Shown: piece after piece, positions 1 through 64,000 of the stretch
Layout of the letters: each line of letters starts with the position of its first letter
How positions within the stretch are numbered: the stretch's first letter is position 1
Source: a virus
Lineage: Duplodnaviria; Caudoviricetes
Virus record (IMG/VR): IMGVR_UViG_3300028549_000507
Location: 128,001 to 192,000 of that record
Length of the DNA stretch: 64,000 nt
Strand: one strand, 5' to 3'
Notes under the pieces: model-generated
Database searches by the model: none
What the model saw: the letters and a program-made list of their open reading frames with translations, nothing else
What the model was told of the DNA's origin: nothing
Translations under genes and position numbers: made by a program

Positions 1-479
1 ATAGGAGACATTTCATTTCTAACTGCGTCTGTATTGATCTTTCTAACATCACCTTCTAGCATTTTCATGCGTTCTATAATCTTCATGGTATAGCTTTCCA
101 GTATATTACTAACTTCATTAATAATATCGGAATTGCTACTAAAATATATCATAAACCTAGATTTCAAGTGTGGACTCATAGAACCTATGACTTTAACAAT
201 TATACCTTGAAACTCTGGTTCGATTGGTGATGATATTTTCTTAAATACCGTTCTAGTTCCGGTATGATCTCTCTCCGAGAATAGTACAAGCTCGAGAACA
301 GATCTTGTAATAATAGATAGTGCATAAGTTTTAAGTTCTTCATGCATTATGTTATACGTATAATTCTTTGGAAGATTTGTAAATCTTTTCAAATTATCAA
401 TATATCTACCTATAATAATGGATAAATACATAACAGATACACTACAAACTAGTATAAAAATGCTTTGGAAAACAATCAT
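1..479 (-). CDS. Hypothetical protein with N-terminal transmembrane helix (runs off window start)
   Basis: Hand translation from ATG at 479 (MIVFQSIFILVCSVSVMYLSIIIGRY...) is open to position 1; upstream GGTGAGGG RBS; absent from the ORF track because no stop lies in the window. Confidence 0.75.
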   Translation of the reverse strand, partial: MIVFQSIFILVCSVSVMYLSIIIGRYIDNLKRFTNLPKNYTYNIMHEELKTYALSIITRSVLELVLFSERDHTGTRTVFKKISSPIEPEFQGIIVKVIGSMSPHLKSRFMIYFSSNSDIINEVSNILESYTMKIIERMKMLEGDVRKINTDAVRNEMSP

Positions 480-486
480 TAATCCC

Positions 487-1266
487 TCACCCATTTAAAA
501 GTACCGATCTCATTATAGGTAATATGAAGTTTATATAGTTTTGATCTATACAAACATCAATCCCCTCTTCTCCAGATAAATCCATATTACCATCAAAATA
601 AACTATTTCATTATTCATTTTGACTCCTAATCGATTATCGTTCAAAATATCTTGATATATAGATATATCTTGACTATTAATATACGATTCTCGCATATGT
701 TTAAGATTGTTGAATATCTTTGTTTCCCCTCGCTTTTGACAACTCTCAATCAATCTCAAATGTTTACTTAGGAATTTTTGTAGGAATGGAGAGTTATTAC
801 TAACCTCTTCACCAACTCCTTTACAAACAATATTGCCACTAATCATATCGAAAAATATAGTAGTTCTATTAAATCTATACATTGAACTGAACGATCCGTC
901 TTTATTTCTAAACTTAACATTACCAAATTCAGTAAACAAGGGTATCTTATTGTAAACTACTATAGAATCTCTAGTTGTATATATTAAATTTGAAGCTTTT
1001 ATCTTATTTTTAGTTATAAACATGTTAAGATATTTTAACATAAGAGCATTAACTTTACTTGACAATCCAGGCTCATCTCGCATCATCAAACCTATACGAA
1101 TATTTCTTTCTTTTTTACTAAAAGTCATGAGTTCATTGTAAATAGTATCACCTTTTAATTCTCGTATAGCCGTCGATCCCGCAGATTGTATATCGTATTC
1201 GGATATATTACCACCAATTATAGTGTCAAATAAAGTGTTAACGTTAATCAACTTTTCAAGTATCAT
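487..1266 (-). CDS. Small divergent family-B DNA polymerase palm-like protein
   Basis: PolB-like motifs in the correct order: EYDIQSA (motif A), KKERNIRIG (motif B), IYTTRDSIVV (motif C); only 259 aa, no exonuclease domain. Confidence 0.55.
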   Translation of the reverse strand: MILEKLINVNTLFDTIIGGNISEYDIQSAGSTAIRELKGDTIYNELMTFSKKERNIRIGLMMRDEPGLSSKVNALMLKYLNMFITKNKIKASNLIYTTRDSIVVYNKIPLFTEFGNVKFRNKDGSFSSMYRFNRTTIFFDMISGNIVCKGVGEEVSNNSPFLQKFLSKHLRLIESCQKRGETKIFNNLKHMRESYINSQDISIYQDILNDNRLGVKMNNEIVYFDGNMDLSGEEGIDVCIDQNYINFILPIMRSVLLNG

Positions 1267-1298
1267 AGTTAAACCTTATTTTTTATGAAACATAAATA

Positions 1299-1310
1299 CA
1301 TTAGATTGTT
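1299..1310 (-). promoter_or_regulatory. Late-type promoter AACA-N6-TR
   Basis: Minus strand AACA ATCTAA TG upstream of 487..1266. Confidence 0.55.
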
Positions 1311-1330
1311 ACCTCAAACTTTATTAAATA

Positions 1331-1356
1331 ATAAGGAGGGAATGTTCCCTCCTTAT
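1331..1356 (-). terminator. Intrinsic terminator hairpin
   Basis: ATAAGGAGGGAA/TTCCCTCCTTAT inverted repeat just after the stop of 1370..2749. Confidence 0.7.
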
Positions 1357-1369
1357 TATATATAGTCAT

Positions 1370-2749
1370 TTATACCGTTTCAGTAAACCATATTCTTTCA
1401 ACAAGTGAAGAATTAAGTAAATTCTTATCAGGATATCTTGAAATATAATCCGTAAGAGGGTATTTAATAACACCTTTAGAGTGGATAGTATATTTTTCAA
1501 ATGCTCCATCAATAAGAATCATATCTCCAACATTAATTTCTGGGAAATTGATGTGGAATGGATACGGGTAATTCTTACGACAATTGGTCTCTCTATGCAA
1601 TTTAACGGTTTTATTAGGATTTAAGCTAGAAAACTTAACTAATTTATAATCGTAAATTCCAGGAAGAAGACTTTCTAGATATTCAACAGTACTGGATTGT
1701 AGGTGGTTACCATATTCTCTCTTATAATCATCAATAACTTCAAGAAGTTTATTATAAGTTCCCAATAGTTCAACATTACCATTTTTACCAATACGATATG
1801 AAGTTCTAGGAAGAATAACTCCATTACATATTATGAAAGAATTTTCATCAACATCAGCTTCAAATGATAGTTCTGACAGGTAATCGAATCTAACCTTACT
1901 ATTATTAAAATCAACCTCAACATCATTATGCATCTGGTAATCACTACCATATGTATCAATTTTGAGGTTATTCCATTTGAATATTTTCAAATCGAATACA
2001 TATCCTTTAAGCTCTTGAGAACTATTGAATACTACTGCCGCAGTATTATCACTGTGTCTGTTGAGTGTCGAATTAGGTTTGAATCCAATTCGTTCAGGAT
2101 ACATAATAGAAAGAGCGTTTCTAATAAATACAGTTTTACTATCAAACCTTGTAGCACTAACAAACATTCCGTTAAGCCACACTAGAGTATTATCCAATCC
2201 TCCTAGGATTCTATCATCCTTAAGACCAACCTTAAGGTCTCTAGAACTCACAGGATCATCTGTCGTCGGATTATCGAAGTTTGAAAGTTTAGTATCTACA
2301 AGATTCTTATCCTTTTGAGATATTAGAATATTGTGAATAACCGTATCAAACTTCAATCCATCAAATTCTCCAATATGAGAAACATTACCAACTGCATCAG
2401 TGTAGAATGCTTCTTTTATATCTTTTTCTTGAACTTTATACAAGTTTCTATTTGTAAAGATATTTTTATAGATATTCACATAGCTATTTGTAGTCGTTTT
2501 ATACAATCCTAGGTCAACCCATTGGGTAAGTGTTCCATTGTTTATAATATCATAAGATTTATAATATTCTTTTACAATAGGATTTCTACCAAATGTAGTC
2601 TTTAATGCTATATACGAATGGATAGGACTAGAAGAAGGAGTATTGCTACTATAAGCAACAACACTCCCATCCAGAAATTCCAAGTATATGGCACCTTTAG
2701 GCATTGAATTTAAAAAAGGTTCAACTTTTTCATTCAATATCTGGTGCAT
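1370..2749 (-). CDS. Putative virion structural (baseplate-region) protein
   Basis: 459-aa ORF with AGGAG RBS, last gene of a tightly packed operon; WLNG/ICNG/LIDG repeated beta motifs typical of jumbo-phage baseplate proteins. Confidence 0.55.
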   Translation of the reverse strand: MHQILNEKVEPFLNSMPKGAIYLEFLDGSVVAYSSNTPSSSPIHSYIALKTTFGRNPIVKEYYKSYDIINNGTLTQWVDLGLYKTTTNSYVNIYKNIFTNRNLYKVQEKDIKEAFYTDAVGNVSHIGEFDGLKFDTVIHNILISQKDKNLVDTKLSNFDNPTTDDPVSSRDLKVGLKDDRILGGLDNTLVWLNGMFVSATRFDSKTVFIRNALSIMYPERIGFKPNSTLNRHSDNTAAVVFNSSQELKGYVFDLKIFKWNNLKIDTYGSDYQMHNDVEVDFNNSKVRFDYLSELSFEADVDENSFIICNGVILPRTSYRIGKNGNVELLGTYNKLLEVIDDYKREYGNHLQSSTVEYLESLLPGIYDYKLVKFSSLNPNKTVKLHRETNCRKNYPYPFHINFPEINVGDMILIDGAFEKYTIHSKGVIKYPLTDYISRYPDKNLLNSSLVERIWFTETV

Positions 2750-2767
2750 ATATCATCTCCTATATAA

Positions 2768-4357
2768 TTATTTCAAATGACATACGTAAAGTTTTGTAAC
2801 AAACTTAGACCCATTATCACCAGGTTTGTAGAATTGTACAAGAAGTGGAATATTCTTAGAAGCCATTTCTACCGTAGCAATGGCTGTATTCAAGGCAAAC
2901 CCTGCTCCAGCGTCACCAATAGCTACACCATTTGCAATAAGTTTAGATCCAAGATTACCATACGGCAATGTATACACATCGAAGTGTGTAGGAACTTTTT
3001 CTATACCATTAACAGATACTTTAGCAAATGTCGCGAAATCACTAATGCCATCGATCTTGTATACACCATTTGTGGTGGATATTTCTCCATAGATATTAGT
3101 CAATCCGCCCATAGCAATAACGTGTTTATTGGTACTAGTTTTACCAGTAAACGTATATGTCAAACGTTTATCAATAGTACCCATAACTCCGAGTTTGAAA
3201 TCACTTATAATAGGAGTTGCCAAGTTATTAACAATTGCCGATGTAGAAGCATCCGCAACTTTACAAGATGTAACTTCATACGAATTACCATTATCATCGG
3301 TAGCCCAATATTTCTTAGAAATAGTTGTAACACTATTTGTATTTGGGGTGAAATATATTGGAGTTATAACCGGATTAGGTACAGTCAGATCGTCTATAAC
3401 ATGAAGTTTTACAGTCTTACTAACAAAATTAGTTCCAGCAGGATTATATGTAAATGTAAGTAAGAACGGATTATCGCCTGTAATACTTGTAGTATTAATG
3501 GTATCAATTCCGGCATTAGTGCCATTCACTTTTATAGTCAATTTACTTCCAAGAGTATTTGTAACATCAACAACTTGTCCGCCATTATATTTAGCCATAA
3601 CCATAAATGTAATATCATTTATAGATGCACCTTTGAATAATTTAGCATCACCATTAGCAGTTGTACTAGATGGAGTTACAAGGAGTTCAGTGATACCATC
3701 GCCAATATCGCCTCCAGCATAATAAAGCATATATTCAGCATGGAATACATCTCTATCAATTAGACGCTTAGACTCATCATAGAATTCTACAATATATGTA
3801 TCACCATCATTAAGAGTTTTATTTGGGAGAATAAAACCTGGATTAGGCTTCATAACAATCTGATTTGATGACGGAGTTGTTCCCATAGGAATAGGAGTTC
3901 CGCCAGAATTCAGAAGATATCCGCCCATAGATACGATATTCGTAGTAACTACACCATTATCAATTACTCCTGTAATATACCCACTCCCATCACGAATTGC
4001 ATAATACTTATACGTATGAGGGTATACCAAGTTCTTATTGAAATTAACAGTCTTATTTACATTATCAAAAAGAAAATAAGTCAATTCTTTACTAATCAAG
4101 CCTGCACTAGCATTGTCGATTACACCAGTATTTTCCAATTGTCCAAGTAGATCGGTTACAGCTTTAGATTCACTAACGAACTCCCAAACTCCCGTATCTT
4201 TATAAACAATTCTACCAATAGAACCAGTACCTTCGTCATCATATACAATTTCATTATCATAAGGAATTATCGCATCGACAGCCGTAAATAGGGATAAAGG
4301 CGTAACGATAAATACCGGTCTACCTCTTTTAGCGGGGTTAACACTATTCATTATCAA
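2768..4357 (-). CDS. Putative baseplate/virion structural protein
   Basis: 529 aa; LNDGDTYIVEFYD segment resembles conserved phiKZ-like virion proteins; Thr/Gly-rich beta C-terminus; overlaps the upstream gene by 4 nt. Confidence 0.6.
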   Translation of the reverse strand: MIMNSVNPAKRGRPVFIVTPLSLFTAVDAIIPYDNEIVYDDEGTGSIGRIVYKDTGVWEFVSESKAVTDLLGQLENTGVIDNASAGLISKELTYFLFDNVNKTVNFNKNLVYPHTYKYYAIRDGSGYITGVIDNGVVTTNIVSMGGYLLNSGGTPIPMGTTPSSNQIVMKPNPGFILPNKTLNDGDTYIVEFYDESKRLIDRDVFHAEYMLYYAGGDIGDGITELLVTPSSTTANGDAKLFKGASINDITFMVMAKYNGGQVVDVTNTLGSKLTIKVNGTNAGIDTINTTSITGDNPFLLTFTYNPAGTNFVSKTVKLHVIDDLTVPNPVITPIYFTPNTNSVTTISKKYWATDDNGNSYEVTSCKVADASTSAIVNNLATPIISDFKLGVMGTIDKRLTYTFTGKTSTNKHVIAMGGLTNIYGEISTTNGVYKIDGISDFATFAKVSVNGIEKVPTHFDVYTLPYGNLGSKLIANGVAIGDAGAGFALNTAIATVEMASKNIPLLVQFYKPGDNGSKFVTKLYVCHLK

Positions 4358-7300
4358 TCTCCAGTCGCTTTAAATGTTGGACCTCTACCCACAATGATAT
4401 CATCACCTTCAAATGTGACATCTGCTCTTATTGGTAGTAAGTCTCTTTTAAATATTCTATTGCTATGTTTAAACTCTTCATATCTTTCAAATCCGTCCTG
4501 TATACTCAGTTCGTTTTCTACACAACATTCTAAGAAATTTTTAACAGTTTCACCATAATCAAATCCACCATACGTTTCGCGCTTTGTAGATAATTCTATA
4601 TTATTAATTATAGAATTTAACCAAGGTCGAAGTATAACATCTCTATTAGTTTGACCTATATCTAAGAATATTTCAAGCTCATTTAATATATTCAAAGGGA
4701 TATCTTCATAAGATTTCCACTGATGATTACATCTATCGCTTATAAAATATCTAAGGTATGCGTCTAAATATAGATTATATCTAGGGGATATATACTCAGA
4801 TGATCTAATTCTATTAGGAGTTTTGTAATTTGAATCTACATATTTATCAAATGACTCATATAATGCATCACTTTCAAGTCTACCAAGACCATTAACCATA
4901 CCTTTAAAATCTATATCATAATTACTAAAAGAGTGTTTTATGAATTTCTCAAAGTTACTCTCATTATAGAATTCTATAAAAGGTGCTAGTTGCGTAAATG
5001 AAGCTCTCAAGTTAAATTCAACAAATACGTTTTGAAGACTTACTTCCTCATCATACAATCTAATAAGTTTATCAGACAATCTGTTTATATACTTCGGGTT
5101 TATGGATTTATTATTAGCATAAACTCTAGTATATCTACTAGAATATGGAAATTTCATCTTACTCAAATATAAAAGTCCATACTTATTAGGACCAGTATCT
5201 TCTATATTCATTGAAGGATATTCGAAACTATTGGTATATTCTGGCATGATTGCGATATTAATAATACTATCAGCTTCTAATTCTCTTTTGAAAATTATAC
5301 AAGAACCTCTAATTGCACTTGTATTAAGTTGATGTTTTATCATATAATCGATACCTTCGAACAACCGATATCCCTCACCCTCAACCGAAACAGAGAATGC
5401 CCCAGTATGTATAATTGGAACTTTAACATCGTGATATTCATCATTGTAATAGAAAGATTCAATTCCGGCATATAAACCTTGAAATAATGATTCGTAAGTA
5501 TCATTAAAATCTTTTACTTTAACTTGTAATAGTTTATGATGTTTTAGGGAAGTGACGATTACCATATCAAGACGAGGATCATCTTTAAAAAACTTTTTTT
5601 CAAAGTTTATATAAATCTTACCATCACCACCGATAAGTCTCGGAGCCTCTGATCCTGGTATAATTCTAAAACCATACTCAGAGTCATCTATATAAATCCC
5701 AATAGGATCAAATTCCCGTTTCACAAGAGCAATAACTTTAAAGTCATCTATAGAATGTATTGAACCAAATGTATCCAATACAGCCATATATACATTATTA
5801 TTTCCAAAGTTATCTACAAATTCAGATCCTTCTAGACGTTGTACTGGCACAATTTTATAAGATGAGTTGTAGTATATAGATGAACTCTCTATTATTACAA
5901 CATCATTATCACAGCCAACTTTAAACCATTTCTTATCTACATCAGTCGAATGATATCGCATATTATCATGAACTATAAACTCTTCAATAGAAGCAATCTT
6001 ACCATTCACATCAATTATACGTATAACCTTTGTTCCAGAGTCATAAGTTATACTATGTCCAATTGTAACATGGTCAGCAATACCATCATAACAAGCAAGT
6101 TTTCTAACTTCTTCTGCGGCAAAGTAATCCATAAAATCGGAAATAAGATATCTACATTTATTCAATATCATTTGAATTCTCTGATTAACGTCTGGAACAT
6201 TGTATAATTCTTTTAAGAATAGCATGAAATCCGCATAATCGAATCCCTCACCCTCTATAACATTATTCATAATTCCGACAGGATCAACAATAGATAGCGG
6301 TTGGGTATCTTTTACTAAATTATTATATCTAGTAATGTATTCTTCTAGATTAGAATTATTTGTATCATTCATAAGTAATGATGTAACGCCTCTAACACCT
6401 ATCATATTATATATATAATAATCTTCATTATAGATCTTAACATTTTCGGTTGAAATAATATCATTATCCGTAAATATGATACTATAAGTATCTCCAGCGG
6501 AGATAGACTCATTTAAACAATGATAATCAACTCTACCAACTTGAGTTATGGACGAATTCTCTATTCTTAATCCGTTTTTGAAAAACATACAATTATCTAC
6601 AGATATAGGACCGTATAATGGATCCATAAATTCAAGTTCATCGGAATTTGAGTTATTATATCTACCTATACTGAATGGTATTTTATCAAGTGGGGCATCT
6701 ATACTTCTTGTAGAAGAGTATTTTATAGATCTATCGATAAATATTTCAACATTACCAGATATAAGCTTATTGAAATTTACTCTATAAACCCAATTGGAAG
6801 ATGATACTGTTGATATAATATTTCCGATATATATCCCATCAACGAATGCAATTACGCTCATTTTTTCACTAGATATATTTCTATGAGAACCATATCCAAA
6901 TTCTATAAATGATGAGTTATTACCCTTAACATATACACCCGCATAAGTATTATCTGTAAACTGTCTACGTTCAACAATTATATCAAATTTAGTAATACTG
7001 CTATTATTCTTAAATACTGGAAGAGATTTTGACAAAATTATATTTGTACCACTCTTGCCAACGTAAAGAAGAACCTCGCTATCAGGAATCTTATATCCAT
7101 TAACATAAACGAATAAACTATCCTTATTATTTCCAAATCTAACATTTGATCTATGAAAATCGGGAGTATCACAACCGCTCAATTTCATATTTGTAAATAT
7201 ATTAAACGCATCAAGTATACCATATCTATTTGTAGGCTGTTGCGGGATGGTTAATAATGGTCCATCCCCAACCTTACATGCCCCATTGAATATATAATTT

Positions 7301-7455
7301 TTACCAGATGGAGTAGTACAACTGGCTGTATCAAATTCAAAGTCCATGATTGATTTTATACTACTATCACCAAGTTCCAATCTAGAAGCTACGGCGATAG
7401 ATTTCGTTAAAAGGTCATTGTATATTTCCAATGAACTTACACCAGATCCAAACAT
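4354..7455 (-). CDS. Large putative virion structural protein
   Basis: 1033 aa with repeated YVNG/FVDG/FKNG/YANN motifs; AAGGAG RBS; operon context. Confidence 0.6.
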   Translation of the reverse strand: MFGSGVSSLEIYNDLLTKSIAVASRLELGDSSIKSIMDFEFDTASCTTPSGKNYIFNGACKVGDGPLLTIPQQPTNRYGILDAFNIFTNMKLSGCDTPDFHRSNVRFGNNKDSLFVYVNGYKIPDSEVLLYVGKSGTNIILSKSLPVFKNNSSITKFDIIVERRQFTDNTYAGVYVKGNNSSFIEFGYGSHRNISSEKMSVIAFVDGIYIGNIISTVSSSNWVYRVNFNKLISGNVEIFIDRSIKYSSTRSIDAPLDKIPFSIGRYNNSNSDELEFMDPLYGPISVDNCMFFKNGLRIENSSITQVGRVDYHCLNESISAGDTYSIIFTDNDIISTENVKIYNEDYYIYNMIGVRGVTSLLMNDTNNSNLEEYITRYNNLVKDTQPLSIVDPVGIMNNVIEGEGFDYADFMLFLKELYNVPDVNQRIQMILNKCRYLISDFMDYFAAEEVRKLACYDGIADHVTIGHSITYDSGTKVIRIIDVNGKIASIEEFIVHDNMRYHSTDVDKKWFKVGCDNDVVIIESSSIYYNSSYKIVPVQRLEGSEFVDNFGNNNVYMAVLDTFGSIHSIDDFKVIALVKREFDPIGIYIDDSEYGFRIIPGSEAPRLIGGDGKIYINFEKKFFKDDPRLDMVIVTSLKHHKLLQVKVKDFNDTYESLFQGLYAGIESFYYNDEYHDVKVPIIHTGAFSVSVEGEGYRLFEGIDYMIKHQLNTSAIRGSCIIFKRELEADSIINIAIMPEYTNSFEYPSMNIEDTGPNKYGLLYLSKMKFPYSSRYTRVYANNKSINPKYINRLSDKLIRLYDEEVSLQNVFVEFNLRASFTQLAPFIEFYNESNFEKFIKHSFSNYDIDFKGMVNGLGRLESDALYESFDKYVDSNYKTPNRIRSSEYISPRYNLYLDAYLRYFISDRCNHQWKSYEDIPLNILNELEIFLDIGQTNRDVILRPWLNSIINNIELSTKRETYGGFDYGETVKNFLECCVENELSIQDGFERYEEFKHSNRIFKRDLLPIRADVTFEGDDIIVGRGPTFKATGD

Positions 7456-7464
7456 ATTTTCTCC

Positions 7465-8472
7465 TTACTTGGAGTTTGAGAATACTGTCAAAAGAGCATC
7501 CACAATATTATCAACCTGACTTTTAATAGCCTTTGAGATAAATTTATCATTATAAAACCCAATAGGCACAGTTAGTATCATATTCATAAATGAGGTAGAA
7601 TGTTCAATAGAAAACCATGAATTTGCACCATACATCTTCTGCCACAGGTTTGCAACAAGTCGAATATTGAATGTACCTTCACGAATATAATCACTAAACT
7701 CATAAGCATAAACTTCTAAGAATTCTGTAAGAGTTTCGAACTGCAATTTACCTTCTCTAAGTAGCTTACAGTCGCCTTCAATACTAGCTCTATCAGATAT
7801 TCTTGATGAGAATACTATATTTTTAGCATCTTCAATACTATATCCGAAGAAAGTTTTCAAGCAAAATACTGCAGATAGGAATAGTGATACAGAGAATACA
7901 TCAGAGTTTGCTGATATAGGGTATGCTCTATCGATACATTTTGAAAAAAGTCTAGAATATGCTATAGCAGTATTCTTAACAATGACTCCAGATTTATCTA
8001 TAATAGCTTCATTCTTCTTACAATTAGCATCAACATATGCGAATTGTAGAAGTGAATACAGTTCTACTTCTTTAATCTTGAGAGATTCTACATTTTTCAT
8101 AGTATCTCTTGTATATCTCGCTCTAGAAGATAGATCAACATATCCCACAATACCTCCAGGAGTACTGAATGTGGGGATTGTTGTTGTAAGGATTATAGGT
8201 CTATCCTTCAAATCCTTAGGCTCTACAAGAAGAAGTGGTTTAATAGTTTCTTCTAATGCAGCCTTTACAATAAGTCTACTAAGCGGGTACTTATACGATC
8301 TCATAGCTTTTACCATGAAATCATAGTGTTTACTTTCTATAGTATATTTATCTACACTCTGAGATATGTCAACAAGGGTTCGCATGAGTGACCCTTTGAA
8401 GCTTGCGTCCGCTAATTTGAATAGCTCACATGAACTTAATTTATTCAAAACTTCCTCCAAATTTATTAACAT
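7465..8472 (-). CDS. Hypothetical protein (likely late/virion)
   Basis: 335-aa ORF heading the structural operon, directly downstream of a late-type promoter. Confidence 0.6.
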   Translation of the reverse strand: MLINLEEVLNKLSSCELFKLADASFKGSLMRTLVDISQSVDKYTIESKHYDFMVKAMRSYKYPLSRLIVKAALEETIKPLLLVEPKDLKDRPIILTTTIPTFSTPGGIVGYVDLSSRARYTRDTMKNVESLKIKEVELYSLLQFAYVDANCKKNEAIIDKSGVIVKNTAIAYSRLFSKCIDRAYPISANSDVFSVSLFLSAVFCLKTFFGYSIEDAKNIVFSSRISDRASIEGDCKLLREGKLQFETLTEFLEVYAYEFSDYIREGTFNIRLVANLWQKMYGANSWFSIEHSTSFMNMILTVPIGFYNDKFISKAIKSQVDNIVDALLTVFSNSK

Positions 8473-8478
8473 TTAAAT

Positions 8479-8490
8479 CATTCATATGTT
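8479..8490 (-). promoter_or_regulatory. Late-type promoter AACA-N6-TR
   Basis: Minus strand AACA TATGAA TG, 7 nt before the ATG at 8472. Confidence 0.6.
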
Positions 8491-8511
8491 CTTGGCGTCT
8501 ATTTTATAAAA

Positions 8512-8546
8512 AAAAATGGGTGAGGGTTGAACCCTCACCCATTTTT
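8512..8546 (-). terminator. Intrinsic terminator after RNAP beta-prime
   Basis: AAAAATGGGTGAGGG/CCCTCACCCATTTTT inverted repeat with T-run on the minus strand. Confidence 0.8.
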
Positions 8547-8564
8547 CTCTTTTCACATTCTCCC

Positions 8565-10352
8565 CTAAGCGCCTAGAAACTCATTAAGGTTCCAGATATC
8601 TTCAGGATCATAGTTGAATGTCTTATTATTTTTATCAAGAGAATCATAGAAATCTCTTGAAGTTATAATTTTGGTTTTATCAACTTTACTTTCATTAATA
8701 TGTTCAATTCTATCATAATTAACTTCTGTATCATTGAAATATCCATCTACTTTACATTTCTTATCGATTTCTCGAACAGTTTTGATAGCGATGAATTTCT
8801 TATAATTGAATGGAAACTTAATACTACTTTGAATCTCACTAAGAGGTTTGAACTTATGTTCACCAATAGCGATAGGCTTATACGCTTTATCAAAGAATGA
8901 TCTTAAGAAACTGTATTCATCTTTAATAAGTGCCATATTAGAATTGTAATATCCACCAGATCTATCGAGGATAAGTTTAGAAGGTCTAAATCCTTCTTTA
9001 AATGCCTCGATAACACAGAGTTCTTTAGGAGCATATACATTCAATACGTCTCCGTCAAAGTCTCCGTTAAATTCAACAAGTGAATTATGCTGGATAGTTA
9101 GAATATTATTTTTAGCATCTTTAAATACATCTGCTACTCTTAAGCACTGAATAGATCCTAGGTCGAAAGATGGGTTTCTGTTAACGATTACCCAGATTCC
9201 GTCATCTCGTCTATTATGTACAAGCTTATAAATAATATCAAAGATAAATGGATCAACCTCTTCAGAATACTTACATTTATTAACATACACTCGACATTCG
9301 GGCGTAGTCATATTTGCAAATATAGGGTTACCAATACCTTTAAGCATACAATTTATAATTTCAAGTTCAAACATTCCCATAAAACACTTATAAGACATTT
9401 TCACAGAATCAATGTCGTCTATATCTGTTTCGGAAACGATAACCATTCGACTACTATACCAAACTCGACCAGAAATAATACTACTTCTAATCAACTTTTC
9501 CTTACCAATTAATCTAGAGATAGTCAACTCATAGATCTGCATAAGGTTTCTTTGGATAGTACCGAGTATCTCCATAGCTTTAATACCCACACGATCTCCT
9601 TTTTTAACCAATCTAATATTTGCAATAATCGATATAAGTATCGCATTAATATTATGGAAATTGAAAGATACGTTTTTAGTGGAAATAAATCCTGGTCTAT
9701 GGGCTGGACTCATTACATAAATCTTACTTGAAAAAGTAATATTACGTCTATCCATAAGTATCTGATAAAGCTCTGGTTTGGTTGTTGACTGTTTGAAGTA
9801 TTCCAATACTTCAACATATCGACGTTCAAATTCCATCATACCAATCCCTTTAAAAGGATTCGCGACATCCTTTTTGAATGTGTCGGGATCTGAAGTATCA
9901 AGGTGAATAATCTCATCGATTATAAATGAACGTTTTCTCTTACCAATGTAAGCTTTAATCTTGTGATAAATTGATGGAATGATTATTTTATATTCCAACA
10001 AGTCAATCCACCCTCTACGGAGTAACTCAACGGAATATTTAATCTCAACTACAGAAGAACAATCAGGGCACGTCTGACCTTCGTTATATCTTCCTATAAG
10101 TTTCCCACAATCACAAGAGTATTCGATAATTTTATTATCAGTTTCAACTGGAATATTGAATCTTGGGTCAAATACACTATTGTTATTCGGCTTCATGACG
10201 TTCTCTCGGATAACATCCGAACTTTCCATCATGATCGGATTGCCCAATTCCAAGTCTTTTTGATATTCTCTTTCCCAGTCAGAATGATCCATTCTATAAA
10301 CTGTTCGCGCTATAGAATAGTCGCGTCTAGTTAATTTACTTAAGTCAATCAA
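8565..10352 (-). CDS. rpoC: Phage multisubunit RNA polymerase beta-prime subunit, N-terminal part including the catalytic loop
   Basis: Zn finger YSCDCG...TCPDC, SGRVWYSSRMVI, VIVNRNPSF and EFNGDFDGD motifs; TTG start with GGAGGG RBS. Virion versus non-virion enzyme cannot be fixed from sequence alone. Confidence 0.95.
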   Translation of the reverse strand: MIDLSKLTRRDYSIARTVYRMDHSDWEREYQKDLELGNPIMMESSDVIRENVMKPNNNSVFDPRFNIPVETDNKIIEYSCDCGKLIGRYNEGQTCPDCSSVVEIKYSVELLRRGWIDLLEYKIIIPSIYHKIKAYIGKRKRSFIIDEIIHLDTSDPDTFKKDVANPFKGIGMMEFERRYVEVLEYFKQSTTKPELYQILMDRRNITFSSKIYVMSPAHRPGFISTKNVSFNFHNINAILISIIANIRLVKKGDRVGIKAMEILGTIQRNLMQIYELTISRLIGKEKLIRSSIISGRVWYSSRMVIVSETDIDDIDSVKMSYKCFMGMFELEIINCMLKGIGNPIFANMTTPECRVYVNKCKYSEEVDPFIFDIIYKLVHNRRDDGIWVIVNRNPSFDLGSIQCLRVADVFKDAKNNILTIQHNSLVEFNGDFDGDVLNVYAPKELCVIEAFKEGFRPSKLILDRSGGYYNSNMALIKDEYSFLRSFFDKAYKPIAIGEHKFKPLSEIQSSIKFPFNYKKFIAIKTVREIDKKCKVDGYFNDTEVNYDRIEHINESKVDKTKIITSRDFYDSLDKNNKTFNYDPEDIWNLNEFLGA

Positions 10353-10370
10353 ACTGCCCTCCGTTTATAT

Positions 10371-10405
10371 AAAAAGAAAAAGAGGTTCCCATAAAGGGAA
10401 CCTCT
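10371..10405 (-). terminator. Intrinsic terminator between the FG/MG-tail gene and beta-prime
   Basis: AGAGGTTCCC/GGGAACCTCT stem followed on the minus strand by TTTTTCTTTTT. Confidence 0.8.
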
Positions 10406-10431
10406 CTAAAATAGTAATGGTATCTAGGAAC

Positions 10432-11157
10432 TTAGATAGAACCGAAGCCCATACCCATAGGCATTCCCATTCCCATACCCATTCCAGGCATTCCCATTCC
10501 CATACCCATGCCGAACTGCTGTGGAGCACCGAATGGACTGAATCCGCCCTGAGCCTGTTGTGGTTTAGCATTAGGATCTTTCTTAGCGAACGGACTAGTT
10601 GGAGCCTGCTGCTGACCGAATCCCATACCCATACCAGGCATTCCCATACCCATACCCGGCATTCCCATACCGAACTGAGCGCCACCCATACCCATAGGCA
10701 TTCCCATTCCCATTCCCATACCCATACCGAACTGAGCACCAAAACCCATACCCATCCCCATACCAGAATTCTGCATGATCTGCATTACACGTTCCTGAGG
10801 AAGTGCGCCAGAATAAATTGCAACCTGAGGGCTTGTACGTACGATAGCAGATTCAAAGATAGCGTTAAGCTCTTTGATTGTTGCTTCATCTTCAGTCACT
10901 TCGATACCCTGAGATTTGTAACCTGCAGCAAGGAAGGTTTTGATGTCTTCGATCATATAGTGACGACCATATGCACCCTGCTGGGAAGCTGGCTCATACT
11001 TGATACCCTTCTGTTGAAGTTGAAGGATGATCCAAGTAGGATCAATCAGACTATTGAACTTGCTTTCAGTAATGAGAGCAGAGAGTTCAGTTCCGACTTT
11101 TTTAGCAGAAGCATTGGTACCATTTGTTGCCGTACCGGCAGAAGTTTGCTGAGACAT
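10432..11157 (-). CDS. Hypothetical protein with Gly/Met/Phe/Gln low-complexity C-terminal tail
   Basis: 241 aa; GGAGG RBS; ~130-aa globular N-terminus then (GM)n repeats with 7 FG dipeptides; codon choice (ATC, TTC, CGT, TAC) typical of highly expressed genes. Confidence 0.85.
   Translation of the reverse strand: MSQQTSAGTATNGTNASAKKVGTELSALITESKFNSLIDPTWIILQLQQKGIKYEPASQQGAYGRHYMIEDIKTFLAAGYKSQGIEVTEDEATIKELNAIFESAIVRTSPQVAIYSGALPQERVMQIMQNSGMGMGMGFGAQFGMGMGMGMGMPMGMGGAQFGMGMPGMGMGMPGMGMGFGQQQAPTSPFAKKDPNAKPQQAQGGFSPFGAPQQFGMGMGMGMPGMGMGMGMPMGMGFGSI
10435..10765 (-). repeat. Coding GGTATG/GGAATG (Gly-Met) tandem repeat
   Basis: Imperfect hexanucleotide repeats visible as cccata/cccatt on the + strand. 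Confidence 0.9.
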
Positions 11158-11214
11158 AAACGTCCTCCAAAAGATTTGTTAAAAGAAACTAGAAAAGAGT
11201 TATTTTTCTTCCAT

Positions 11215-11226
11215 CAGTATTTTGTT
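11215..11226 (-). promoter_or_regulatory. Late-type promoter AACA-N6-TR
   Basis: Minus strand AACA AAATAC TG inside the leader of 10432..11157. Confidence 0.45.
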
Positions 11227-11292
11227 ATAATAACAATATTTTTTTATTTACTGATAGGAGATTGTGACATCTATAAACTAGAAGTCACAATC

Positions 11293-11308
11293 TTATATAT
11301 AATTGAAA
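11293..11308 (-). promoter_or_regulatory. Putative early-type promoter
   Basis: Minus strand TTTCAATTATATATAA; near-identical copies at 13968, 26284 and 62084. Confidence 0.6.
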
Positions 11309-11329
11309 TGTAGGTTTGAATAAATCAAA

Positions 11330-13888
11330 TTACATCATAGGTCCGAATCCGAAGCCCTGTTGTTGTTGATTAAACCCACCACCGAAACCACCACCGAAAC
11401 CACCAAACATCTGTTGCTGTTGAGATGCCATCTGTTGCTGTTGCATCATCTGTTGTTGCATCATTAACTGTTGATCAGGTGTAATGTATTGTCCATTGAA
11501 GAACGTTGGGGAATTAAATCCATTTTCCATGTAGTTATTCCCAACTACTTTACTCTGATTAGCTTCGATATACTGACGGATACTGCATGGTCCCGAGCAC
11601 GTAGCAACTACGGTCTGTAATGCTTTAAGTGCGAAAGCGACTTCAACCTTGGTTCGATAAACCTGAGGCTGTATCACAGTAATATATCCTTCTTTATCCA
11701 AGATAGACAATCTAACTCGACGATCGTCCAAGTTCATATTTCTATAATCTTTGAATTTATCTCCAAGGAACTTTGGAAGAGACTTCTTACCAACAGCACG
11801 TCTCCAGTCAATACGGTCACCATCCTTGTTGGTTTTCCGATATTCAGGAGATAGTACGAATGTAGGCCAGAAATCACCATTGTACTCAGGAGATCCTTCA
11901 AATGGTTCACCTTCCACATAGAACTGTGCAGTAGGTGCTACACCATTCTGTTCCGATACCGTTTTAATGATTTCATTGAACTGCGCCATGTCTTTATTGA
12001 CATTTACAGGACGAATACTATCATTCTTAAAGTAACGGGATACAGTAGGAGATGGAATCATAGTTCTATTGAATTCATAGTAGATATGAAGTTGTGATTG
12101 TGGGAATTCGGATTTAATATTGTGTACAAGTACACCAATAAGAGATCCAAGACCATCACGAACGAAAATATCCAATGATTCAATATAGTCTGTAATCGTA
12201 ACATTGATAGTTCCGTCCGCTTTAGGAGGAATCATAATGAAACGAATTGCCGCTGTCATATGCATAGACAGATCTTCATACCCGATACTCGCACCTTTGG
12301 CAAGAGCGATTCTGTTAGAAATTTCTTTACGATATTTCCATTCATTATCGAGATTTGGATTATCCCAACGAGAGATAAGAGCAATACTCTTCGTTGCAGC
12401 AACATCAACATTACCTGAACAGTTATCAAACGTAAATCTGTCGATTGTCGGTTTGTCTTTCTCACTTGTAGTGTAGAAATACTGATCACTGTCTTCAATA
12501 ATGGAAATAGGTTTAAAGATACCTATAACTTTGAGATTAAATGCAATCTGTTTAGAGATCGATTTAACAACACGGTTAAGGCGTTCGTCACGAATCATAT
12601 CGGAATAAACGATATACGTCATAACGTCATATTCACAATCACTCTGATCAAACGTATAACGTAGACGAGAATTTATCTCATTTTCCGCATGGTAAGATCC
12701 ACCAGGAATATCTGTATTGATGAAAATCACACGGATAGATCCTTCGAAATCAACTACAGGACACTCATGTGTTCTTTCATCGATATATAGTTTGTACTTA
12801 AGGTCACGAGCTCCGCGTTTCTTAAACAACTTAAGAATACGATCTACAACCTTTTTAGCATTTGAATCATCATAATCTTCGATAAGATCTGTAAATCTTG
12901 AACGAGAAACGATGTTATAGATATGCTCTTCACGTCCATCAATTTTGAATACATCGTCTTCAGAAGCTTCTTTGTTCTGATTGATCATATCCTCAATTAC
13001 AGCATCACGAGTAACCTTAACATCAGCGATTCCACTAAAATCATTAGCTTGAGATGAGAAGTCTTCATTCTTCTCTTCGACAACTGATTTAGGTTGAGAC
13101 GCCCAGAAATCTTCACCAAGATCTTCATCGAGATCATCGATAGGATTGGATGGAAGATCTTCATTAAGTTCTTCTTCTTCAATCTCATCATCGACAACAT
13201 CATTTTCATCAACTTCTACATCATCCCCGAATAATCCATCAAGATCATCTTCATCATCGAAGAATGAACCATACGCTTCACCGGCATTATCCGGAACTTC
13301 ATCTTGTTTAGCCATTTCCTCTTCCTCTGGTTCGGTGGGGGCTTCGTCCTCATCGATTTCAGGTTCATCAACTTGATCAGCAGCAATTTCATCCTCAATA
13401 ACTTCTTCTACAAGCGATTCTTGAGAAGTTTCTTCAGAATCATTCATCATAGATGCTCCAGGAGCCATTCCGAGATTGCTACGGAGTTCTTGAAGAGCTT
13501 CAACCAATTCCTCTTCAGACAGTCTACATTCAGAATCAGTTTCAGGTACGTAGAATCTGTACTGATCTAGTGGTTTGAGGTATGAGTTTTTGAACTTAGG
13601 AATATCAAATTCCATAAGATCTAACTCTTTGCGATAATCGGAGATACGTTTCTTAAGAGGAAGATTAGCCCCTTGTACGTATTTACATCCCCCACAAACG
13701 TGAACAGATGTTGGATCACCGTCCCGATTCTTGACGGTTTTAGTTCTCTTAAGCTCTTCAATAGAAGAGCTACTTCTATCCGCAAGACAGCACTTGCAGA
13801 TAACTTTACCTTCTTCAAGAAAGTACGGTTCAAACCCCACAATCGTGGAGAGCTCCGAATTCAGTTCTTGTAGGGTGTTGGATTCCAT
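11330..13888 (-). CDS. Multidomain protein: Zn ribbon, acidic tract, Hef-like nuclease-derived domain, Q/FG-rich tail
   Basis: CKCC...HVCGGC Cys cluster; D/E-rich region; C-terminal QQQMMQQQQ...FGGFGGGFG. Start moved to 13888 because the track's MEVS overlaps the GGAGG RBS. Confidence 0.75.
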   Translation of the reverse strand: MESNTLQELNSELSTIVGFEPYFLEEGKVICKCCLADRSSSSIEELKRTKTVKNRDGDPTSVHVCGGCKYVQGANLPLKKRISDYRKELDLMEFDIPKFKNSYLKPLDQYRFYVPETDSECRLSEEELVEALQELRSNLGMAPGASMMNDSEETSQESLVEEVIEDEIAADQVDEPEIDEDEAPTEPEEEEMAKQDEVPDNAGEAYGSFFDDEDDLDGLFGDDVEVDENDVVDDEIEEEELNEDLPSNPIDDLDEDLGEDFWASQPKSVVEEKNEDFSSQANDFSGIADVKVTRDAVIEDMINQNKEASEDDVFKIDGREEHIYNIVSRSRFTDLIEDYDDSNAKKVVDRILKLFKKRGARDLKYKLYIDERTHECPVVDFEGSIRVIFINTDIPGGSYHAENEINSRLRYTFDQSDCEYDVMTYIVYSDMIRDERLNRVVKSISKQIAFNLKVIGIFKPISIIEDSDQYFYTTSEKDKPTIDRFTFDNCSGNVDVAATKSIALISRWDNPNLDNEWKYRKEISNRIALAKGASIGYEDLSMHMTAAIRFIMIPPKADGTINVTITDYIESLDIFVRDGLGSLIGVLVHNIKSEFPQSQLHIYYEFNRTMIPSPTVSRYFKNDSIRPVNVNKDMAQFNEIIKTVSEQNGVAPTAQFYVEGEPFEGSPEYNGDFWPTFVLSPEYRKTNKDGDRIDWRRAVGKKSLPKFLGDKFKDYRNMNLDDRRVRLSILDKEGYITVIQPQVYRTKVEVAFALKALQTVVATCSGPCSIRQYIEANQSKVVGNNYMENGFNSPTFFNGQYITPDQQLMMQQQMMQQQQMASQQQQMFGGFGGGFGGGFNQQQQGFGFGPMM

Positions 13889-13967
13889 ACTAACCTCCAT
13901 TTAAAACACTTTTTTACACATTAATATATTGACAGTTTAATTAATAATTATTTTATAGATCATCACG

Positions 13968-13983
13968 ATATATATAATTGAAA
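13968..13983 (-). promoter_or_regulatory. Putative early-type promoter
   Basis: Minus strand TTTCAATTATATATAT upstream of 11330..13888. Confidence 0.6.
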
Positions 13984-14001
13984 GTATGATTTAAATAAAG
14001 A

Positions 14002-14027
14002 AAAGAGAGGGATTTCTCCCTCTCTTT
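14002..14027 (-). terminator. Intrinsic terminator with GNRA loop
   Basis: Minus strand AAAGAGAGGGA-GAAA-TCCCTCTCTTTT. Confidence 0.8.
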
Positions 14028-14039
14028 ATAATACAAAGA

Positions 14040-15374
14040 TTAAACTTCTTTGGTATCTCCAACGAATTTACCATTACCGCCACGACCAAAATCTTTAGAA
14101 CTAGTACCAGAAGCATCAACTTTAATGTCGATAATTCCTTCTGAAACAGCTTTCTTAAGAGCTGACTCAACGATAGACAAGATATCACCTTGATCTTTAG
14201 TAATTTTGATAGACTCGTTATTGAGGGTGATAGTAAGATTAGATATTTCAGAAACTTCTTTAGTAAGTTTCACGATGATATCTCTAACGCCATTCAACGA
14301 TTTAAGACGTTCCGCACTGATACCGCCATCAGCAGTTCCTTCATTACTGTCAACAAATTTAGCAATACTCTCTGAAACTTTTTCAAGAGTATTGTAAATA
14401 GCTTTAACTTTAGTATTTTGATTTTTACCAGACTGTTTTACGAGGTTGGTGGTAATACTCTGAACAGTTCTAAGCTCAGTACTAAATCCAGAATTAGACC
14501 CTTGACGGAGGAAACGTTCACATTGTTTTGTAACTTTAACGTTAACTAGTTCAGGATCTTTTCTAACAACACTACACGCTTCAGCAAGAACAAGTGCATT
14601 TTCAAGATCACCAGAAACTTCATTATCAGCAATAGCACCAGTAATTTCTGTTTTAAGTTTAGAAATTGCTGTTTCTGTGCCATCTCCGACAGAATCCGCT
14701 TTAGAAGTCATGATACTATTAGCTACAGAACCAAGATTGTTAGAGATTTTTCCTCTATAATCTAGTGATGCATTTGCAGATTCTTGTGCTTTATTGATAG
14801 CTTTAGCATGTTCAACTACATTAGCAGAATTAGCAATACGTTTAGCTTCATCTTCAGCTTTTTTGGCCAATTTTGCATTTCTCGCTTCGATTCTATTTTT
14901 ATTGCGCTGAAGATTGTCGGCGTGAGCTGTACTTTTTCTCTTTGCAATAATCTCTTCAACAACTTTTTCAACTTTAGGCGCATCGCCTGATTTAAGCTGA
15001 GCAACCATCGCTGTTACAACTGTTGCCTTTGCATTGGTTTTTCCAAAAAGACCACCAATAATACCACCAATCCATTTAAAGAATCTGGTAAGCAGTTCAA
15101 TGATTTTGTTGAAAATTTTTTTAACGAATTCAACTACACCTTTGAAAACATTTCCAACACCCTCAGTAGAGGTTGTAAAATTTTCAAATCCATAGTTTTC
15201 CATAACAAAGAATGCACTTTCGATAGCCATCTGATCACGCACGATCATACCGTACGATTCAGCAGAATCAAGTCCATCAAGTTCTTCTTCTTCCTGAAGC
15301 CCGATTCCATCATATTCTTCTTCAAGACCCATGATAGCAGTTAATTCAGATTCAAATGAATTGTAAATACTCAT
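14040..15374 (-). CDS. Internal head (ejection-type) protein, phiKZ-like, with acidic propeptide
   Basis: Acidic N-terminus with several S/A/G-x-E sites (SAE, AIE, STE|G) followed by amphipathic helix VFKGVVEFVKKIFNKIIELLTRFFKWIG. Confidence 0.75.
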   Translation of the reverse strand: MSIYNSFESELTAIMGLEEEYDGIGLQEEEELDGLDSAESYGMIVRDQMAIESAFFVMENYGFENFTTSTEGVGNVFKGVVEFVKKIFNKIIELLTRFFKWIGGIIGGLFGKTNAKATVVTAMVAQLKSGDAPKVEKVVEEIIAKRKSTAHADNLQRNKNRIEARNAKLAKKAEDEAKRIANSANVVEHAKAINKAQESANASLDYRGKISNNLGSVANSIMTSKADSVGDGTETAISKLKTEITGAIADNEVSGDLENALVLAEACSVVRKDPELVNVKVTKQCERFLRQGSNSGFSTELRTVQSITTNLVKQSGKNQNTKVKAIYNTLEKVSESIAKFVDSNEGTADGGISAERLKSLNGVRDIIVKLTKEVSEISNLTITLNNESIKITKDQGDILSIVESALKKAVSEGIIDIKVDASGTSSKDFGRGGNGKFVGDTKEV

Positions 15375-15436
15375 TATGATTCTCCTTAATAAGTTGTATA
15401 AGTTTCAAATTATTTATCTTCGGAAATTTTAAGATT

Positions 15437-16444
15437 TCAATTGTTGATAGACTTGATGATTTTCACCATCTCAGCATCTGATTGATTCTGAAGTTTTTCA
15501 CAATCAATAATCGTTCTACCGAGTTGGATGTTAGCTCCGGTGGCTTTTGACATAACTTTAAGCATATAATTAACTTCTCTGATAACAAACTGTGACGTTT
15601 CTTTGTCAGATGGATCCATTTTAGCAATGTCATATTCCAACTCATCCATCAATTTGAGAACAGATGTGATGATTTTTTCATTCTCACCAGAACTAAGAAG
15701 TTGTGAAGCACGTTTATTGCGTTCTTCGCGTTTGTTATCAATTCTAGACTGAGTATATGATTTTTTGAGAGTGCTAAATACATCTTTAGCTTTACCAAAG
15801 ATATTCTTTTTCTTAATCTCTCCAGATACCTGAGTTTCGATAACGGTTTCAAGCTCTGTACAATCCGTAGAAAGGTCAGGCTTCTCAGTCTTCCCTTTAC
15901 TTTTCACAAATCCAGAGAACTTTGGAAGTTTAGATTGAATTTTCTTAAGAACTTTACCAATTTCAGCTTTACTTGTAGCAATAATCCCGACAACTTCATC
16001 CGCTTTCGCAGGGTCAGCTACTTCTTTTTCAGGATCAATATTCTTACCAAGTTTAGCAGCAGCTTCCGATACAGTTTCTTTATCAGTCTCAGCAATAGTC
16101 TTACTATTCTGTCTCCACTCACCTTTTCCAAAGATCCAAAGGAAAGCATTCTTAATCCATCTGAAAAAACCACGAATGCCATCAAGGATTTTCTTTACTA
16201 CTTTTTTGATAAAGTTACCAATATCTTTAAGTAAATTACCTTCCATTGAGAAATTGTCAGATTCGATAGACAAAGTCATAAATGATAATTGTGCTTCAGT
16301 AGTAAGTTGGAGTTCGATAAGACTCATAGATTCTTCTATAATATTCAAAGAATTACCGTCCACATCCCCATCAAGAAATTCAGCATCTGGATCGTTTTCA
16401 ATCCCAAATATACTCGTGAGTGCGGCTTCGAGTGAATTGTCCAT
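15437..16444 (-). CDS. Internal head protein, paralog of 14040..15374
   Basis: Start at 16444 (GAGGAG RBS); acidic propeptide, SME|G site and the same amphipathic helix (IGNFIKKVVKKILDGIRGFFRWIK). Confidence 0.75.
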   Translation of the reverse strand: MDNSLEAALTSIFGIENDPDAEFLDGDVDGNSLNIIEESMSLIELQLTTEAQLSFMTLSIESDNFSMEGNLLKDIGNFIKKVVKKILDGIRGFFRWIKNAFLWIFGKGEWRQNSKTIAETDKETVSEAAAKLGKNIDPEKEVADPAKADEVVGIIATSKAEIGKVLKKIQSKLPKFSGFVKSKGKTEKPDLSTDCTELETVIETQVSGEIKKKNIFGKAKDVFSTLKKSYTQSRIDNKREERNKRASQLLSSGENEKIITSVLKLMDELEYDIAKMDPSDKETSQFVIREVNYMLKVMSKATGANIQLGRTIIDCEKLQNQSDAEMVKIIKSINN

Positions 16445-16480
16445 ATATGGCTCCTCGGCTATATATTGATTTATTATTAC

Positions 16481-16492
16481 CACTTATTTGTT
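16481..16492 (-). promoter_or_regulatory. Late-type promoter AACA-N6-TR
   Basis: Minus strand AACA AATAAG TG. Confidence 0.6.
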
Positions 16493-16495
16493 CAA

Positions 16496-16507
16496 AACAT
16501 AATATTG
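16496..16507 (+). promoter_or_regulatory. Late-type promoter AACA-N6-TR
   Basis: AACA TAATAT TG, divergent from the 16481 site. Confidence 0.6.
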
Positions 16508-16537
16508 ATAACGATAATTCAATAGAAGGGTTTTACA

Positions 16538-17860
16538 ATGAGTAATTACATCAATAAGAGTAATGGAAGCTACCTGACAAAATTTGGAAATGTTGATGAG
16601 ATTTCTTTTAAAAATACTAAGACAGATGATGCTAAAGTATCATCCCTTATAAGAAATATCTCAGCATCTTCTGATTCACGGAGAAGAGCATTCTCTATAT
16701 ATCAAACAATGGCATCGATTGCTATAACAAAACCCGATTCAACGGGAACCGTATATCATACTTATAGTGATATCGCTGATATCATTTTCACTCCATTTAT
16801 CAATGGGTATGGTAAATTTGATAAGAACTTCAACGTGTTTAAAATCACAAATGATATTAGAATTAAACTGATTACTCAGTTTAAAAATCTTACAAAATGT
16901 CATAGATTGAACGTTGTATTTACTAAATCAACATCAACATATCTCTCAGAAGAAATCGAATTCTTCTTCAATGATTCAAATATTTCTGCTGGCGATAGCT
17001 TTAAATTTAAATTCGGCGCAACAGGGATTACATTATCCGATAAATCGACTATTACGATGGTAATACCTATCAGATATATCGAAAATATCATTGAACAAAC
17101 TTGCAAAAGAGTAATCTCAGACTTCCATGGTAAAGATGTTAAGTTGGAATCTATGGATCTTCGAGTTAAAAATGCAGTAAGTTCTAAAATTCAAGATAAA
17201 GTTGGAAAACGTATCTATGAAAATATGATTGCAGCATTATATAAAGAATTCATCTTTAATAACTTTGCGACAAGTACAGTTCGTCTTTGTAAACAGGTCG
17301 GAACCGTAAATATCGATACAGCTACAACTGTTGCTATCCAAGGTGAACATGCGTCATGCTCAAATCTTAGACTCGATCAGATTTCTAACATGTTGAATTC
17401 GAGCGATATTAGTGAAATTAATCCATATATGCTTCTTGATATGTTTGAGATTTCTGATAAAGAGACTGATTTCTTTGTAAGGAACTTCCTTAGAAGTGAA
17501 GATTATGAAAATATTTTGACTCCGAATTATTACAGACTTTCTCTTAAGAAAGAAGACTATTTGGATGAAGAATCTTGGATCAGTGCTAGTGTAATCCATA
17601 ATACAAAATTGAACTATATGATTTTGGCACTTATGATTATTACAAAATCTAGTATAAAAGAGATTGATAGAGCGATATATGTAGATAGAATTCAAGCTGC
17701 GGTTAAAACTGCTCTTTCATATTCAACTACATCTGTCGTTACAAATAATAAAGATGATATTGCTAAAGAAATCTTTGAACAATTGAATCTTATGAATCTA
17801 TTGTCTAGCAACATTATCAAGCTCAAAAAGATAAATGAATTAATCTCGAAAGCGATCTAA
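16538..17860 (+). CDS. Hypothetical protein (likely late/virion)
   Basis: 440-aa ORF downstream of a late-type promoter; 2 nt from the zincin gene. Confidence 0.65.
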   Translation: MSNYINKSNGSYLTKFGNVDEISFKNTKTDDAKVSSLIRNISASSDSRRRAFSIYQTMASIAITKPDSTGTVYHTYSDIADIIFTPFINGYGKFDKNFNVFKITNDIRIKLITQFKNLTKCHRLNVVFTKSTSTYLSEEIEFFFNDSNISAGDSFKFKFGATGITLSDKSTITMVIPIRYIENIIEQTCKRVISDFHGKDVKLESMDLRVKNAVSSKIQDKVGKRIYENMIAALYKEFIFNNFATSTVRLCKQVGTVNIDTATTVAIQGEHASCSNLRLDQISNMLNSSDISEINPYMLLDMFEISDKETDFFVRNFLRSEDYENILTPNYYRLSLKKEDYLDEESWISASVIHNTKLNYMILALMIITKSSIKEIDRAIYVDRIQAAVKTALSYSTTSVVTNNKDDIAKEIFEQLNLMNLLSSNIIKLKKINELISKAI

Positions 17861-17862
17861 TA

Positions 17863-20800
17863 ATGAGTCATAAAATATCACAAGAAGTTTACTTTGGAGA
17901 AAAACACCCATTTAGCCAAGGGATGTTGATCGCTGTAAGAGATCTAAGAAATGCGGTTGTATCTAGTATTGGTGCGGAATGGTCTGAAACTGATAAGCGT
18001 TCCAATATTAAAACTGCAAATGATATGTGTAATAATATTGATGGATTTGCCAAAGTTAAAGAATGTTTGTTAGCTATGGAATTGTTAATTGCAAAGCATT
18101 GTAATGTGGAGCGTGTATATGTAGGACTTTCGTCCGACTTTAATGCATATACATACCCTCCACTATATTATGATGATGCAATTCTCGATGAAGCATTCCC
18201 CAGATCTAAAATGGTAACGAAGAGTCCTGAGGAGTTGGATAAATTCTATAATGATATCGACTCTATTATTCTTGATAGAGCAAATGGGTATAGATTCAAG
18301 AGTAGTAAAAATAAAGTTATGATAATAAATATCGGACTAAATTTATTACTACCTACTCAATACTCAAAATTCAATTTCAGACAAGTGAATATGACTGATG
18401 AGGATGTTTGTTCTATAATATTCCATGAGATTGGACATAACTTCCAACACATCCTTGGCGGATGTAAGAGAATGATTGCCAATTATGATATGAGAATGGC
18501 CATAGCTCTTTCAGATGTGTTAGGTATGCTATTTTTTCCAGGTTGGTCATTTTTAACATATGCAATAATTAATATATTCCTTTCAGATACTATTGGAGTT
18601 ATCAAAGGTGGCGATAAGGGTGCCGCTAGAGATCATATTACAAAAATACTAAAAGCTCATCTAAATACAACTGTTAATGGTGAGAAAGTTAATCGCGATG
18701 TTTTGGGTAAAGCTATAACAAAGGATATTCTTGGAGTCATCCAAAGATATAACTCTGAACAGAAGCCGATACCTCAGTTTATAGGCGCGGTAGTTGGTCT
18801 ACTTATCAGAGGACTTATAATGTGGTGGACCACAACAATGATCATGGGTAAGAAGTTACTTATACCATTCATTGTAACTGATACTCTCGTTAATGGTATT
18901 ATTGCCGATTTGATTGGTACAAGTAAATATGTTGATAAATATAAGCAATACGAACAGTTCGCAGATGCATTTGCCCTTGCATACGGATTCCCTTTCCCTA
19001 AGAATTTCACAAAAGCAATACTTAATCTACGAGCTGGCGGTGATGTAACATCTGACTATCTTCCGATATTCAAGTGGGTACCGATTTTAGGCGATCTATC
19101 AATGGTTACAAGTGATGCGTATAATGAAAGAATGATAAATATCGGAGGATATGATACTGACATTGATAGATTCCAAAATAGTCACAGATTATTGTTGAAA
19201 GAATTGGAAAAGAATAATATCCCTAAAGAATTAAGAGATGAAATCTTAGTTAAAATTGAGAAGCTTGAAAAAGAAAATGATCAATTAATGAAAGATAATG
19301 AAAATTCAAAAGGATTGATCTTTACAAATTTCATCTATAAATTGATATCAAGAAACCACACTAATAATATCGACAAAGTTGGCGAACGAACAGATATCGA
19401 TAGATTATTTGATCAGGTTGAAGGGTATGCGAATACAAATGATATAAATTCTGCTATAAATACTAATGATGGTATAAAACAGTATACAACTATTAGTAAA
19501 CTTATAGCCGGATCATTCAATAAACTCGGTGACTTTATGAAAAAACTTCCAAAGTTTAAAGATCTCGAGTTTGTAAATAAGTTCGATTTACAACCGGTAG
19601 GGGGTACAAGTTTTGAAAATGAACTTACCAGCATGATGGGAATTGAATCTGATAATGCGTCATTTGGCGAAAGAATTGTTAAATCTTTGGAATCCGGCGA
19701 TAGTAATCCGTCATATTCCGAAGAAGCTTATTTCGGTTCAACCCACCCATTCAGTCAACAGATGATTAATCATGTTAAGAATCTTAGAGAAGAACTTCGT
19801 AAACTTCTTGGAGCTAGTTGGAAAGATGTAAATAAGAGAAATCTTATCATCCGTAAAACTCTAGAACCTAAGGATAATATTACAGATCTTCAAAAGATAC
19901 TTGAAAATATGGGTAAGTGTATTGCATTCCATTGTAATATCGAGAATGCTCATATAGGATTATTCCCTGAGTTGAATGCTTATACGATTCCTTTATCTTG
20001 GGATAGTTCTATACTATTTAAAGATATGAGTAAAGGAGTATATAAGAAAGCTGGTATGTATTATATCAATGAAAGAGAGTTAAGAACCAATTCTGATATA
20101 GAGTCGCAACTTATAAAACTTGATGATATCGTTCTTAATAAAGATGGTTGGAAGTTTAGAAATAAAGATGGTAAAGTATTCATAATTTCATTAGGAATAC
20201 CATTACTTCTTGACGATAACTTCGAAACAAGTGATGAAGATGTTTGTTCTGTAATATTTCACGAAATAGGACATAACTTCCAGCAGATTCTCCATGGAAC
20301 TAACCAAATGTTTATCGATTATTATATAAGAAGTTGTATACAATTCTTATATAGTGGACCATTCATAAGTATACTTATGTATTTTGATAATCTTATTGTT
20401 GGAGAAATTCTTAAGTCAGTAGTTGATGGGAGTGGTAAGAGTAGCAATATACGGTATGATATTATAAGAGAAATGCTTATGGGAAATATAACCGTAAATC
20501 GTGATGGAACTATTACTACCAGAGATGATATCGGTAATGAGATGAAGGATTATCTGTATAAGGTGATTAAGTATGCTCGTGAACATGGTGCATTTGAAAA
20601 GCTTCATGCTATATTTAAAGTTGGTAGATTCATATTTACTAATATAAGTAGAGTTATTGAAATTGGAATGGCACCTCTTACAGGTATTGCTAATACACTA
20701 TATAGAAATGGTTTCAATTCTAAATATGAAACTCTCATAAAAGATAATAAGAAGTATGAACAGTTTGCGGATATGTTTGCTGTTTCATATGGATTTGGTT

Positions 20801-21417
20801 CAAGTAGTGCTAAACTATATCTAAATACTAGTAAATTCATTGGAGAAGAGTATCCTAGCGTAGCTATTGAACCTCTTAATCATATTCCGATCTTATCAGT
20901 TATTGTTGCTGAAAATCGGTTGAGAAACTTGAAGATGATGTACAATGTAAACGGATATGATGAACACTATGTGAGAATTGCTCAAGCACATAGAGCATTA
21001 GAATATGAGCTAAAGAATAACAAAGGTATCACTTCTAAACAAAGAAGTGAAATCGAAGAGCATATGAAAATAATAAAATCCGACTACGATGAATATCGTA
21101 AACTCGAGATGGAAAACTTTAGAGGCAAAGGAAGTCTTTCTAAACGACTAATGGACAAATTCCGGTCAGGGGATATTACATCGGTTGCAGATGAAAGTGG
21201 GATTGTCGATCAAGTTTTGGAAGTAATCAAAAACTATGAGGAGAATGGTAACAAAGTTGTCGGACCTAAAATTGTAGAAGATTTTAAATCGGTGAACGGT
21301 TTATCTAAATTTAAGGAAAGAATGACATCAATGTTGTCTAAAAATATCTCAGAGTTGAATGATAAATTCAAAATAAAGTTACCATTCTCAAAGAATGAAT
21401 CGGATTTATTACTATAA
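17863..21417 (+). CDS. Tandem zincin-like metallopeptidase (two HEIGH domains), probable head protein
   Basis: IFHEIGHNFQ at 18424 and 20260; YEQFADxFA in each half; duplicated YFGxxHPFSQ N-termini. Confidence 0.8.
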   Translation: MSHKISQEVYFGEKHPFSQGMLIAVRDLRNAVVSSIGAEWSETDKRSNIKTANDMCNNIDGFAKVKECLLAMELLIAKHCNVERVYVGLSSDFNAYTYPPLYYDDAILDEAFPRSKMVTKSPEELDKFYNDIDSIILDRANGYRFKSSKNKVMIINIGLNLLLPTQYSKFNFRQVNMTDEDVCSIIFHEIGHNFQHILGGCKRMIANYDMRMAIALSDVLGMLFFPGWSFLTYAIINIFLSDTIGVIKGGDKGAARDHITKILKAHLNTTVNGEKVNRDVLGKAITKDILGVIQRYNSEQKPIPQFIGAVVGLLIRGLIMWWTTTMIMGKKLLIPFIVTDTLVNGIIADLIGTSKYVDKYKQYEQFADAFALAYGFPFPKNFTKAILNLRAGGDVTSDYLPIFKWVPILGDLSMVTSDAYNERMINIGGYDTDIDRFQNSHRLLLKELEKNNIPKELRDEILVKIEKLEKENDQLMKDNENSKGLIFTNFIYKLISRNHTNNIDKVGERTDIDRLFDQVEGYANTNDINSAINTNDGIKQYTTISKLIAGSFNKLGDFMKKLPKFKDLEFVNKFDLQPVGGTSFENELTSMMGIESDNASFGERIVKSLESGDSNPSYSEEAYFGSTHPFSQQMINHVKNLREELRKLLGASWKDVNKRNLIIRKTLEPKDNITDLQKILENMGKCIAFHCNIENAHIGLFPELNAYTIPLSWDSSILFKDMSKGVYKKAGMYYINERELRTNSDIESQLIKLDDIVLNKDGWKFRNKDGKVFIISLGIPLLLDDNFETSDEDVCSVIFHEIGHNFQQILHGTNQMFIDYYIRSCIQFLYSGPFISILMYFDNLIVGEILKSVVDGSGKSSNIRYDIIREMLMGNITVNRDGTITTRDDIGNEMKDYLYKVIKYAREHGAFEKLHAIFKVGRFIFTNISRVIEIGMAPLTGIANTLYRNGFNSKYETLIKDNKKYEQFADMFAVSYGFGSSSAKLYLNTSKFIGEEYPSVAIEPLNHIPILSVIVAENRLRNLKMMYNVNGYDEHYVRIAQAHRALEYELKNNKGITSKQRSEIEEHMKIIKSDYDEYRKLEMENFRGKGSLSKRLMDKFRSGDITSVADESGIVDQVLEVIKNYEENGNKVVGPKIVEDFKSVNGLSKFKERMTSMLSKNISELNDKFKIKLPFSKNESDLLL

Positions 21418-21432
21418 GATTTTATTATTTTA

Positions 21433-21460
21433 AATAAGAGGGGATTACTCCCCTCTTATT
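21433..21460. terminator. Bidirectional terminator between convergent genes
   Basis: AATAAGAGGGGA-TTAC-TCCCCTCTTATT; GTAA loop on the minus strand. Confidence 0.8.
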
Positions 21461-21463
21461 AAT

Positions 21464-23953
21464 TTATACTATTGGAGCTTCTTCAACAACTCTACCATAC
21501 AATATTACATCAGTATCTCGTTTACCAGAAGATCCTCTAGTACCTTGAAGAGGACTAGTTATCTTCTTAAAATTCTTAAAGTCTGCACATATAGGGTTAA
21601 CTATAATAGAATCAACCTTAAATGTACTAGAATTACTACCATTAGAAAATATCTTCATAGAAATATTTTTACCATAATCTTCATATACACCACTATTTAT
21701 AGCAGATCTATTGATAGAATGAGTTCCTTCTGTTTTAAATTCCGAAGGCCCATCTACATTATCAGTGTTGAAAGTTAAACCACTTCCACCCTTTAAAGTA
21801 AATGTATTATCCATTCTTGGTATATTTTTAAGAGTCATAGTTGTAATCCTATCACACATCATAACTGTATCACTGGCGCTGAATTTACCGGATATATCAT
21901 GGATATCAAGTATACCAGATGCTATATTATTATATCTAAAGATCGCTTGTGATATACTATGGATTGTTAAACTCTTACCAAATACAGTACCATTTATAAA
22001 CTCGGCTACAGTATTCTTCGATGTTTTAGAACTAATCTCCATAGAACCAGTATCAAATGAAGAATCTTCAAACATAAATTTAGAATCATCTAACATATCA
22101 CAAACGAATGACTCACTAACAACTTCAGTATCTTTCATTTTAACACTTGTACTACAGATAACCGTAAGACTATCGGAACACTTTATAGACGATTTAGCAG
22201 TACTAACTTCCCCTGCATCTAATATCAATTTCTTAGATGTAATTTTGGAATCAGCACTAATATCTATAATGTTTGGACGTTTTGCCATAGTTTTATATAA
22301 TGTATCTATATCAATAGTTGATCCAGATATATTAAAAGTTCCAAGATCCCCACCAGAATTGACCAATGTACCACATTTAATATTACAATCGGAAAGCTCA
22401 ACCTCAGCCAGATCATTGAGATCTAATATGTTGAGGAATGTACCATTTCCAGTATAATTAAACTTCTTAAAAGTTAGATCGCTGAATTTCGTAACCATTA
22501 CAAATTTAGGATTATCAGAAGTAACAGATCCTTCAGTTAAAGTAACTGTTTTACACAGGTCAATCTTTAAAGGTATTCCTTTAACACCTGCGGATGAACT
22601 AAATTTAGTAATATCAACTTCCTCAAATCCTGCAAGTGAGAATTTTGCTCCATCATCTTTACCATTATAGTTCAATGTCACATCACTAAGATCAATCTTT
22701 GATAGATTTTCTATAGCACTAGATATCATGACTTTGAAATCGGAATCAATATACATTCTATCAACTTTAAGATCTTCACCTTTAACATCTATAGATAGAG
22801 TTCCATTATCTATGCTAGATTTGAATCTAGTATTCTCAATGGAGAACTTACCCGTAACGGTTATCTTATTATTCGCAACTTTTACACTACAATCTTTAAA
22901 GAGTAACTCATCAAAATTAGATACAGGAGGAAGGTTTATCATCATGAATCTATTTTTTATATGTACTTTCTTAAATCGTTTTATAAATTTCTCAAATATT
23001 GGAAGAGATACTTCACAATCTAATATATCGATCTTATTGTCAGGTTTATCTATATGATTTTCAATTATAACTTTTTCAAATTTATAATCTTTTAATCTAA
23101 TATCCTTAGTAAGTATCTTTAAACCGGCTTCCATACACCCAACCATAGGTAAAATATACCGTATAAATGGAGTTTTCTCAGCGTATACTTCTGATAAGAA
23201 GTTTTTAGTATAATGATTATTAGGGAGTTCGTAATCATAATCTTTATCTAATACGACTTTATCATTAACAAAGTATCCATCGGAAAATGATAAGAAAGTT
23301 ATAACTCCACCAGTAGTAGGATCTGTATCCGGTATATTATACTCAATTCTAGTTATAGTTGGTGGAATTGTACTTGAATCAGTTGTAACCTGTTCAGTCT
23401 TTTTGCTAGTCTGAAATTCCATACGAGTATCCATATGGCTCTCTCGCAATTTATAATCTTTACTTATAGTAATTCTATCCAAAGCTACAGGTGTTGATTT
23501 ATATAATAATTTTGGATTACCAATTTTTCTAAAACTTTGTACCTTTTTAGCAATTAGAGTATAAGTTCTATCTTTCTTTCCTTCTTTATACAATGACATA
23601 GAAGGAACGCTCGGTATACTATCATCGACTCTACCACCGATTCCATCATTATATTCATCATTCGAATTATACGTTGTGGAGTTATCTACAGCAATATTAG
23701 TATATACTGAGTTTGGTGGTTTTGAATATATATCATCCGACGTTTTACCAAAGAATCGTCTACCACCAGGACCAGTCCCTATCTCCCTAGGAATCTCTTC
23801 AGTTTTAACTATAAGAGTCTTTGTTTCTTTTCTCTTATCAAAGTCGAGGATAGTACCTTCGGCATCTGCAAGATGGATGGCGAAGCATATAAATTTCTCT
23901 ACTTTAAATTGTTGAGAATCGAAGTTGTTAAGTTCAACTACTTCTTCTGCCAT
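21464..23953 (-). CDS. Hypothetical protein with probable C-terminal beta-helix/solenoid
   Basis: 829 aa; the C-terminal half has periodic short beta strands (S/D-x-x-I-x-x-x-x-L-x-I/V). Confidence 0.55.
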   Translation of the reverse strand: MAEEVVELNNFDSQQFKVEKFICFAIHLADAEGTILDFDKRKETKTLIVKTEEIPREIGTGPGGRRFFGKTSDDIYSKPPNSVYTNIAVDNSTTYNSNDEYNDGIGGRVDDSIPSVPSMSLYKEGKKDRTYTLIAKKVQSFRKIGNPKLLYKSTPVALDRITISKDYKLRESHMDTRMEFQTSKKTEQVTTDSSTIPPTITRIEYNIPDTDPTTGGVITFLSFSDGYFVNDKVVLDKDYDYELPNNHYTKNFLSEVYAEKTPFIRYILPMVGCMEAGLKILTKDIRLKDYKFEKVIIENHIDKPDNKIDILDCEVSLPIFEKFIKRFKKVHIKNRFMMINLPPVSNFDELLFKDCSVKVANNKITVTGKFSIENTRFKSSIDNGTLSIDVKGEDLKVDRMYIDSDFKVMISSAIENLSKIDLSDVTLNYNGKDDGAKFSLAGFEEVDITKFSSSAGVKGIPLKIDLCKTVTLTEGSVTSDNPKFVMVTKFSDLTFKKFNYTGNGTFLNILDLNDLAEVELSDCNIKCGTLVNSGGDLGTFNISGSTIDIDTLYKTMAKRPNIIDISADSKITSKKLILDAGEVSTAKSSIKCSDSLTVICSTSVKMKDTEVVSESFVCDMLDDSKFMFEDSSFDTGSMEISSKTSKNTVAEFINGTVFGKSLTIHSISQAIFRYNNIASGILDIHDISGKFSASDTVMMCDRITTMTLKNIPRMDNTFTLKGGSGLTFNTDNVDGPSEFKTEGTHSINRSAINSGVYEDYGKNISMKIFSNGSNSSTFKVDSIIVNPICADFKNFKKITSPLQGTRGSSGKRDTDVILYGRVVEEAPIV

Positions 23954-23954
23954 T

Positions 23955-24638
23955 TTAACCTACATAAGCTTTAATTTCTAACCCTCTGTTATCAATAGGA
24001 ACACCATTCTCAACACGATTGAATCGCATTTGTTCAGGTATTCTTTCAACATTGTACCCTTCGATTTTATTACCACTAGAATCTAATGCAACCATAGTTG
24101 AATTAGAATCATCATATCTATAGTTTACTCCACCAAAATCATATTTCATATTAGTTTCATTACTATTAACCTTCAAGTTCCCAGTAGTCATCTCAGACTT
24201 CAATCGATTTTTAAGTTCTTCCGAACCATCAGATACAATAGTACCTCTAACATCATTTGCTCTATTAACTTTTCTATCCTCAAAAGATTGTTTCTGAATA
24301 GTCTCTGTAAGTTGGCGCATAAGCATTGCAGTAGAGTTAACATCTTCATCACCCTTATCAATACGCTCTTTCTTAAGTTTCAATTCTTCAACTTTCATAC
24401 GAGCATTAAACGCATGACTTGTAGCCATAATCGCATCCCCACGGATACTACTCATAGATTTCGCAGCTTCAGAAATATCCCGCAATCCGCCTGATATAGT
24501 GATACTCTGTTTAGCTTTGGATATAACTACATCAACGATACTTTTTACATTATCATATAACTCTTGAGCCTGTCTATCGTGCTCTTTAAAGCGTCTAATA
24601 CCTTCTTCAAAATCGTCAAAAGCTTCTTCATTAGTCAT
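23955..24638 (-). CDS. Hypothetical helical protein
   Basis: 227 aa, AAGGAA RBS, downstream of a late-type promoter. Confidence 0.65.
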   Translation of the reverse strand: MTNEEAFDDFEEGIRRFKEHDRQAQELYDNVKSIVDVVISKAKQSITISGGLRDISEAAKSMSSIRGDAIMATSHAFNARMKVEELKLKKERIDKGDEDVNSTAMLMRQLTETIQKQSFEDRKVNRANDVRGTIVSDGSEELKNRLKSEMTTGNLKVNSNETNMKYDFGGVNYRYDDSNSTMVALDSSGNKIEGYNVERIPEQMRFNRVENGVPIDNRGLEIKAYVG

Positions 24639-24667
24639 ATTTATTTCCTTATTGATTGTTTATATAC

Positions 24668-24679
24668 CAATGAAATGTT
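24668..24679 (-). promoter_or_regulatory. Late-type promoter AACA-N6-TR
   Basis: Minus strand AACA TTTCAT TG. Confidence 0.55.
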
Positions 24680-24697
24680 TCCATCAAACTTAAATAT

Positions 24698-24726
24698 AAA
24701 AAAAAAAGAGGGATTGCTCCCTCTTT
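24698..24726 (-). terminator. Intrinsic terminator with GNRA loop
   Basis: Minus strand AAAGAGGGA-GCAA-TCCCTCTTTTTTTTT. Confidence 0.85.
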
Positions 24727-26244
24727 CTAATCATCTAACGATATGATCTTATTGAAACCAAGTGTATCTGGATCAATGTCACAGTTCGGTAGAATATTAA
24801 GAGTTACGCCAGGGCTATTTACGGAAGTACTGATTAGATCAGTTCTACCTGTCATAGAGTGGTGTAATCTTTTAAATTCTCTTGGAAGGAAACTCGATTT
24901 CCCACTACCTGGAGCTCCGGGTCCAATCTGAGTAGTCTTGGTTATAGCATGCATTAGACTCAAGTCATTCACATTACTTGTAAACTTACCAATATTTAAT
25001 CCAGATGTTTTACCATTGATGGCATCCAATATAATGGAAGGACTAGGTCTAAACACATTCTCTAAAGCTTTGATATCTTTGTAACTACCACGAATCTTAG
25101 TAAAACGATTAGCTTTATTTTTCAATTCACTCTTGAGAGGTTCGATAATATACTCGGATAATCTAAGTCGTTTGTTTACAAGAGATACATCTTTGGATAC
25201 GTTAGTTGAATAATTGAAAAACATCCAACGAACTACGTCATATGTACTATTGATATTTTCTTTACCAATAAACGATTTAATAATGTCACTAGTTCTAGGA
25301 TCTAGCGCACTCATAAATGTAAAACGTATGCCAGCACCTTTAGTTAAACAATTAGTTTTATCCAACATAAATCCGAGATTATAAATCCAAAAGTTTACGT
25401 CAGAAATATTTGTTTCATTAATAGTACGTTTATCCATAAGGAGTATTGTAGCAACAAGATCTCGAGTATGAACACTATTTTCAAAAATATATTTTCTAAC
25501 AAGGATATACAGAGATCCAAATTTGAAGAATAGATAATCATTGTATATAACATCATCCGGTTCCGGTAATTCTGTAATCACTCTGAGATATAATCCGAAG
25601 TATTTCATTGTGGTATGAAATCCAAAGGTTGCAAAATAGAATAATAGGAATGGTACATTCTTTAATTTAGAGTGAAGTTTTATAACGAATGAATTCACAT
25701 TATAAACAACTCCCTTTACATCGCGAATAGTACTCTTGTATCGTTGCATTTGAATAGGCTGGGTTGCAGTTCTGAGGATAACCTCATCATACTTACCCTT
25801 CGGATCAGTTCTATTAAATGTAACAGCGTCAACCATTTGGAATGGCACACAATATTTATTACCCTTAATAAGATAATTTACACCGTCATCGGAAATCAAT
25901 GGAATGTATATAAGCATATCTACTTTACTTATAGATCCATCATAACTTAGTTTAAATTTAAACTTATAAGCTCTAGAATAAGTTTCTTCAGTGGAATAAA
26001 TTTGACCATTGAATGATTTCTTAAATTTAGATTTAGCCTTATTCATTTCTCTAATTTGATTGAGATTATCGCTTGGTTCAAAGCCATCATATACGACATG
26101 ATCTCTAAGTTTCTTAGCAATTTCCTTACACAAATCGTCAACAAATTCGACCATATTGATATCCATATTTCGTCTAGCATTAACTAGATTCATATTAACC
26201 AACCGTTCTATGGTGTCGGAATAATATGCAACAAAATCGACCAT
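24727..26244 (-). CDS. rpoB: Phage RNA polymerase beta subunit, N-terminal part (size fits the non-virion enzyme)
   Basis: IPLISDDG..YLIKGNKY and GPGAPG...REFKRLHHSMTGRTDLISTS motifs match beta conserved regions; 505 aa. Confidence 0.85.
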   Translation of the reverse strand: MVDFVAYYSDTIERLVNMNLVNARRNMDINMVEFVDDLCKEIAKKLRDHVVYDGFEPSDNLNQIREMNKAKSKFKKSFNGQIYSTEETYSRAYKFKFKLSYDGSISKVDMLIYIPLISDDGVNYLIKGNKYCVPFQMVDAVTFNRTDPKGKYDEVILRTATQPIQMQRYKSTIRDVKGVVYNVNSFVIKLHSKLKNVPFLLFYFATFGFHTTMKYFGLYLRVITELPEPDDVIYNDYLFFKFGSLYILVRKYIFENSVHTRDLVATILLMDKRTINETNISDVNFWIYNLGFMLDKTNCLTKGAGIRFTFMSALDPRTSDIIKSFIGKENINSTYDVVRWMFFNYSTNVSKDVSLVNKRLRLSEYIIEPLKSELKNKANRFTKIRGSYKDIKALENVFRPSPSIILDAINGKTSGLNIGKFTSNVNDLSLMHAITKTTQIGPGAPGSGKSSFLPREFKRLHHSMTGRTDLISTSVNSPGVTLNILPNCDIDPDTLGFNKIISLDD

Positions 26245-26283
26245 CTGAAACTCCCTTATTTACAGACATTACTACTCTTGCTA

Positions 26284-26299
26284 TTATATATATTTGAAA
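26284..26299 (-). promoter_or_regulatory. Putative early-type promoter
   Basis: Minus strand TTTCAAATATATATAA. Confidence 0.6.
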
Positions 26300-26317
26300 A
26301 ATAAATTTGAAAATATA

Positions 26318-26329
26318 CATTAACTTGTT
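26318..26329 (-). promoter_or_regulatory. Late-type promoter AACA-N6-TR
   Basis: Minus strand AACA AGTTAA TG upstream of the early-type site. Confidence 0.5.
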
Positions 26330-26343
26330 TCATGTTAAATAAA

Positions 26344-26376
26344 ATATAATGGTAGGAATTACTCCTACCATTATAT
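26344..26376 (-). terminator. Intrinsic terminator
   Basis: ATATAATGGTAGGA/TCCTACCATTATAT inverted repeat. Confidence 0.75.
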
Positions 26377-26384
26377 AAATATAA

Positions 26385-27605
26385 TTAACCACCGGCAGTA
26401 ATATCACTTATCAATTTACTCTTAAGTTGAGCATAAGTTATAGCTCCTCTATCATTTCCATTCTTACAATAAATTATAGTATTATCATTTATAGTTAAAG
26501 AATTTCCATTTCCAAGAATTTTATCTCTAACGGTAATAAATGATACATTTTTAATATCTGTAGCATTTGAACCTTCTCCACTACCGGTTGAGTAGAACAA
26601 TATGCTATCGCCATCATTAATATTGTTTTCCGAATTAGAAGAATTTATAGAGTATTTCTCATCGACCTTCTCCATAATATTTGCAGAAATCAATGACATA
26701 GTCACAGTTCCTTCTTCACAATAGAAATTAGCAGAATCAAGTTCTATGGCCTGCAATACTGTTGTATTCAATATTGATGATTTAAGATCTGGTCCATGGA
26801 TAGCACCGTATTTTCCAGGAAGAGCACTAGATTTAAATAGGATAAAATCATCTGCGGGATTAAATTTATCAACACCGAGAGTAAACTCTGGAATGGTAAT
26901 GCTCTCCAATACGAAATCGGCAATATCACCAATAGTAGCCCAACCATCTCCAAGACTATCCTTAGAATATATTGAAAGACTATCAGTAACTCTATTAGAT
27001 TCTATACCAATATTTGATACAATACTCTCAGACAGTTTTGCAAAAGAAACCTTACCAGCAGAAGAGTTTCCTCTAGTAATAGTAATATTATCTATCAGTT
27101 CCAGCTCTTCATATACTTGATTTCCAAACAGCGAACTTCTAAATACACTATAATCGATCTTAGAATTTTCACCCGCAACAATGAGTCTAACAGAAGTTTC
27201 ATCAAGATTATCAAGAGATAATACTTCAGCATCACCTTTGATTATAAACTTAGATATATTTTCTAAGGTTACAAATCCTCTAGCAGTACCTTTAATAGCT
27301 CTGATTTTTATCTCTTTAACAACGTCCGTAAAGTCAGTCTTTCCAAGCAAATATTCATCAATTGCTGCAACGGTAAATTGTTTGTTAAAACTAGCGTTAG
27401 AATTTCTCATAGAAAATACGAGATCAGGTTTTATTTCCTGAGTAGTACCCATATCTGTTCCGAGAATTTTATTCATTAAAGTGCCAAATTTTAAACGTCT
27501 ATCACCATTTAAACCGCCAGCAATAGGTTCTATAGCATAAAATAATACATCAGAATTCAACTTATCAAGTTGCATTTCTGTAAAATTTACAACATCATTA
27601 CTCAT
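26385..27605 (-). CDS. Tail-fibre-shaft-like repeat protein
   Basis: 406 aa built from ~35-aa units (D-x-x-F/L...K-x-T/S-F-x-x-L) resembling the N-terminus of 46468..50112. Confidence 0.55.
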   Translation of the reverse strand: MSNDVVNFTEMQLDKLNSDVLFYAIEPIAGGLNGDRRLKFGTLMNKILGTDMGTTQEIKPDLVFSMRNSNASFNKQFTVAAIDEYLLGKTDFTDVVKEIKIRAIKGTARGFVTLENISKFIIKGDAEVLSLDNLDETSVRLIVAGENSKIDYSVFRSSLFGNQVYEELELIDNITITRGNSSAGKVSFAKLSESIVSNIGIESNRVTDSLSIYSKDSLGDGWATIGDIADFVLESITIPEFTLGVDKFNPADDFILFKSSALPGKYGAIHGPDLKSSILNTTVLQAIELDSANFYCEEGTVTMSLISANIMEKVDEKYSINSSNSENNINDGDSILFYSTGSGEGSNATDIKNVSFITVRDKILGNGNSLTINDNTIIYCKNGNDRGAITYAQLKSKLISDITAGG

Positions 27606-27616
27606 ATCATTTCTCC

Positions 27617-30600
27617 TTAATATACCAATTTACCAGAATCAACTATAGGAATTCCTTCACAACTAACAAGAGGTTCATTCTCAGCACCACATAAAGTTAT
27701 AACCTCAGTAGATACTCTAGGAATTGCCTCTTTCTTAATTCTTTCGAACTCATTAACAAATGAACCACCACGTTTAACGGTTAGTAATTTGAAACTAGTA
27801 TTTTCAGAATATCCAACATCACCATAATCAATTCCAAAATATTTTATTTTGTTAAGTCGACCAGCTATAAGTTTTGTGAAGTCTCTATTTATCTCATAAG
27901 ATACAATATCTCCATCATAAGTTCCAACCAAAGCTTTAAGATTATCTTTATCAAAATCTCTAATAAAAGATAATATCTTACCATCGTCAGAATTCACAAC
28001 ACCCATAGCTTCGAATATAAACAAATCCAAATCTTTATCGTCAGAGAATGATATATTAGTCACAATTCCAAAGAACTTGTTAAATATACTAACACTATGC
28101 GTTTTTGAATGTACCAATTCACCATTAACTCCGCCATGAAATCTTAACAATTCAACTCCGGTAGAGTTCTTTAAAACCACATCATATCTTAAAGTATCCT
28201 TATTATATGATACGATAAGTGTTAAAAATTCAGTAGATCCTATCTCATAATTCCAACTAGGATTAATATCATAACTTTCACTAAAGTCTCCATTATTTAT
28301 ATCTGTTATCAAACTTAAATTTCCACTACTAGTTATTAGTGCATCTATTTTAAATCCATAGAACTCAATAAGTGTAGCCCTGAAATTTTTATGAATCATA
28401 GACATAGAAAATTCTAGTTTAAAAAATAATCTAGATGATGTTAGATCCATATCTATAATTCTTTTCAAATACTTACCAGACGTTTCATAATTGATATGAG
28501 TAATAGGTAACTCATTGTACGAATTGTGATGTCGATTATATCCATTCAATACTATAGGATGATCTATAGCCATAGGAACTGTTTCAGTTATATCTCTCTC
28601 AATTATAGAATGAGTTATAGCTAATTTACAATTAAATGGTATCCCACTTGTAGCATCGAAAACCGATATTACATGTAGATTTGTAATAGTGTCACCGATA
28701 TTGAGCGCATCATCAACAATACTACCAATATCTATAATCGCCGTTTTAGAATTTGTAAATTTATCATTATCAATTCCATAAAGAGAATAACTAGATAGAT
28801 CCACTTTGACTTCTTGAACCCCTCCGGAATTCAGTGAAGTTTCAATATAAAGATATAAGCTTCTCAAGAAATGACCAAGATCTTCACCATTATCATGCGG
28901 TTCAATATTCAAAACTAAATATCTGCAAAAGTTTATCTTATCATAATCCAGTTTCAATAAAGGTATACCCATATCAGTACCAATTGAATAAGAACTATTA
29001 TCCATAGATATATTTGAAACGTAATTGAATATACCAACTTCACCATCAACAGGGAATACATTTACGCTGGTTGATTCTATGTTCTCGCCAGGTAGCACTA
29101 ATCCGTTATAAGGAGTAACTCCGATCTTATCTCTAAAAATAAGACCTCTCTCACCCTCAACACAACCCGGAGCACTTTTCATATATCTGTGTAGGTTATT
29201 TATTCCAAATCGTTTAGAATATGCAACCTTAAGAGTGTTATGTATTCCTGAATTATTATGTATGGTTCCATCAAATATATTTAGAAACGAAATTCCACTA
29301 GATTCAATCATACCAACAAGAGGACCATAACTCTCACTATAGAAATAGCAAATATTATCAGAAGGAGTTTTATGATTAATTCCTGACTCAAAGAATAGTA
29401 TATCCTTATCAAGGGAAATCCCGCCAGCATCTACCATGAATTGAACTTTATTATTCAAATAAATAAATTTGGAAACAGTATTAACTACTAAACCATTTAC
29501 TTTATTAAAAATAACTCCAACTATAGAATTATGATTTTCGCAAACAAACCATTTATGAACCAGATGATATTGATCATCTCCGGGGGATGGTGTTCCAATA
29601 TTTAATGCAAAAGGAATCTTAACAATATCTCTATTATTAGTGACATACTTTTGACATATATGAGGAATTCCATCAATTCTAGCATACTCTATCAAACAAT
29701 CTTCTTTACCAAATCCTATAAAATTAGGATTACTAGCATTAAATTGTGAATTTGTAATTCTATCAATATAATTATCAGTTCTATGCTGTATAAAGTCGTC
29801 ATTTCTAGTTACGATGAATGACAATGTTGATCTATGACACTTATCATTTTCAAAAACAACACTACCACCAAAGTCGGTTATAGAATTATCTCCAGATATA
29901 CAACTTTCATTGATTATAACATTACTCTTTGAAACGGATCTTGAAACATTTGTATTATACAGTAATGGACTTATATCCAATTTTGTATTTTTCAAAATAT
30001 TAAGATCAAAATCAAGTGTATAAAAATTATCAAGATCATTATTAATTACAAGTATCAAATTGTTATTATAAGCACTCAATTTTATATTAACAATATTCTT
30101 GTAGTCTGGTATAACTAATGTACGGATAGGGGCAACATCGTTATCACACTGTTTGATTAGTATAGTAAATTCACTTAATAAGCTCGCGGTAAATACTTTA
30201 TTACCAAGTTTACAAAAGTCTCCAACAAAACCTTTTGCATCTTTACTCTGACAGAGTATCGTTTTACGACTAGCATCATTATTTTGAATAGCATACATAT
30301 TTGGAGTTTCAACACTCGAATAATTGGAACTTATTGTAAATTCGAATAGACTTCCGGCATAATAAAATATAGTTATACCATTACTGTTAGTCATTATCGT
30401 TTTTATACCCATAGTTCCTACAAGACTAGGAACGTGACTATTTCTCAACTCATAGTATGCACCAGTCGTCGAAATTAATGTTGGACTAATTGACACATAG
30501 TTGGCGCTAAGATTTAACTTGAGTCTTCTACACATTGTAGTCGGTTTATTCTTTTCCAAAACAATAAATGCTGTAGACGTTTGTTCAACAAACGATTCTA

Positions 30601-32014
30601 CTAATAGATAATTTCCATGAGAATAAACTCTATCGGAAATAAGATCAATATTAATAACCTTCAATGTATCAGTAGATGAATCATATTCAAACAATCCGCG
30701 TTTTCGAGATGTCAATGTCGAATATTCAATATCATGATAACCGCTACATGAGAAGTAAACTTTATTTCCATCAGATGCAACATTTGATGCTACGGTATTT
30801 ATATCATTCTGGAAGTCCTGTACATCGTATCTATCAAATAGATCTTTAAAAATATTATAATTTCCTTTATAGATATTTTTAACAATATACCCTTTATTTT
30901 TTAGAGATATATAGAGGAAACCATCATCTCCATAAATGGCATCATGAATAAATGTTCCGGATATAAATCCGGAAATCCTATCATTGATAGTAGTTAGGAT
31001 CCCACCTTTTTCAATAAGATATATAGTCCCATTATTATTTACAATAACTACATTTTCACCATCATTACTGAAATTTATTTTGCAAGTTTCTTCATCTATG
31101 TATGGGATTACTGTTGGGTTTTTGATATCATAAAGATTATCGCTATCATATATTATACAAATATCATTAGTTGATGGATTTTTAATATTTAAAACTACCT
31201 TAAACCCTCCGCCAGGTTTAAATGATAATCCTATAACATTGTCGACAATCAAGTTATCTCTACATCCACTATAGTATACTAGAAAGTTTGAATCAGAAAT
31301 ATTAACATTCATATTTCTACTCATTATTCCACTTCTAAAACCTTCACGCACAAGATTAAATAGTACACTTTTTTCAAAACCAACACTCATAAGAGAATCC
31401 GACAATTGTATACCATTCATATACATGAAATAAATAGCACTTACAGTTATAATATTTCCATTATCTATATACAATGCAATTAGTTTTAAAGATTTATGTA
31501 GTTCATCTCTAACAAAGTATCTATAAGAATCACTCTTATAACTACTAGATGATGAGTCAGTTTTATATAATCTATATTCATTTACAATATAATTATAACC
31601 GTGTCTATTATAAGTTTGATTGCTAGAATAATCTACCAAGATAGAGTCTCCGAGTAAACAATAAAATTCATAACCATCAAAACAAACACAATTCTTTTTA
31701 ACAAATTGCCCAAGAGATGGGAGTGTTAATGTCGTTTTATCTCCATCATACATTCTAACTATATCCAAATAATTATCATGCTGGTAGAAAATTCTAAGAA
31801 TACCGTCATCAGATTTAACAAATCCAATAACTATTCCGTCAACCATATCAAATGATTTTGATACAGAAACATCTCCATCAGTATAATTTACTAACCCATT
31901 TTCATAAATAATACTACTATATGAATCAGTAATTATAGTATCCAATATTTTAACATCATTACTTATATGAGAATCTAAGAGTTGAGTGTAATCTACAATC
32001 TTCTTAATATCCAT
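27617..32014 (-). CDS. Large beta-rich virion (baseplate/tail) protein, possible beta-propellers and C-terminal LamG-like domain
   Basis: 1465 aa, rich in N/D/S/I/Y short strands; late-type promoter; AAGGAG RBS. Confidence 0.6.
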   Translation of the reverse strand: MDIKKIVDYTQLLDSHISNDVKILDTIITDSYSSIIYENGLVNYTDGDVSVSKSFDMVDGIVIGFVKSDDGILRIFYQHDNYLDIVRMYDGDKTTLTLPSLGQFVKKNCVCFDGYEFYCLLGDSILVDYSSNQTYNRHGYNYIVNEYRLYKTDSSSSSYKSDSYRYFVRDELHKSLKLIALYIDNGNIITVSAIYFMYMNGIQLSDSLMSVGFEKSVLFNLVREGFRSGIMSRNMNVNISDSNFLVYYSGCRDNLIVDNVIGLSFKPGGGFKVVLNIKNPSTNDICIIYDSDNLYDIKNPTVIPYIDEETCKINFSNDGENVVIVNNNGTIYLIEKGGILTTINDRISGFISGTFIHDAIYGDDGFLYISLKNKGYIVKNIYKGNYNIFKDLFDRYDVQDFQNDINTVASNVASDGNKVYFSCSGYHDIEYSTLTSRKRGLFEYDSSTDTLKVINIDLISDRVYSHGNYLLVESFVEQTSTAFIVLEKNKPTTMCRRLKLNLSANYVSISPTLISTTGAYYELRNSHVPSLVGTMGIKTIMTNSNGITIFYYAGSLFEFTISSNYSSVETPNMYAIQNNDASRKTILCQSKDAKGFVGDFCKLGNKVFTASLLSEFTILIKQCDNDVAPIRTLVIPDYKNIVNIKLSAYNNNLILVINNDLDNFYTLDFDLNILKNTKLDISPLLYNTNVSRSVSKSNVIINESCISGDNSITDFGGSVVFENDKCHRSTLSFIVTRNDDFIQHRTDNYIDRITNSQFNASNPNFIGFGKEDCLIEYARIDGIPHICQKYVTNNRDIVKIPFALNIGTPSPGDDQYHLVHKWFVCENHNSIVGVIFNKVNGLVVNTVSKFIYLNNKVQFMVDAGGISLDKDILFFESGINHKTPSDNICYFYSESYGPLVGMIESSGISFLNIFDGTIHNNSGIHNTLKVAYSKRFGINNLHRYMKSAPGCVEGERGLIFRDKIGVTPYNGLVLPGENIESTSVNVFPVDGEVGIFNYVSNISMDNSSYSIGTDMGIPLLKLDYDKINFCRYLVLNIEPHDNGEDLGHFLRSLYLYIETSLNSGGVQEVKVDLSSYSLYGIDNDKFTNSKTAIIDIGSIVDDALNIGDTITNLHVISVFDATSGIPFNCKLAITHSIIERDITETVPMAIDHPIVLNGYNRHHNSYNELPITHINYETSGKYLKRIIDMDLTSSRLFFKLEFSMSMIHKNFRATLIEFYGFKIDALITSSGNLSLITDINNGDFSESYDINPSWNYEIGSTEFLTLIVSYNKDTLRYDVVLKNSTGVELLRFHGGVNGELVHSKTHSVSIFNKFFGIVTNISFSDDKDLDLFIFEAMGVVNSDDGKILSFIRDFDKDNLKALVGTYDGDIVSYEINRDFTKLIAGRLNKIKYFGIDYGDVGYSENTSFKLLTVKRGGSFVNEFERIKKEAIPRVSTEVITLCGAENEPLVSCEGIPIVDSGKLVY

Positions 32015-32041
32015 TATTGAACTCCTTAAGTATTTATAATC

Positions 32042-32053
32042 TATTAATATGTT
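32042..32053 (-). promoter_or_regulatory. Late-type promoter AACA-N6-TR
   Basis: Minus strand AACA TATTAA TA. Confidence 0.65.
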
Positions 32054-32062
32054 TGAGTATAT

Positions 32063-32095
32063 AATAATGGACGGGAGATAATCCCGTCCATTATT
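32063..32095 (-). terminator. Intrinsic terminator
   Basis: AATAATGGACGGGA/TCCCGTCCATTATT inverted repeat. Confidence 0.75.
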
Positions 32096-32098
32096 TAT

Positions 32099-35000
32099 CT
32101 ATCGATCATATATATGAGTATATGCAATACCCTCTTGACCAAATGAACTTAACATATCGTCTATAAATTTAGAAAATTTAACACTGTAGATAATGTCATA
32201 ATCTCCTAATGCAACTCTATCCATCTGAGTTGGCGTAGATGATTTCAACTGTATACATTTTCTTCCAGTAGCTTCATCTATTATAGTCGAATATTCTCCG
32301 CCCAAATCTACTTTCAATAAAATATCATTAAAGAAGTTTCTTATAAATATAGATTTATCAGGCATAGTTCTACCGCTAGAAATAACTCTCTTGGAAGAAT
32401 TATCCACAGTATCACTATCACAGAACATTCTAAATACATTATTAACAGACATACTAGAAGGGTTAACCAATGTAGTATTTATTGTAAAAGTATTATTATT
32501 AGAATCACATACACACAATGTATCATCAATGATATCCAAGAAATAACCGTATGGCCCAACACCACCTAAGGATACTCTTAGAGTATCTTTTATAACATAA
32601 ACGTCAAAGGTATCTGACTTTGATTTTTTCAAAACACCAGTAATATTATGTCTAACATCCGCCCCTCCTGCAGATATGGAGAATGTTCCGTACAATACTC
32701 CACAATATTGTTTGAGTTGAACAATATTAATCCCAGTGATATAACCAAGAAAATCAATTCCGTATACACTGTTTATTGTATTAGAAATCGCAACTCTATT
32801 GATAGAATCATCCCATTTAAATTGAACAACTCTATCCAAGTATGGTATAGCATAACCATCATCAAACCAAGATATACTTTCTTTTGGAAATATAATATCA
32901 TTTAGGTTATAATGAGATTGTACCGGTAGTATCATATCATCATCTTTACCAAGCGTAAAGATTTTAATATCAAAATTATCTTTATAAATTATCGAAGGCC
33001 CACTATCAGCTCTAACCATTACTACTTTAGGATCCTGATTAATATTGAATCTCATATTGGTATATTGACTGATAGACACTATCGGTGTAAGGTTTACACA
33101 CTCGGTATAATAGTTACTCATTGCAACTATAAATTTACCAAATTTACCACAATCAACAAGTTCAAGTCTAACATTATCAGAACTATTATCCACGTTTACA
33201 TATTTAAATCTTAAAAAATTACTATTTTGTATCATTTCAAAATAGCCACTTTTAGATTCTTTTAATAGTATATACTTCTTATTGTGTAAAAATACATATA
33301 AGGTATAATCTCCAACATCCAATTTAGACTTTAGAACCGAAAGAGTAGTTATTGAATTGTCAGATGATTTAAGATGTGTCACCGCCGAATTCGGAGCAGA
33401 TGATACTTCATGAATAATACCTAACGAGTTCGAAACAAACATTCCCGGATTTTCAGCACGTAAATCTCCCTCAGAAAGCATTTCTCCAAATTTAACTAAA
33501 TCAGTTCCATCGAAGTTGTATATTTCAAATTTATTAGACACATGTACAATATATACTTTATTTCTGAATACGTCACACTTTATGTCAGCAATATACTCGG
33601 TATCTAAATCGATACGTTTAAGACTATCAAAATTTTTACCATAGTATACGTGGTCATCTGTCATAACGTTAGAAAAAGAATCTCTAACTTTAAGTCCTAT
33701 ACTTTTTCTAATATCACTACGCCTAACTGTTATGAAATATGATCCATTAAGGTAATCAACCCTTGTAACAATTCCTTTTAAATTAGGAATTTCAAGCTTA
33801 CCCATAAACTTCATATCAGAATTATACATATAAACACCGGCATCGGAATTTATATATACTACTCCATTTATAATACTAACATCAACTTTCTTAGATCTAT
33901 TGAAAGGAAGGTTTTCATCTGCAGATTGTGTTAAAATATATTCATTAAACGAATTTTCCAAAGGAATAGTTGTAACTTTAAATATATTATCACTCTCAGT
34001 TATATCATATATATTCGAATACGAATTCTTACTATATACATTTGTAGTTAGATCATCCATATCATCAAATGATATAACATAATGTCGATCATTAACAATA
34101 AAATATGCTGAAGGGTTTAATTTTATCCCTATAACTCGAGTATTGATAATGTCGGATGTATTATTGATTGTTATAATTTTGAAATTATCATCACTATTCA
34201 TAGCAAATAATTCTACATCATTCTCAACATCATAGAAATATGATGTAAATGAAACTAGATTATCATATATAGGAGATATACAATCTGATCTAAGTTTGTA
34301 ATGTTTTTGAGAATAATTTCCAGTTATAATAGTAGACATACTCTTATTTTCAACATCATTCCCACTTAATACAGTACTCAATACATATCCGACACCATAC
34401 TGATCTAGGCTTGATGTATTTAATGTAACACAAGTTTTATTCACATTCATCTCTAAATAATCTTTTACATTTATAGTGGTTTTATAATTATATCCGAACA
34501 AAATTGTATCAAAAAATAATCTATCAGTAAATGATATATTATATATATGGTTATCAGAAATAATACTATAAACTTTTCCAAACGATAGGGATACGTGAGA
34601 ATCATCATATAACGACAGTATTATATGTTGATCCAGTACATTGTATTCTGGCGAATTTAGTAGTGTAAGATTTTGCACTGCAACCGAATTAGGATTAGTT
34701 ACAAAATCTTTATCAATAACAACCCCAACTCCACCAATATCATCAATGTATATTTGTCTATAATAAAGTCTACCATCCGATTCCACATACATTACAAACA
34801 ATTTATTATCAATATAAAAAAGCTCATACTTAGTTGTAGAATCACCAAATGCAAATAACGATTCATTCAGTAATCCAAAAGTTCTTGTCAAGACATTGAA
34901 CCAAACTACTTTACGATTAACTCTATCTCTATTGTATATCAATATTAAATTTTTGGAAGCATAATATACTACCGAAAGATTTTCGAATGGTTGAGCAACA

Positions 35001-35650
35001 GTATCATATTGGTAAATGATATCAAAATCATTACTATCAACTAATTTTATAGTATTGGAATTTGTCAAATATACAAAGATTGATCTAGTTTCAGTTATAT
35101 CGATATTTTTAACTAAGGTCAATCCTGTGCCACCGATCCAACTAATCATTCCATCAGGAGTTGAAACGTGTCCGGATCTAGTTACATATAGATTTGACAA
35201 TTGTGATACATTTGCATTTTTCGTAGTAGAAGGAATCGTGCTATGGCTAAGTAAAAATTTCAAAGTCTTAAATAGATCTGTAGTTTTGGCTAGTACTAGT
35301 CCCGTCGGATCAATGTATTCTACAAAAAATGATTCTTTTCCAAATCTCTTAAAACTTATAACAAATACTCCTCGTAGTACATCGATTACCCAATTTTTAC
35401 CAAAATCAAATGATATCGATAGCATTTTAGTAGGTTCATCCAAATGTACAAACAACCCATCATCAAATTCACAATACAATTTATCAGATACAGTGGCAGT
35501 TTCCTCTGAAATTTCCGAAAGAATCCCAGATCTATTCTGACGATTATTGGTGTATTGGAATGGGCTCTTCCCAGAATTACAATTGAAATCCTTGAGGATA
35601 TTTGTAGTGTATGGTATATCTTTATATGATCTAATCACCGTAAACCTCAC
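32099..35650 (-). CDS. Large beta-propeller-like virion protein
   Basis: 1183 aa; SFDFGKNW resembles a BNR/Asp-box; overlaps the upstream gene by 20 nt. Confidence 0.6.
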   Translation of the reverse strand: MRFTVIRSYKDIPYTTNILKDFNCNSGKSPFQYTNNRQNRSGILSEISEETATVSDKLYCEFDDGLFVHLDEPTKMLSISFDFGKNWVIDVLRGVFVISFKRFGKESFFVEYIDPTGLVLAKTTDLFKTLKFLLSHSTIPSTTKNANVSQLSNLYVTRSGHVSTPDGMISWIGGTGLTLVKNIDITETRSIFVYLTNSNTIKLVDSNDFDIIYQYDTVAQPFENLSVVYYASKNLILIYNRDRVNRKVVWFNVLTRTFGLLNESLFAFGDSTTKYELFYIDNKLFVMYVESDGRLYYRQIYIDDIGGVGVVIDKDFVTNPNSVAVQNLTLLNSPEYNVLDQHIILSLYDDSHVSLSFGKVYSIISDNHIYNISFTDRLFFDTILFGYNYKTTINVKDYLEMNVNKTCVTLNTSSLDQYGVGYVLSTVLSGNDVENKSMSTIITGNYSQKHYKLRSDCISPIYDNLVSFTSYFYDVENDVELFAMNSDDNFKIITINNTSDIINTRVIGIKLNPSAYFIVNDRHYVISFDDMDDLTTNVYSKNSYSNIYDITESDNIFKVTTIPLENSFNEYILTQSADENLPFNRSKKVDVSIINGVVYINSDAGVYMYNSDMKFMGKLEIPNLKGIVTRVDYLNGSYFITVRRSDIRKSIGLKVRDSFSNVMTDDHVYYGKNFDSLKRIDLDTEYIADIKCDVFRNKVYIVHVSNKFEIYNFDGTDLVKFGEMLSEGDLRAENPGMFVSNSLGIIHEVSSAPNSAVTHLKSSDNSITTLSVLKSKLDVGDYTLYVFLHNKKYILLKESKSGYFEMIQNSNFLRFKYVNVDNSSDNVRLELVDCGKFGKFIVAMSNYYTECVNLTPIVSISQYTNMRFNINQDPKVVMVRADSGPSIIYKDNFDIKIFTLGKDDDMILPVQSHYNLNDIIFPKESISWFDDGYAIPYLDRVVQFKWDDSINRVAISNTINSVYGIDFLGYITGINIVQLKQYCGVLYGTFSISAGGADVRHNITGVLKKSKSDTFDVYVIKDTLRVSLGGVGPYGYFLDIIDDTLCVCDSNNNTFTINTTLVNPSSMSVNNVFRMFCDSDTVDNSSKRVISSGRTMPDKSIFIRNFFNDILLKVDLGGEYSTIIDEATGRKCIQLKSSTPTQMDRVALGDYDIIYSVKFSKFIDDMLSSFGQEGIAYTHIYDR

Positions 35651-37295
35651 TATGACTTAAAATTTTATACTTAATTTCATCTATAGTTGTATCACCTATA
35701 GAACCATTCTCATTGATAAATACCCGACAATCGGAAGAATTTTTCAATCTAAATTTAGAATTAATTCCATCAATAAAATCGATCTCAATGACATCGTCAT
35801 TTTGAGATATAATATTATAAATTGTCTTATTAAATGTATCTATAGTCATTACTGCTGGCCGATCTCTAACTACAACGAGATCTAATACGACACCTCTATC
35901 TGACAATTTTCTATAGCTATCAGTTTCACCATCTAATTCATTTTTCATGATGATTTCAAATTCAACACCATATCCAATATCATCTCCAACAAGATCTAAT
36001 CGTTTCCAAGTATTAAAATTACTAGGCAAAACATGATTGCTACTATCTATAATATTTTTAACAATAGAATCATCAACCAATGCAATTTTCATAGCATTCG
36101 GGAGAGTATTGTATATATTATTACCAATAAGATACACTGTTCCAACAATATTCACTGGGATATTTTTTAAAGATATTGTCAATTTTGAAGATGAATCCAT
36201 ACTGAATGACCCGATGTATACACGATCATCCGTACCTATAAACAATATCTTATCTTCATAAAAGTTGATACTTTTACAATTCATAGGAAGAGTTCTTGTA
36301 TCAATATATACTGATTGGGTGGTATTTTTATCGACAATTATAGTTGTTATAGAATTATACTTAACAGTATGGGTATAGAAAATTCCATCTTTATAACTAA
36401 ATTTGATATATTCATATGATACTCTAGATGCCAGAAGTATCAATTGACCTGATGGTTTTAAGTTATATACTCCGGTAGGATCACTATATACAATATTTTC
36501 TAAATCTTCAGTGATTTGTAAAATTTCTTTGTTTATAAATGATGAGTAATTGATATTGACGAGCTCGGCGTTCATTGTAGTTTTAGTAATCTTAACAATA
36601 TTAGGAATAACGTCCGAACCAGTCAGTGTACGCATAATACTTACATAGATAAAATCATTATCTATATATACAACTCTAGATCCAGCGATTACAAACGATC
36701 CAGAAAGCCCTAATGATGATGGTGTTATATATTTAAATTTTACAATAGAATCTATATTATGAATGATAAGTTGATTATCTTTAACATATATACTAAATGT
36801 TCCATCCTGTCCAATATGGCTATCTAACATTGTTGGAGTTGGAACTTTTGTAGAATAATCTTCTCCGGAAATTATATCATATATAGAATTAATTATAGAA
36901 TCTAATCTATATTTTATAACCGATGGATTAGAAATCACGAGAGCAGTAGAAGTATTCGATCTAATTGTTTCATAACTCGTTTTCAGGAAACTATACATAA
37001 ATTTTATATATGAATCAATTTTAACCAAGTGTGCAGTATATTCCGAATTATAAATATCCAAGGCGGTATTTACGCCATTTAACTTCGTATTAATCTCAGT
37101 AATAATAGAATCATTACTAATCTCATTTATCATTTCATAAACCGAATTACATCTAGAAAGTATTATATCACTAGTATACTTACCACTAATGGGGTCTATA
37201 GTTTCAAGTAAATCTTTCAACTGGTCAAATACTACTCGGGATAGGTATACCATATCCATCAGAGCTCTAACTTTTAGATTTATAGTTGTATCCAT
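35631..37295 (-). CDS. Putative virion protein (helical N-terminus, beta-propeller-like middle)
   Basis: 554 aa; AAGGAG RBS; late-type promoter at 37322. Confidence 0.6.
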   Translation of the reverse strand: MDTTINLKVRALMDMVYLSRVVFDQLKDLLETIDPISGKYTSDIILSRCNSVYEMINEISNDSIITEINTKLNGVNTALDIYNSEYTAHLVKIDSYIKFMYSFLKTSYETIRSNTSTALVISNPSVIKYRLDSIINSIYDIISGEDYSTKVPTPTMLDSHIGQDGTFSIYVKDNQLIIHNIDSIVKFKYITPSSLGLSGSFVIAGSRVVYIDNDFIYVSIMRTLTGSDVIPNIVKITKTTMNAELVNINYSSFINKEILQITEDLENIVYSDPTGVYNLKPSGQLILLASRVSYEYIKFSYKDGIFYTHTVKYNSITTIIVDKNTTQSVYIDTRTLPMNCKSINFYEDKILFIGTDDRVYIGSFSMDSSSKLTISLKNIPVNIVGTVYLIGNNIYNTLPNAMKIALVDDSIVKNIIDSSNHVLPSNFNTWKRLDLVGDDIGYGVEFEIIMKNELDGETDSYRKLSDRGVVLDLVVVRDRPAVMTIDTFNKTIYNIISQNDDVIEIDFIDGINSKFRLKNSSDCRVFINENGSIGDTTIDEIKYKILSHSEVYGD

Positions 37296-37321
37296 TGGAT
37301 CTCCTTTTTATTTTTTAACAT

Positions 37322-37333
37322 CATTAATATGTT
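37322..37333 (-). promoter_or_regulatory. Late-type promoter AACA-N6-TR
   Basis: Minus strand AACA TATTAA TG. Confidence 0.65.
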
Positions 37334-37340
37334 TTGAGAT

Positions 37341-37368
37341 AAAATAAACGGAGGGAATAATTCCCTCC
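37341..37368 (-). terminator. Intrinsic terminator after the DHFR-like gene
   Basis: Minus strand GGAGGGAA-TTA-TTCCCTCC-GTTTATTTT. Confidence 0.75.
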
Positions 37369-37377
37369 ACATATAAC

Positions 37378-38124
37378 TTATCTGTCATGAATTTCCATAG
37401 ATACACTATTTTCAAATAGAACTCTTTTAGCAAGTTTAAATCTATACCTGTTTTTTATATCATAAGTAGAATAAAAAAATGTATCAAATTTAGGACACCA
37501 TTTTTTGAAACTAGGAGAGCTATGAACTATCTTAACATTTGATTTGTTAGATTTAATTTTAAACATTATGATTCTATTGACAAATATATCTAGATCATCA
37601 TTATCTATAAACATTTCATACATCATCTTGCCGCCATAAACGACAATATTGATGTCGGAAGGCTCATTTATAGGGGCTCTAGATGTCAACTTTAATGCTT
37701 CTAAAAGATCACAAGCATCACTTATAAATGTAATACGATGTCCACTCTTTAAAATATGACTATATATTCTATTTTCTACAAATATACCTTCATTAATGTC
37801 CAACTGCATCTTGGTTATTACTTTAGGAATATCCGTTACAAATACTATCATGTTTCTATTTTCAAATGGAGTATATCCATTTGAGTAGAATGTATTATGT
37901 CCGCAAATTATAATAGAATCCTTAGGAGTCTTATTTTTATTCGCATTAAAATTTCTAGACTTAGTTTCAAGTGAAAATGTAGATTCTGGAGACATTATTC
38001 TCCACGGGAATGCTCCTTCAAACCCGATACCCATAGTATCCTCATCAACGGTTACAACCATTGTTGCTTTATATTTAGTAACTGGGTTATATTTCTTTTT
38101 ACCACAAAATATAGAAAACATCAT
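37378..38124 (-). CDS. folA: Dihydrofolate reductase-like protein (divergent)
   Basis: MGIGFEGAFPW, IIICGHNTF...PFENRNMIVF and IVVYGGKMMY match DHFR motifs, with insertions. Confidence 0.75.
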   Translation of the reverse strand: MMFSIFCGKKKYNPVTKYKATMVVTVDEDTMGIGFEGAFPWRIMSPESTFSLETKSRNFNANKNKTPKDSIIICGHNTFYSNGYTPFENRNMIVFVTDIPKVITKMQLDINEGIFVENRIYSHILKSGHRITFISDACDLLEALKLTSRAPINEPSDINIVVYGGKMMYEMFIDNDDLDIFVNRIIMFKIKSNKSNVKIVHSSPSFKKWCPKFDTFFYSTYDIKNRYRFKLAKRVLFENSVSMEIHDR

Positions 38125-38156
38125 TCCTCCATTATAATTTATAAATAAAACTTATA

Positions 38157-38168
38157 CAATATAATGTT
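38157..38168 (-). promoter_or_regulatory. Late-type promoter AACA-N6-TR
   Basis: Minus strand AACA TTATAT TG. Confidence 0.6.
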
Positions 38169-38183
38169 TAACCGTTGATTAAT

Positions 38184-38213
38184 AAAAAAGAAGAGGGATT
38201 ACTCCCTCTTCTT
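38184..38213 (-). terminator. Intrinsic terminator with GNRA loop
   Basis: Minus strand AAGAAGAGGGA-GTAA-TCCCTCTTCTTTTTT. Confidence 0.85.
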
Positions 38214-38226
38214 CTATAATATAATA

Positions 38227-41200
38227 CTACACCAATCGACCAATCAAACTCCATTCCTTAGAGTTATCGCCAGATACATTAGCGACATCATTCGGATCTT
38301 TGTTAAGACTTGTTTTATTTGCAATAAATACATACGTATTTACTCCATTATGTCTAATAACGTTATTACCAATATAATATGTCACAGTAGAACTCCATGT
38401 TGAAGGCGTACCTTTAACATTCCAGTCAGCACCTAACCCCATTCTAACATTGTTATACACAGATGGATCTTTAATTGTCCAGAAATTGGCAGTATACCAA
38501 ACCCCGTTATAGAAAACCGTGTCACCAAGGTTGTATGGAGCACCTGCAATATAGTTAGATGTATACTTATAATTAGGAGTAAGAATACGTTCCCAGTCAG
38601 GACTTAAAGTAGATCCAACTTGCGGAATATTTCTAGTCCAATATTTAGCTCTATACACACCAAGAACTCCATCAACAATATGGAATACAATATATCTAAA
38701 TCCATCAGCATATTGATACTCCACGTACTGAGTATTATTAGTTCCAGATATGGATGCCGTATTGAAATTAAAGTTAACCTGAACATTTCCAGAATTAGTT
38801 CCATTCGGAGTATATATTCCGGTAGAAATATTATGAGGAATCATTGGTCCTATCTTAGTATATGTATTAGTGGTTGTACCACTCAATATTGTATCAAAAT
38901 TTGTTTCAGGATCAATCCCTATAATATTATTTACATTTATTCTGTATAGCCAATATCGTCCATCCCCCCCTTTTTTAATAACAAGTCCATCTGTTATCGA
39001 GTAGGTCTTGGAAGATAAATATTGGAAATCATATAATAACTTATCATCAGTTATAACATTTACGGTAATATTTGACGTAATCGACGTTAACGTATAATCA
39101 CTAACAGATCCCAAATCAATATTTGTACCATTAATATTAAGTCTAACATTCAAAATCGCTTTAGTAGTTGATACTGTTATTCTAAAATTATAATCCGAAC
39201 CAGGGGTCACATTTACAGTTGTACCTGTAACTAGTACATTTGATATATTTTTAATAGAGTAATCAGATCCACTACTACTAAATGTTATCGACACAGTCGA
39301 TACCTCAAATACAACAACATATGTTACATTTGCCGTTATATTTGTCAAATTATCAGTATGCCCAGCAGTATTTATACCAGTCATAGCAACACCATCTTTA
39401 GTAATAGATGCAATTTTATATCCGGAATTCGGTGTAAATACTACACTATTACTACTACCGTGATTAACAGATCCTGTACCGGTAACTGTTCCATTTGTCA
39501 ACGTTCCCGCCGAAATAGTATAAGTAGTAAGTTTAGTATCCATACTAATACCAACGTCACCGGAAATATTAGAAAAAGTGTTATCAATAGTAGCACTTGC
39601 TAATTGGGTACCCTTGGGATTTCCATTAGCCCCCATCAAGAATAAACCTTTGGTAGACGTAACGTGATCCTTAATGTATCCGGTATTAAATTTAAACTTA
39701 GCATAGAAACTACCGCCAGCATACACTGGAATAACTCTACAGTCATAATTTACAGAATTATAAACATGAACTCCTAATGCTCCAGAAGTTATATCAACAT
39801 CGGAAGCGTCAGTCCATACTCCATTAGGATTTGTAAATAATTTTACATTATATTTTATCTTTTCTTTAAATGCTATAGTGACTCTAAATTGACTAGAGTT
39901 TCTATAGTATATAGTATTACCGATCATATAAACGTCTCTAGTATTAGTAGAGTCGATAATTGTACCGGTAGATCCAACTCTGGCAGGGTCGGTAGAGTAT
40001 TGTCTAGTCGGGGTATACTGGTGATACATTGTCACATGATCTAACTCATAATTTGCATTAGGAGTTATTGTAAATGAAAAATAATCAATCAGATTATAAT
40101 GTCTCGTAGTCTGAACCAGGCTAGTAGTTCCATTGATAACTGAATCTGGGTAGATTGTATAATCGATACGAGCGGAAGTTGCATCTATTCTATATAAATC
40201 GTTAGTTCCTACAACAAACGTATAAGTCTTAACTCCCCAAGAATCACCAACGCTTACATCAGCAAACGCAGGACCTGACGCATCAATTGTATTTGTAATT
40301 TTTACATTTGTTACACTATAATAATCCAAATGAACAAACGAGGGTGTCAATGTTACAGTTACAGAAGTTCCCTCTTCTATCATAATATCTTTAACAGACG
40401 GATCTTGTCCGTTAATTGTGATAGTATGCTTTTGAGTAGAATTCTCATCAATCAACAATACTCTTCGTTTAGGTATAGGAATTAATTCTTGGTTAACCGT
40501 AACGGATTCATCGGAGGTTACATTTGTAAAATCAAATGTATATGCAGTAGTTCTTCCTCCAACAAAATCAACACGAGTTCTATTTGAAAATACTATAGAT
40601 GTCATTCTAGATCCAGGAGTTGGAGCAAATGACGCAGAAAATGTATTACCAAATCTAACCGTATGAGCACCATTACTAGTACCAACACTATTTCCAGACA
40701 CATTTATCGAATAATTAACTATTGCAACATCATCAGTTTCAACTAAGAACTTGCAATCTTCAATAATATTATCAACCGTAACTTTTACAAGTTTACCCGA
40801 TATAGGAACTGTTTCATTCACAGGGGTATTATTCGAGTACAATATTCTTATAACCGAATCATCCGGCCTTAACAATTTTACAGTTTTAACATATTTTGTA
40901 ATCGCCGGAGAAATCGTCATCTCAGGACTATCTTCTCCATAAAACAAATCATAGTATAGATTCGTGGGAGAAATAGAATGAGATGTAGGTGATCCCGAAA
41001 CCATAGTAAGTCTAACAGGAATTTTCTCACATAATGGCATTATAGTTTTGTTTGTAGTAATATTTATTATAGTGTGGTATATATTAGAAGTACTTACCAC
41101 AATCGATCCGTCTATAAGATATCCGGTAAGTCTATACCCAAGAGTCATAGTTACATCAAATGTTAACGAATTACCATATTCAACAATATTATTTCCCAAT

Positions 41201-44200
41201 GGAGATATTGTACAACCCTCATTATTTTGAGAATTAACCGTAAATACCCTGGTCACATATGATACAGTTATATTATAATTGGATCTAACATTTGTTATTG
41301 TTATAGTTTTACTAGCTTCATCAAAAACGTAAGTTCCACCTGTAACCGAGATAGTATCATATCGATATTTATCAATAGCACTTATCTGAAATGATAGATT
41401 GCTACCTTCATCTATTTCAAATGATCCTTCACCGTTATTCAATTCATCCACAGTACAATTGATAGCACTTACACTTATATAATGCTTTTCGGGCGGTATA
41501 ATAACAAATGATGCGGTAATAGTTATCGCAGAAATTACATTTGGAATAGTAATATTACCATTTGTAATTGCCTGAGATACTCCATTTATAACTATAGTGT
41601 TAAGTTTGTACCCAGCATCAGGAACAAGATTCAAATCAATACTATCACCATGCTCAACAGTAATTTTACCAGAAGAAATTGTATGCGAGTTAACATTGAT
41701 AGTTCCAAGTGGTACAGTAGGGATAGTTATCTCATATGTTTTCTTTGCACACGTCACTTCTAGGTAGATATTAGTATCACTTATAGTATAATCTTTATCG
41801 ACATTATAAAATGATATATCATTACCTTGTCTTATAATTCTACCATATATAGGATTTCTAAAATCCGAACCATCAATAAGACTAAGGTATCCCAACCCAG
41901 TCTGAGCTCTTACTGTATATTCTGGTTTAAAACCTTCCAATACTTGTATATTAAATGATTTAAAACTATCTTTATTTATAACAAATTCGCCAACTTCCAT
42001 ATTATAACCAACACCAGAGAATGTTGTTACTTTATATGGAGTTAATGGAATTTCTTCAATATTGAAGATTATATTATAAGCCATCTTGATATCTGATATT
42101 ATAAGTCTATTTGTCAAAATAGTTATATTCCCAGAACTGGCTGTGTATATCGTTCCATTTATACTTATATTCTTTACAGCATTTCCGAATTTAGGATCCA
42201 AATATATCTCTATACTAGAATCTTCTGTAAGACGATTGTTACTCAGTCCGGTTGGTTCTGAAATATAGTTTAGCATCAGTATATCAGAAACACTCAATGT
42301 CAGATCATATTTAGCTTTAGGGATTACTATTAAATCTATGGAAATATGAGTATCTTCCATTATATTCTCTAATATAAATAGATCAGTAATGAAATTTATT
42401 TTAGAGTTATCTAAAAGTTGACCATTTACATAAATTTTTTCAAGATAATATCCGTCGTCAGGAATTACCTTATAAGTCAAATTTTGACCAGGCAATACAT
42501 ATCTTGTAACAAAGTTTTCAATACTACCATTAGAAACACTAGCAGTAACTTCATACATTGAAACATTATCAACCTCCGTAACGATATCTATGATAATATC
42601 AGACGTAACATTTTCAAGATATATATTGTCGGATATAGGTTTATTAAAACCATTAACCATTATTGACGTTATAGAATATCCAAGTTCAACCTGTACCTTT
42701 ACATCCATATTCCCACCATCAATGACATTGAATTCATTTTTTGGGAATACTATGAAATTGGAACCATTAACTTTAACATTCCAATATTTAAACTCATCAA
42801 CAGATATCGATGCTTGATTAAATAATGATGTTTGGTTATCATATTCTTTAACTACACTTCCGAAAATATTCTCAGAGTCAGCCTTTGACACGTGTTTTAT
42901 AGTCAATTCGTCAAATTCAAAATTATCAAGTATCTCAGTTTCAATTGTGATAATTCCGGAGAAATCATCAGGAATACTAAAGAATGTGCCATTTATACTC
43001 AATAATGAATTAGTGGACGGTTGAACATTCACATTATTCAGAAGTAAAGATAATGCATTAGGAATAATTTTACTTTGAATAGAACCATTTGTATCTACAT
43101 TATCATAACAGAATGGTATAATTGCTCTATCGAGTATACTCAAATCCTTAGATTTTGTTATAGAGTAATCTTCCATATCATTGTATTCAAGATTACTTCT
43201 CATATAGAATATATTATTACCCGAATACATCCCACATTTTCCAATTTCACGTATAATGTAATCAGGAATTTTCATAGTATTCAATCTAAACTCTACATCA
43301 TTTACTTTAGAGTAAATATATACAGTAGTCTTATAACAGGCTGTAGAATTATCTAGCTTACAATATGATTTTATAAACGCATCATTTTCAGCTATAAGCT
43401 CATTTATTGTATATTTTCTAACGAGAGAAGAATCTCTTAATTCAACATTACTTATATTCAATTTAGTAGATTCATTTGAAGTTATCCGAATATCATTACC
43501 ATCGGTTAGTCTTGAATTTTTCAATTTCATATTAGTATTTTCAACTGTCGAAATATCAAACCCAACGTGATCTATAATATTTGACACATTTGAATAATCT
43601 ACAAGTTCAAAACTATCTCTAAATGTTATAGAGTTATCTCTAAACGAAGCATATATCTCAGTATCAACAACAAACTTCAATATAGAATCTGTTGCAATTC
43701 CCGGGATAGAACTATCTCTGCCAAATGAATTAGTAACTTCAAATAAACCAGACTCACTAGGTATTATTCCTGAATATGAGAAGTCTATTATATCATGTAT
43801 TTCAGAGTTTTTACCATAGAATGTATCAATAGAAATATCTTCTACATAAAGATATATGAAATCTTTATCATATTTCAATCCGAGTTTAATAGATGGTTCA
43901 AATTTACCATTATCAGAACTCTTCAATATATATGACACATCGATAGTATTTATAAGATCATCAGTTATACATATAGTACCGTAAAATCTCTTAGTGAAAT
44001 TTGAAAAGTTACCAGATGAAATTACCAATGTATTTCCATCGTAAACTTTCAACGATTGGTCTTTGGAATTTATCTTAAAAGAAAAATCTAAAGAGTATAC
44101 ATATTTGTCTCTTTCGATTTTTAAACATTTGGAGTAATTCAACTCTTTATCAAACATCTTTAACATTATCCCCTTAGTTCCACCGGAGATACTATGTATA

Positions 44201-44688
44201 TTCAAACTATTTATAGAGGATAAGTTTAGAGATACCATATTAGAAAAATCTCTTATAGAACTTCTAAGAATAGAATCATCATCTATGAAATTAAAATTTG
44301 GAAGATTCTCCGAAACAATGATAGGTTGATCTATATTTGATAGATACCCCATAACTCTATCTTTGTTTCTACTTGCAAATGCGGGACTATCACCACGATA
44401 TCTATCCATCAATACCGAGAGACCTTCGAGTGCTGAGAAACTATTTACAAATATATTTATAGCATCCGTATTTAGGGATTTGTGATTATTTATAAATGAT
44501 ATAGTGTCTGCTACTATAGAATTTATATCAAAATTTATAAGATCTCCGAGGATATTTGACTTATAATTACCTATGCGATTTAGAGCATCATCGAACTTCT
44601 GCTCTATCACATCTATCTCGTGACTAATACGAGTTCCAGAATGGATTAACTCGGATTCTTCACTTTTGAGTTGAAGATTTGTACTCAT
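38227..44688 (-). CDS. Giant tail-fibre/adhesin with many InlB B-repeat-like (Flg_new) modules and C-terminal carbohydrate-binding modules
   Basis: Repeated ...G.s.tf.i.P..GY.l..i.vnG units; C-terminal PYNLGDTVFYNGVWY and WSSTVTYYIGNNVIRHNG (CBM5/12-like). Start set at 44688 (GAGG RBS). Confidence 0.75.
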   Translation of the reverse strand: MSTNLQLKSEESELIHSGTRISHEIDVIEQKFDDALNRIGNYKSNILGDLINFDINSIVADTISFINNHKSLNTDAINIFVNSFSALEGLSVLMDRYRGDSPAFASRNKDRVMGYLSNIDQPIIVSENLPNFNFIDDDSILRSSIRDFSNMVSLNLSSINSLNIHSISGGTKGIMLKMFDKELNYSKCLKIERDKYVYSLDFSFKINSKDQSLKVYDGNTLVISSGNFSNFTKRFYGTICITDDLINTIDVSYILKSSDNGKFEPSIKLGLKYDKDFIYLYVEDISIDTFYGKNSEIHDIIDFSYSGIIPSESGLFEVTNSFGRDSSIPGIATDSILKFVVDTEIYASFRDNSITFRDSFELVDYSNVSNIIDHVGFDISTVENTNMKLKNSRLTDGNDIRITSNESTKLNISNVELRDSSLVRKYTINELIAENDAFIKSYCKLDNSTACYKTTVYIYSKVNDVEFRLNTMKIPDYIIREIGKCGMYSGNNIFYMRSNLEYNDMEDYSITKSKDLSILDRAIIPFCYDNVDTNGSIQSKIIPNALSLLLNNVNVQPSTNSLLSINGTFFSIPDDFSGIITIETEILDNFEFDELTIKHVSKADSENIFGSVVKEYDNQTSLFNQASISVDEFKYWNVKVNGSNFIVFPKNEFNVIDGGNMDVKVQVELGYSITSIMVNGFNKPISDNIYLENVTSDIIIDIVTEVDNVSMYEVTASVSNGSIENFVTRYVLPGQNLTYKVIPDDGYYLEKIYVNGQLLDNSKINFITDLFILENIMEDTHISIDLIVIPKAKYDLTLSVSDILMLNYISEPTGLSNNRLTEDSSIEIYLDPKFGNAVKNISINGTIYTASSGNITILTNRLIISDIKMAYNIIFNIEEIPLTPYKVTTFSGVGYNMEVGEFVINKDSFKSFNIQVLEGFKPEYTVRAQTGLGYLSLIDGSDFRNPIYGRIIRQGNDISFYNVDKDYTISDTNIYLEVTCAKKTYEITIPTVPLGTINVNSHTISSGKITVEHGDSIDLNLVPDAGYKLNTIVINGVSQAITNGNITIPNVISAITITASFVIIPPEKHYISVSAINCTVDELNNGEGSFEIDEGSNLSFQISAIDKYRYDTISVTGGTYVFDEASKTITITNVRSNYNITVSYVTRVFTVNSQNNEGCTISPLGNNIVEYGNSLTFDVTMTLGYRLTGYLIDGSIVVSTSNIYHTIINITTNKTIMPLCEKIPVRLTMVSGSPTSHSISPTNLYYDLFYGEDSPEMTISPAITKYVKTVKLLRPDDSVIRILYSNNTPVNETVPISGKLVKVTVDNIIEDCKFLVETDDVAIVNYSINVSGNSVGTSNGAHTVRFGNTFSASFAPTPGSRMTSIVFSNRTRVDFVGGRTTAYTFDFTNVTSDESVTVNQELIPIPKRRVLLIDENSTQKHTITINGQDPSVKDIMIEEGTSVTVTLTPSFVHLDYYSVTNVKITNTIDASGPAFADVSVGDSWGVKTYTFVVGTNDLYRIDATSARIDYTIYPDSVINGTTSLVQTTRHYNLIDYFSFTITPNANYELDHVTMYHQYTPTRQYSTDPARVGSTGTIIDSTNTRDVYMIGNTIYYRNSSQFRVTIAFKEKIKYNVKLFTNPNGVWTDASDVDITSGALGVHVYNSVNYDCRVIPVYAGGSFYAKFKFNTGYIKDHVTSTKGLFLMGANGNPKGTQLASATIDNTFSNISGDVGISMDTKLTTYTISAGTLTNGTVTGTGSVNHGSSNSVVFTPNSGYKIASITKDGVAMTGINTAGHTDNLTNITANVTYVVVFEVSTVSITFSSSGSDYSIKNISNVLVTGTTVNVTPGSDYNFRITVSTTKAILNVRLNINGTNIDLGSVSDYTLTSITSNITVNVITDDKLLYDFQYLSSKTYSITDGLVIKKGGDGRYWLYRINVNNIIGIDPETNFDTILSGTTTNTYTKIGPMIPHNISTGIYTPNGTNSGNVQVNFNFNTASISGTNNTQYVEYQYADGFRYIVFHIVDGVLGVYRAKYWTRNIPQVGSTLSPDWERILTPNYKYTSNYIAGAPYNLGDTVFYNGVWYTANFWTIKDPSVYNNVRMGLGADWNVKGTPSTWSSTVTYYIGNNVIRHNGVNTYVFIANKTSLNKDPNDVANVSGDNSKEWSLIGRLV

Positions 44689-44720
44689 TAACAACCTCAC
44701 GATTCATTTAATAATGTTAC

Positions 44721-44732
44721 CATTTAAATGTT
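44721..44732 (-). promoter_or_regulatory. Late-type promoter AACA-N6-TR
   Basis: Minus strand AACA TTTAAA TG. Confidence 0.6.
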
Positions 44733-44742
44733 TCGATATCAA

Positions 44743-44754
44743 AACATCTTATTG
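44743..44754 (+). promoter_or_regulatory. Late-type promoter AACA-N6-TR
   Basis: AACA TCTTAT TG, divergent from the 44721 site. Confidence 0.6.
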
Positions 44755-44783
44755 ATAACAATTATAATCAATAGGCGGATAAT

Positions 44784-46457
44784 ATGGAATATGAAAGATA
44801 TGAAGGATTGCAAGATAACGGCTCCTATGTATTTGAAGAAGAAGTTAAATTACGTTTAAAAAATCTAGAACTATCAATCCCCTCCTCCGACAGTATTATA
44901 GATGATTTAAATGATATTAAAAAGTATACAAAAGATAAACATGAGGAATTGCTAACTTTACTTAGTAACTTTCCAAAATCAAAAATGCATGTTAGAAGAA
45001 TTATAAAAGAAGGTCTAACTGCATCATCAAGATTATATATACACGATGCAAAATTAAACTCCGACTTGGAGTTTAAAAATTCTAGTTCAGGAATCATGAA
45101 AACAAATGATGGATCCGCAATTATTACAGGTGGCCGGTTTGTATTTGCAAGTGATACTAAGATATATAATTTATTCGATGTAATAGAAAATTCAACATTC
45201 AAATTGACGATTTCTACCCCAATGAGTACATTCAAAGGAATAGTTTCAGTAGGAATTACAAATGGACAATATCTTTCACAAATATTCTTTGCAGATAGTA
45301 ATGAATGTTCTATAAAAGTTCCTTTTAAGATATATGCATATTTTAAAAATTATGCAAGTGAGCCTGATAGAGTAACTATTGGAGTATCATATAATACAAA
45401 TCAGATGCTCGACAATGAATCTGTCACATACTCGTCAATACTTCCATTATATTATGAGGTTCAACCGATATTCGGAAGAGTTAATGGTTTACACTTATCA
45501 TTTGATAATTCAAAACAAGTCGTATATAGGGAAGATTTATACCTCATTGGTATGGGTGATTTGACAAATTGCGGTCACGGTCCTATAGATATAGACTATA
45601 TCACAGAGAAACCTATATCTCCTCAATACTATAGATCTGGATATACTGATGAGGCTGTCACCGATCTAAAGAAATATAGAAGTAATACAAATTCTAAAGT
45701 TTTGAGATTTAAAGTTGTTCCACAAGATATGAATTCCGAGTTAGCTGACTCTCATGTATTAAGAGCTACATTCGGAAATTCTAATTTTGATATGTATAAC
45801 TTAATGAAAAGCGTATATGATTTTTCCACAAATGTATATTACAAATGTACAGGAATCATTGTTGTTGATGGAAATATAATACCCGTAATAGGGTTTAAGT
45901 TATCACATTCATTGGGTAAAGTTTCATTTAAAATTTCGGAAACTTATAAATTAAAAGTGAAAACTTTAAATATAAGTAACGGACTTACTCAAGGGAAAAT
46001 TCAACCAAACATAGATTTTAGAACAAATATAAAATCACCAGTATCATTAGATCCGGGTGGGATGTTTGGTGACGTGAATATTAATGCGATTGGTAAGTCT
46101 TTCCTTCATAGAAATTATAGAAATAGCTTAGAGTACAATCTTTCTCTAGTAGATATTAATATAATACTAGAGGATTCAGGTAGTCTTCTTTCTAAGTTTG
46201 GAAATCGTAAAGGTGCCAACTTTAGATATAGTGGAGATTTTGATAGATATAATTATAATTTCGACATGCATGATCACGACTCATATCCATATCCAGGAAG
46301 TGATAGAGATATAAATGATGACCTTAATGCATATGTTGAAATTCCATCATTAAATCCAGAAGCACTAACCCTTTCAGATATAGATTCTGATGGGTATCTT
46401 ACATGGACTGATGATGAGGATGATTTTATAACATTTACTAGTAACAAAGTTAAATAG
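44784..46457 (+). CDS. Putative virion (tail/baseplate) protein
   Basis: 557-aa ORF between a late-type promoter and the tail-fibre gene. Confidence 0.6.
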   Translation: MEYERYEGLQDNGSYVFEEEVKLRLKNLELSIPSSDSIIDDLNDIKKYTKDKHEELLTLLSNFPKSKMHVRRIIKEGLTASSRLYIHDAKLNSDLEFKNSSSGIMKTNDGSAIITGGRFVFASDTKIYNLFDVIENSTFKLTISTPMSTFKGIVSVGITNGQYLSQIFFADSNECSIKVPFKIYAYFKNYASEPDRVTIGVSYNTNQMLDNESVTYSSILPLYYEVQPIFGRVNGLHLSFDNSKQVVYREDLYLIGMGDLTNCGHGPIDIDYITEKPISPQYYRSGYTDEAVTDLKKYRSNTNSKVLRFKVVPQDMNSELADSHVLRATFGNSNFDMYNLMKSVYDFSTNVYYKCTGIIVVDGNIIPVIGFKLSHSLGKVSFKISETYKLKVKTLNISNGLTQGKIQPNIDFRTNIKSPVSLDPGGMFGDVNINAIGKSFLHRNYRNSLEYNLSLVDINIILEDSGSLLSKFGNRKGANFRYSGDFDRYNYNFDMHDHDSYPYPGSDRDINDDLNAYVEIPSLNPEALTLSDIDSDGYLTWTDDEDDFITFTSNKVK

Positions 46458-46467
46458 GAGATATCTA

Positions 46468-49400
46468 ATGATTAAAAGTAATTTAATGAGTAAAGCTATA
46501 GCTTCCTCAATTGGTTTGGAAGATTGGCTATACGTTGTGTTGGGAGATGATAATCTCGCAACAAGAGATAAACGTATACAGTTTAAAGATATAGAAAAAT
46601 CTATCCTCGGAGAAGGTTCGGTTACTTTAACCGAACTTAAAAACGATGATATGTTTTATATTGTAAAAACTTCTGACAATAATCTTAGAACCAAGGTTAA
46701 TGTTGGAACTATTATCGAAAAAGCAATTTCAAAGTATGATGCTGCAAATAAAGCTTTCGATGATGCAGATACGATAATCGTTGTAGATAAAGATCTTGCG
46801 GAAGATAGAAGATTCCAAATTAAAATAGGAGATCTTAGAAAGAGTTTCGAAGATGGAATGGCAAATCCACATTTTAGAACATTGGCTGTTGGGGCTGTTG
46901 AAGATACTCTTGTAAAATTCTTACAGGTAGATATCGATGGTAACCTTACTATTGGAGAGGGGAGTGCTGGATCTCCGTATATGAAATTTATTCGGGATGA
47001 TGGAATAAATATTAATGATTTCGAAATGTTCAAGGGTAATCTTATTATCAAATCCGGATCTACTACAGGCACGAAACCGTCTGGCTTTTTCCAAATCGAT
47101 ACAGCTAGTACAAATGCTACAACAATGTATCTTGAAAATGAAACCGATTTTTCTAAAACAACCGCAGTTGTCAATGATTATGGATTTAACGTCACAAATA
47201 TTACCAACTCTGGCACATTTATTACGAAGGGACACTCTAAACTTGGAGCATATTCATTGACGTTCTCTTCATTTGATGTTTTGAACTCAAATAATAGTGT
47301 TAGTAATAATTTTATCATAAGTAATACTCCAAAATTCATATCCATATCGGTTGGATCAAATGATCCATTGAGATATAAAGGTGAGTATAATTCGATAGCA
47401 AATGGAACACAACTCTATGCTGGTGACGTTGTTCGCTATAACGGACATTACAGATGTGCAAGAATAGACCTAATTAGAAATGGTTCAGCAACATTGCCCG
47501 GAACTAGTATGGATACATATTGGTATGGGTATGAGCAATTTGTATATTTCCAAACAGCTTCCCCGAAGTTTACGGTTGATAATTTTGGAGTTGCAAAATT
47601 TCAAAACTTCACAATTGACAATTATAAAGTTCCTAATGAATTTTCCATAATTGAATTGGATTCTACTGACAATCTCGAAGGATATCAGTTGGCAGATTGG
47701 AATTCTATCCTTGTGGGTGATAATTTCTATAAATATAATGTTTTTCTTTCTAATAATTCATATTGGCAATCGACGAATGCGAATGTAGGATTATATGGAT
47801 CAATACAGAAATTACCATCTACACCTGCCCCAGGGATGGGTTCTGGGGTATGGGCTCGAATCGAAGTTACTAATAAAAGATCTTTTGTAGTTACAAAAAC
47901 CGATGTTAGAACTGGTATGAAGTTTACTGCTATAGAGGGTATACCGTTTGATCAGTATAATGTCAGTACTTCAGGATTCGCATCAACATTGTCTCCTAGA
48001 TCATTGGAAATAATTTCCGGATCGCGTTGGATGGGAAATTTTGATTTAACTAAAATTACATCAAATAGTATCGAGATGAAACAATTCATCGGGAATGCTA
48101 CTGTTGAGACTCGTAGTTCTGGAATACTTTCTATAGGTAGAACTCTAATAAAACTGGAGTCTGAGGGTGATTTTTATGGAACTGGTGGAATATCGTATCA
48201 CATTTCTTCAAAAACTGATAACGTTATTGATGGAAAAAAATATAGTAGCGGATTCGTTGCTAGATCCGGATTCTATGATGGTGTAGATAGTAATGGGGTG
48301 CGTAGAGTATTTGGTGAAGTTCAACATGATAGCAGCGGAATTCGTTTTAGACATAGTAATACATCCGGAACAACATTTGTCATGGATGCACTGCTTCACT
48401 ATGGTGGATTTACATTATATAATGATAATACAAATGTTAAAATTTTAGACATTCTTAACAAATATAATTGTGGTAATGTTGGAATATTCAACTCGGATGG
48501 TAAATCATTTGGTGAATTTGGTGGGGATGAGTATGCTGGAGGATTCTTAGTTCTATCATCTAAGAAAGCTGCTGAGGATTTTAGTAGAACATTCTTAGAT
48601 ACTCGAATATATACTATAACTGACAATGAGGATGCGTCCGGTGCCGCGATTAGAATGTTTGGCGGAATAGGAACTAAAAATACAGACGCACTAGTACCAT
48701 ATAAAACATCTAAAGAATATTTTAAAGATGACCTTGTTGCAGGATATGATGAATACGGCGAACCTACATATGCTATTTGTACGGCCACAAGTCTTCAATC
48801 TTCTACAGATGATATTAATGAAGCCGGATGGTCTATCGTAACAATTGTTGATTATAATACCAAATTTATCGGAATAGGCGAGGATGGTCAGGTTTTACCA
48901 GGAAATTATGGTCCTACAGCTAATAAACTTTACTTATATAATGGTAAATTGTATAGAGCATTACTCCCAGCAGGTACAACTTATGGATATACGAGAGTTG
49001 TAGATAATACATACACTGTTATGAATGAATGGTGGTATCTGCAAAATCTACCGGGGAATAGTCCACTTTCTTGGGAAACTCTTGCTAAATGGGAAATTGA
49101 AGAATATCCTTCCATAGTATTAACTACTAGAAAAAATGATGTATTAACAAATATACCATATGATAATGAGTCTGAGTCGGATGGTACTGGTTATGGTGGA
49201 AATGGTATATTTAAAATATACGCATCGAATAATGGTGGTAAAACTTCTAAACGATTGGCATTTAGTATTCATAAAAATACATTAGCATTGTATGATTACA
49301 GTATGCCTGTTGATGGTTATAGACAAAATCTTATAACTATCTCAGGAATGTATAGATATGGAAGTAATGGATTAGAAGGTGATACTACTACTCGTGATAA

Positions 49401-50112
49401 AGAGATTTTTTCCGGTATAAGTGTTTATTCTAGAGGTATGGAAGAACATGTGACTTTTAGAGTTCCATTATATGATAAAGTTCATAATCCTAAAGCAGAT
49501 CCGGTATTATATATCGAACCCGAAAGTTATAATTGGGAACAGGGCGCGTTTGGCGGATATAAGAATGGAGAATCAGTAGTTTTACAAATCAAACGAAATG
49601 CAACTTCTCAATACGATGGTGTCGATGGAACATGTAATCTAACTGTTGATGATTTTTTCCGTATCGAATCGGTTTCCAAAATAACTGAAAATTATATTAA
49701 AATCTACACTATATCAGATTTTACAGCAAGAACAGATAATGGTAAGGCGTTTAGTAACATAAGTGAATTTAGATGTAATATTAGAAAGGATCTAGGTCAA
49801 CGTTATTTTCAAATGGAGATCGAATTCAATTATAATACCATTTCAGGATTCTTAGCCCCTGCTACAGGTTATGGTACATTTATAAATTTGATGAGATTTG
49901 ATAAGGTTAATGAAATGATTAAAACTAGCGATAGTATACTAGGATCATGGGCGGTTTTGGATAGTGTAAACCATTCGACCCCATATGGAAACGGGTGTAA
50001 TCTATCTGGGATTGCTGTTATGGATAACAGTGGTCACATTGTATTAACTTCAAGTTCTGCCATACCCGGCTTCCCTAATTACGGAACGTTGGTTGTACAA
50101 TTTAACACATAA
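46468..50112 (+). CDS. Tail fibre protein
   Basis: 1214 aa; N-terminal shaft-like repeats; Gly/Asn-rich beta repeats; CBM-like modules (YKGEY...YAGDVVRYNG; YKTSKEYFKDDLV). Confidence 0.7.
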   Translation: MIKSNLMSKAIASSIGLEDWLYVVLGDDNLATRDKRIQFKDIEKSILGEGSVTLTELKNDDMFYIVKTSDNNLRTKVNVGTIIEKAISKYDAANKAFDDADTIIVVDKDLAEDRRFQIKIGDLRKSFEDGMANPHFRTLAVGAVEDTLVKFLQVDIDGNLTIGEGSAGSPYMKFIRDDGININDFEMFKGNLIIKSGSTTGTKPSGFFQIDTASTNATTMYLENETDFSKTTAVVNDYGFNVTNITNSGTFITKGHSKLGAYSLTFSSFDVLNSNNSVSNNFIISNTPKFISISVGSNDPLRYKGEYNSIANGTQLYAGDVVRYNGHYRCARIDLIRNGSATLPGTSMDTYWYGYEQFVYFQTASPKFTVDNFGVAKFQNFTIDNYKVPNEFSIIELDSTDNLEGYQLADWNSILVGDNFYKYNVFLSNNSYWQSTNANVGLYGSIQKLPSTPAPGMGSGVWARIEVTNKRSFVVTKTDVRTGMKFTAIEGIPFDQYNVSTSGFASTLSPRSLEIISGSRWMGNFDLTKITSNSIEMKQFIGNATVETRSSGILSIGRTLIKLESEGDFYGTGGISYHISSKTDNVIDGKKYSSGFVARSGFYDGVDSNGVRRVFGEVQHDSSGIRFRHSNTSGTTFVMDALLHYGGFTLYNDNTNVKILDILNKYNCGNVGIFNSDGKSFGEFGGDEYAGGFLVLSSKKAAEDFSRTFLDTRIYTITDNEDASGAAIRMFGGIGTKNTDALVPYKTSKEYFKDDLVAGYDEYGEPTYAICTATSLQSSTDDINEAGWSIVTIVDYNTKFIGIGEDGQVLPGNYGPTANKLYLYNGKLYRALLPAGTTYGYTRVVDNTYTVMNEWWYLQNLPGNSPLSWETLAKWEIEEYPSIVLTTRKNDVLTNIPYDNESESDGTGYGGNGIFKIYASNNGGKTSKRLAFSIHKNTLALYDYSMPVDGYRQNLITISGMYRYGSNGLEGDTTTRDKEIFSGISVYSRGMEEHVTFRVPLYDKVHNPKADPVLYIEPESYNWEQGAFGGYKNGESVVLQIKRNATSQYDGVDGTCNLTVDDFFRIESVSKITENYIKIYTISDFTARTDNGKAFSNISEFRCNIRKDLGQRYFQMEIEFNYNTISGFLAPATGYGTFINLMRFDKVNEMIKTSDSILGSWAVLDSVNHSTPYGNGCNLSGIAVMDNSGHIVLTSSSAIPGFPNYGTLVVQFNT

Positions 50113-50126
50113 TATTGAATTTTTAA

Positions 50127-50160
50127 GTAAACAAGTTATTGGAATATATAACTTGTTTAC
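50127..50160 (+). promoter_or_regulatory. 13-bp palindrome containing a late-type promoter (possible terminator/promoter dual element)
   Basis: GTAAACAAGTTAT-N8-ATAACTTGTTTAC; AACA AGTTAT TG at 50130-50141; T-rich tail follows. Confidence 0.55.
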
Positions 50161-50183
50161 CTATTTATTTTATGGAGGGCATT

Positions 50184-50591
50184 ATGTCTAAAGAAAAAAC
50201 GTTTCAGTTGGGAGCACTCGTCCAAGTTGAAGGACTTCTTCAGAAAGTAAGAAGTTCATCAAAATCTCTTCCAGGCTCTGTAGTTTTGGATCTCAGAGAC
50301 TCAGTTGAGGTTATTGAAAAACTTATCAATAACTTCAAAACTCTTAGAGAAGAAAAGATTACAGAACTTGGAAAAACTAATGAGGAAGATGGAAGTATCT
50401 CTATTGATAAAGAGTCTCCAGAGTTCCAGGTTATGGTTGAATTCGTTGCGGAAACTCTTAACAAAGAAGTTACTTATACTATCGTTAATCCGGTAAATAT
50501 TCGTGCACTCGCTGTTGCAAAAGAGCTTCCTTTCGATATCGATGAACTCGATGCGCTTGTTGATCTTGGAATCCTTTCGGACGACAAGTAA
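50184..50591 (+). CDS. Small acidic protein after the tail fibre (DUF1617-like; possible fibre chaperone)
   Basis: GGAGGG RBS before ATG at 50184; helical with acidic C-terminus; family call by resemblance only. Confidence 0.5.
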   Translation: MSKEKTFQLGALVQVEGLLQKVRSSSKSLPGSVVLDLRDSVEVIEKLINNFKTLREEKITELGKTNEEDGSISIDKESPEFQVMVEFVAETLNKEVTYTIVNPVNIRALAVAKELPFDIDELDALVDLGILSDDK

Positions 50592-50599
50592 TTGTAATT

Positions 50600-50626
50600 G
50601 AGAGGGAGTAATCCCTCTCTTTCTTT
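50600..50626 (+). terminator. Intrinsic terminator with GNRA loop
   Basis: GAGAGGGA-GTAA-TCCCTCTC-TTTCTTT. Confidence 0.85.
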
Positions 50627-50641
50627 ATTGGAGAAAATACT

Positions 50642-51379
50642 ATGTATAAAGACAAACTTAAAGTTCTTGTAGATTTAACTACTAAGATCTATGAACATTG
50701 TGAAAAGAATAACCTAATCTGCGACATGGTGTATGTTGATGGCGGCGAGTGTACGGGTACTACTACGGCAGTTGCGAAGATTTGTGAGAAACTTCCTAAG
50801 TCATCAAAAAGAAGAGAGCCATCTCAAGAGTGTAAAGATACTACTCTTAAAGAGTTCTTTGAAAATGGTTCAATCGTCAACCCATCAGAATATTTGCACA
50901 CACTCCTAAATATATTCCTAACAGATAGAAAAGCTAACCAAGCTAATACTAAAAAAGGTACTATTACTGTAAGTGATAGGGGTATATTCTCTACAATAAT
51001 ATACCAGTCAGGTATTCTGGATACTGAGATTAGTATAGAAGATGTTATAGCGAATTGTGATGTTATCTTTGATGAGTTTGTTAAAATGGGAATTAAAATA
51101 CCTAAATTAGCAATTAATTTGATTTCAGTGGATGGCGATCATGCTTTGGATACTGCCGAATTCAAACGTCGTTTAGATAAACGTACAAAGAATAATGAAC
51201 AAGATCTAGATAATATGGATAACGTTATCATGATGAATATAGTTAACAAGGTATATTCTGATTTAAGTTTGGATCTCAAAAAGAATACTAATATTCAAAA
51301 TCTTATAGTTATTGATTTTAAATGTAGTATTGATGATGTCGTGAAATATTCACTAGCCGAGATTAATTCTAGATTTTAA
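50642..51379 (+). CDS. tmk: Thymidylate/dNMP kinase-like protein with altered P-loop
   Basis: YVDGGECTGTTT P-loop-like motif, REPS, and SDRGIFSTIIYQ (DR..S...YQ motif). Confidence 0.7.
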   Translation: MYKDKLKVLVDLTTKIYEHCEKNNLICDMVYVDGGECTGTTTAVAKICEKLPKSSKRREPSQECKDTTLKEFFENGSIVNPSEYLHTLLNIFLTDRKANQANTKKGTITVSDRGIFSTIIYQSGILDTEISIEDVIANCDVIFDEFVKMGIKIPKLAINLISVDGDHALDTAEFKRRLDKRTKNNEQDLDNMDNVIMMNIVNKVYSDLSLDLKKNTNIQNLIVIDFKCSIDDVVKYSLAEINSRF

Positions 51380-51383
51380 ATAA

Positions 51384-51414
51384 TAATGTAGGAGGGTATA
51401 TCCCTCCTACATTA
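51384..51414. terminator. Bidirectional terminator between convergent genes
   Basis: TAATGTAGGAGGG/CCCTCCTACATTA inverted repeat. Confidence 0.75.
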
Positions 51415-51418
51415 CTTA

Positions 51419-54400
51419 TCATTTTACTTTATACGGATATATTAGAGCTTTATAGTTTTCACCAAACTCATCATCGATATCTAACTTATACAAATGATGC
51501 AAATTATCATTTGTATAAAAATGTAATCCATTTTTACAAACTACACATATACTATTGAAGCTAGAAACATCTAATCCTAATATGACATTTACACTATCAA
51601 AATTTTTAATAGCAGTATATAAGTTATCTTCACAATCTATATAACCAAACTCATTAGTATCTGTAACTGTGTATAGTCTACTATTAAGTGAGTCACATTT
51701 TACAAATCTAACATTTGTTTTAAGTATATGAAATCCCGACGATTGTGGTGCATAATTATACAACACATTCCCAGATATACCATACACATACCCAATATCA
51801 GTTATAAATACCTCATCAAATATAATACTAGAAGAATTATATCTTGTACAATTGGATAGTCCAGAATCGACTTTTCCATACATATTATCGCCCAAGTAAA
51901 TAGAAGCGATTACATTATTCTCAAATACAAACAATATATGATTACCAGAAGTTTTAACATCTTTAAGTATCCAGAATATATTAAGATCTATGATCTTATA
52001 CAATATAGATAATGATTCATCATATATAATTATACTATTTGAAATTTGTATAATATTAAAAGAACTTCTATGGAAATGTACTGGTTGGGCGACATTCTTT
52101 GGAACTTTAATACCAAGTTTATAACTCTTATCATCTATATCAGCGATGGTCGTATCTTGATTAAATTTCCCAATCATCACATCATATTGAATAGAGTCTA
52201 CACTATTGATATTGTTTTCTATAGAAGCACCCATACATATCCCAAACACCTCATCGGAATAATAATCTCTAACAATACTAGATTCAATTATATCCTCAGA
52301 TACGACCAATCTAAATATATCATCTCCACGTATATCAATTTCTTCTACAAATTTACAATTTGGAAGTAAATATTCAACGCCGTCCTTAGATACTATAATA
52401 TCAATATAAAATCTTGACATTTTTTCGAATCTTACAAAACTATAATCTAAAGGTATACCTTCAATATTGGATTCGTCCAGTATATTTATATTGTTATTAT
52501 TTGAATGATTTGATATAAAGATAGAATCGTCAGTCATATTCATAAACCTTATAGAGTTATTTATATATGAGAATTCAATACACTCTTTGACATAATTTTC
52601 AAAATAACCCAATATAACAATACTAGAATCCACTAAAGATCTATATTCAAGTCTACAATTAGAATGATCAATATGATCCTGTATAAACAAGTATACGTGA
52701 TCATAGATAAATTTTACAGGCGTTATACTATATCTCGAATCGGAATATGAAATAGTATTCATAGATCCGGTTTGTGGATTGTATAAAGAAATCTCACTAT
52801 AACCTAATTTATTGAATGTTTCTTTCGTATAATATATCTGATAAACTCCATCGTGTTCATCATAGTCAAAAGCAGAAGTATTCCCATATATAATAATATT
52901 TGATCCAGTTGTCTCAAACATAACCTTATCGGTTAGTATTATATGATTATTCTCTTCATTGACTTTAATCGATATCATCTTTGGAATAGTAATGAACTTA
53001 TATCTAGTAATTGTAGAAGAACCTTTAGATGCAGTAAATACTTCACTAGAGGACAATAGATTATATTTATTAATCTTATACTCTATACACTTAGAATCCT
53101 CAGTATATATAATATCTGACAATCCTCGAATAGTTGTGAATTCAAGTTCATTATACAATCCGCCATTGGAATTACCAATAATAGTTCCACAAGTTTTAGC
53201 AATAAAAAGAGAACTATCATTATGTCTAACATTATTAGAATAATTATATTCCGGTTGACTAAATTCAACAGATAGTGTAATCATATTAAATAAAACAATA
53301 TATGTACTTGTTTTATATATTATAACATTACCCTTATGAGTCATAGTTATCTTACCAACTCCTGCAACTATAGGAGATATATTTTTAACAATAGTATTAT
53401 TCTTATATATACTTATATTATTTGCAAATCTACGAATAGTATATAGATCATTTCCAATAGTCAATGAATCTATGCAAGATTTATCAGAAACGTATGCAGC
53501 CACTCCAACTATTAGACTTGTATTAAGTATAACATCTATCGAAGTTGTTAATATCTTAATATCAGATCCGCTTCTATAGAATCTAATAAACTTAGTATTG
53601 TTTGCAATATTATATATCGGTTTCAACTTCTCAATCATTACAGAATCTATCAATAAGAATTTATAAACAACACCTCTGTTATATATGAGAATGTTATCTA
53701 TATTTGATCCGCTCTTATTAGGAATTGATCTAGGATTAGTACTAAGTAGATCATATTCATCATTAATATCAATCTTCTCAAATGTAACACTTCCTCCGGA
53801 AATACGAAGTATATAAATCGCAGAGATCTTAACAGAGTCTATCGAATGGATTCCGATATATATATCGCTACCGGATCTTTCTACAAAATCTAATCTAAAT
53901 GAAGGTATACTCACACCGATATTATTTAAAATATCATGGTAAACTACATCATTCTCAATATCATTCACAGTAAGAGTACTTGAATCATATATCGCAAGTA
54001 TATCATTATTAATACTAGATTTGTAACTAGCATTAATATCTGCATATCCCAATCTACTATTAGTATTAGTAAGTATATCCACAAGATCAATTACAATCGT
54101 AGATTCCGATGTACTAATATATGCAACATCGTTATACATTTCTATATTTTTTATATACTTATGTTTTATATTAGAAACAATTGTCAAAACTTCAATATCA
54201 CCATTATAAAACTTAGTAAACTTATCATTCAACATGATAGATAAGTTTCCGAATTTCAAATATTTGTTAGATCCATATAATATATTGGAATTCTTTTGGA
54301 GAAGTTGTTGCGTCAAATTGAAGTTAGTATCATTACCTATGACAATTGACGTATTTGTAAAATTACAAATATAACTTTTTATAGTAGAATTATCCATTAC

Positions 54401-56155
54401 AAAGAATTTAACACTATTGGAATCGGTATAGTATTTACTTCCTAGAAAGTTATTAAACGAAAGTGGTATCTGGATACTGCACTGCGTTCTATCTAAAGAT
54501 GTGATCACTATCCCAGTTTTAGATATAAAATTCGATCTAACGAATCTGGTTGATCCAACCTTAAACTCGCTTAATAAACATGCTTTATAATCTACTCCGG
54601 TATCGAATACATGTATATTCAAGAATGTTTCAATATCATCAGACAATGTAACATCATCAGATTCCATCTGAGAGAAGTCTCCTAATGGTAATCTTATAAT
54701 GTGATCATTAGTAAATATAAATATATTACCCATATCGGTTTTTGTTTGGAGCTTATTCATAACTTTAGTATTTGTATTTATACACAAACCTACAGATGTA
54801 AACAAACCTACAAATTTAACAAAATTAATATACTCAGAAGTACTATCGCTAAATGTTATAGTGATATAATCGCCTATAATCTTTATATTAGTGATATATT
54901 TACCAGAATCTCTATTTGAAACAATATTCTTTCTAGAAGATTTTTCAATTTTAGAACCATTATACCCTATGATATGAATAGATTCATTATCGTAAGATAT
55001 ATTGATTTTATCAGAAGATACTTCATTGTCACCGATAATAGTATCTGTGTAACTAATATCATATTTCAGAGTAGTACCATCACAATATACGATTGATCCG
55101 CCAAATATAGGATCATTTTTAATACCTATAAAGTAATTAGTTACACTACTCCCGAATATAGAACTTATATAAAATTCAAAATCTATAAGATTGGAATTTT
55201 GTGAACTAAGTATAGCATAACTCTTATTACATATCAGTACAGGAGTATTCCCAATACAAGATATTTTTTCATAAGTTTTTCCAACGTTACCAGTAATAGT
55301 ATACTCTGTTTGTACATTATTATGAAATTTGGAAACACTATAACTACCGTTAAGATTTGTAGTAATAAATATAAATGAATCATTTACACATTTAATATAA
55401 GTTACAACTTTATTTGAAGAAGCTATAGCTAATTTACTGGTTGCCATACTAAGTAAATTAAAGTAATACAGTCCATTTGTAGTACTAAATAAAATATTAC
55501 CAGAAGAATCTACATCTATAAAAGTTATAACCTTTGCAGTATTAAACTCATCATATACGATTGCAGATTTATTAGATATTTTATCAGTATATTTTTCAAG
55601 ATCATTCATACTATGTACTGTAGACGTTTTTGATTCAACATTGTATACAGTAATATAACAGCCTCTGTGAATATTATAGAGAATACCATTCTTATAGAAT
55701 GACATTATTACAGATGAATTTGAATATTGGTGAAACGGATTAAAGTTATCAGACACTCTATCCATTTCATACTCAATATTTAAACACAAATCATTAGATA
55801 CTCCAGTCAATCCTACTTCCGAATTTCTATCGGAATCATCGGAATCAAGTATCATTATACTTGAATCATTCATAGAGAATTTTTTATCATTTACAGAGGA
55901 ATCGATAGTGGATTCCCCTGTACTGAGGTTTATTCTTTTGAAAGTATTCTCGCCCACATTATACATAATATCGGTAGGAGCATTTCCAAAATCCAACCCA
56001 ACTATATCAGATATAAGTTTAGATTTATCAAATATTACATCGGATAAATCTAAGTTTATATCACGTACTTCACTAGCATTTACAAATTGTTCCTGAACCT
56101 GCTCATAGTTAAAATGAGTTGGTTTAGGAAAATTGTTTCTATTAATAAATCCCAT
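51419..56155 (-). CDS. Large beta-propeller-like virion protein
   Basis: 1578 aa of short beta strands, similar in composition to 27617 and 32099; its start overlaps the upstream stop by 1 nt. Confidence 0.6.
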   Translation of the reverse strand: MGFINRNNFPKPTHFNYEQVQEQFVNASEVRDINLDLSDVIFDKSKLISDIVGLDFGNAPTDIMYNVGENTFKRINLSTGESTIDSSVNDKKFSMNDSSIMILDSDDSDRNSEVGLTGVSNDLCLNIEYEMDRVSDNFNPFHQYSNSSVIMSFYKNGILYNIHRGCYITVYNVESKTSTVHSMNDLEKYTDKISNKSAIVYDEFNTAKVITFIDVDSSGNILFSTTNGLYYFNLLSMATSKLAIASSNKVVTYIKCVNDSFIFITTNLNGSYSVSKFHNNVQTEYTITGNVGKTYEKISCIGNTPVLICNKSYAILSSQNSNLIDFEFYISSIFGSSVTNYFIGIKNDPIFGGSIVYCDGTTLKYDISYTDTIIGDNEVSSDKINISYDNESIHIIGYNGSKIEKSSRKNIVSNRDSGKYITNIKIIGDYITITFSDSTSEYINFVKFVGLFTSVGLCINTNTKVMNKLQTKTDMGNIFIFTNDHIIRLPLGDFSQMESDDVTLSDDIETFLNIHVFDTGVDYKACLLSEFKVGSTRFVRSNFISKTGIVITSLDRTQCSIQIPLSFNNFLGSKYYTDSNSVKFFVMDNSTIKSYICNFTNTSIVIGNDTNFNLTQQLLQKNSNILYGSNKYLKFGNLSIMLNDKFTKFYNGDIEVLTIVSNIKHKYIKNIEMYNDVAYISTSESTIVIDLVDILTNTNSRLGYADINASYKSSINNDILAIYDSSTLTVNDIENDVVYHDILNNIGVSIPSFRLDFVERSGSDIYIGIHSIDSVKISAIYILRISGGSVTFEKIDINDEYDLLSTNPRSIPNKSGSNIDNILIYNRGVVYKFLLIDSVMIEKLKPIYNIANNTKFIRFYRSGSDIKILTTSIDVILNTSLIVGVAAYVSDKSCIDSLTIGNDLYTIRRFANNISIYKNNTIVKNISPIVAGVGKITMTHKGNVIIYKTSTYIVLFNMITLSVEFSQPEYNYSNNVRHNDSSLFIAKTCGTIIGNSNGGLYNELEFTTIRGLSDIIYTEDSKCIEYKINKYNLLSSSEVFTASKGSSTITRYKFITIPKMISIKVNEENNHIILTDKVMFETTGSNIIIYGNTSAFDYDEHDGVYQIYYTKETFNKLGYSEISLYNPQTGSMNTISYSDSRYSITPVKFIYDHVYLFIQDHIDHSNCRLEYRSLVDSSIVILGYFENYVKECIEFSYINNSIRFMNMTDDSIFISNHSNNNNINILDESNIEGIPLDYSFVRFEKMSRFYIDIIVSKDGVEYLLPNCKFVEEIDIRGDDIFRLVVSEDIIESSIVRDYYSDEVFGICMGASIENNINSVDSIQYDVMIGKFNQDTTIADIDDKSYKLGIKVPKNVAQPVHFHRSSFNIIQISNSIIIYDESLSILYKIIDLNIFWILKDVKTSGNHILFVFENNVIASIYLGDNMYGKVDSGLSNCTRYNSSSIIFDEVFITDIGYVYGISGNVLYNYAPQSSGFHILKTNVRFVKCDSLNSRLYTVTDTNEFGYIDCEDNLYTAIKNFDSVNVILGLDVSSFNSICVVCKNGLHFYTNDNLHHLYKLDIDDEFGENYKALIYPYKVK

Positions 56156-57987
56156 TATTTAGTCCTATATGAAGTTATGTTTGCATCCCACGACTCTACA
56201 ATACCCGCATCAACGTTTCTAGTAAGTCTTAGTCCAATTTTAGATCCTTCTAGATTTCTATCACCAAGAGTAGGAACTTTAGTTACATCACTATAATCAG
56301 AATCCTTAACGTTTACAGGAGTTCCGATTGTACCAATATATCCCCACCCGTCTCCTCCAGGTATAACTCCGGTTATACTCGGAACTGCTGTAACAACCCA
56401 AAATCTACCATTATAATATACGATATCACCTGTTTTATATGTAGCATTTATATCAAATATATAAAACATAAGTTTCCAATATTCTTCATTTATTGGAAAT
56501 ATGCCCTTACAATTTTTTAAACAAAGCCATATTGCAGAGTTATACATATAGTATTTCCCAGCAATACAATCCATGTCTGCCGTTATGGTTGGGAATTTAC
56601 TAAAATCTATTTCAATAGATCTTGTAGGTTTCGATCCTATTATAAAATTATGAGTAAAGATATTGTTTTTAATTCTACTAATTATAAGATCAATTAGTTT
56701 ATTAAATTTAACTCTATCTATATACAAATATAGCGTATACACTTTATTAGAATCACAACCTTTAACAGTATATATCAGATCGGAAATGATATCAGAAAAT
56801 ATAACAGAACTATCTTCTATATATTCACCGTTTTCATACACATGTGCAACAAATAAATCAGCACGTTCTTTTGGATATAGTCTATCGAATATATTATATT
56901 CAAAAGAGTTTGGATTCATAAATTGAGATAATTGCAATTCTTCATCAATTTCCTCAACAAAGAATTCTTCTCGAATAAGCAACTCAACTCCCTGCATAAC
57001 TGATTTAATATACGATCTGTCTTCGATCCATACATTGTTACTATATTTAACAGGAACGTTACACCATTTATCATATTCAACATTCTTAAAATAAGTTTCA
57101 TCTATGATTGCTTTATTTGGAATATTGAATGTTTTATAGTTGAATATGTACGAGTTTGGTAATTTAAAATCGAGAACAGCATTGAATTCATAAGTAAACT
57201 TATCATAAACTTCACTATTCTTATCAGAATTCTCACCATCTTTAGATTCCGCTTCCTGTAGGAAGTAGTGTAGTCTAAACACCCTCTCCATAACCATCCA
57301 TATATTATCATTCACACCTTCGGTTCTTATGCCGAAATCAGTAGTTCCTTTTTCATTCATATAATCAATGACTTTTTTAACATCATCGTAATCGCTCATT
57401 GTTATAGTACCATCTTCAAATGCTAATCTCGCCAAATCATATATCATCATATTAGGCATGATTATATTGGTCTTAAACCCATTTAAAACATTATGCTTTC
57501 TAAACGGAAGAGTGTTAAATATGAAACTTTTGAACGTATTTAAGTCCGCTTTAGTATCAAAGTCAATCTTAAATGTAAGTTCCAATTTTCTACGAATCTC
57601 AATAGTATCAAGCATCAATCCTGCGAATCCATCTCTAAGCATAGGGAGTCTATGATTGTTTACAAGGTTCCTATCAGTCGTAGTCCCGGGAAACATACTA
57701 TACTGGCGAGTATCAGGACCACCATCATCCTTAGACCATAGATCAGTGATACCGCCATTAGTAGTAACTGTTAGTGTCGGCTTCATAACTTTCGCAGGAT
57801 TTTCTAAACCATTCTCTCTACGTTTATGATCATTAACCATACCTAAAGTATCTATATAAACAGATCCTTCTTGAAACGTTTTATCTGGGAGATGGTTTAA
57901 AAGGTATCTAACGAACGTATGCGTTATATCCGATACACACATATCAAGTCCTGATACGGCGTATGTATTTGTATTCCACGTACTCAT
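56155..57987 (-). CDS. Putative virion protein (neck/tail-completion-like N-terminus) with C-terminal CBM5/12-like modules
   Basis: Late-type promoter; GAGG RBS before 57987; ATYKTGDIVYYNGRFWVV...PGGDGW module. Confidence 0.55.
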   Translation of the reverse strand: MSTWNTNTYAVSGLDMCVSDITHTFVRYLLNHLPDKTFQEGSVYIDTLGMVNDHKRRENGLENPAKVMKPTLTVTTNGGITDLWSKDDGGPDTRQYSMFPGTTTDRNLVNNHRLPMLRDGFAGLMLDTIEIRRKLELTFKIDFDTKADLNTFKSFIFNTLPFRKHNVLNGFKTNIIMPNMMIYDLARLAFEDGTITMSDYDDVKKVIDYMNEKGTTDFGIRTEGVNDNIWMVMERVFRLHYFLQEAESKDGENSDKNSEVYDKFTYEFNAVLDFKLPNSYIFNYKTFNIPNKAIIDETYFKNVEYDKWCNVPVKYSNNVWIEDRSYIKSVMQGVELLIREEFFVEEIDEELQLSQFMNPNSFEYNIFDRLYPKERADLFVAHVYENGEYIEDSSVIFSDIISDLIYTVKGCDSNKVYTLYLYIDRVKFNKLIDLIISRIKNNIFTHNFIIGSKPTRSIEIDFSKFPTITADMDCIAGKYYMYNSAIWLCLKNCKGIFPINEEYWKLMFYIFDINATYKTGDIVYYNGRFWVVTAVPSITGVIPGGDGWGYIGTIGTPVNVKDSDYSDVTKVPTLGDRNLEGSKIGLRLTRNVDAGIVESWDANITSYRTK

Positions 57988-58015
57988 AATTACCTCAAAC
58001 ATTTATATTTATTAT

Positions 58016-58027
58016 CATTATAATGTT
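58016..58027 (-). promoter_or_regulatory. Late-type promoter AACA-N6-TR
   Basis: Minus strand AACA TTATAA TG. Confidence 0.65.
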
Positions 58028-58033
58028 TTTGAT

Positions 58034-58067
58034 AAAAAAAAAAGAGGTATTTCTACCTCTTTTTTTT
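58034..58067 (-). terminator. Intrinsic terminator with GNRA loop
   Basis: Minus strand GAGGTA-GAAA-TACCTC flanked by A/T runs on both sides. Confidence 0.8.
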
Positions 58068-58254
58068 ATTTTCTTTTGGAAGCCTCAACAGCGTCCTCCG
58101 CTTTTGTGAGCTCCTCAAGGAGCTCACTACTTCTTTGACTGCACTTCTGTGCAGTCAAAATATTTCCCTCTGCAAGGTTTTTATCCCTTGCAGAGGTCAT
58201 GATGCTCAGGTCATTTTGAAGCGATGCAATATGCATTTGTGCCGAATACGTCAT
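58066..58254 (-). CDS. Small helical hypothetical protein
   Basis: 62 aa; AAGGAG RBS; own promoter-like motif and terminator. Confidence 0.7.
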   Translation of the reverse strand: MTYSAQMHIASLQNDLSIMTSARDKNLAEGNILTAQKCSQRSSELLEELTKAEDAVEASKRK

Positions 58255-58317
58255 GGTAATCTCCTTTATAGAATTTTATAGGATTCGAATCAGTCAATCC
58301 GAATCCCTTGTACACTA

Positions 58318-58337
58318 TTAGATATATACATCAAAAA
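58318..58337 (-). promoter_or_regulatory. Variant early-type promoter
   Basis: Minus strand TTTTTGATGTATATATCTAA. Confidence 0.35.
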
Positions 58338-58344
58338 TCGGTTA

Positions 58345-58698
58345 TTACGATTTAACACCATATATGTAATTTGTAATATCTCGCACATCATTCTGGAAAT
58401 CATTAAGATCGAAATACATCAATTCATGAGTAATAGTCTTCATACTAGCAGACTTCTTTGATGGAGCTGTAACGATTTGAATGATTTTGCATTTTGGAAA
58501 ATAACCATTATAAGCTTTAAATGTATTCATCCACTTCTTATATTTCTCATCACGAGGATCATGAATATGTACAGACGATATCAATCTATCATCAGTATTA
58601 ATGATAAGTTTTTCCGAGATATTACCAAATCCAACCAACGGTTGTATCTCAATAAAATGAGAGTTTTCAATTTTTTGAAACATAAGTTCTCCTAACAA
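58345..58698 (-). CDS. Hypothetical protein
   Basis: 117-aa ORF overlapping the upstream gene end. Confidence 0.6.
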   Translation of the reverse strand: MLGELMFQKIENSHFIEIQPLVGFGNISEKLIINTDDRLISSVHIHDPRDEKYKKWMNTFKAYNGYFPKCKIIQIVTAPSKKSASMKTITHELMYFDLNDFQNDVRDITNYIYGVKS

Positions 58699-59138
58699 AC
58701 TACTACATGATTAAGTACTTCTAAACACTCTTTACCTTTATACAACTTGATGATATCATAAGGTCTACTACCATAGAGTCTTATATATTCTATGAGATGA
58801 ACTATCATTTCATCAGTCATATCATCCATCAATTCGAAAGAATCTTTCCAAATTCCATCAGAATCTCGTTCATATGAATCATATAACTCATCGTCTGGAT
58901 CCGAACTAATGTTTTCAAACTTATCATAATCTTTAATACAAATTACTGGGGCTGGTGGTGATATAAAGGTCATAGTGTCATGTAATGTCATTATACTACA
59001 ACTATACCTATCGAATATAATCTGGTCAAATTCTCCATCTTCATTTAACGGAATCACATCTTTAGATAGAGATTTCAATAAATCTAATCTGTAATCACTT
59101 TCATCTGGCTCAAAGTACTCATTAGTTACACCCATCAT
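58692..59138 (-). CDS. Hypothetical acidic protein
   Basis: 148 aa; AAGGAG RBS. Confidence 0.7.
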   Translation of the reverse strand: MMGVTNEYFEPDESDYRLDLLKSLSKDVIPLNEDGEFDQIIFDRYSCSIMTLHDTMTFISPPAPVICIKDYDKFENISSDPDDELYDSYERDSDGIWKDSFELMDDMTDEMIVHLIEYIRLYGSRPYDIIKLYKGKECLEVLNHVVVC

Positions 59139-59292
59139 CAGTCTCCTTTAAAATTTTCAAATAGATTATCCAATTAACTATATAGTTAAATGGTAAATAA
59201 AATAAATACTCAACTAAATCCCAACCCGTAGGACGTTCTTTCCACTCTATGACATCTTTAATAACCGTAAATATTGACGGGAACTTATACAT
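59122..59292 (-). CDS. Small unlisted ORF (56 aa, hydrophobic C-half)
   Basis: Hand translation MYKFPSIFTVIKDVIEWKERPTGWDLVEYLFYLPFNYIVNWIIYLKILKETDDGCN; AGGAGAG RBS; below the track's 60-aa cutoff. Confidence 0.65.
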   Translation of the reverse strand: MYKFPSIFTVIKDVIEWKERPTGWDLVEYLFYLPFNYIVNWIIYLKILKETDDGCN

Positions 59293-59304
59293 GATACTCT
59301 CCTA

Positions 59305-59320
59305 ATAATATATATTCAAT
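59305..59320 (-). promoter_or_regulatory. Variant early-type promoter
   Basis: Minus strand ATTGAATATATATTAT directly before the RBS of the 56-aa ORF. Confidence 0.4.
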
Positions 59321-59336
59321 ACACGACTTTAAAACA

Positions 59337-59365
59337 TACCCAGGAACCCTTTTTGGGCTCCCAGA
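59337..59365 (-). terminator. Terminator after tRNA-Arg
   Basis: Minus strand GGGAGCCC-AAAAA-GGGTTCCT stem followed by a T-rich tail. Confidence 0.6.
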
Positions 59366-59382
59366 TATATTTTTCATTAAAT

Positions 59383-59456
59383 TATCCCAAATATGACTCG
59401 AACATATACTCCCCGACTTAGAAGGTCGGTGCTTTATCCAATTAAGCTATTGGGAC
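59383..59456 (-). tRNA. tRNA-Arg (UCU)
   Basis: Cloverleaf: GTCCCAA/TTGGGAT acceptor, GCTT/AAGC D-stem, CCGAC-CTTCTAA-GTCGG anticodon arm, ATATG-TTCGAGT-CATAT T-arm; no encoded CCA. Confidence 0.92.
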
Positions 59457-60133
59457 TTACGTTTTAATATAACTCTATTACTTTCATCTATATAGATTAT
59501 ATTCTTTTTAGAATATCTGAAATTAAGCTTATTCTTAAATCCTATAAATAAATAGCTAACTCCATCAGAATGAGTATAATTATCAAATAGATTTATAGTT
59601 GTAGACTTATTATGTATTTTCAACGAGTATGATAGTGTATTTTGAAATGAGAGTAATTCTTTTGAAAATCCCAAACCTCTACACAATTGAGTTACTCTAT
59701 ATTCACCAACCCCATAAATTTCTACAAGCGTTTTTGTATGATGATTTTGTACAAATTTTCCAAAATATATACCCAATAAAGTAGGTACACTAATTTTACA
59801 ATTAGTAGATAAAAGACCTGAATTTTCTCTATTTGAATTTGATTTTTTAGAGTTTTCACTTCTAGATATAATTTTTAAATTTGATATGTCATCATTTTTA
59901 AAATCTTCATCAATATGATCCACAGTATCATCATTCTGATTTCCCCTACTTGTGCTCATTATCTTCATATAATGAGCTTCAACTCTCCATGCTGCAGTTT
60001 GTCTAAATCGTTGTTTAAGTCTTTCAAAACGCAACAATGAAAATTTTCTACCACGATTCAAATACTCTCTACAAAACACAACCTTATCAGAATAAAGTAT
60101 TTCTATATTCCTAATTTCTTCTTGTGTCAACAT
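59447..60133 (-). CDS. Free-standing HNH homing endonuclease
   Basis: TVDHIDEDFKNDDISNLKIISRSEN HNH motif; located between two tRNA genes. Confidence 0.85.
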   Translation of the reverse strand: MLTQEEIRNIEILYSDKVVFCREYLNRGRKFSLLRFERLKQRFRQTAAWRVEAHYMKIMSTSRGNQNDDTVDHIDEDFKNDDISNLKIISRSENSKKSNSNRENSGLLSTNCKISVPTLLGIYFGKFVQNHHTKTLVEIYGVGEYRVTQLCRGLGFSKELLSFQNTLSYSLKIHNKSTTINLFDNYTHSDGVSYLFIGFKNKLNFRYSKKNIIYIDESNRVILKRKSQ

Positions 60134-60158
60134 ATTAACCTCGATTGTTTAACCAAAA

Positions 60159-60178
60159 TTATATATATATTCTCAAAA
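60159..60178 (-). promoter_or_regulatory. Variant early-type promoter
   Basis: Minus strand TTTTGAGAATATATATATAA upstream of the HNH gene. Confidence 0.4.
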
Positions 60179-60198
60179 TGAAATTAAAAAAAAAGGTA

Positions 60199-60272
60199 TG
60201 GGCTGTCCGGAACTCGAATCCGGAACATACCGCTTATGAGACGGATTTTCTAACCGATTGAAATAACAGCCC
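60199..60272 (-). tRNA. tRNA with CAU anticodon, probably Ile2 (lysidine type)
   Basis: GGGCTGT/ACAGCCC acceptor, CTCATAA loop, CCGGA-TTCGAGT-TCCGG T-arm; carries C4-G69, U12-A23, C29-G41 and A73, and lacks initiator features. Confidence 0.85.
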
Positions 60273-60288
60273 ATATTAAATTATTTTA

Positions 60289-60318
60289 AGGGAATATAAC
60301 CAACTGAGTTACTTCCCC
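60289..60318 (-). pseudogene. Possible tRNA remnant
   Basis: GGGGAAG-TA-ACTC-AGTTGGTTA reads like a tRNA 5' end and D-loop, joined directly to TATTCCCT. Confidence 0.3.
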
Positions 60319-60363
60319 ATTAAACTTCTTTCTACAATAAAATGTCTTTCGATAAATTATTTT

Positions 60364-60897
60364 TTATTTATCTAAACATTCATTGTCTATATAATTATAA
60401 ATGAATTCACGTTCTAAACTATCCATTGTAAGATTCCACTCACTCTTTATAGTTATCCACTTAAAAAGATACTCACATCCATTATACTTAGGCATCCATT
60501 GCGATGGATCTTTAGAACCCTTAGATCTATTTGCAGATATACTTGTTACAATAAGATGATAATCTCTTTTGGTATAATTAAAATATCGTTTCTTAAGCTC
60601 TTTGCCCCAATTATCCCCACCAGATACATACGCCTCGTATAATGGAACAGTATGATCTATATCAACTTTTGTCGGATCGGTAATAACTTTTCCAGTATAT
60701 GGACAAACCCATTCACCAGAAATAACCTTATTATCTTTAATAACCAACTTTTCAGGATTTGATTCTTTTATAAGAACTTCTGTTCTTACGTTAACTCCAT
60801 CCTTATCATCATCACTCCAAGTTCCCCAAGTATTTCTATCATAGTCAGAAGCAATAATGATAGTCATAATGAGTAATAAATAAATAACACTTTTCAC
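60364..60897 (-). CDS. DUF1524-type HNH nuclease with signal peptide
   Basis: VDIDHTVPLYEAYVSGG...SANRSKGSKDPSQWMP motif; GTG start at 60897 gives MKSVIYLLLIMTIIIAS. The track's N-terminal extension overlaps a terminator. Confidence 0.8.
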   Translation of the reverse strand: MKSVIYLLLIMTIIIASDYDRNTWGTWSDDDKDGVNVRTEVLIKESNPEKLVIKDNKVISGEWVCPYTGKVITDPTKVDIDHTVPLYEAYVSGGDNWGKELKKRYFNYTKRDYHLIVTSISANRSKGSKDPSQWMPKYNGCEYLFKWITIKSEWNLTMDSLEREFIYNYIDNECLDK

Positions 60898-60911
60898 AAT
60901 AAAACCTTTCA

Positions 60912-60945
60912 ATAAAAAAAAGTAGACCACATAATGTAGTCTACT
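60912..60945 (-). terminator. Intrinsic terminator
   Basis: Minus strand GTAGACTACAT-T-ATGTGGTCTAC-TTTTTTTT. Confidence 0.75.
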
Positions 60946-60951
60946 CAAAAT

Positions 60952-61212
60952 TTAATACTTAATAACTGATTCCTGTAGTAATTCGAAGTCATCAAAATCA
61001 TTATACATATACCCATCAGCATCGAATGTTTGTTCCAATTGATCGTATGGTTGATGACGTAAACAATCACAAACCTCCATCAATGATTCATTGAATATAG
61101 GGTAATCTCTTAGATCTTTATAACATAGAGTATTGTGAGAGATTTCTACAGCTCTATCAAACTCTTCTGCCGTTAAGTCTCCTGGTTTCCAATTTTTAAA
61201 ATGCGCTTCCAT
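60952..61212 (-). CDS. Hypothetical protein
   Basis: 86 aa; GAGGAG RBS. Confidence 0.7.
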   Translation of the reverse strand: MEAHFKNWKPGDLTAEEFDRAVEISHNTLCYKDLRDYPIFNESLMEVCDCLRHQPYDQLEQTFDADGYMYNDFDDFELLQESVIKY

Positions 61213-61248
61213 ATAAGTTCTCCTCGTAATGTCTAATATCGATCAATA

Positions 61249-62025
61249 CTAGACTCTGGTTTTTGATAAATAGTTTTTAACTTTTACTAAATCTGCGGCA
61301 ACAGTCGGGTCAACCATTATAACATTTGATAAGAAATCACTCAATTGATCAGGAGCCTGGTTATTAAATTCCGAATCGGAAACGATATTGTAAAAATCGA
61401 TACTATTCAATTTTGACTTATCAGTTATATATTTCCAATATGTATATATAATACTTTCAGAAGCACCCATTCTACGAAGATTCTCATTCATCCTAATACC
61501 AAAGACTTTCTTACAATCACCAGATCTAATCTTAGATAACTGATGTTCATTATACCATCCTTGTATATTTTTCATGATCTCATTTTCCATACTAGAAAAG
61601 TCGACATCAATACATATCGCAGTATGATTATGCTCAACAGTATGTAGTATAAATCTACCATCAATATCATGAGAATATACAAGTTTATATTTCAAGTAGA
61701 ATCTATTATTAAACTGATTGTAGGTTTCGTAAGTTAACCTGTCAAATTTCCCAAGATATGATACGAGCATATCATAATCATCGAGATCTTCTTTAGTAAC
61801 CATTACGATGTCATCAAAAATAACACCTTCCGGTGAGATTTTTCCAAATAAAATACCGACTTCAGTAAGAATCGATACGTTATGATGGATATCGAACAAT
61901 CTAATTTTACAAGTATCACCATGTAGCGAAATACCATAATTAGACAATATCGATCGGAACTCTCCATGTGAGTTTGCACTTAAGAACTCACATATTGGAT
62001 TTGATTTAAATGTTAAGTATTGCAT
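61249..62025 (-). CDS. Hypothetical protein
   Basis: 258 aa; AGGAGGAG RBS; early-type promoter upstream. Confidence 0.75.
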   Translation of the reverse strand: MQYLTFKSNPICEFLSANSHGEFRSILSNYGISLHGDTCKIRLFDIHHNVSILTEVGILFGKISPEGVIFDDIVMVTKEDLDDYDMLVSYLGKFDRLTYETYNQFNNRFYLKYKLVYSHDIDGRFILHTVEHNHTAICIDVDFSSMENEIMKNIQGWYNEHQLSKIRSGDCKKVFGIRMNENLRRMGASESIIYTYWKYITDKSKLNSIDFYNIVSDSEFNNQAPDQLSDFLSNVIMVDPTVAADLVKVKNYLSKTRV

Positions 62026-62083
62026 TGAATACTCTCCTCCTGTTAGGTTTAGTGAAGAAATCTACTCAGATAACCTCAGTATT

Positions 62084-62099
62084 ATATATATAATTAAAA
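62084..62099 (-). promoter_or_regulatory. Putative early-type promoter
   Basis: Minus strand TTTTAATTATATATAT. Confidence 0.55.
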
Positions 62100-62233
62100 T
62101 AAACATTAAATATCTAGGGAAATTAATCCCCAGATATTTAATATAGGAGAGCAACAGTTAAGATGTCTTACAATAAACGGAGGGAAAATTGTAAGACAAA
62201 TTTGATAGGTAAAATAAGGGCAGTCTACTTATC
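62096..62233 (-). ncRNA. Candidate trans-acting small RNA with anti-Shine-Dalgarno loops
   Basis: Late-type promoter at 62233-62244, three hairpins, terminator with a minus-strand-specific G-U pair, no translatable ORF; two loops complementary to the beta-prime RBS. Confidence 0.55.
62105..62142 (-). terminator. Terminator hairpin of the candidate sRNA / DnaB transcript
   Basis: Minus strand ATTAAATATCT-GGGGA...TCCCT-AGATATTTAAT then GTTTATTTT. Confidence 0.75.
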
Positions 62234-62244
62234 ATTATTATGTT
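62233..62244 (-). promoter_or_regulatory. Late-type promoter AACA-N6-TR immediately after the DnaB stop
   Basis: Minus strand AACA TAATAA TG. Confidence 0.55.
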
Positions 62245-62245
62245 A

Positions 62246-63919
62246 TTATACAAGATCGTCGCTCGAGAATATAGCATTAGCTTGAACAGATTCAGTATTA
62301 GATCTAAGATTATTCTTAGTTCCACCTCTATTAAAACGAATCTCTTTACTTCTAACAGTATTATTATCATTACTCACACCGGCAGTTTCAGCAATAGAAT
62401 CTACTGATAGAGATTTATTTCCTAGTAAATCATCTGTAAGATAGAATCTATTTACCAATTGGTGAGCAAAGTATTCTACAGGAGTTCTTTTATATCGACA
62501 TTTACCTTTCTTAAATCCTAAGAAAGATTCTCCAGTATATATAGAAACTTCTGGAGCAATATATAGCGAGAAGTCAATAGCGTCTTCAACACCATGTGCT
62601 TCTGTTAAATGCTGTCTACCAAGTCCTTTAACTTTATCAACACCACCACGTTCTTCAACATCTGTAAGTAATTTATCACCATCTCTGTTTGTATGGTGAG
62701 CCGTAACAAGAACCATCTCAGGTCTCATTGCAACAATCTCATGCAAATCGGTAGCGATATTAATAGTTTTAACACGAGGATCTGGATTTGCCAAATCATC
62801 TCGCATAATTCTCATATAGTCAACAATAGTAGCAATAACAACACACCCTCTTGATTCCAACTCATCGATTCGATACTCTAAATCAGATGGACTAAATCTT
62901 CCGGCTTTACCATAGATCATACAAATATCTACAATAGAATTTGTACTATATACAGATTGTTTCCATAGATCTTCGGCTTCTTCAAGAGTATTTATCTCGC
63001 CCATATTTTTCTTAACATACATAGAGAAAAGGCGCTCAGTATTTTCATCCCAAGTATTTTCAAGAGATACCACTAATACGGTAGGTCTCTTACCATTCTC
63101 CTTATATTTTTCAAGATACAGATGACCGTTATACAATTGTATCCATTTTGCAATGTACAATAGTAGACCAGTTTTAAATGAGTTAGTAGGTGCATTTACG
63201 ACATACATCTTACCAGTTAAGAATCCACCCTCATCACTCAGAAATTCATTAAATTTCTTCAACCCAGTCCTTAGTGCTCTAGTTTTTCTTTTAGACATTT
63301 TAAATACCGTCTTAAAGAATTTTGTACTAAAGTCAGGATCATTAATGGATACCGGTTCAGATGTATTCAATCCATCATTACTCAATGTCTTATGGAGCTT
63401 CATATGTAGTTCGGCAATTTGTTTTTCAAACTCATCAACTACAGTATTGATACCATTAACACTTCCAGATTCAATATTTCTAAATGACTCAACAATAGAA
63501 TCCTGATAGTCCAAAATAAAACCGATTTTAGAATACGTAGAAACCACGTTCAGTATCATAGAAATCTCTTGATCCGGCATCAAAACTTTACCGATAATTA
63601 TAGGTTCTATCATACCTTTGATAGTTTCTTCATTATCAGCATTAGATATACTCGCTTCGATTAGACTTGTTATAAGATGATTATCTTTCACATCATCAAA
63701 TTTACAATTTATAGTCATCTCAAGAGCTTTTAAGATAGAGAATACTTCTGGATCTTTTGAATAATATTGAATGTCAATCATTTTCAAAAGAGTATGAATC
63801 ATCGTTAACTTAGAAGAACTAAGTTCTCCATGAACAATAATCTTCAATAAAGCTAGTAGGAATCTACTATTTACAACTGTCGGGATTTTAAGAAGCTTCT
63901 TTTTAGGTTTCTTAAACAT
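62246..63919 (-). CDS. dnaB: DnaB-like (SF4) replicative helicase
   Basis: NAPTNSFKT Walker A, VVSLEN, TIVDYMRIM Walker B, VTAHHTNR and VEDAID motifs; helical N-terminal domain. Confidence 0.9.
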   Translation of the reverse strand: MFKKPKKKLLKIPTVVNSRFLLALLKIIVHGELSSSKLTMIHTLLKMIDIQYYSKDPEVFSILKALEMTINCKFDDVKDNHLITSLIEASISNADNEETIKGMIEPIIIGKVLMPDQEISMILNVVSTYSKIGFILDYQDSIVESFRNIESGSVNGINTVVDEFEKQIAELHMKLHKTLSNDGLNTSEPVSINDPDFSTKFFKTVFKMSKRKTRALRTGLKKFNEFLSDEGGFLTGKMYVVNAPTNSFKTGLLLYIAKWIQLYNGHLYLEKYKENGKRPTVLVVSLENTWDENTERLFSMYVKKNMGEINTLEEAEDLWKQSVYSTNSIVDICMIYGKAGRFSPSDLEYRIDELESRGCVVIATIVDYMRIMRDDLANPDPRVKTINIATDLHEIVAMRPEMVLVTAHHTNRDGDKLLTDVEERGGVDKVKGLGRQHLTEAHGVEDAIDFSLYIAPEVSIYTGESFLGFKKGKCRYKRTPVEYFAHQLVNRFYLTDDLLGNKSLSVDSIAETAGVSNDNNTVRSKEIRFNRGGTKNNLRSNTESVQANAIFSSDDLV

Positions 63920-63934
63920 ACTTTACCACCGTGG

Positions 63935-64000
63935 TTAATTATTATTTAAGTCATCACCTACAAGATACTTCTCTATCACTTTTCCAGTTATAACTTTCCC
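63935..64000 (-). CDS. C-terminus of a gene entering from beyond the window
   Basis: Open frame GKVITGKVIEKYLVGDDLNNN* ending 16 nt before the DnaB start. Confidence 0.4.
   Translation of the reverse strand, partial: GKVITGKVIEKYLVGDDLNNN

Follow-up and report, generated by a model that had tools for sequence, protein, structure and literature searches.

A clade-specific two-module phage protein with a conserved Gly-Met tail, encoded upstream of the RNA polymerase beta' gene

What role could a small, apparently highly expressed phage protein play when nearly half of it is a low-complexity, almost uncharged Gly-Met tail and its gene adjoins that of an RNA polymerase (RNAP) subunit? The question was raised by one locus in the window, a stretch of 64,000 nt (positions 128,001 to 192,000) from the Caudoviricetes record IMGVR_UViG_3300028549_000507, a phage present in microbial-mat samples. 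A sequence-only reading had proposed that the protein takes a chimallin-like position and could scaffold a condensate-type compartment in a jumbo phage that has no shell. To our knowledge, phage intracellular compartments have one known building mode, the chimallin shell, to which one condensate driver, SPO1 Gp27, was added very recently.

The gene and the signals that flank it were located as follows.

10432..11157, minus strand: coding sequence of the 241-aa protein, here P0001, stop codon included (open reading frame and translation)
11163..11168, minus strand: ribosome-binding site GGAGGA, 5 nt before the ATG of P0001 (sequence)
10369..10407, minus strand: intrinsic terminator between the P0001 gene and the beta' gene (12-bp stem with 6 GC pairs and 5-nt loop at 10379-10407, then a T run, z −2.65)

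The open reading frame at 10432-11157 is a real gene. The genome set used for comparison was a 200-kb phage contig, 72% complete, with 162 ORFs, among which P0001 had the top NNC/(NNC+NNT) fraction (0.60 vs. a median of 0.24); the high-expression codon bias claimed earlier was therefore borne out. In the N-domain alone, ATC made up 10 of the 13 Ile codons (0.21 in the genome) and CGT all three Arg codons, and ATA, TTA, TTG and AGA did not occur. All homologous loci carried an equally strong ribosome site, and the gene had its own leader of 145–225 nt across loci. A terminator likewise followed the gene across loci, with an equivalent hairpin and T run in L002, L004, L005 and L007. Together, the codon usage, the strong Shine-Dalgarno sequence and the terminator imply that P0001 would be very abundant. 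Among public sequencing runs, no RNA data set was listed as containing the phage, nor any run for the P0001 gene by itself. A longer ORF on the plus strand (10417-11313) was rejected as a gene, being a mirror-frame artefact of the repeat.

Downstream of the terminator, the gene directly adjoins one half of a polymerase subunit, which confirms the reported adjacency to beta'.

8565..10352, minus strand: N-terminal half of RNAP beta', 595 aa (PF00623, E 1.5e-9; phrog_2987, E 8e-47)

The best tblastn matches of this half were the beta'/RpoC N-terminal genes of phiR1-37, BpSp, AR9/PBS1 and Staphylococcus jumbo phages, the last of which are annotated as non-virion, and identity to these nearest known relatives was 26–28%. 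The synteny check suggested at the outset gave the same order elsewhere, with the P0001 gene just upstream of the beta' N-half in 7 of 7 loci that extend that far. The surrounding block of ~15 kb is wholly collinear, however, so this adjacency says little about a functional link.

Both early-type and late-type promoters had been claimed upstream of P0001. Two motif classes are real in the genome: class 1, AACA-N6-TG with the extended form AAACAT.TTAATG, agrees with the late consensus of AR9 (PMC7598289), and class 2 is TATATTTAATAGTG. The copies in front of P0001 are degenerate, though, and the claim is weakly supported at this gene.

11283..11308, minus strand: TTTCAATTATATATA...GTGA, a degenerate member of the early-like class TATAT-TAATAGTG in this genome (PWM 4.2 vs. 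at least 15 for class-defining sites)
11211..11231, minus strand: weak, minimal AACA-N6-TG match to the AR9-type late consensus (PWM 3.0 vs. at least 11 for class-defining sites)

A 15-mer of the early-like motif was also present upstream of the neighbour gene at 11330-13900, making it a leader motif common to both genes.

The protein itself is divided into a folded head and a low-complexity tail, with the parts listed here in order from the N-terminus.

11095..11157, minus strand: residues 1-21, a disordered S/T/A/K-rich leader after a conserved MSQ start (pLDDT ~40)
10762..11094, minus strand: residues 22-132, an all-helical domain, predicted to form a symmetric homodimer (AF2)
10615..10764, minus strand: residues 132-181, first Gly-Met/FG low-complexity block (sequence, composition, period-6 and period-21 arrays)
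10516..10614, minus strand: residues 182-214, Q/P-rich linker that carries the only charged residues, SPFAKKDPNAK (family alignment)
10435..10515, minus strand: residues 215-241, second Gly-Met block, ending in G-S-I (sequence, composition)

The tail was much as first described, a (GM)n sequence of about 110 residues with Gln/Pro spacers: it spans residues 129-241 (113 aa) and contains exactly 7 FG dipeptides. Its composition is G 31%, M 23% (~27 Met), Q 9%, P 9% and F 7%, and charge is limited to three Lys and one Asp in 113 residues. It repeats units of GM or PGMGMGM, and the DNA shows arrays of period 6 and period 21/27. The linker corresponds to the family motif P-x-W-x-K-K...QQQ...GFNP, and the usual C-terminal end across the family is G-G-I/L/V. 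At the other end of the protein, M1, S2 and Q3 are nearly invariant.

A single-sequence fold of P0001 was poor (pLDDT 49) and was replaced by an AF2 fold based on a 19-sequence alignment, which gave the head a mean pLDDT of 80 (~90 in the core) and a pTM of 0.72. From this alignment, compiled in the present analysis, the head is predicted to pair as a symmetric dimer: the homodimer model scored 0.85 against 0.02 for the best control, at least 87% of contacts agreed between runs, and partner pLDDT was at least 81. Among proteins of solved structure, 20 of 30 pairs of one chain reached the mark used, as did 1 of 23 single chains. The head is slightly acidic.

A known enzyme or chaperone in the N-domain, which could have explained the tail, was not found with Pfam, PHROGs, the PDB profile search, Foldseek, VIA-align or the ESM Atlas. 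Specifically, Pfam (E up to 1) and PHROGs assigned P0001 to no family, and Pfam on all 19 family heads returned only scattered matches of E 0.011 or weaker. The family profile found nothing below E 0.3 among PDB sequences. No convincing match to the head came from Foldseek against PDB, BFVD, AFDB clusters and Swiss-Prot or from a shape search of the ESM Atlas, and an ESM Atlas feature search with P0001 gave no usable match. In an exhaustive VIA-align scan, the top 13 rows were almost all six-helix bundles of the CARD/DED type, many of them filament formers, at Z 5.9–4.7 and an rmsd of ~3–4 Å over 71–95 residues, Z values short of what the tool trusts in helical bundles. For this possible death-fold likeness, Foldseek gave E above 1, and the assembly modelled for P0001 is a symmetric dimer and not a helical filament. 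A single-stranded DNA-binding (SSB-like) reading was rejected, as the all-helical head has no OB fold and the C-terminus, G-S-I, has no acidic tip.

About 18 metagenomic homologues (217–267 aa, 28–48% identity) were identified, all made of a head and a low-complexity tail. Loss of the tail in close homologues had been named as a finding that would speak against the condensate proposal; the tail was present in every one of these full-length homologues, with its two-block layout and linker motif kept even at 28–48% head identity. The main sticker residue differed by lineage, being Met in most, Tyr/Gln in P0011, Phe/Asn/Gly in P0013 and Phe/Gln/Gly in P0014, and the uncharged character and the Gly/Gln/Pro spacers were kept throughout. 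This pattern suggests that composition is selected rather than a particular sequence. Against P0004, a relative that is 92–96% identical, the 111 tail codons showed 14 synonymous and no non-synonymous changes, while the head showed 10 of each; by this codon comparison, the tail is under purifying selection. A borderline relative, L024 (E 9e-4), is tail-less, so the head alone may be functional. Outside the metagenomic set, P0001 had no tblastn match in 50,697 GenBank phages, with none among cultured relatives, the 6-kb region had no megablast match, the family HMM matched nothing in phiR1-37, BpSp, Madawaska or 201phi2-1, and no locus was confirmed when IMG/VR was scanned with the alignment of the family. 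On these searches, P0001 is a previously undescribed, clade-specific two-module protein.

Taken across the family, the tails are long and near-uncharged, built of Gly/Gln/Pro/Asn spacers and Met/Phe/Tyr stickers, and what they conserve is composition more than sequence, as in sticker-and-spacer scaffolds; multivalency through an oligomerising folded domain is provided for P0001 by the homodimer model only. The likeness to FG-nucleoporins drawn earlier was overstated, since the tail is mainly (GM)n, its 113 residues including 27 Met but only 7 FG. Cohesive FG nucleoporins of the GLFG/FG type do resemble P0001 by composition, having near charge-free Gly/Gln-rich disorder, Phe stickers and an oligomerising anchor, but they act with a pore scaffold and transport receptors, and P0001 has no pore scaffold or known receptors. 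The Pfam nucleoporin FG-repeat models matched nothing in the whole of P0001 at E up to 1. The only FG-dominated orthologue is P0014, with a GFGGGFGQQ-type tail and 16 FG.

By composition, the tail comes closest instead to low-complexity domains rich in Met and to the G/F-G/M region of Sis1. Met-rich domains drive or tune phase separation in Pbp1/ataxin-2, TDP-43 and Pab1 (PMC8394241). In these proteins, as predicted for P0001, an uncharged low-complexity region with Met as a main cohesive residue is joined to folded self-associating modules, but there is no sequence relation, and P0001, a phage protein, lacks an RNA-binding domain. Met is also far denser in P0001-type tails (23–31%, often every second residue), so that material properties cannot be extrapolated from known condensate scaffolds. 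The C-terminal (GGM)n tail of GroEL likewise resembles the P0001 tail in composition, but P0001 had no Cpn60 Pfam match and no chaperonin fold, and its tail is bipartite and ~8 times longer (the head was taken as 135 aa in this comparison). Both Sis1 and the GroEL tail have Gly-Met/Gly-Phe repeats with Pro after a small helical domain, a likeness to P0001 that is one of composition only. Sis1, a class B J-protein of yeast, has glycine/phenylalanine- and glycine/methionine-rich regions (PMC2289895), whereas P0001 lacks its J-domain, HPD motif and C-terminal client-binding domains, and none of the 19 family members had a DnaJ Pfam match at E up to 1. Among phage proteins, SPO1 Gp27 uses a self-associating domain and a disordered region to drive condensates and is proposed to concentrate transcription machinery (PMC13401047). 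Gp27 is likewise small and joins a self-associating helical N-terminal part to a disordered region. That region, however, is Lys-rich and DNA-binding and is accompanied by an RNAP-binding C-domain (PMC13401047), while the tail of P0001 is terminal and uncharged (3 Lys in 113 residues); P0001 has no C-terminal folded domain, and the two are not homologous.

The gene upstream of P0001 encodes a second protein with a tail of this kind.

11330..13900, minus strand: P0002, 856 aa, with a zinc-ribbon head, an acidic disordered stretch, a conserved 480-aa core spanning residues ~320-790 and a Q/M/FG tail
11333..11527, minus strand: uncharged Q/M/F/G tail of P0002, 65 residues (composition)

An uncharged Q/M/Y/F/N tail was found in every full-length member of the P0002 family. 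Across 8 loci, its composition co-varied with that of the tail in the P0001 family: the observed match was reached in 191 of 40320 permutations, in a test in which 5 of the 8 loci were of the Met type and phylogeny was ignored. Met in the protein bodies stayed at 1.4–3.2% while the flavour of the P0002-family tail tracked that of P0001. This co-variation fits a tail-tail network, and P0002 is a likely tail-tail partner of P0001 on the strength of it. P0002 had no Pfam match above threshold, its family profile found nothing among PDB sequences, and its ESM Atlas model was of poor quality. Elsewhere in the genome, a 211-aa protein has a G/M/N/F-rich end.

The chimallin-like position assigned to P0001 was not upheld. 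In 201phi2-1 the order is chimallin gp105, gp106 and beta' gp107, which places the P0001 gene in the gp106 slot, and gp106 is unrelated to the P0001 family. The chimallin slot is held by P0002, which is without similarity to chimallin (hhalign probability 0.3% for the P0002 family). The P0001-family profile retrieved nothing chimallin-related from the PDB sequences, which presumably include chimallin entries. Chimallin (ChmA, phiKZ gp54 and 201phi2-1 gp105) resembles P0001 in being highly expressed, encoded near the non-virion beta' N-half gene and disordered at its Q/G-rich termini, but it is a lattice builder of ~630 aa, while P0001 has 241 aa, an all-helical head and no sequence similarity to it. 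According to reviews, the group of phages with AR9-type late promoters lacks the pseudo-nucleus (PMC7598289). A shell-less phage, as had been proposed, is thus suggested by the AR9-type late promoters and by the lack of a match to 201phi2-1 gp105 in the 200-kb contig, although chimallins diverge fast and the contig is only 72% complete.

Our preferred reading, held tentatively, is that P0001 dimers act as a scaffold and, through their cohesive tails, form a condensate or gel together with P0002. In the predicted head dimer, each chain would bear a near-uncharged tail of ~110 residues, with two Gly-rich Met/Phe-sticker blocks and a Lys/Gln linker between them. The dimer would then offer four cohesive blocks to a network, and at the high concentration that the expression signals imply, this valency could lead to demixing into a condensate or gel. 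P0002, with a shorter tail of matching flavour, would be drawn into the same phase, judging by the co-variation, and the third protein with a G/M/N/F-rich end may also enter it. The position of the gene before beta' and behind a terminator would fit expression before and alongside the phage transcription machinery. A further step, which we consider unlikely as it stands, is that in this AR9-like clade without detectable chimallin the dimers form a hydrogel-like Met/Phe phase that serves as the replication/transcription compartment, with the tails of P0002 and the 211-aa protein as address tags. Such a phase would offer a protein-based counterpart of the phage nucleus whose selectivity lies in the composition of low-complexity sequence; phases of the Met type might prove oxidation-sensitive.

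A clade of uncultured jumbo phages conserves what appears to be its top-expressed protein, in which selection acts on the composition of the tail, uncharged and of Gly-Met/Phe/Tyr type. If the tails mediate co-assembly, they would amount to a sticker code for recruitment in bacteria that occurs naturally and that evolution can tune, and the M, F, Y and N variants of one protein would make an unusually clean system for sticker-and-spacer rules. Even without the compartment, the locus adds two new protein families and a new helical domain, predicted to be dimeric.

Other roles were weighed against the scaffold. We regard it as unlikely that P0001 is an abundant virion or assembly protein (a scaffold of the head, a decoration or inner-body protein, or one that is ejected), with a flexible tail that serves to fill space or to touch DNA or the capsid. 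The gene does lie in a block rich in virion genes, with a 335-aa virion structural protein (phrog_21032) after beta' and two to three upstream genes that start with a capsid-targeting-like motif; the genome encodes a head maturation protease, and the expression signals of P0001 match the strength of those of putative structural genes. Nevertheless, the S-x-E / G-[LIF]-E propeptide motif that its neighbours carry is missing from P0001, its gene is without the canonical AAACAT.TTAATG late promoter found before the large structural genes, and it shares its leader motif with a non-structural-looking neighbour. An uncharged tail would not neutralise DNA, and no PHROG structural family matches the protein.

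Distinctly unlikely is a chaperone-like holdase or decoy, in which the tail binds unfolded clients or titrates host Hsp70-type chaperones. This would suit the abundance of P0001 implied by its expression signals and the composition that its tail has in common with the Sis1 glycine/methionine-rich region and the GroEL tail, but P0001 shows neither a J-domain nor an HPD motif and no fold of a chaperonin or another chaperone, the tail is ~8 times the length of that of GroEL, and the replacement of Met by Tyr/Gln/Asn in several orthologues (P0011, P0013) would make poor mimics of hydrophobic clients.

We consider very unlikely that P0001 is an accessory factor of the non-virion RNAP (a tether, hub or specificity factor), with the helical dimer binding the polymerase and the tail concentrating it. 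Gp27 of SPO1 is a functional precedent and the gene order holds in all seven loci that reach beta', but adjacency within a collinear block is weak evidence, P0001 should greatly outnumber the polymerase, given its strong terminator and a codon bias far from that of the polymerase gene, and the slightly acidic head has no nucleic-acid-binding or sigma-like features. Neutral, slippage-driven expansion of a functionless repeat on a small helical protein, to which the period-6 and period-21 arrays and unit-sized indels between close relatives might point, is strongly disfavoured by the absence of non-synonymous against 14 synonymous changes in the tail, by the conservation of tail, two-block layout and linker motif in distant homologues and by the mixed Gly codons, which damp slippage.

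Two minor features were observed in the leader region. An CTCTTTTC-like element, not found as a genome-wide motif, is common to several homologous loci ~42 nt upstream of the ATG. Further upstream, the intergenic region contains an inverted repeat.

11259..11293, minus strand: inverted repeat AGATTGTGAC...GTCACAATCT, upstream of P0001 (read from sequence)

This repeat could be the terminator of the upstream gene or an operator, and hairpins were present at the matching place in L005 and L007.

The gene encoding P0001, the 241-aa protein under study, lies on an IMG/VR viral contig of 200,251 bp (~72% complete, ~31% G+C) from a phage that occurs in microbial-mat metagenomes. It has a leader of 172 nt and the following features:

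10432-11157, minus strand: P0001 coding sequence, 241 aa
5 nt before the ATG, minus strand: GGAGGA ribosome site
24 nt past the stop codon, minus strand: intrinsic terminator, 12-bp stem plus T run

Its codon usage was the most expression-type of the genome. NNC accounted for 0.60 of pyrimidine-ending pairs, compared to a median of 0.24 across 162 ORFs. In the N-terminal head, ATC supplied 10 of 13 Ile codons (genome 0.21), CGT all three Arg codons, and ATA, TTA, TTG and AGA were absent. A longer ORF with His/Thr/Ser repeats (10417-11313, plus strand) was rejected as a gene, being a mirror frame of the repeat without support. The A-CTCTTTTC element at 11195-11205, ~42 nt 5' of the ATG, is also present in leaders from several homologues (30-45% protein identity); it was not a genome-wide motif and might mark where a transcript begins or serve to enhance translation.

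The C-terminal tail (residues 129-241, 113 aa) consisted of 31% G, 23% M, 9% Q, 9% P and 7% F, with exactly 7 FG dipeptides and only three Lys and one Asp as charged residues, encoded by period-6 and period-21/27 arrays. Both the ~110-aa Gly-Met tail with 7 FG and the high-expression codon bias that the sequence-only reading had described were thus confirmed. Compared with P0004, a near-identical relative, the tail showed 14 synonymous and 0 non-synonymous differences over 111 aligned codons, and the head 10 of each. The tail is therefore translated in the minus-strand frame and constrained at least as strongly as the head.

P0004 (92-96% identity; 28-kb contig, gene order unchanged) was the single relative recovered by a word-indexed search. 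An exhaustive HMMER search with the head identified 12 further proteins (217-267 aa, 28-43% identity), and a profile search five more. Full-length members begin with MSQ and a ~20-residue S/T/A/K leader, followed by a ~110-residue helical domain and a low-complexity tail, in which a conserved P-x-W-x-K-K...QQQ...GFNP linker separates two blocks; the C-terminus of most is G-G-I/L/V. The tail, whose absence from homologues would have told against a scaffold role, was present in every full-length member. These tails are nearly without charge, and the sticky residue varies between lineages. It is Met in most members; P0011 carries Tyr/Gln, similar to FUS or Sup35-type repeats, P0013 Phe/Asn/Gly, P0014 GFGGGFGQQ and P0015 Met/Lys. 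Together, these data show that P0001 is genuine, strongly expressed and conserved, that it has two modules, and that selection acts on the composition of its tail. A distant head-only relative (L024:422-820, plus strand; borderline E 9e-4) ends in SDDI without a low-complexity tail, on a 1.9-kb contig where the gene context differs from that of the P0001 loci.

Directly downstream of P0001 is the 595-aa N-terminal half of RNA polymerase beta' (PF00623; phrog_2987, E 8e-47), the position originally claimed. Its nearest known relatives (only 26-28% identity) are the corresponding beta' halves from phiR1-37, BpSp, AR9/PBS1 and Staphylococcus jumbo phages, and some carry a non-virion annotation. 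A check of synteny in relatives found the same order in every locus long enough: an 840-930-aa protein, the P0001 family, the 595-aa beta' N-half, a 327-335-aa virion structural protein (phrog_21032) and a ~1030-aa protein. One relative has ~850 nt between the P0001-family gene and beta' (L003:8769-9622); this spacer contains two very small called ORFs along with a G+C-rich stretch that looks structured, and could be an RNA element or insertion.

In the upstream neighbor, P0002 (856 aa; 11330-13900, minus strand), a zinc-ribbon-like head is followed by a long stretch that is acidic and disordered, then by a core of ~480 aa that is well conserved, and last by a Q/M/FG tail of 65 residues. No Pfam domain was found in its 17 relatives (the window's own copy not counted), and both families were absent from Pfam, PHROGs and the cultured phages searched. 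Every full-length relative ends in an uncharged Q/M/Y/F/N tail. At 8 loci, its flavor agrees with that of the adjoining P0001-family tail:

Five loci: Met in the P0001-family tail, Met in the P0002-family tail
L005: Tyr/Gln/Asn in both tails; Met 0% in both
L021: Phe/Tyr/Gln in both tails
L022: Asn/Phe/Gly in both tails
L023: Met/Lys in both tails; both end MMMNK

Met content of the protein body was 1.4-3.2% at all loci. With the shared low-complexity background removed, 191 of 40,320 re-pairings of the 8 loci matched as well, in a test that ignores phylogeny and so overstates independence. This co-variation is the best evidence in the analysis for joint action of the two tails, which it suggests at the sequence level. 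A third low-complexity protein (211 aa; contig coordinates G000:C1:16363-16998, minus strand) lies outside the window, and its N-terminal 55 residues are uncharged and G/M/N/F-rich (MFGSGGSLFGGMN...).

A single-sequence fold of the P0001 head was poor. AlphaFold2 with a 19-sequence alignment gave an all-helical model (mean pLDDT 80, core ~90, pTM 0.72). Neither Pfam, PHROGs and PDB sequence searches nor Foldseek (PDB, BFVD, AlphaFold DB) and Atlas searches of the model returned a match, so the known enzyme or chaperone that might have explained the tail was not found by family, sequence or Foldseek searches. In an exhaustive VIA-align scan, nearly all top rows were CARD/DED death-fold domains (Z 5.9-4.7, rmsd ~3-4 A over 71-95 residues), below the ~13 guidance for helical bundles, under which a score may mean only a common arrangement; we treat this model-based likeness as a lead. 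Two copies of the head were predicted to pair symmetrically through a very large interface (score 0.85, best control 0.02). Among proteins solved as pairs of one chain, 20 of 30 reach the mark for this score, and among those solved as single chains, 1 of 23. Contacts agreed by at least 87% between runs and partner pLDDT was at least 81, supporting a predicted dimer.

Such a dimer would present four cohesive, uncharged blocks studded with Met/Phe, which at high concentration would be expected to form a network, either condensate or gel, into which the matching tail would draw P0002. We favor this reading tentatively, at somewhat under even odds. Precedents include Met-rich low-complexity domains, which drive or tune phase separation (PMC8394241), and Gp27 of phage SPO1, in which a self-associating N-terminal part and a disordered region drive condensates concentrating transcription machinery (PMC13401047). 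A virion or assembly protein is unlikely. A chaperone-like protein or chaperone decoy is less likely again, and for it the tail resembles that of GroEL. It also resembles the Sis1 G/M region (PMC2289895). An RNA polymerase accessory ranks lower still, and a functionless repeat is scarcely credible given the silent-only divergence of the tail. The scaffold type proposed for P0001, a folded oligomerizer with a low-complexity tail, is already a known kind; what is new is that a jumbo-phage clade carries it as a core gene with top-ranking expression, that its Gly-Met density is extreme, and that natural sticker swaps are accompanied by matching swaps in the P0002 family.

Two sharp promoter-like motif classes were identified across the contig. 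The first, AACA-N6-TG (extended AAACAT.TTAATG), occurs at ~33 sites before large, structural-type genes and agrees with the AR9 late consensus, 5'-AACA-(6N)-T(A/G) (PMC7598289). The second, TATAT(T)TAATAGTG, found at ~13 sites ahead of small ORFs whose leaders are long, resembles an early class. Examples lie upstream of these stretches:

27617-32014: promoter-like classes
35631-37295: promoter-like classes
56155-58002: promoter-like classes

The two classes suggest an AR9-like two-polymerase program. Early- and late-type motifs had both been reported at P0001; both are present, but only as degenerate copies (PWM 3.0 for AACA-N6-TG and 4.2 for TATAT(T)TAATAGTG, vs. at least 11 and at least 15 at class-defining sites). 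A 15-nt TTTCAATTATATATA element is common to the leaders of P0001 and the upstream gene.

The proposed chimallin-like position of P0001 did not hold. In 201phi2-1 (53606-57839), gp106 (188 aa) stands between chimallin gp105 and the non-virion beta' N-half gp107, so P0001 occupies the gp106 place and P0002 the chimallin slot. The layout of large protein, small protein and beta' mirrors 201phi2-1, although the first two genes are without detectable homology: no relationship was found between the P0001 family and gp106, and P0002 showed no similarity to chimallin (hhalign) or PDB sequences. A gp105 search had no match in the contig, which is 72% complete, and chimallin is fast-evolving. The AR9-type late promoters put this phage closer to the AR9/phiR1-37 group, described in a review as without an encoded pseudo-nucleus (PMC7598289).

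Consecutive genes at 14040-15374 and 15437-16483 (both minus strand) share a start motif (SFESELTAIMGLE, SLEAALTSIFGIE), weaker in P0002, that resembles a signal for capsid targeting or for the prohead protease; a head maturation protease is encoded in the genome (phrog_3014, G000:C1:859-1728). The P0002 copy is probably no cleavage site, because the final Glu is lost in its homologues. Other genes in the window include:

24727-26244, minus strand: polymerase (phrog_2943)
37378-38124, minus strand: dihydrofolate reductase-like gene (phrog_316)
50642-51379, plus strand: thymidylate-kinase-like gene (phrog_761)

The latter two are relevant to the question of whether thymine, uracil or a modified base is used in the phage DNA.

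Follow-up and report, generated by a model that had tools for sequence, protein, structure and literature searches.

A putative non-coding RNA unit behind the helicase gene of an AR9-like jumbo phage and its possible pairing with the mRNA of the phage's own RNA polymerase

The window analysed here, a stretch of 64,000 nucleotides, belongs to an uncultivated jumbo phage that is AR9-like. On its minus strand, the gene of a divergent DnaB-like replicative helicase (62246-63919; Pfam PF20307 divDNAB, 2e-29, and PF03796) ends with a TAA codon at 62248-62246 and is separated by a gap from the next gene, which encodes a protein of 258 aa (61249-62025) that matches nothing in the Pfam and PHROG comparisons. 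The question raised by this locus is what the gap is for. A sequence-only reading had placed in it a ~135-nt small RNA that would shut off the synthesis of the beta-prime subunit of a phage RNA polymerase (RNAP). Nucleotide comparison of the locus with known phages gave no match, near or distant, and the helicase protein shares only 25-30% identity with those of AR9, LPJP1 and Staphylococcus jumbo phages (~30% with that of AR9).

AR9/PBS1-like phages possess two phage-encoded multisubunit RNAPs and are a model for non-canonical transcription. To our knowledge, no small RNA has been described for this group. What small RNAs do in lytic phages was called "less obvious" in a dRNA-seq study of ΦKZ (PMC8244752). 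The locus described below offers a cleanly bounded, selection-constrained putative RNA, together with a concrete and testable hypothesis about its target.

Promoter, terminator and related loci

The late-type promoter that had been proposed directly after the helicase stop is indeed present. The motif AACATAATAATG lies on the minus strand at 62233-62244 (AACA at 62244-62241, six bases, then TG at 62234-62233), with the G at 62233 as the predicted transcription start. According to the promoter mapping of the AR9 paper, which is experimental, the late consensus of this phage is AACA-N6-T(A/G), the final base being the transcription start (PMC5312081); AACATAATAATG fits this consensus, predicted start base included. 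Throughout the genome, 46 of the 87 copies of AACA-N6-TG are intergenic, whereas intergenic DNA represents only 6.6% (p = 3e-31), and most of these intergenic copies are found 35-50 nt before start codons of the same strand. Shifted or re-spaced control patterns are intergenic in 0-7% of cases. Judged by this distribution, AACA-N6-TG is a genuine promoter motif in this phage. Furthermore, the phage codes for a non-virion RNAP (nvRNAP) subunit similar to g270 of AR9, the partner expected for a promoter of the AR9 type. The label "late" is an analogy to AR9, because PHROG annotation of the genes located behind AACA promoters gave only one virion structural protein (7465-8472); an attempt to annotate nine large proteins returned no matches. 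Since the other late promoters of the genome are located 3' of terminators and 35-50 nt 5' of start codons, the placement of this one argues for a short product.

The unit would end at an intrinsic terminator (62094-62144, minus strand) made of an 18-pair stem, a 6-nt loop and a T-rich tail; two terminator-like sites were found versus 0.2 expected from shuffled sequences. Past this terminator, the 258-aa gene has its own Shine-Dalgarno (SD) sequence, GGAGGAGAG, and is served by an early-type promoter-like motif, TATATATAAT (62081-62090, minus strand), which is similar to the early consensus AAATATATATTAT-N6-G given in the AR9 paper (PMC5312081). This motif is intergenic in 10 of its 18 genome copies, several of them being located 48-65 nt 5' of a start codon. 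An AT-rich stretch is also found 3' of the terminator.

Related loci, fetched through helicase homologues, have the same organization. Six related lineages (L005, L006, L009, L011, L013 and L019) carry AACA-N6-T(A/G) where the helicase gene stops, which would occur by chance with a probability of about 2e-8. Downstream of this motif, each of them has 190-290 nt devoid of ORFs, then a strong terminator and, last, a TATATA-type promoter; the TATATA-type motif is present 3' of the terminator in all relatives. Another relative, L008, has a terminator alone at the same position. These predicted promoters show that the AR9 late promoter code reaches distant uncultivated relatives from microbial mats, and it could help to detect, in phage genomes from metagenomes, transcription units that lack ORFs. 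Seven of the nine RNA bodies that were folded, including the one of the window, are more structured than shuffled sequences. Comparison of the bodies of the relatives revealed no detectable shared sequence beyond the promoter and short subgroup motifs; as they cannot be aligned, neither a covariance model nor a covariation test could be obtained.

Fold and conservation of the predicted RNA

The predicted non-coding RNA (62094-62233, minus strand, ~138-140 nt) has a minimum free energy (MFE) of -39.5 kcal/mol (z = -8.8). Its fold reproduces the three hairpins of the sequence-only reading. Hairpin 1 (62204-62233) is weak, with alternative pairings possible, and presents in its loop UAGACUGCCCUU (62216-62227), a 12-mer whose opening energy is 1.1 kcal/mol. 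Hairpin 2 (62164-62198) combines an 11-bp stem with a 13-nt loop containing CCCUCC; opening its anti-SD 12-mer (62173-62184) costs 3.0 kcal/mol, because two stem pairs must open. It has no U-tract and is therefore not a terminator. The single-stranded linker that precedes the terminator hairpin (62144-62163) carries a third anti-SD stretch, GCUCUCCUA (62144-62152), and is unpaired in both the MFE and the centroid folds, with an opening energy of 0.5 kcal/mol. For the motifs CCCUCC of hairpin 2 and CUCUCCU of the linker, opening energies span 0.4-3.0 kcal/mol.

The minus strand of the unit holds no SD-led and no credible ORF. A 25-codon frame starting at an ATG that overlaps the start site was rejected: it has no SD, and the A and T of this ATG precede the predicted 5' end. 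Searches of Rfam with the window locus and eight related loci gave no match that reached the gathering score and, at E <= 10, nothing but noise.

The orientation of the unit bears on a reading already raised as an alternative, according to which a plus-strand RNA with GGA or GGAGGG loops would act as a CsrA-type protein sponge. The plus strand of the same stretch folds well (z = -5.6) and displays GGAGGG in a loop. However, the plus strand has neither an AACA-type promoter nor a U-tract, and no G is found six bases downstream of TATATATAAT when this motif is read on the plus strand. The sole mismatch of the terminator stem is a G-U pair on the minus strand, as had been claimed, and an A-C mismatch on the plus strand; in addition, a plus-strand transcript would continue into the helicase gene in antisense orientation. 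This makes the sponge extremely improbable.

Comparison with the closest relative (L003) delimits the unit in another way. Unit and promoter together show 2 differences in 156 nt, whereas the helicase CDS is 5.0% divergent (13.5% at third codon positions) and the next CDS 7.3% (p = 0.005 versus the flank average, 5e-8 versus third positions). Divergence amounts to 1.3% before the terminator end and to 7.4% in the 68 nt just past it, so that the constrained unit ends at the terminator. The loop segment of hairpin 1 (62216-62227) is unchanged, while hairpin 2 has undergone one change, 62197 G to A, which weakens the base of the stem without compensation. On this two-strain comparison, the putative non-coding RNA unit is under purifying selection, which acts at the nucleotide level and spans all 156 nt, both loops and linker included. 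Promoter, structure and conservation clearly exceed chance. They support a discrete, minus-strand, ORF-less transcription unit extending from the AR9-type promoter to the terminator, which is very probably real. The sequencing runs listed as containing this DNA included no RNA run.

Such a unit could instead work in cis. In the manner of the lambda PR'-6S RNA-tR' arrangement, it would be a leader or gate whose regulated read-through adds late transcription of the downstream genes, and its linker may hide the ribosome-binding site (RBS) of the next gene on the read-through RNA; when the gap is folded in its entirety, the MFE structure does pair the linker sequence GCUCUCCU with AGGAGAGU, the RBS of that gene. 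A second late promoter, located outside the window (window position -4365; its unit is at about 123,450-123,640 of the genome), is followed by a folded stretch of ~150 nt with a strong terminator, directly in front of a 790-aa gene with no other promoter. A terminator is also found right before the beta-prime RBS, and terminator hairpins directly precede at least two genes devoid of their own promoter. This suggests that read-through is used and that termination by this polymerase may be leaky. AR9 has 5' untranslated regions of up to 491 nt and some genes with both early and late promoters, as reported in its transcription study (PMC5312081). Nevertheless, in the window as in all relatives, an early-type promoter past the terminator serves the downstream gene. 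The sequence constraint also stops at the terminator. The other gene with two promoters, late (26329) and early (26292), has no terminator between them, and no alternative antiterminator fold was seen. A cis-acting gate is thus rather unlikely.

Alternatively, transcription itself could matter rather than the RNA sequence. Promoter-primed replication origins are known in other phages, such as T4 oriF and oriG and the T7 origins. A DNA-level or R-loop element of this kind would be in keeping with the adjoining replicative helicase gene, with a promoter that is kept while the body sequence varies among lineages, and with the AT-richness past the terminator. It is nonetheless very improbable: GC skew tracks gene orientation only, with no inflection at the locus, a strong terminator would release the RNA, and the strong conservation of the body between two close strains would be superfluous for an unwinding element. 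AR9, moreover, lacks such a gap after its helicase gene.

The beta-prime gene as candidate target

The explanation preferred here is that a free-standing gene for a small non-coding RNA would occupy the gap that follows the helicase gene; the phage's own nvRNAP would transcribe it from the G of AACATAATAATG to the terminator, ~138 nt further on. The RNA would expose three pyrimidine- or C-rich, anti-SD-like stretches (hairpin 1 loop, hairpin 2 loop and linker) and pair in trans with translation-initiation regions, so that ribosome binding would be blocked. A non-coding RNA gene acting by such masking of RBSs in trans is quite possible, if short of probable, and masking would be the likeliest mode of action of the RNA. 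It should be emphasized that we infer the accumulation of the RNA, its action in trans, the masking of RBSs and the relevance of beta-prime alike from the nucleotide sequence.

The proposed target is the SD GGAGGG and the UUG start (10350-10368, minus strand) of a gene located at 8565-10352 on the same strand (Pfam RNA_pol_Rpb1_2). The best named relative of its product is AR9 g270, annotated as a non-virion RNAP subunit; by this homology, the target gene is the one of the N-terminal part of the nvRNAP beta-prime subunit. Both complementarities announced by the sequence-only reading are exact. The hairpin 2 segment 62173-62184 is a perfect complement of 10357-10368 in the beta-prime leader (-18.6 kcal/mol), and the 200-kb genome contains only three copies of this 12-mer. 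The hairpin 1 segment 62216-62227 pairs with 10350-10361, over the SD and the UUG, along 12 contiguous positions including 3 G-U (-17.6 kcal/mol). Opening the target requires 2.1-4.6 kcal/mol. As the two target sites share 5 nt, both loops would be unable to pair fully at once.

Beta-prime was expected to be at the top of a ranking of RBSs, which holds for hybridisation energy and fails narrowly when accessibility is considered. By hybridisation energy, it leads the 169 start regions with loop 1 (-19.5, z about -4.3) as well as with loop 2 (-19.6, z about -3.7), and its two-site sum (-41.1) beats all of the ~82 valid natural controls (best -38.4). In the accessibility-aware ranking, it is second of 169 (-14.5 kcal/mol), behind the match between the linker and the start region of a 56-aa ORF at 59122-59292 (-14.9), and other intergenic regions reach -13.7 kcal/mol with some start region. 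Furthermore, random 140-nt pieces of this genome commonly give single-window hybrid energies of about -20. The single sites are thus at background level, and only the two-site coincidence stands out.

Part of this background is due to the sequences themselves. CCCUCC followed by a U-rich stretch is the usual 3' half of the terminators of this phage, which makes these halves complementary by nature to A-rich-GGAGGG RBSs. One reservation expressed from the outset was borne out in this respect: a 15-mer of the unit recurs in the terminator (37343) that separates the DHFR gene from its neighbour, where the loop 12-mer also forms the 3' arm and the tail. The anti-SD motif CUCUCCU of the linker fits many RBSs of the GGAGAG type.

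These observations fit a more ordinary origin of the gap, as the 3' untranslated and terminator region of a helicase operon, carrying a late promoter by chance and matching beta-prime by coincidence. GGAGGG/CCCTCC stems are found in several terminators of the genome besides the shared 15-mer, the single-site energies are within the control range, the beta-prime match is not kept in relatives (see below), and L008 has only a terminator at this place. Such a region would hardly account for purifying selection over the whole 156 nt, loops and linker included, for a stop-codon promoter kept in six further lineages, for a hairpin 2 that is not a terminator, or for a two-site match to one start region that beats all valid controls. 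It is therefore improbable.

The pairing with beta-prime was also expected to be conserved, loops and RBS together, in related phages, which it is not. In three sample-paired relatives (L011/L049, L006/L050 and L009/L051), the beta-prime leaders differ, and the RNA of each lineage pairs with its own beta-prime leader no better than foreign RNAs do, an outcome named beforehand as speaking against the proposal. The beta-prime gene is absent from the helicase contigs of the relatives. In viral contigs, single-protein scans gave no matches, and exact-pattern scans for the 19-mer of the beta-prime leader and for the core of hairpin 2 gave none either. Free CCUCC motifs are weakly enriched in the relatives over the intergenic background (p = 0.08). 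The complementarity to beta-prime is thus not common to relatives and, on these sequences, is plausible as a lineage-specific hypothesis.

What remains of the proposed beta-prime shut-off RNA is an ORF-less unit with exposed anti-SD stretches and beta-prime as its top hybridisation partner, while the relatives and the accessibility rank speak against it. Among the phage's own genes, beta-prime is the best candidate target; that it would be the main one is doubtful. The two loops would together cover its SD and UUG start, and the late polymerase would thereby repress its own synthesis. As the target is the N-terminal part of nvRNAP beta-prime, such a negative feedback loop would be logically coherent. 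If true, this clamp would mean that a viral multisubunit RNAP is subject to RNA-based negative feedback, and the nvRNAP feedback would add a new layer to the timing of jumbo-phage gene expression. The more general idea, in which two loops clamp the beta-prime mRNA of the phage's own polymerase and the late ORF-free unit is a fast-evolving regulatory RNA slot across the clade, is speculative.

Comparison with known systems

The c4 RNA exposes two short segments that pair with adjacent mRNA sites over an RBS and thus block translation. In the same way, two exposed segments of the putative RNA would pair across one RBS, that of loop 2 with 10357-10368 and that of loop 1 with 10350-10361. However, the unit matches the covariance model RF01695 neither in sequence nor in structure. 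Unlike c4, which is cut from the operon of its target in a temperate phage, it has its own AR9-type promoter and terminator, and its target would be at a distance of 52 kb, in a jumbo phage presumed to be lytic. In phages P1 and P7, c4 (RF01695) is described as an antisense repressor of ant expression (Citron and Schuster 1990, cited in PMC8198154).

RsaE/RoxS and staphylococcal RNAIII also carry several unpaired C-rich motifs, in loops or linkers, complementary to SDs of the GGAGG type, and share with the unit a promoter of their own, an intrinsic terminator and about three hairpins. They differ from it in that the unit is phage-encoded and its motifs are CCCUCC and CUCUCCU instead of CCCC or UCCC; no Rfam match to Firmicutes sRNAs with C-rich loops was found at E up to 10.

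As for the lambda PR'-6S RNA-tR' arrangement, the resemblance lies in a strong terminator that comes within about 140-200 nt of the promoter and yields a short RNA. Here, unlike in lambda, a separate promoter past the terminator serves the next gene, and the RNA body is constrained in sequence. We know of no equivalent of Q or qut in this phage.

In the available text of the AR9 paper, mRNA units and antisense RNAs are mentioned and an ORF-less terminated unit was not found (PMC5312081). The gap that follows the AR9 helicase gene is only 10 nt long, unlike that of the window. Nevertheless, the unit resembles the late units of AR9, as far as described in the AR9 reports, by its promoter consensus, its start base and the presence of a g270-like nvRNAP subunit (PMC5312081, PMC5449584).

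A probable transcription unit behind the helicase gene

The phage sequence, contained in DNA runs from microbial-mat metagenomes, comes from an IMG/VR viral contig of 200,251 bp (33% GC, CheckV completeness of 72%), of which bases 128001-192000 form the window. Its divergent DnaB-like helicase (62246-63919, minus strand) is 25-30% identical to homologues in AR9, Listeria phage LPJP1 and Staphylococcus jumbo phages, and AR9/PBS1-like jumbo phages are distant relatives of the phage. Downstream of the helicase gene, an intergenic gap of 220 bp (62026-62245) precedes a 258-aa ORF to which no function is assigned (61249-62025, minus strand). Farther downstream are tRNA-Arg(UCU) and tRNA-Met(CAU) genes (59383-59456 and 60198-60273, minus strand), set among small ORFs and an ORF for a GmrSD_C-like nuclease.

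Three bases past the helicase stop codon begins AACATAATAATG, the AACA-N6-TG promoter of a predicted minus-strand RNA that extends from the final G of this promoter (62233) to the end of a T-rich tail at about 62094. In the predicted fold (MFE of -39.5 kcal/mol, z = -8.8), hairpin 1 is weak, hairpin 2 has a perfect stem of 11 bp and a loop of 13 nt, and the terminator comprises 18 pairs. A plus-strand RNA is less likely: its fold is weaker (z = -5.6), and in the terminator stem the only position that is not Watson-Crick reads A-C instead of G-U, so that the pair works on the minus strand alone, as the sequence-only reading had stated. The Rfam search of the unit gave no family match.

The promoter motif is real in this genome. 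Among its 87 copies, 46 lie within the 6.6% of intergenic DNA (p = 3e-31), nearly all of these 35-50 nt upstream of a same-strand start codon, while control motifs with a shifted tetranucleotide or another spacing are 0-7% intergenic. It belongs to the late class of AR9, with which it shares its consensus: mapping by dRNA-seq and primer extension gave AACA-N6-T(A/G) for the AR9 late promoters, transcription starting at the last base (PMC5312081). This AR9 motif is recognised by the non-virion RNA polymerase (nvRNAP) (PMC5449584). A second motif, TATATATAAT, resembles the AR9 early-promoter consensus; it is enriched between genes (10 of 18 copies), with about 12 intergenic sites besides 62081-62090, and is often 48-65 nt upstream of a start codon. 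One copy (62090-62081) lies 3' of the terminator, 65 nt ahead of the 258-aa gene. The positions of both motifs thus define the order late promoter, ORF-free RNA of ~138 nt, terminator, early-type promoter and next gene. Elsewhere in the genome, late promoters are positioned after terminators, and the gene served by both a late and an early promoter (26329 and 26292) has no terminator between the two. An ORF-free transcription unit behind the helicase gene, giving a candidate RNA, is probably real; that the region is an origin-type element is less likely.

Outside the window, two late promoters succeed each other at window coordinates -60868 and -60946 (minus strand). About 45 nt past the first come a hairpin and a T10 run, and it is the second that serves the gene; the arrangement is a minimal promoter-terminator unit.

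Sequence constraint and a possible read-through gate

In the closest relative (L003/L004, helicase protein 99% identical), only 2 of the 156 positions of late promoter and RNA are changed. Nucleotide divergence reaches 5.0% in the helicase CDS (84 changes, 75 of them in third codon positions, of which 13.5% are thus affected), 7.3% in the 258-aa CDS, 11.9% in the next small CDS and 7.4% in the 68 nt from the terminator to the next gene. The low divergence of the unit is significant against the flank average (p = 0.005) and against third codon positions (p = 5e-8). One change is at the extreme 3' end; the other turns G into A at the foot of hairpin 2 and has no compensating partner. Promoter, both loops and linker are invariant.

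The terminator is the end of the constrained unit. This, as well as the 258-aa downstream gene having its own promoter, argues against the main rival of a trans-acting RNA, namely a cis-acting leader or read-through gate. Such gates are made plausible by a terminator directly ahead of the nvRNAP beta-prime gene (8565-10352, minus strand), which has no promoter of its own, and by another before a 790-aa gene, likewise without its own promoter, behind the late promoter at window coordinate -4365, outside the window. The beta-prime gene encodes an RNA_pol_Rpb1_2 domain; among named sequences it matches AR9 g270 best, which carries the annotation of N-terminal beta-prime subunit of the nvRNAP.

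The strong terminator hairpin at 10370-10405 (minus strand) stands ~10 nt ahead of the beta-prime SD, with no recognisable promoter between them, so that beta-prime may need transcription through the terminator to be expressed. Comparison with three of the four related beta-prime loci obtained (all but L026) gave the same terminator-then-RBS layout ahead of position 1501 in L049 and L050, and not in L051. The unit at about -4365 (L054, G000:C1:123300-123800, minus strand) consists of a late promoter, AACAATTTATTG, and a strongly folded ORF-free stretch of ~150 nt (MFE of -54.5 for 179 nt), with a strong terminator about 30 nt upstream of the SD of the 790-aa gene. It is a candidate leader or gate, or a candidate second ncRNA.

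Recurrence of the layout in related lineages

Helicase homologues of 44-72% identity gave access to the loci of about ten further lineages. In six of them (L005, L006, L009, L011, L013 and L019), AACA-N6-T(A/G) occurs at or just past the helicase stop (chance about 2e-8). Behind it come, each time, 190-290 nt devoid of credible ORFs, then a strong intrinsic terminator, then a TATATA-type motif. The AACA motif is absent from the helicase stop in L007 and L020, L008 has the terminator alone at this position, and no comparable gap is present behind the helicase gene in AR9 or in relatives of ≤48% identity. Compared with dinucleotide shuffles, seven of nine folded bodies, that of the window included, have more structure (z between -2.2 and -7.3). 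Free CCUCC motifs are found in four related bodies, which is only a weak excess when measured against intergenic DNA (p = 0.08); measured against their rate in the whole genome, p is 0.006. No alignable sequence common to the RNA bodies of related lineages was found; since the signals are kept, slot and signals are conserved and the RNA is fast-evolving. The layout thus recurs within a clade of jumbo phages that are uncultivated; the unit is a candidate phage-encoded regulatory RNA whose signals and conservation are well supported.

Some local similarities were also seen in the ORF-free regions 3' of the helicase gene. L007, L013 and L020 have TTGTAA(A/T)GCGTAGCAC in common (L007:~3290-3310, L013:~3600-3620, L020:~1530-1550), and L009 and L011 share CGTAGAACATT. 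L007, devoid of the AACA promoter, carries a near-perfect ~38-bp hairpin immediately 3' of the helicase stop (L007:3125-3205).

Complementarity to the beta-prime leader

The promoter, three hairpins and complementarities from which the sequence-only reading proposed an sRNA against the beta-prime RBS all hold on re-inspection. A 12-mer of loop 2 (62173-62184) is an exact complement of 10357-10368, this 12-mer being present only three times in the genome. Between the hairpin 1 loop and 10350-10361, UUG start included, 12 positions pair: an unbroken run of 8 Watson-Crick pairs, lengthened by extensions with G-U. By hybridisation energy over 169 predicted start regions, each loop taken by itself has beta-prime as its first-ranking partner (-19.5 kcal/mol for loop 1, -19.6 for loop 2). 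When the energies of two RNA windows that do not overlap are summed per start region, its value (-41.1) is below all ~82 valid natural controls (best -38.4), which were other intergenic regions and random genome pieces, four lower values being left out as trivial cis-antisense.

This top rank is lost once opening energies are included: beta-prime (-14.5) then comes second to a 56-aa ORF (59122-59292; -14.9). The partner of this ORF is the linker, which is fully accessible and a match to many ribosome-binding sites of the GGAGAG type, as had been cautioned of anti-SD sequences in general. Other intergenic regions reach up to -13.7 against some start region on the same scale, and single-window hybridisation energies near -20 are ordinary among controls. 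The target sites of both loops overlap by 5 nt, and split pairing over all 19 nt has a net energy about equal to that of a single site. CCCUCC followed by a U-rich stretch inherently mirrors a strong, A-rich ribosome-binding site, and GGAGGG/CCCTCC-type stems are common in this phage. Coincidental complementarity within an ordinary 3' region is nevertheless less likely than masking of ribosome-binding sites by the RNA.

Most importantly, the match does not extend to three relatives. Beta-prime and helicase loci were matched by common sample (L049/L011, L050/L006, L051/L009), a pairing that is an assumption; in these three lineages, the beta-prime leaders differ from that of the window and the own RNA region pairs with the beta-prime leader no better than foreign ones. 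The window's own RNA and leader stand well apart from these (-27.6 versus -14.5 to -21.4). The observation thus holds and the sRNA interpretation is supported in part: promoter, fold, terminator and exact complementarity stand in favour of the proposed sRNA, whereas accessibility rank and relatives speak against its target.

The most likely mode of action, proposed tentatively from the exposed anti-SD segments, would be masking of ribosome-binding sites in trans. The best candidate target among the phage's own genes would be the nvRNAP beta-prime-N mRNA, and since AACA promoters are read by nvRNAP, masking it would close a negative feedback loop. This autoregulatory target is unlikely on present evidence, but the hypothesis is specific and testable.

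The closest known system in mechanism is the c4 antisense RNA of P1/P7, in which two exposed segments cover the ribosome-binding site, followed by the C-rich-loop sRNAs of Firmicutes. Without Rfam match, the RNA falls outside both families; moreover, c4 is co-transcribed with its target whereas this unit is separate from its proposed one. The available text of the AR9 transcriptome paper describes antisense RNAs and no ORF-less terminated unit (PMC5312081). In the ΦKZ dRNA-seq study, one sRNA was predicted and could not be confirmed, and sRNA function in lytic phages is called "less obvious" (PMC8244752).

The 15 nt of TTCCCTCCGTTTATT are found both in hairpin 2 (62172-62186), spanning its loop and 3' arm, and, as had been noted, in the terminator that separates DHFR from the next gene (37343-37372), there in the 3' arm plus tail. 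The 12-mer lies within these 15 nt, and the chance expectation for further copies of the 15-mer is about 4e-4, estimated from base composition; this suggests a common terminator template or a shared origin. Past the end of the window, at window coordinate 71859 (minus strand), an AACA-N6-TG promoter precedes a 53-nt 5' UTR. The anti-SD stretch ACCCUCCGUAAAU in this UTR lies ahead of the RBS of the gene itself and is a possible cis anti-SD element.
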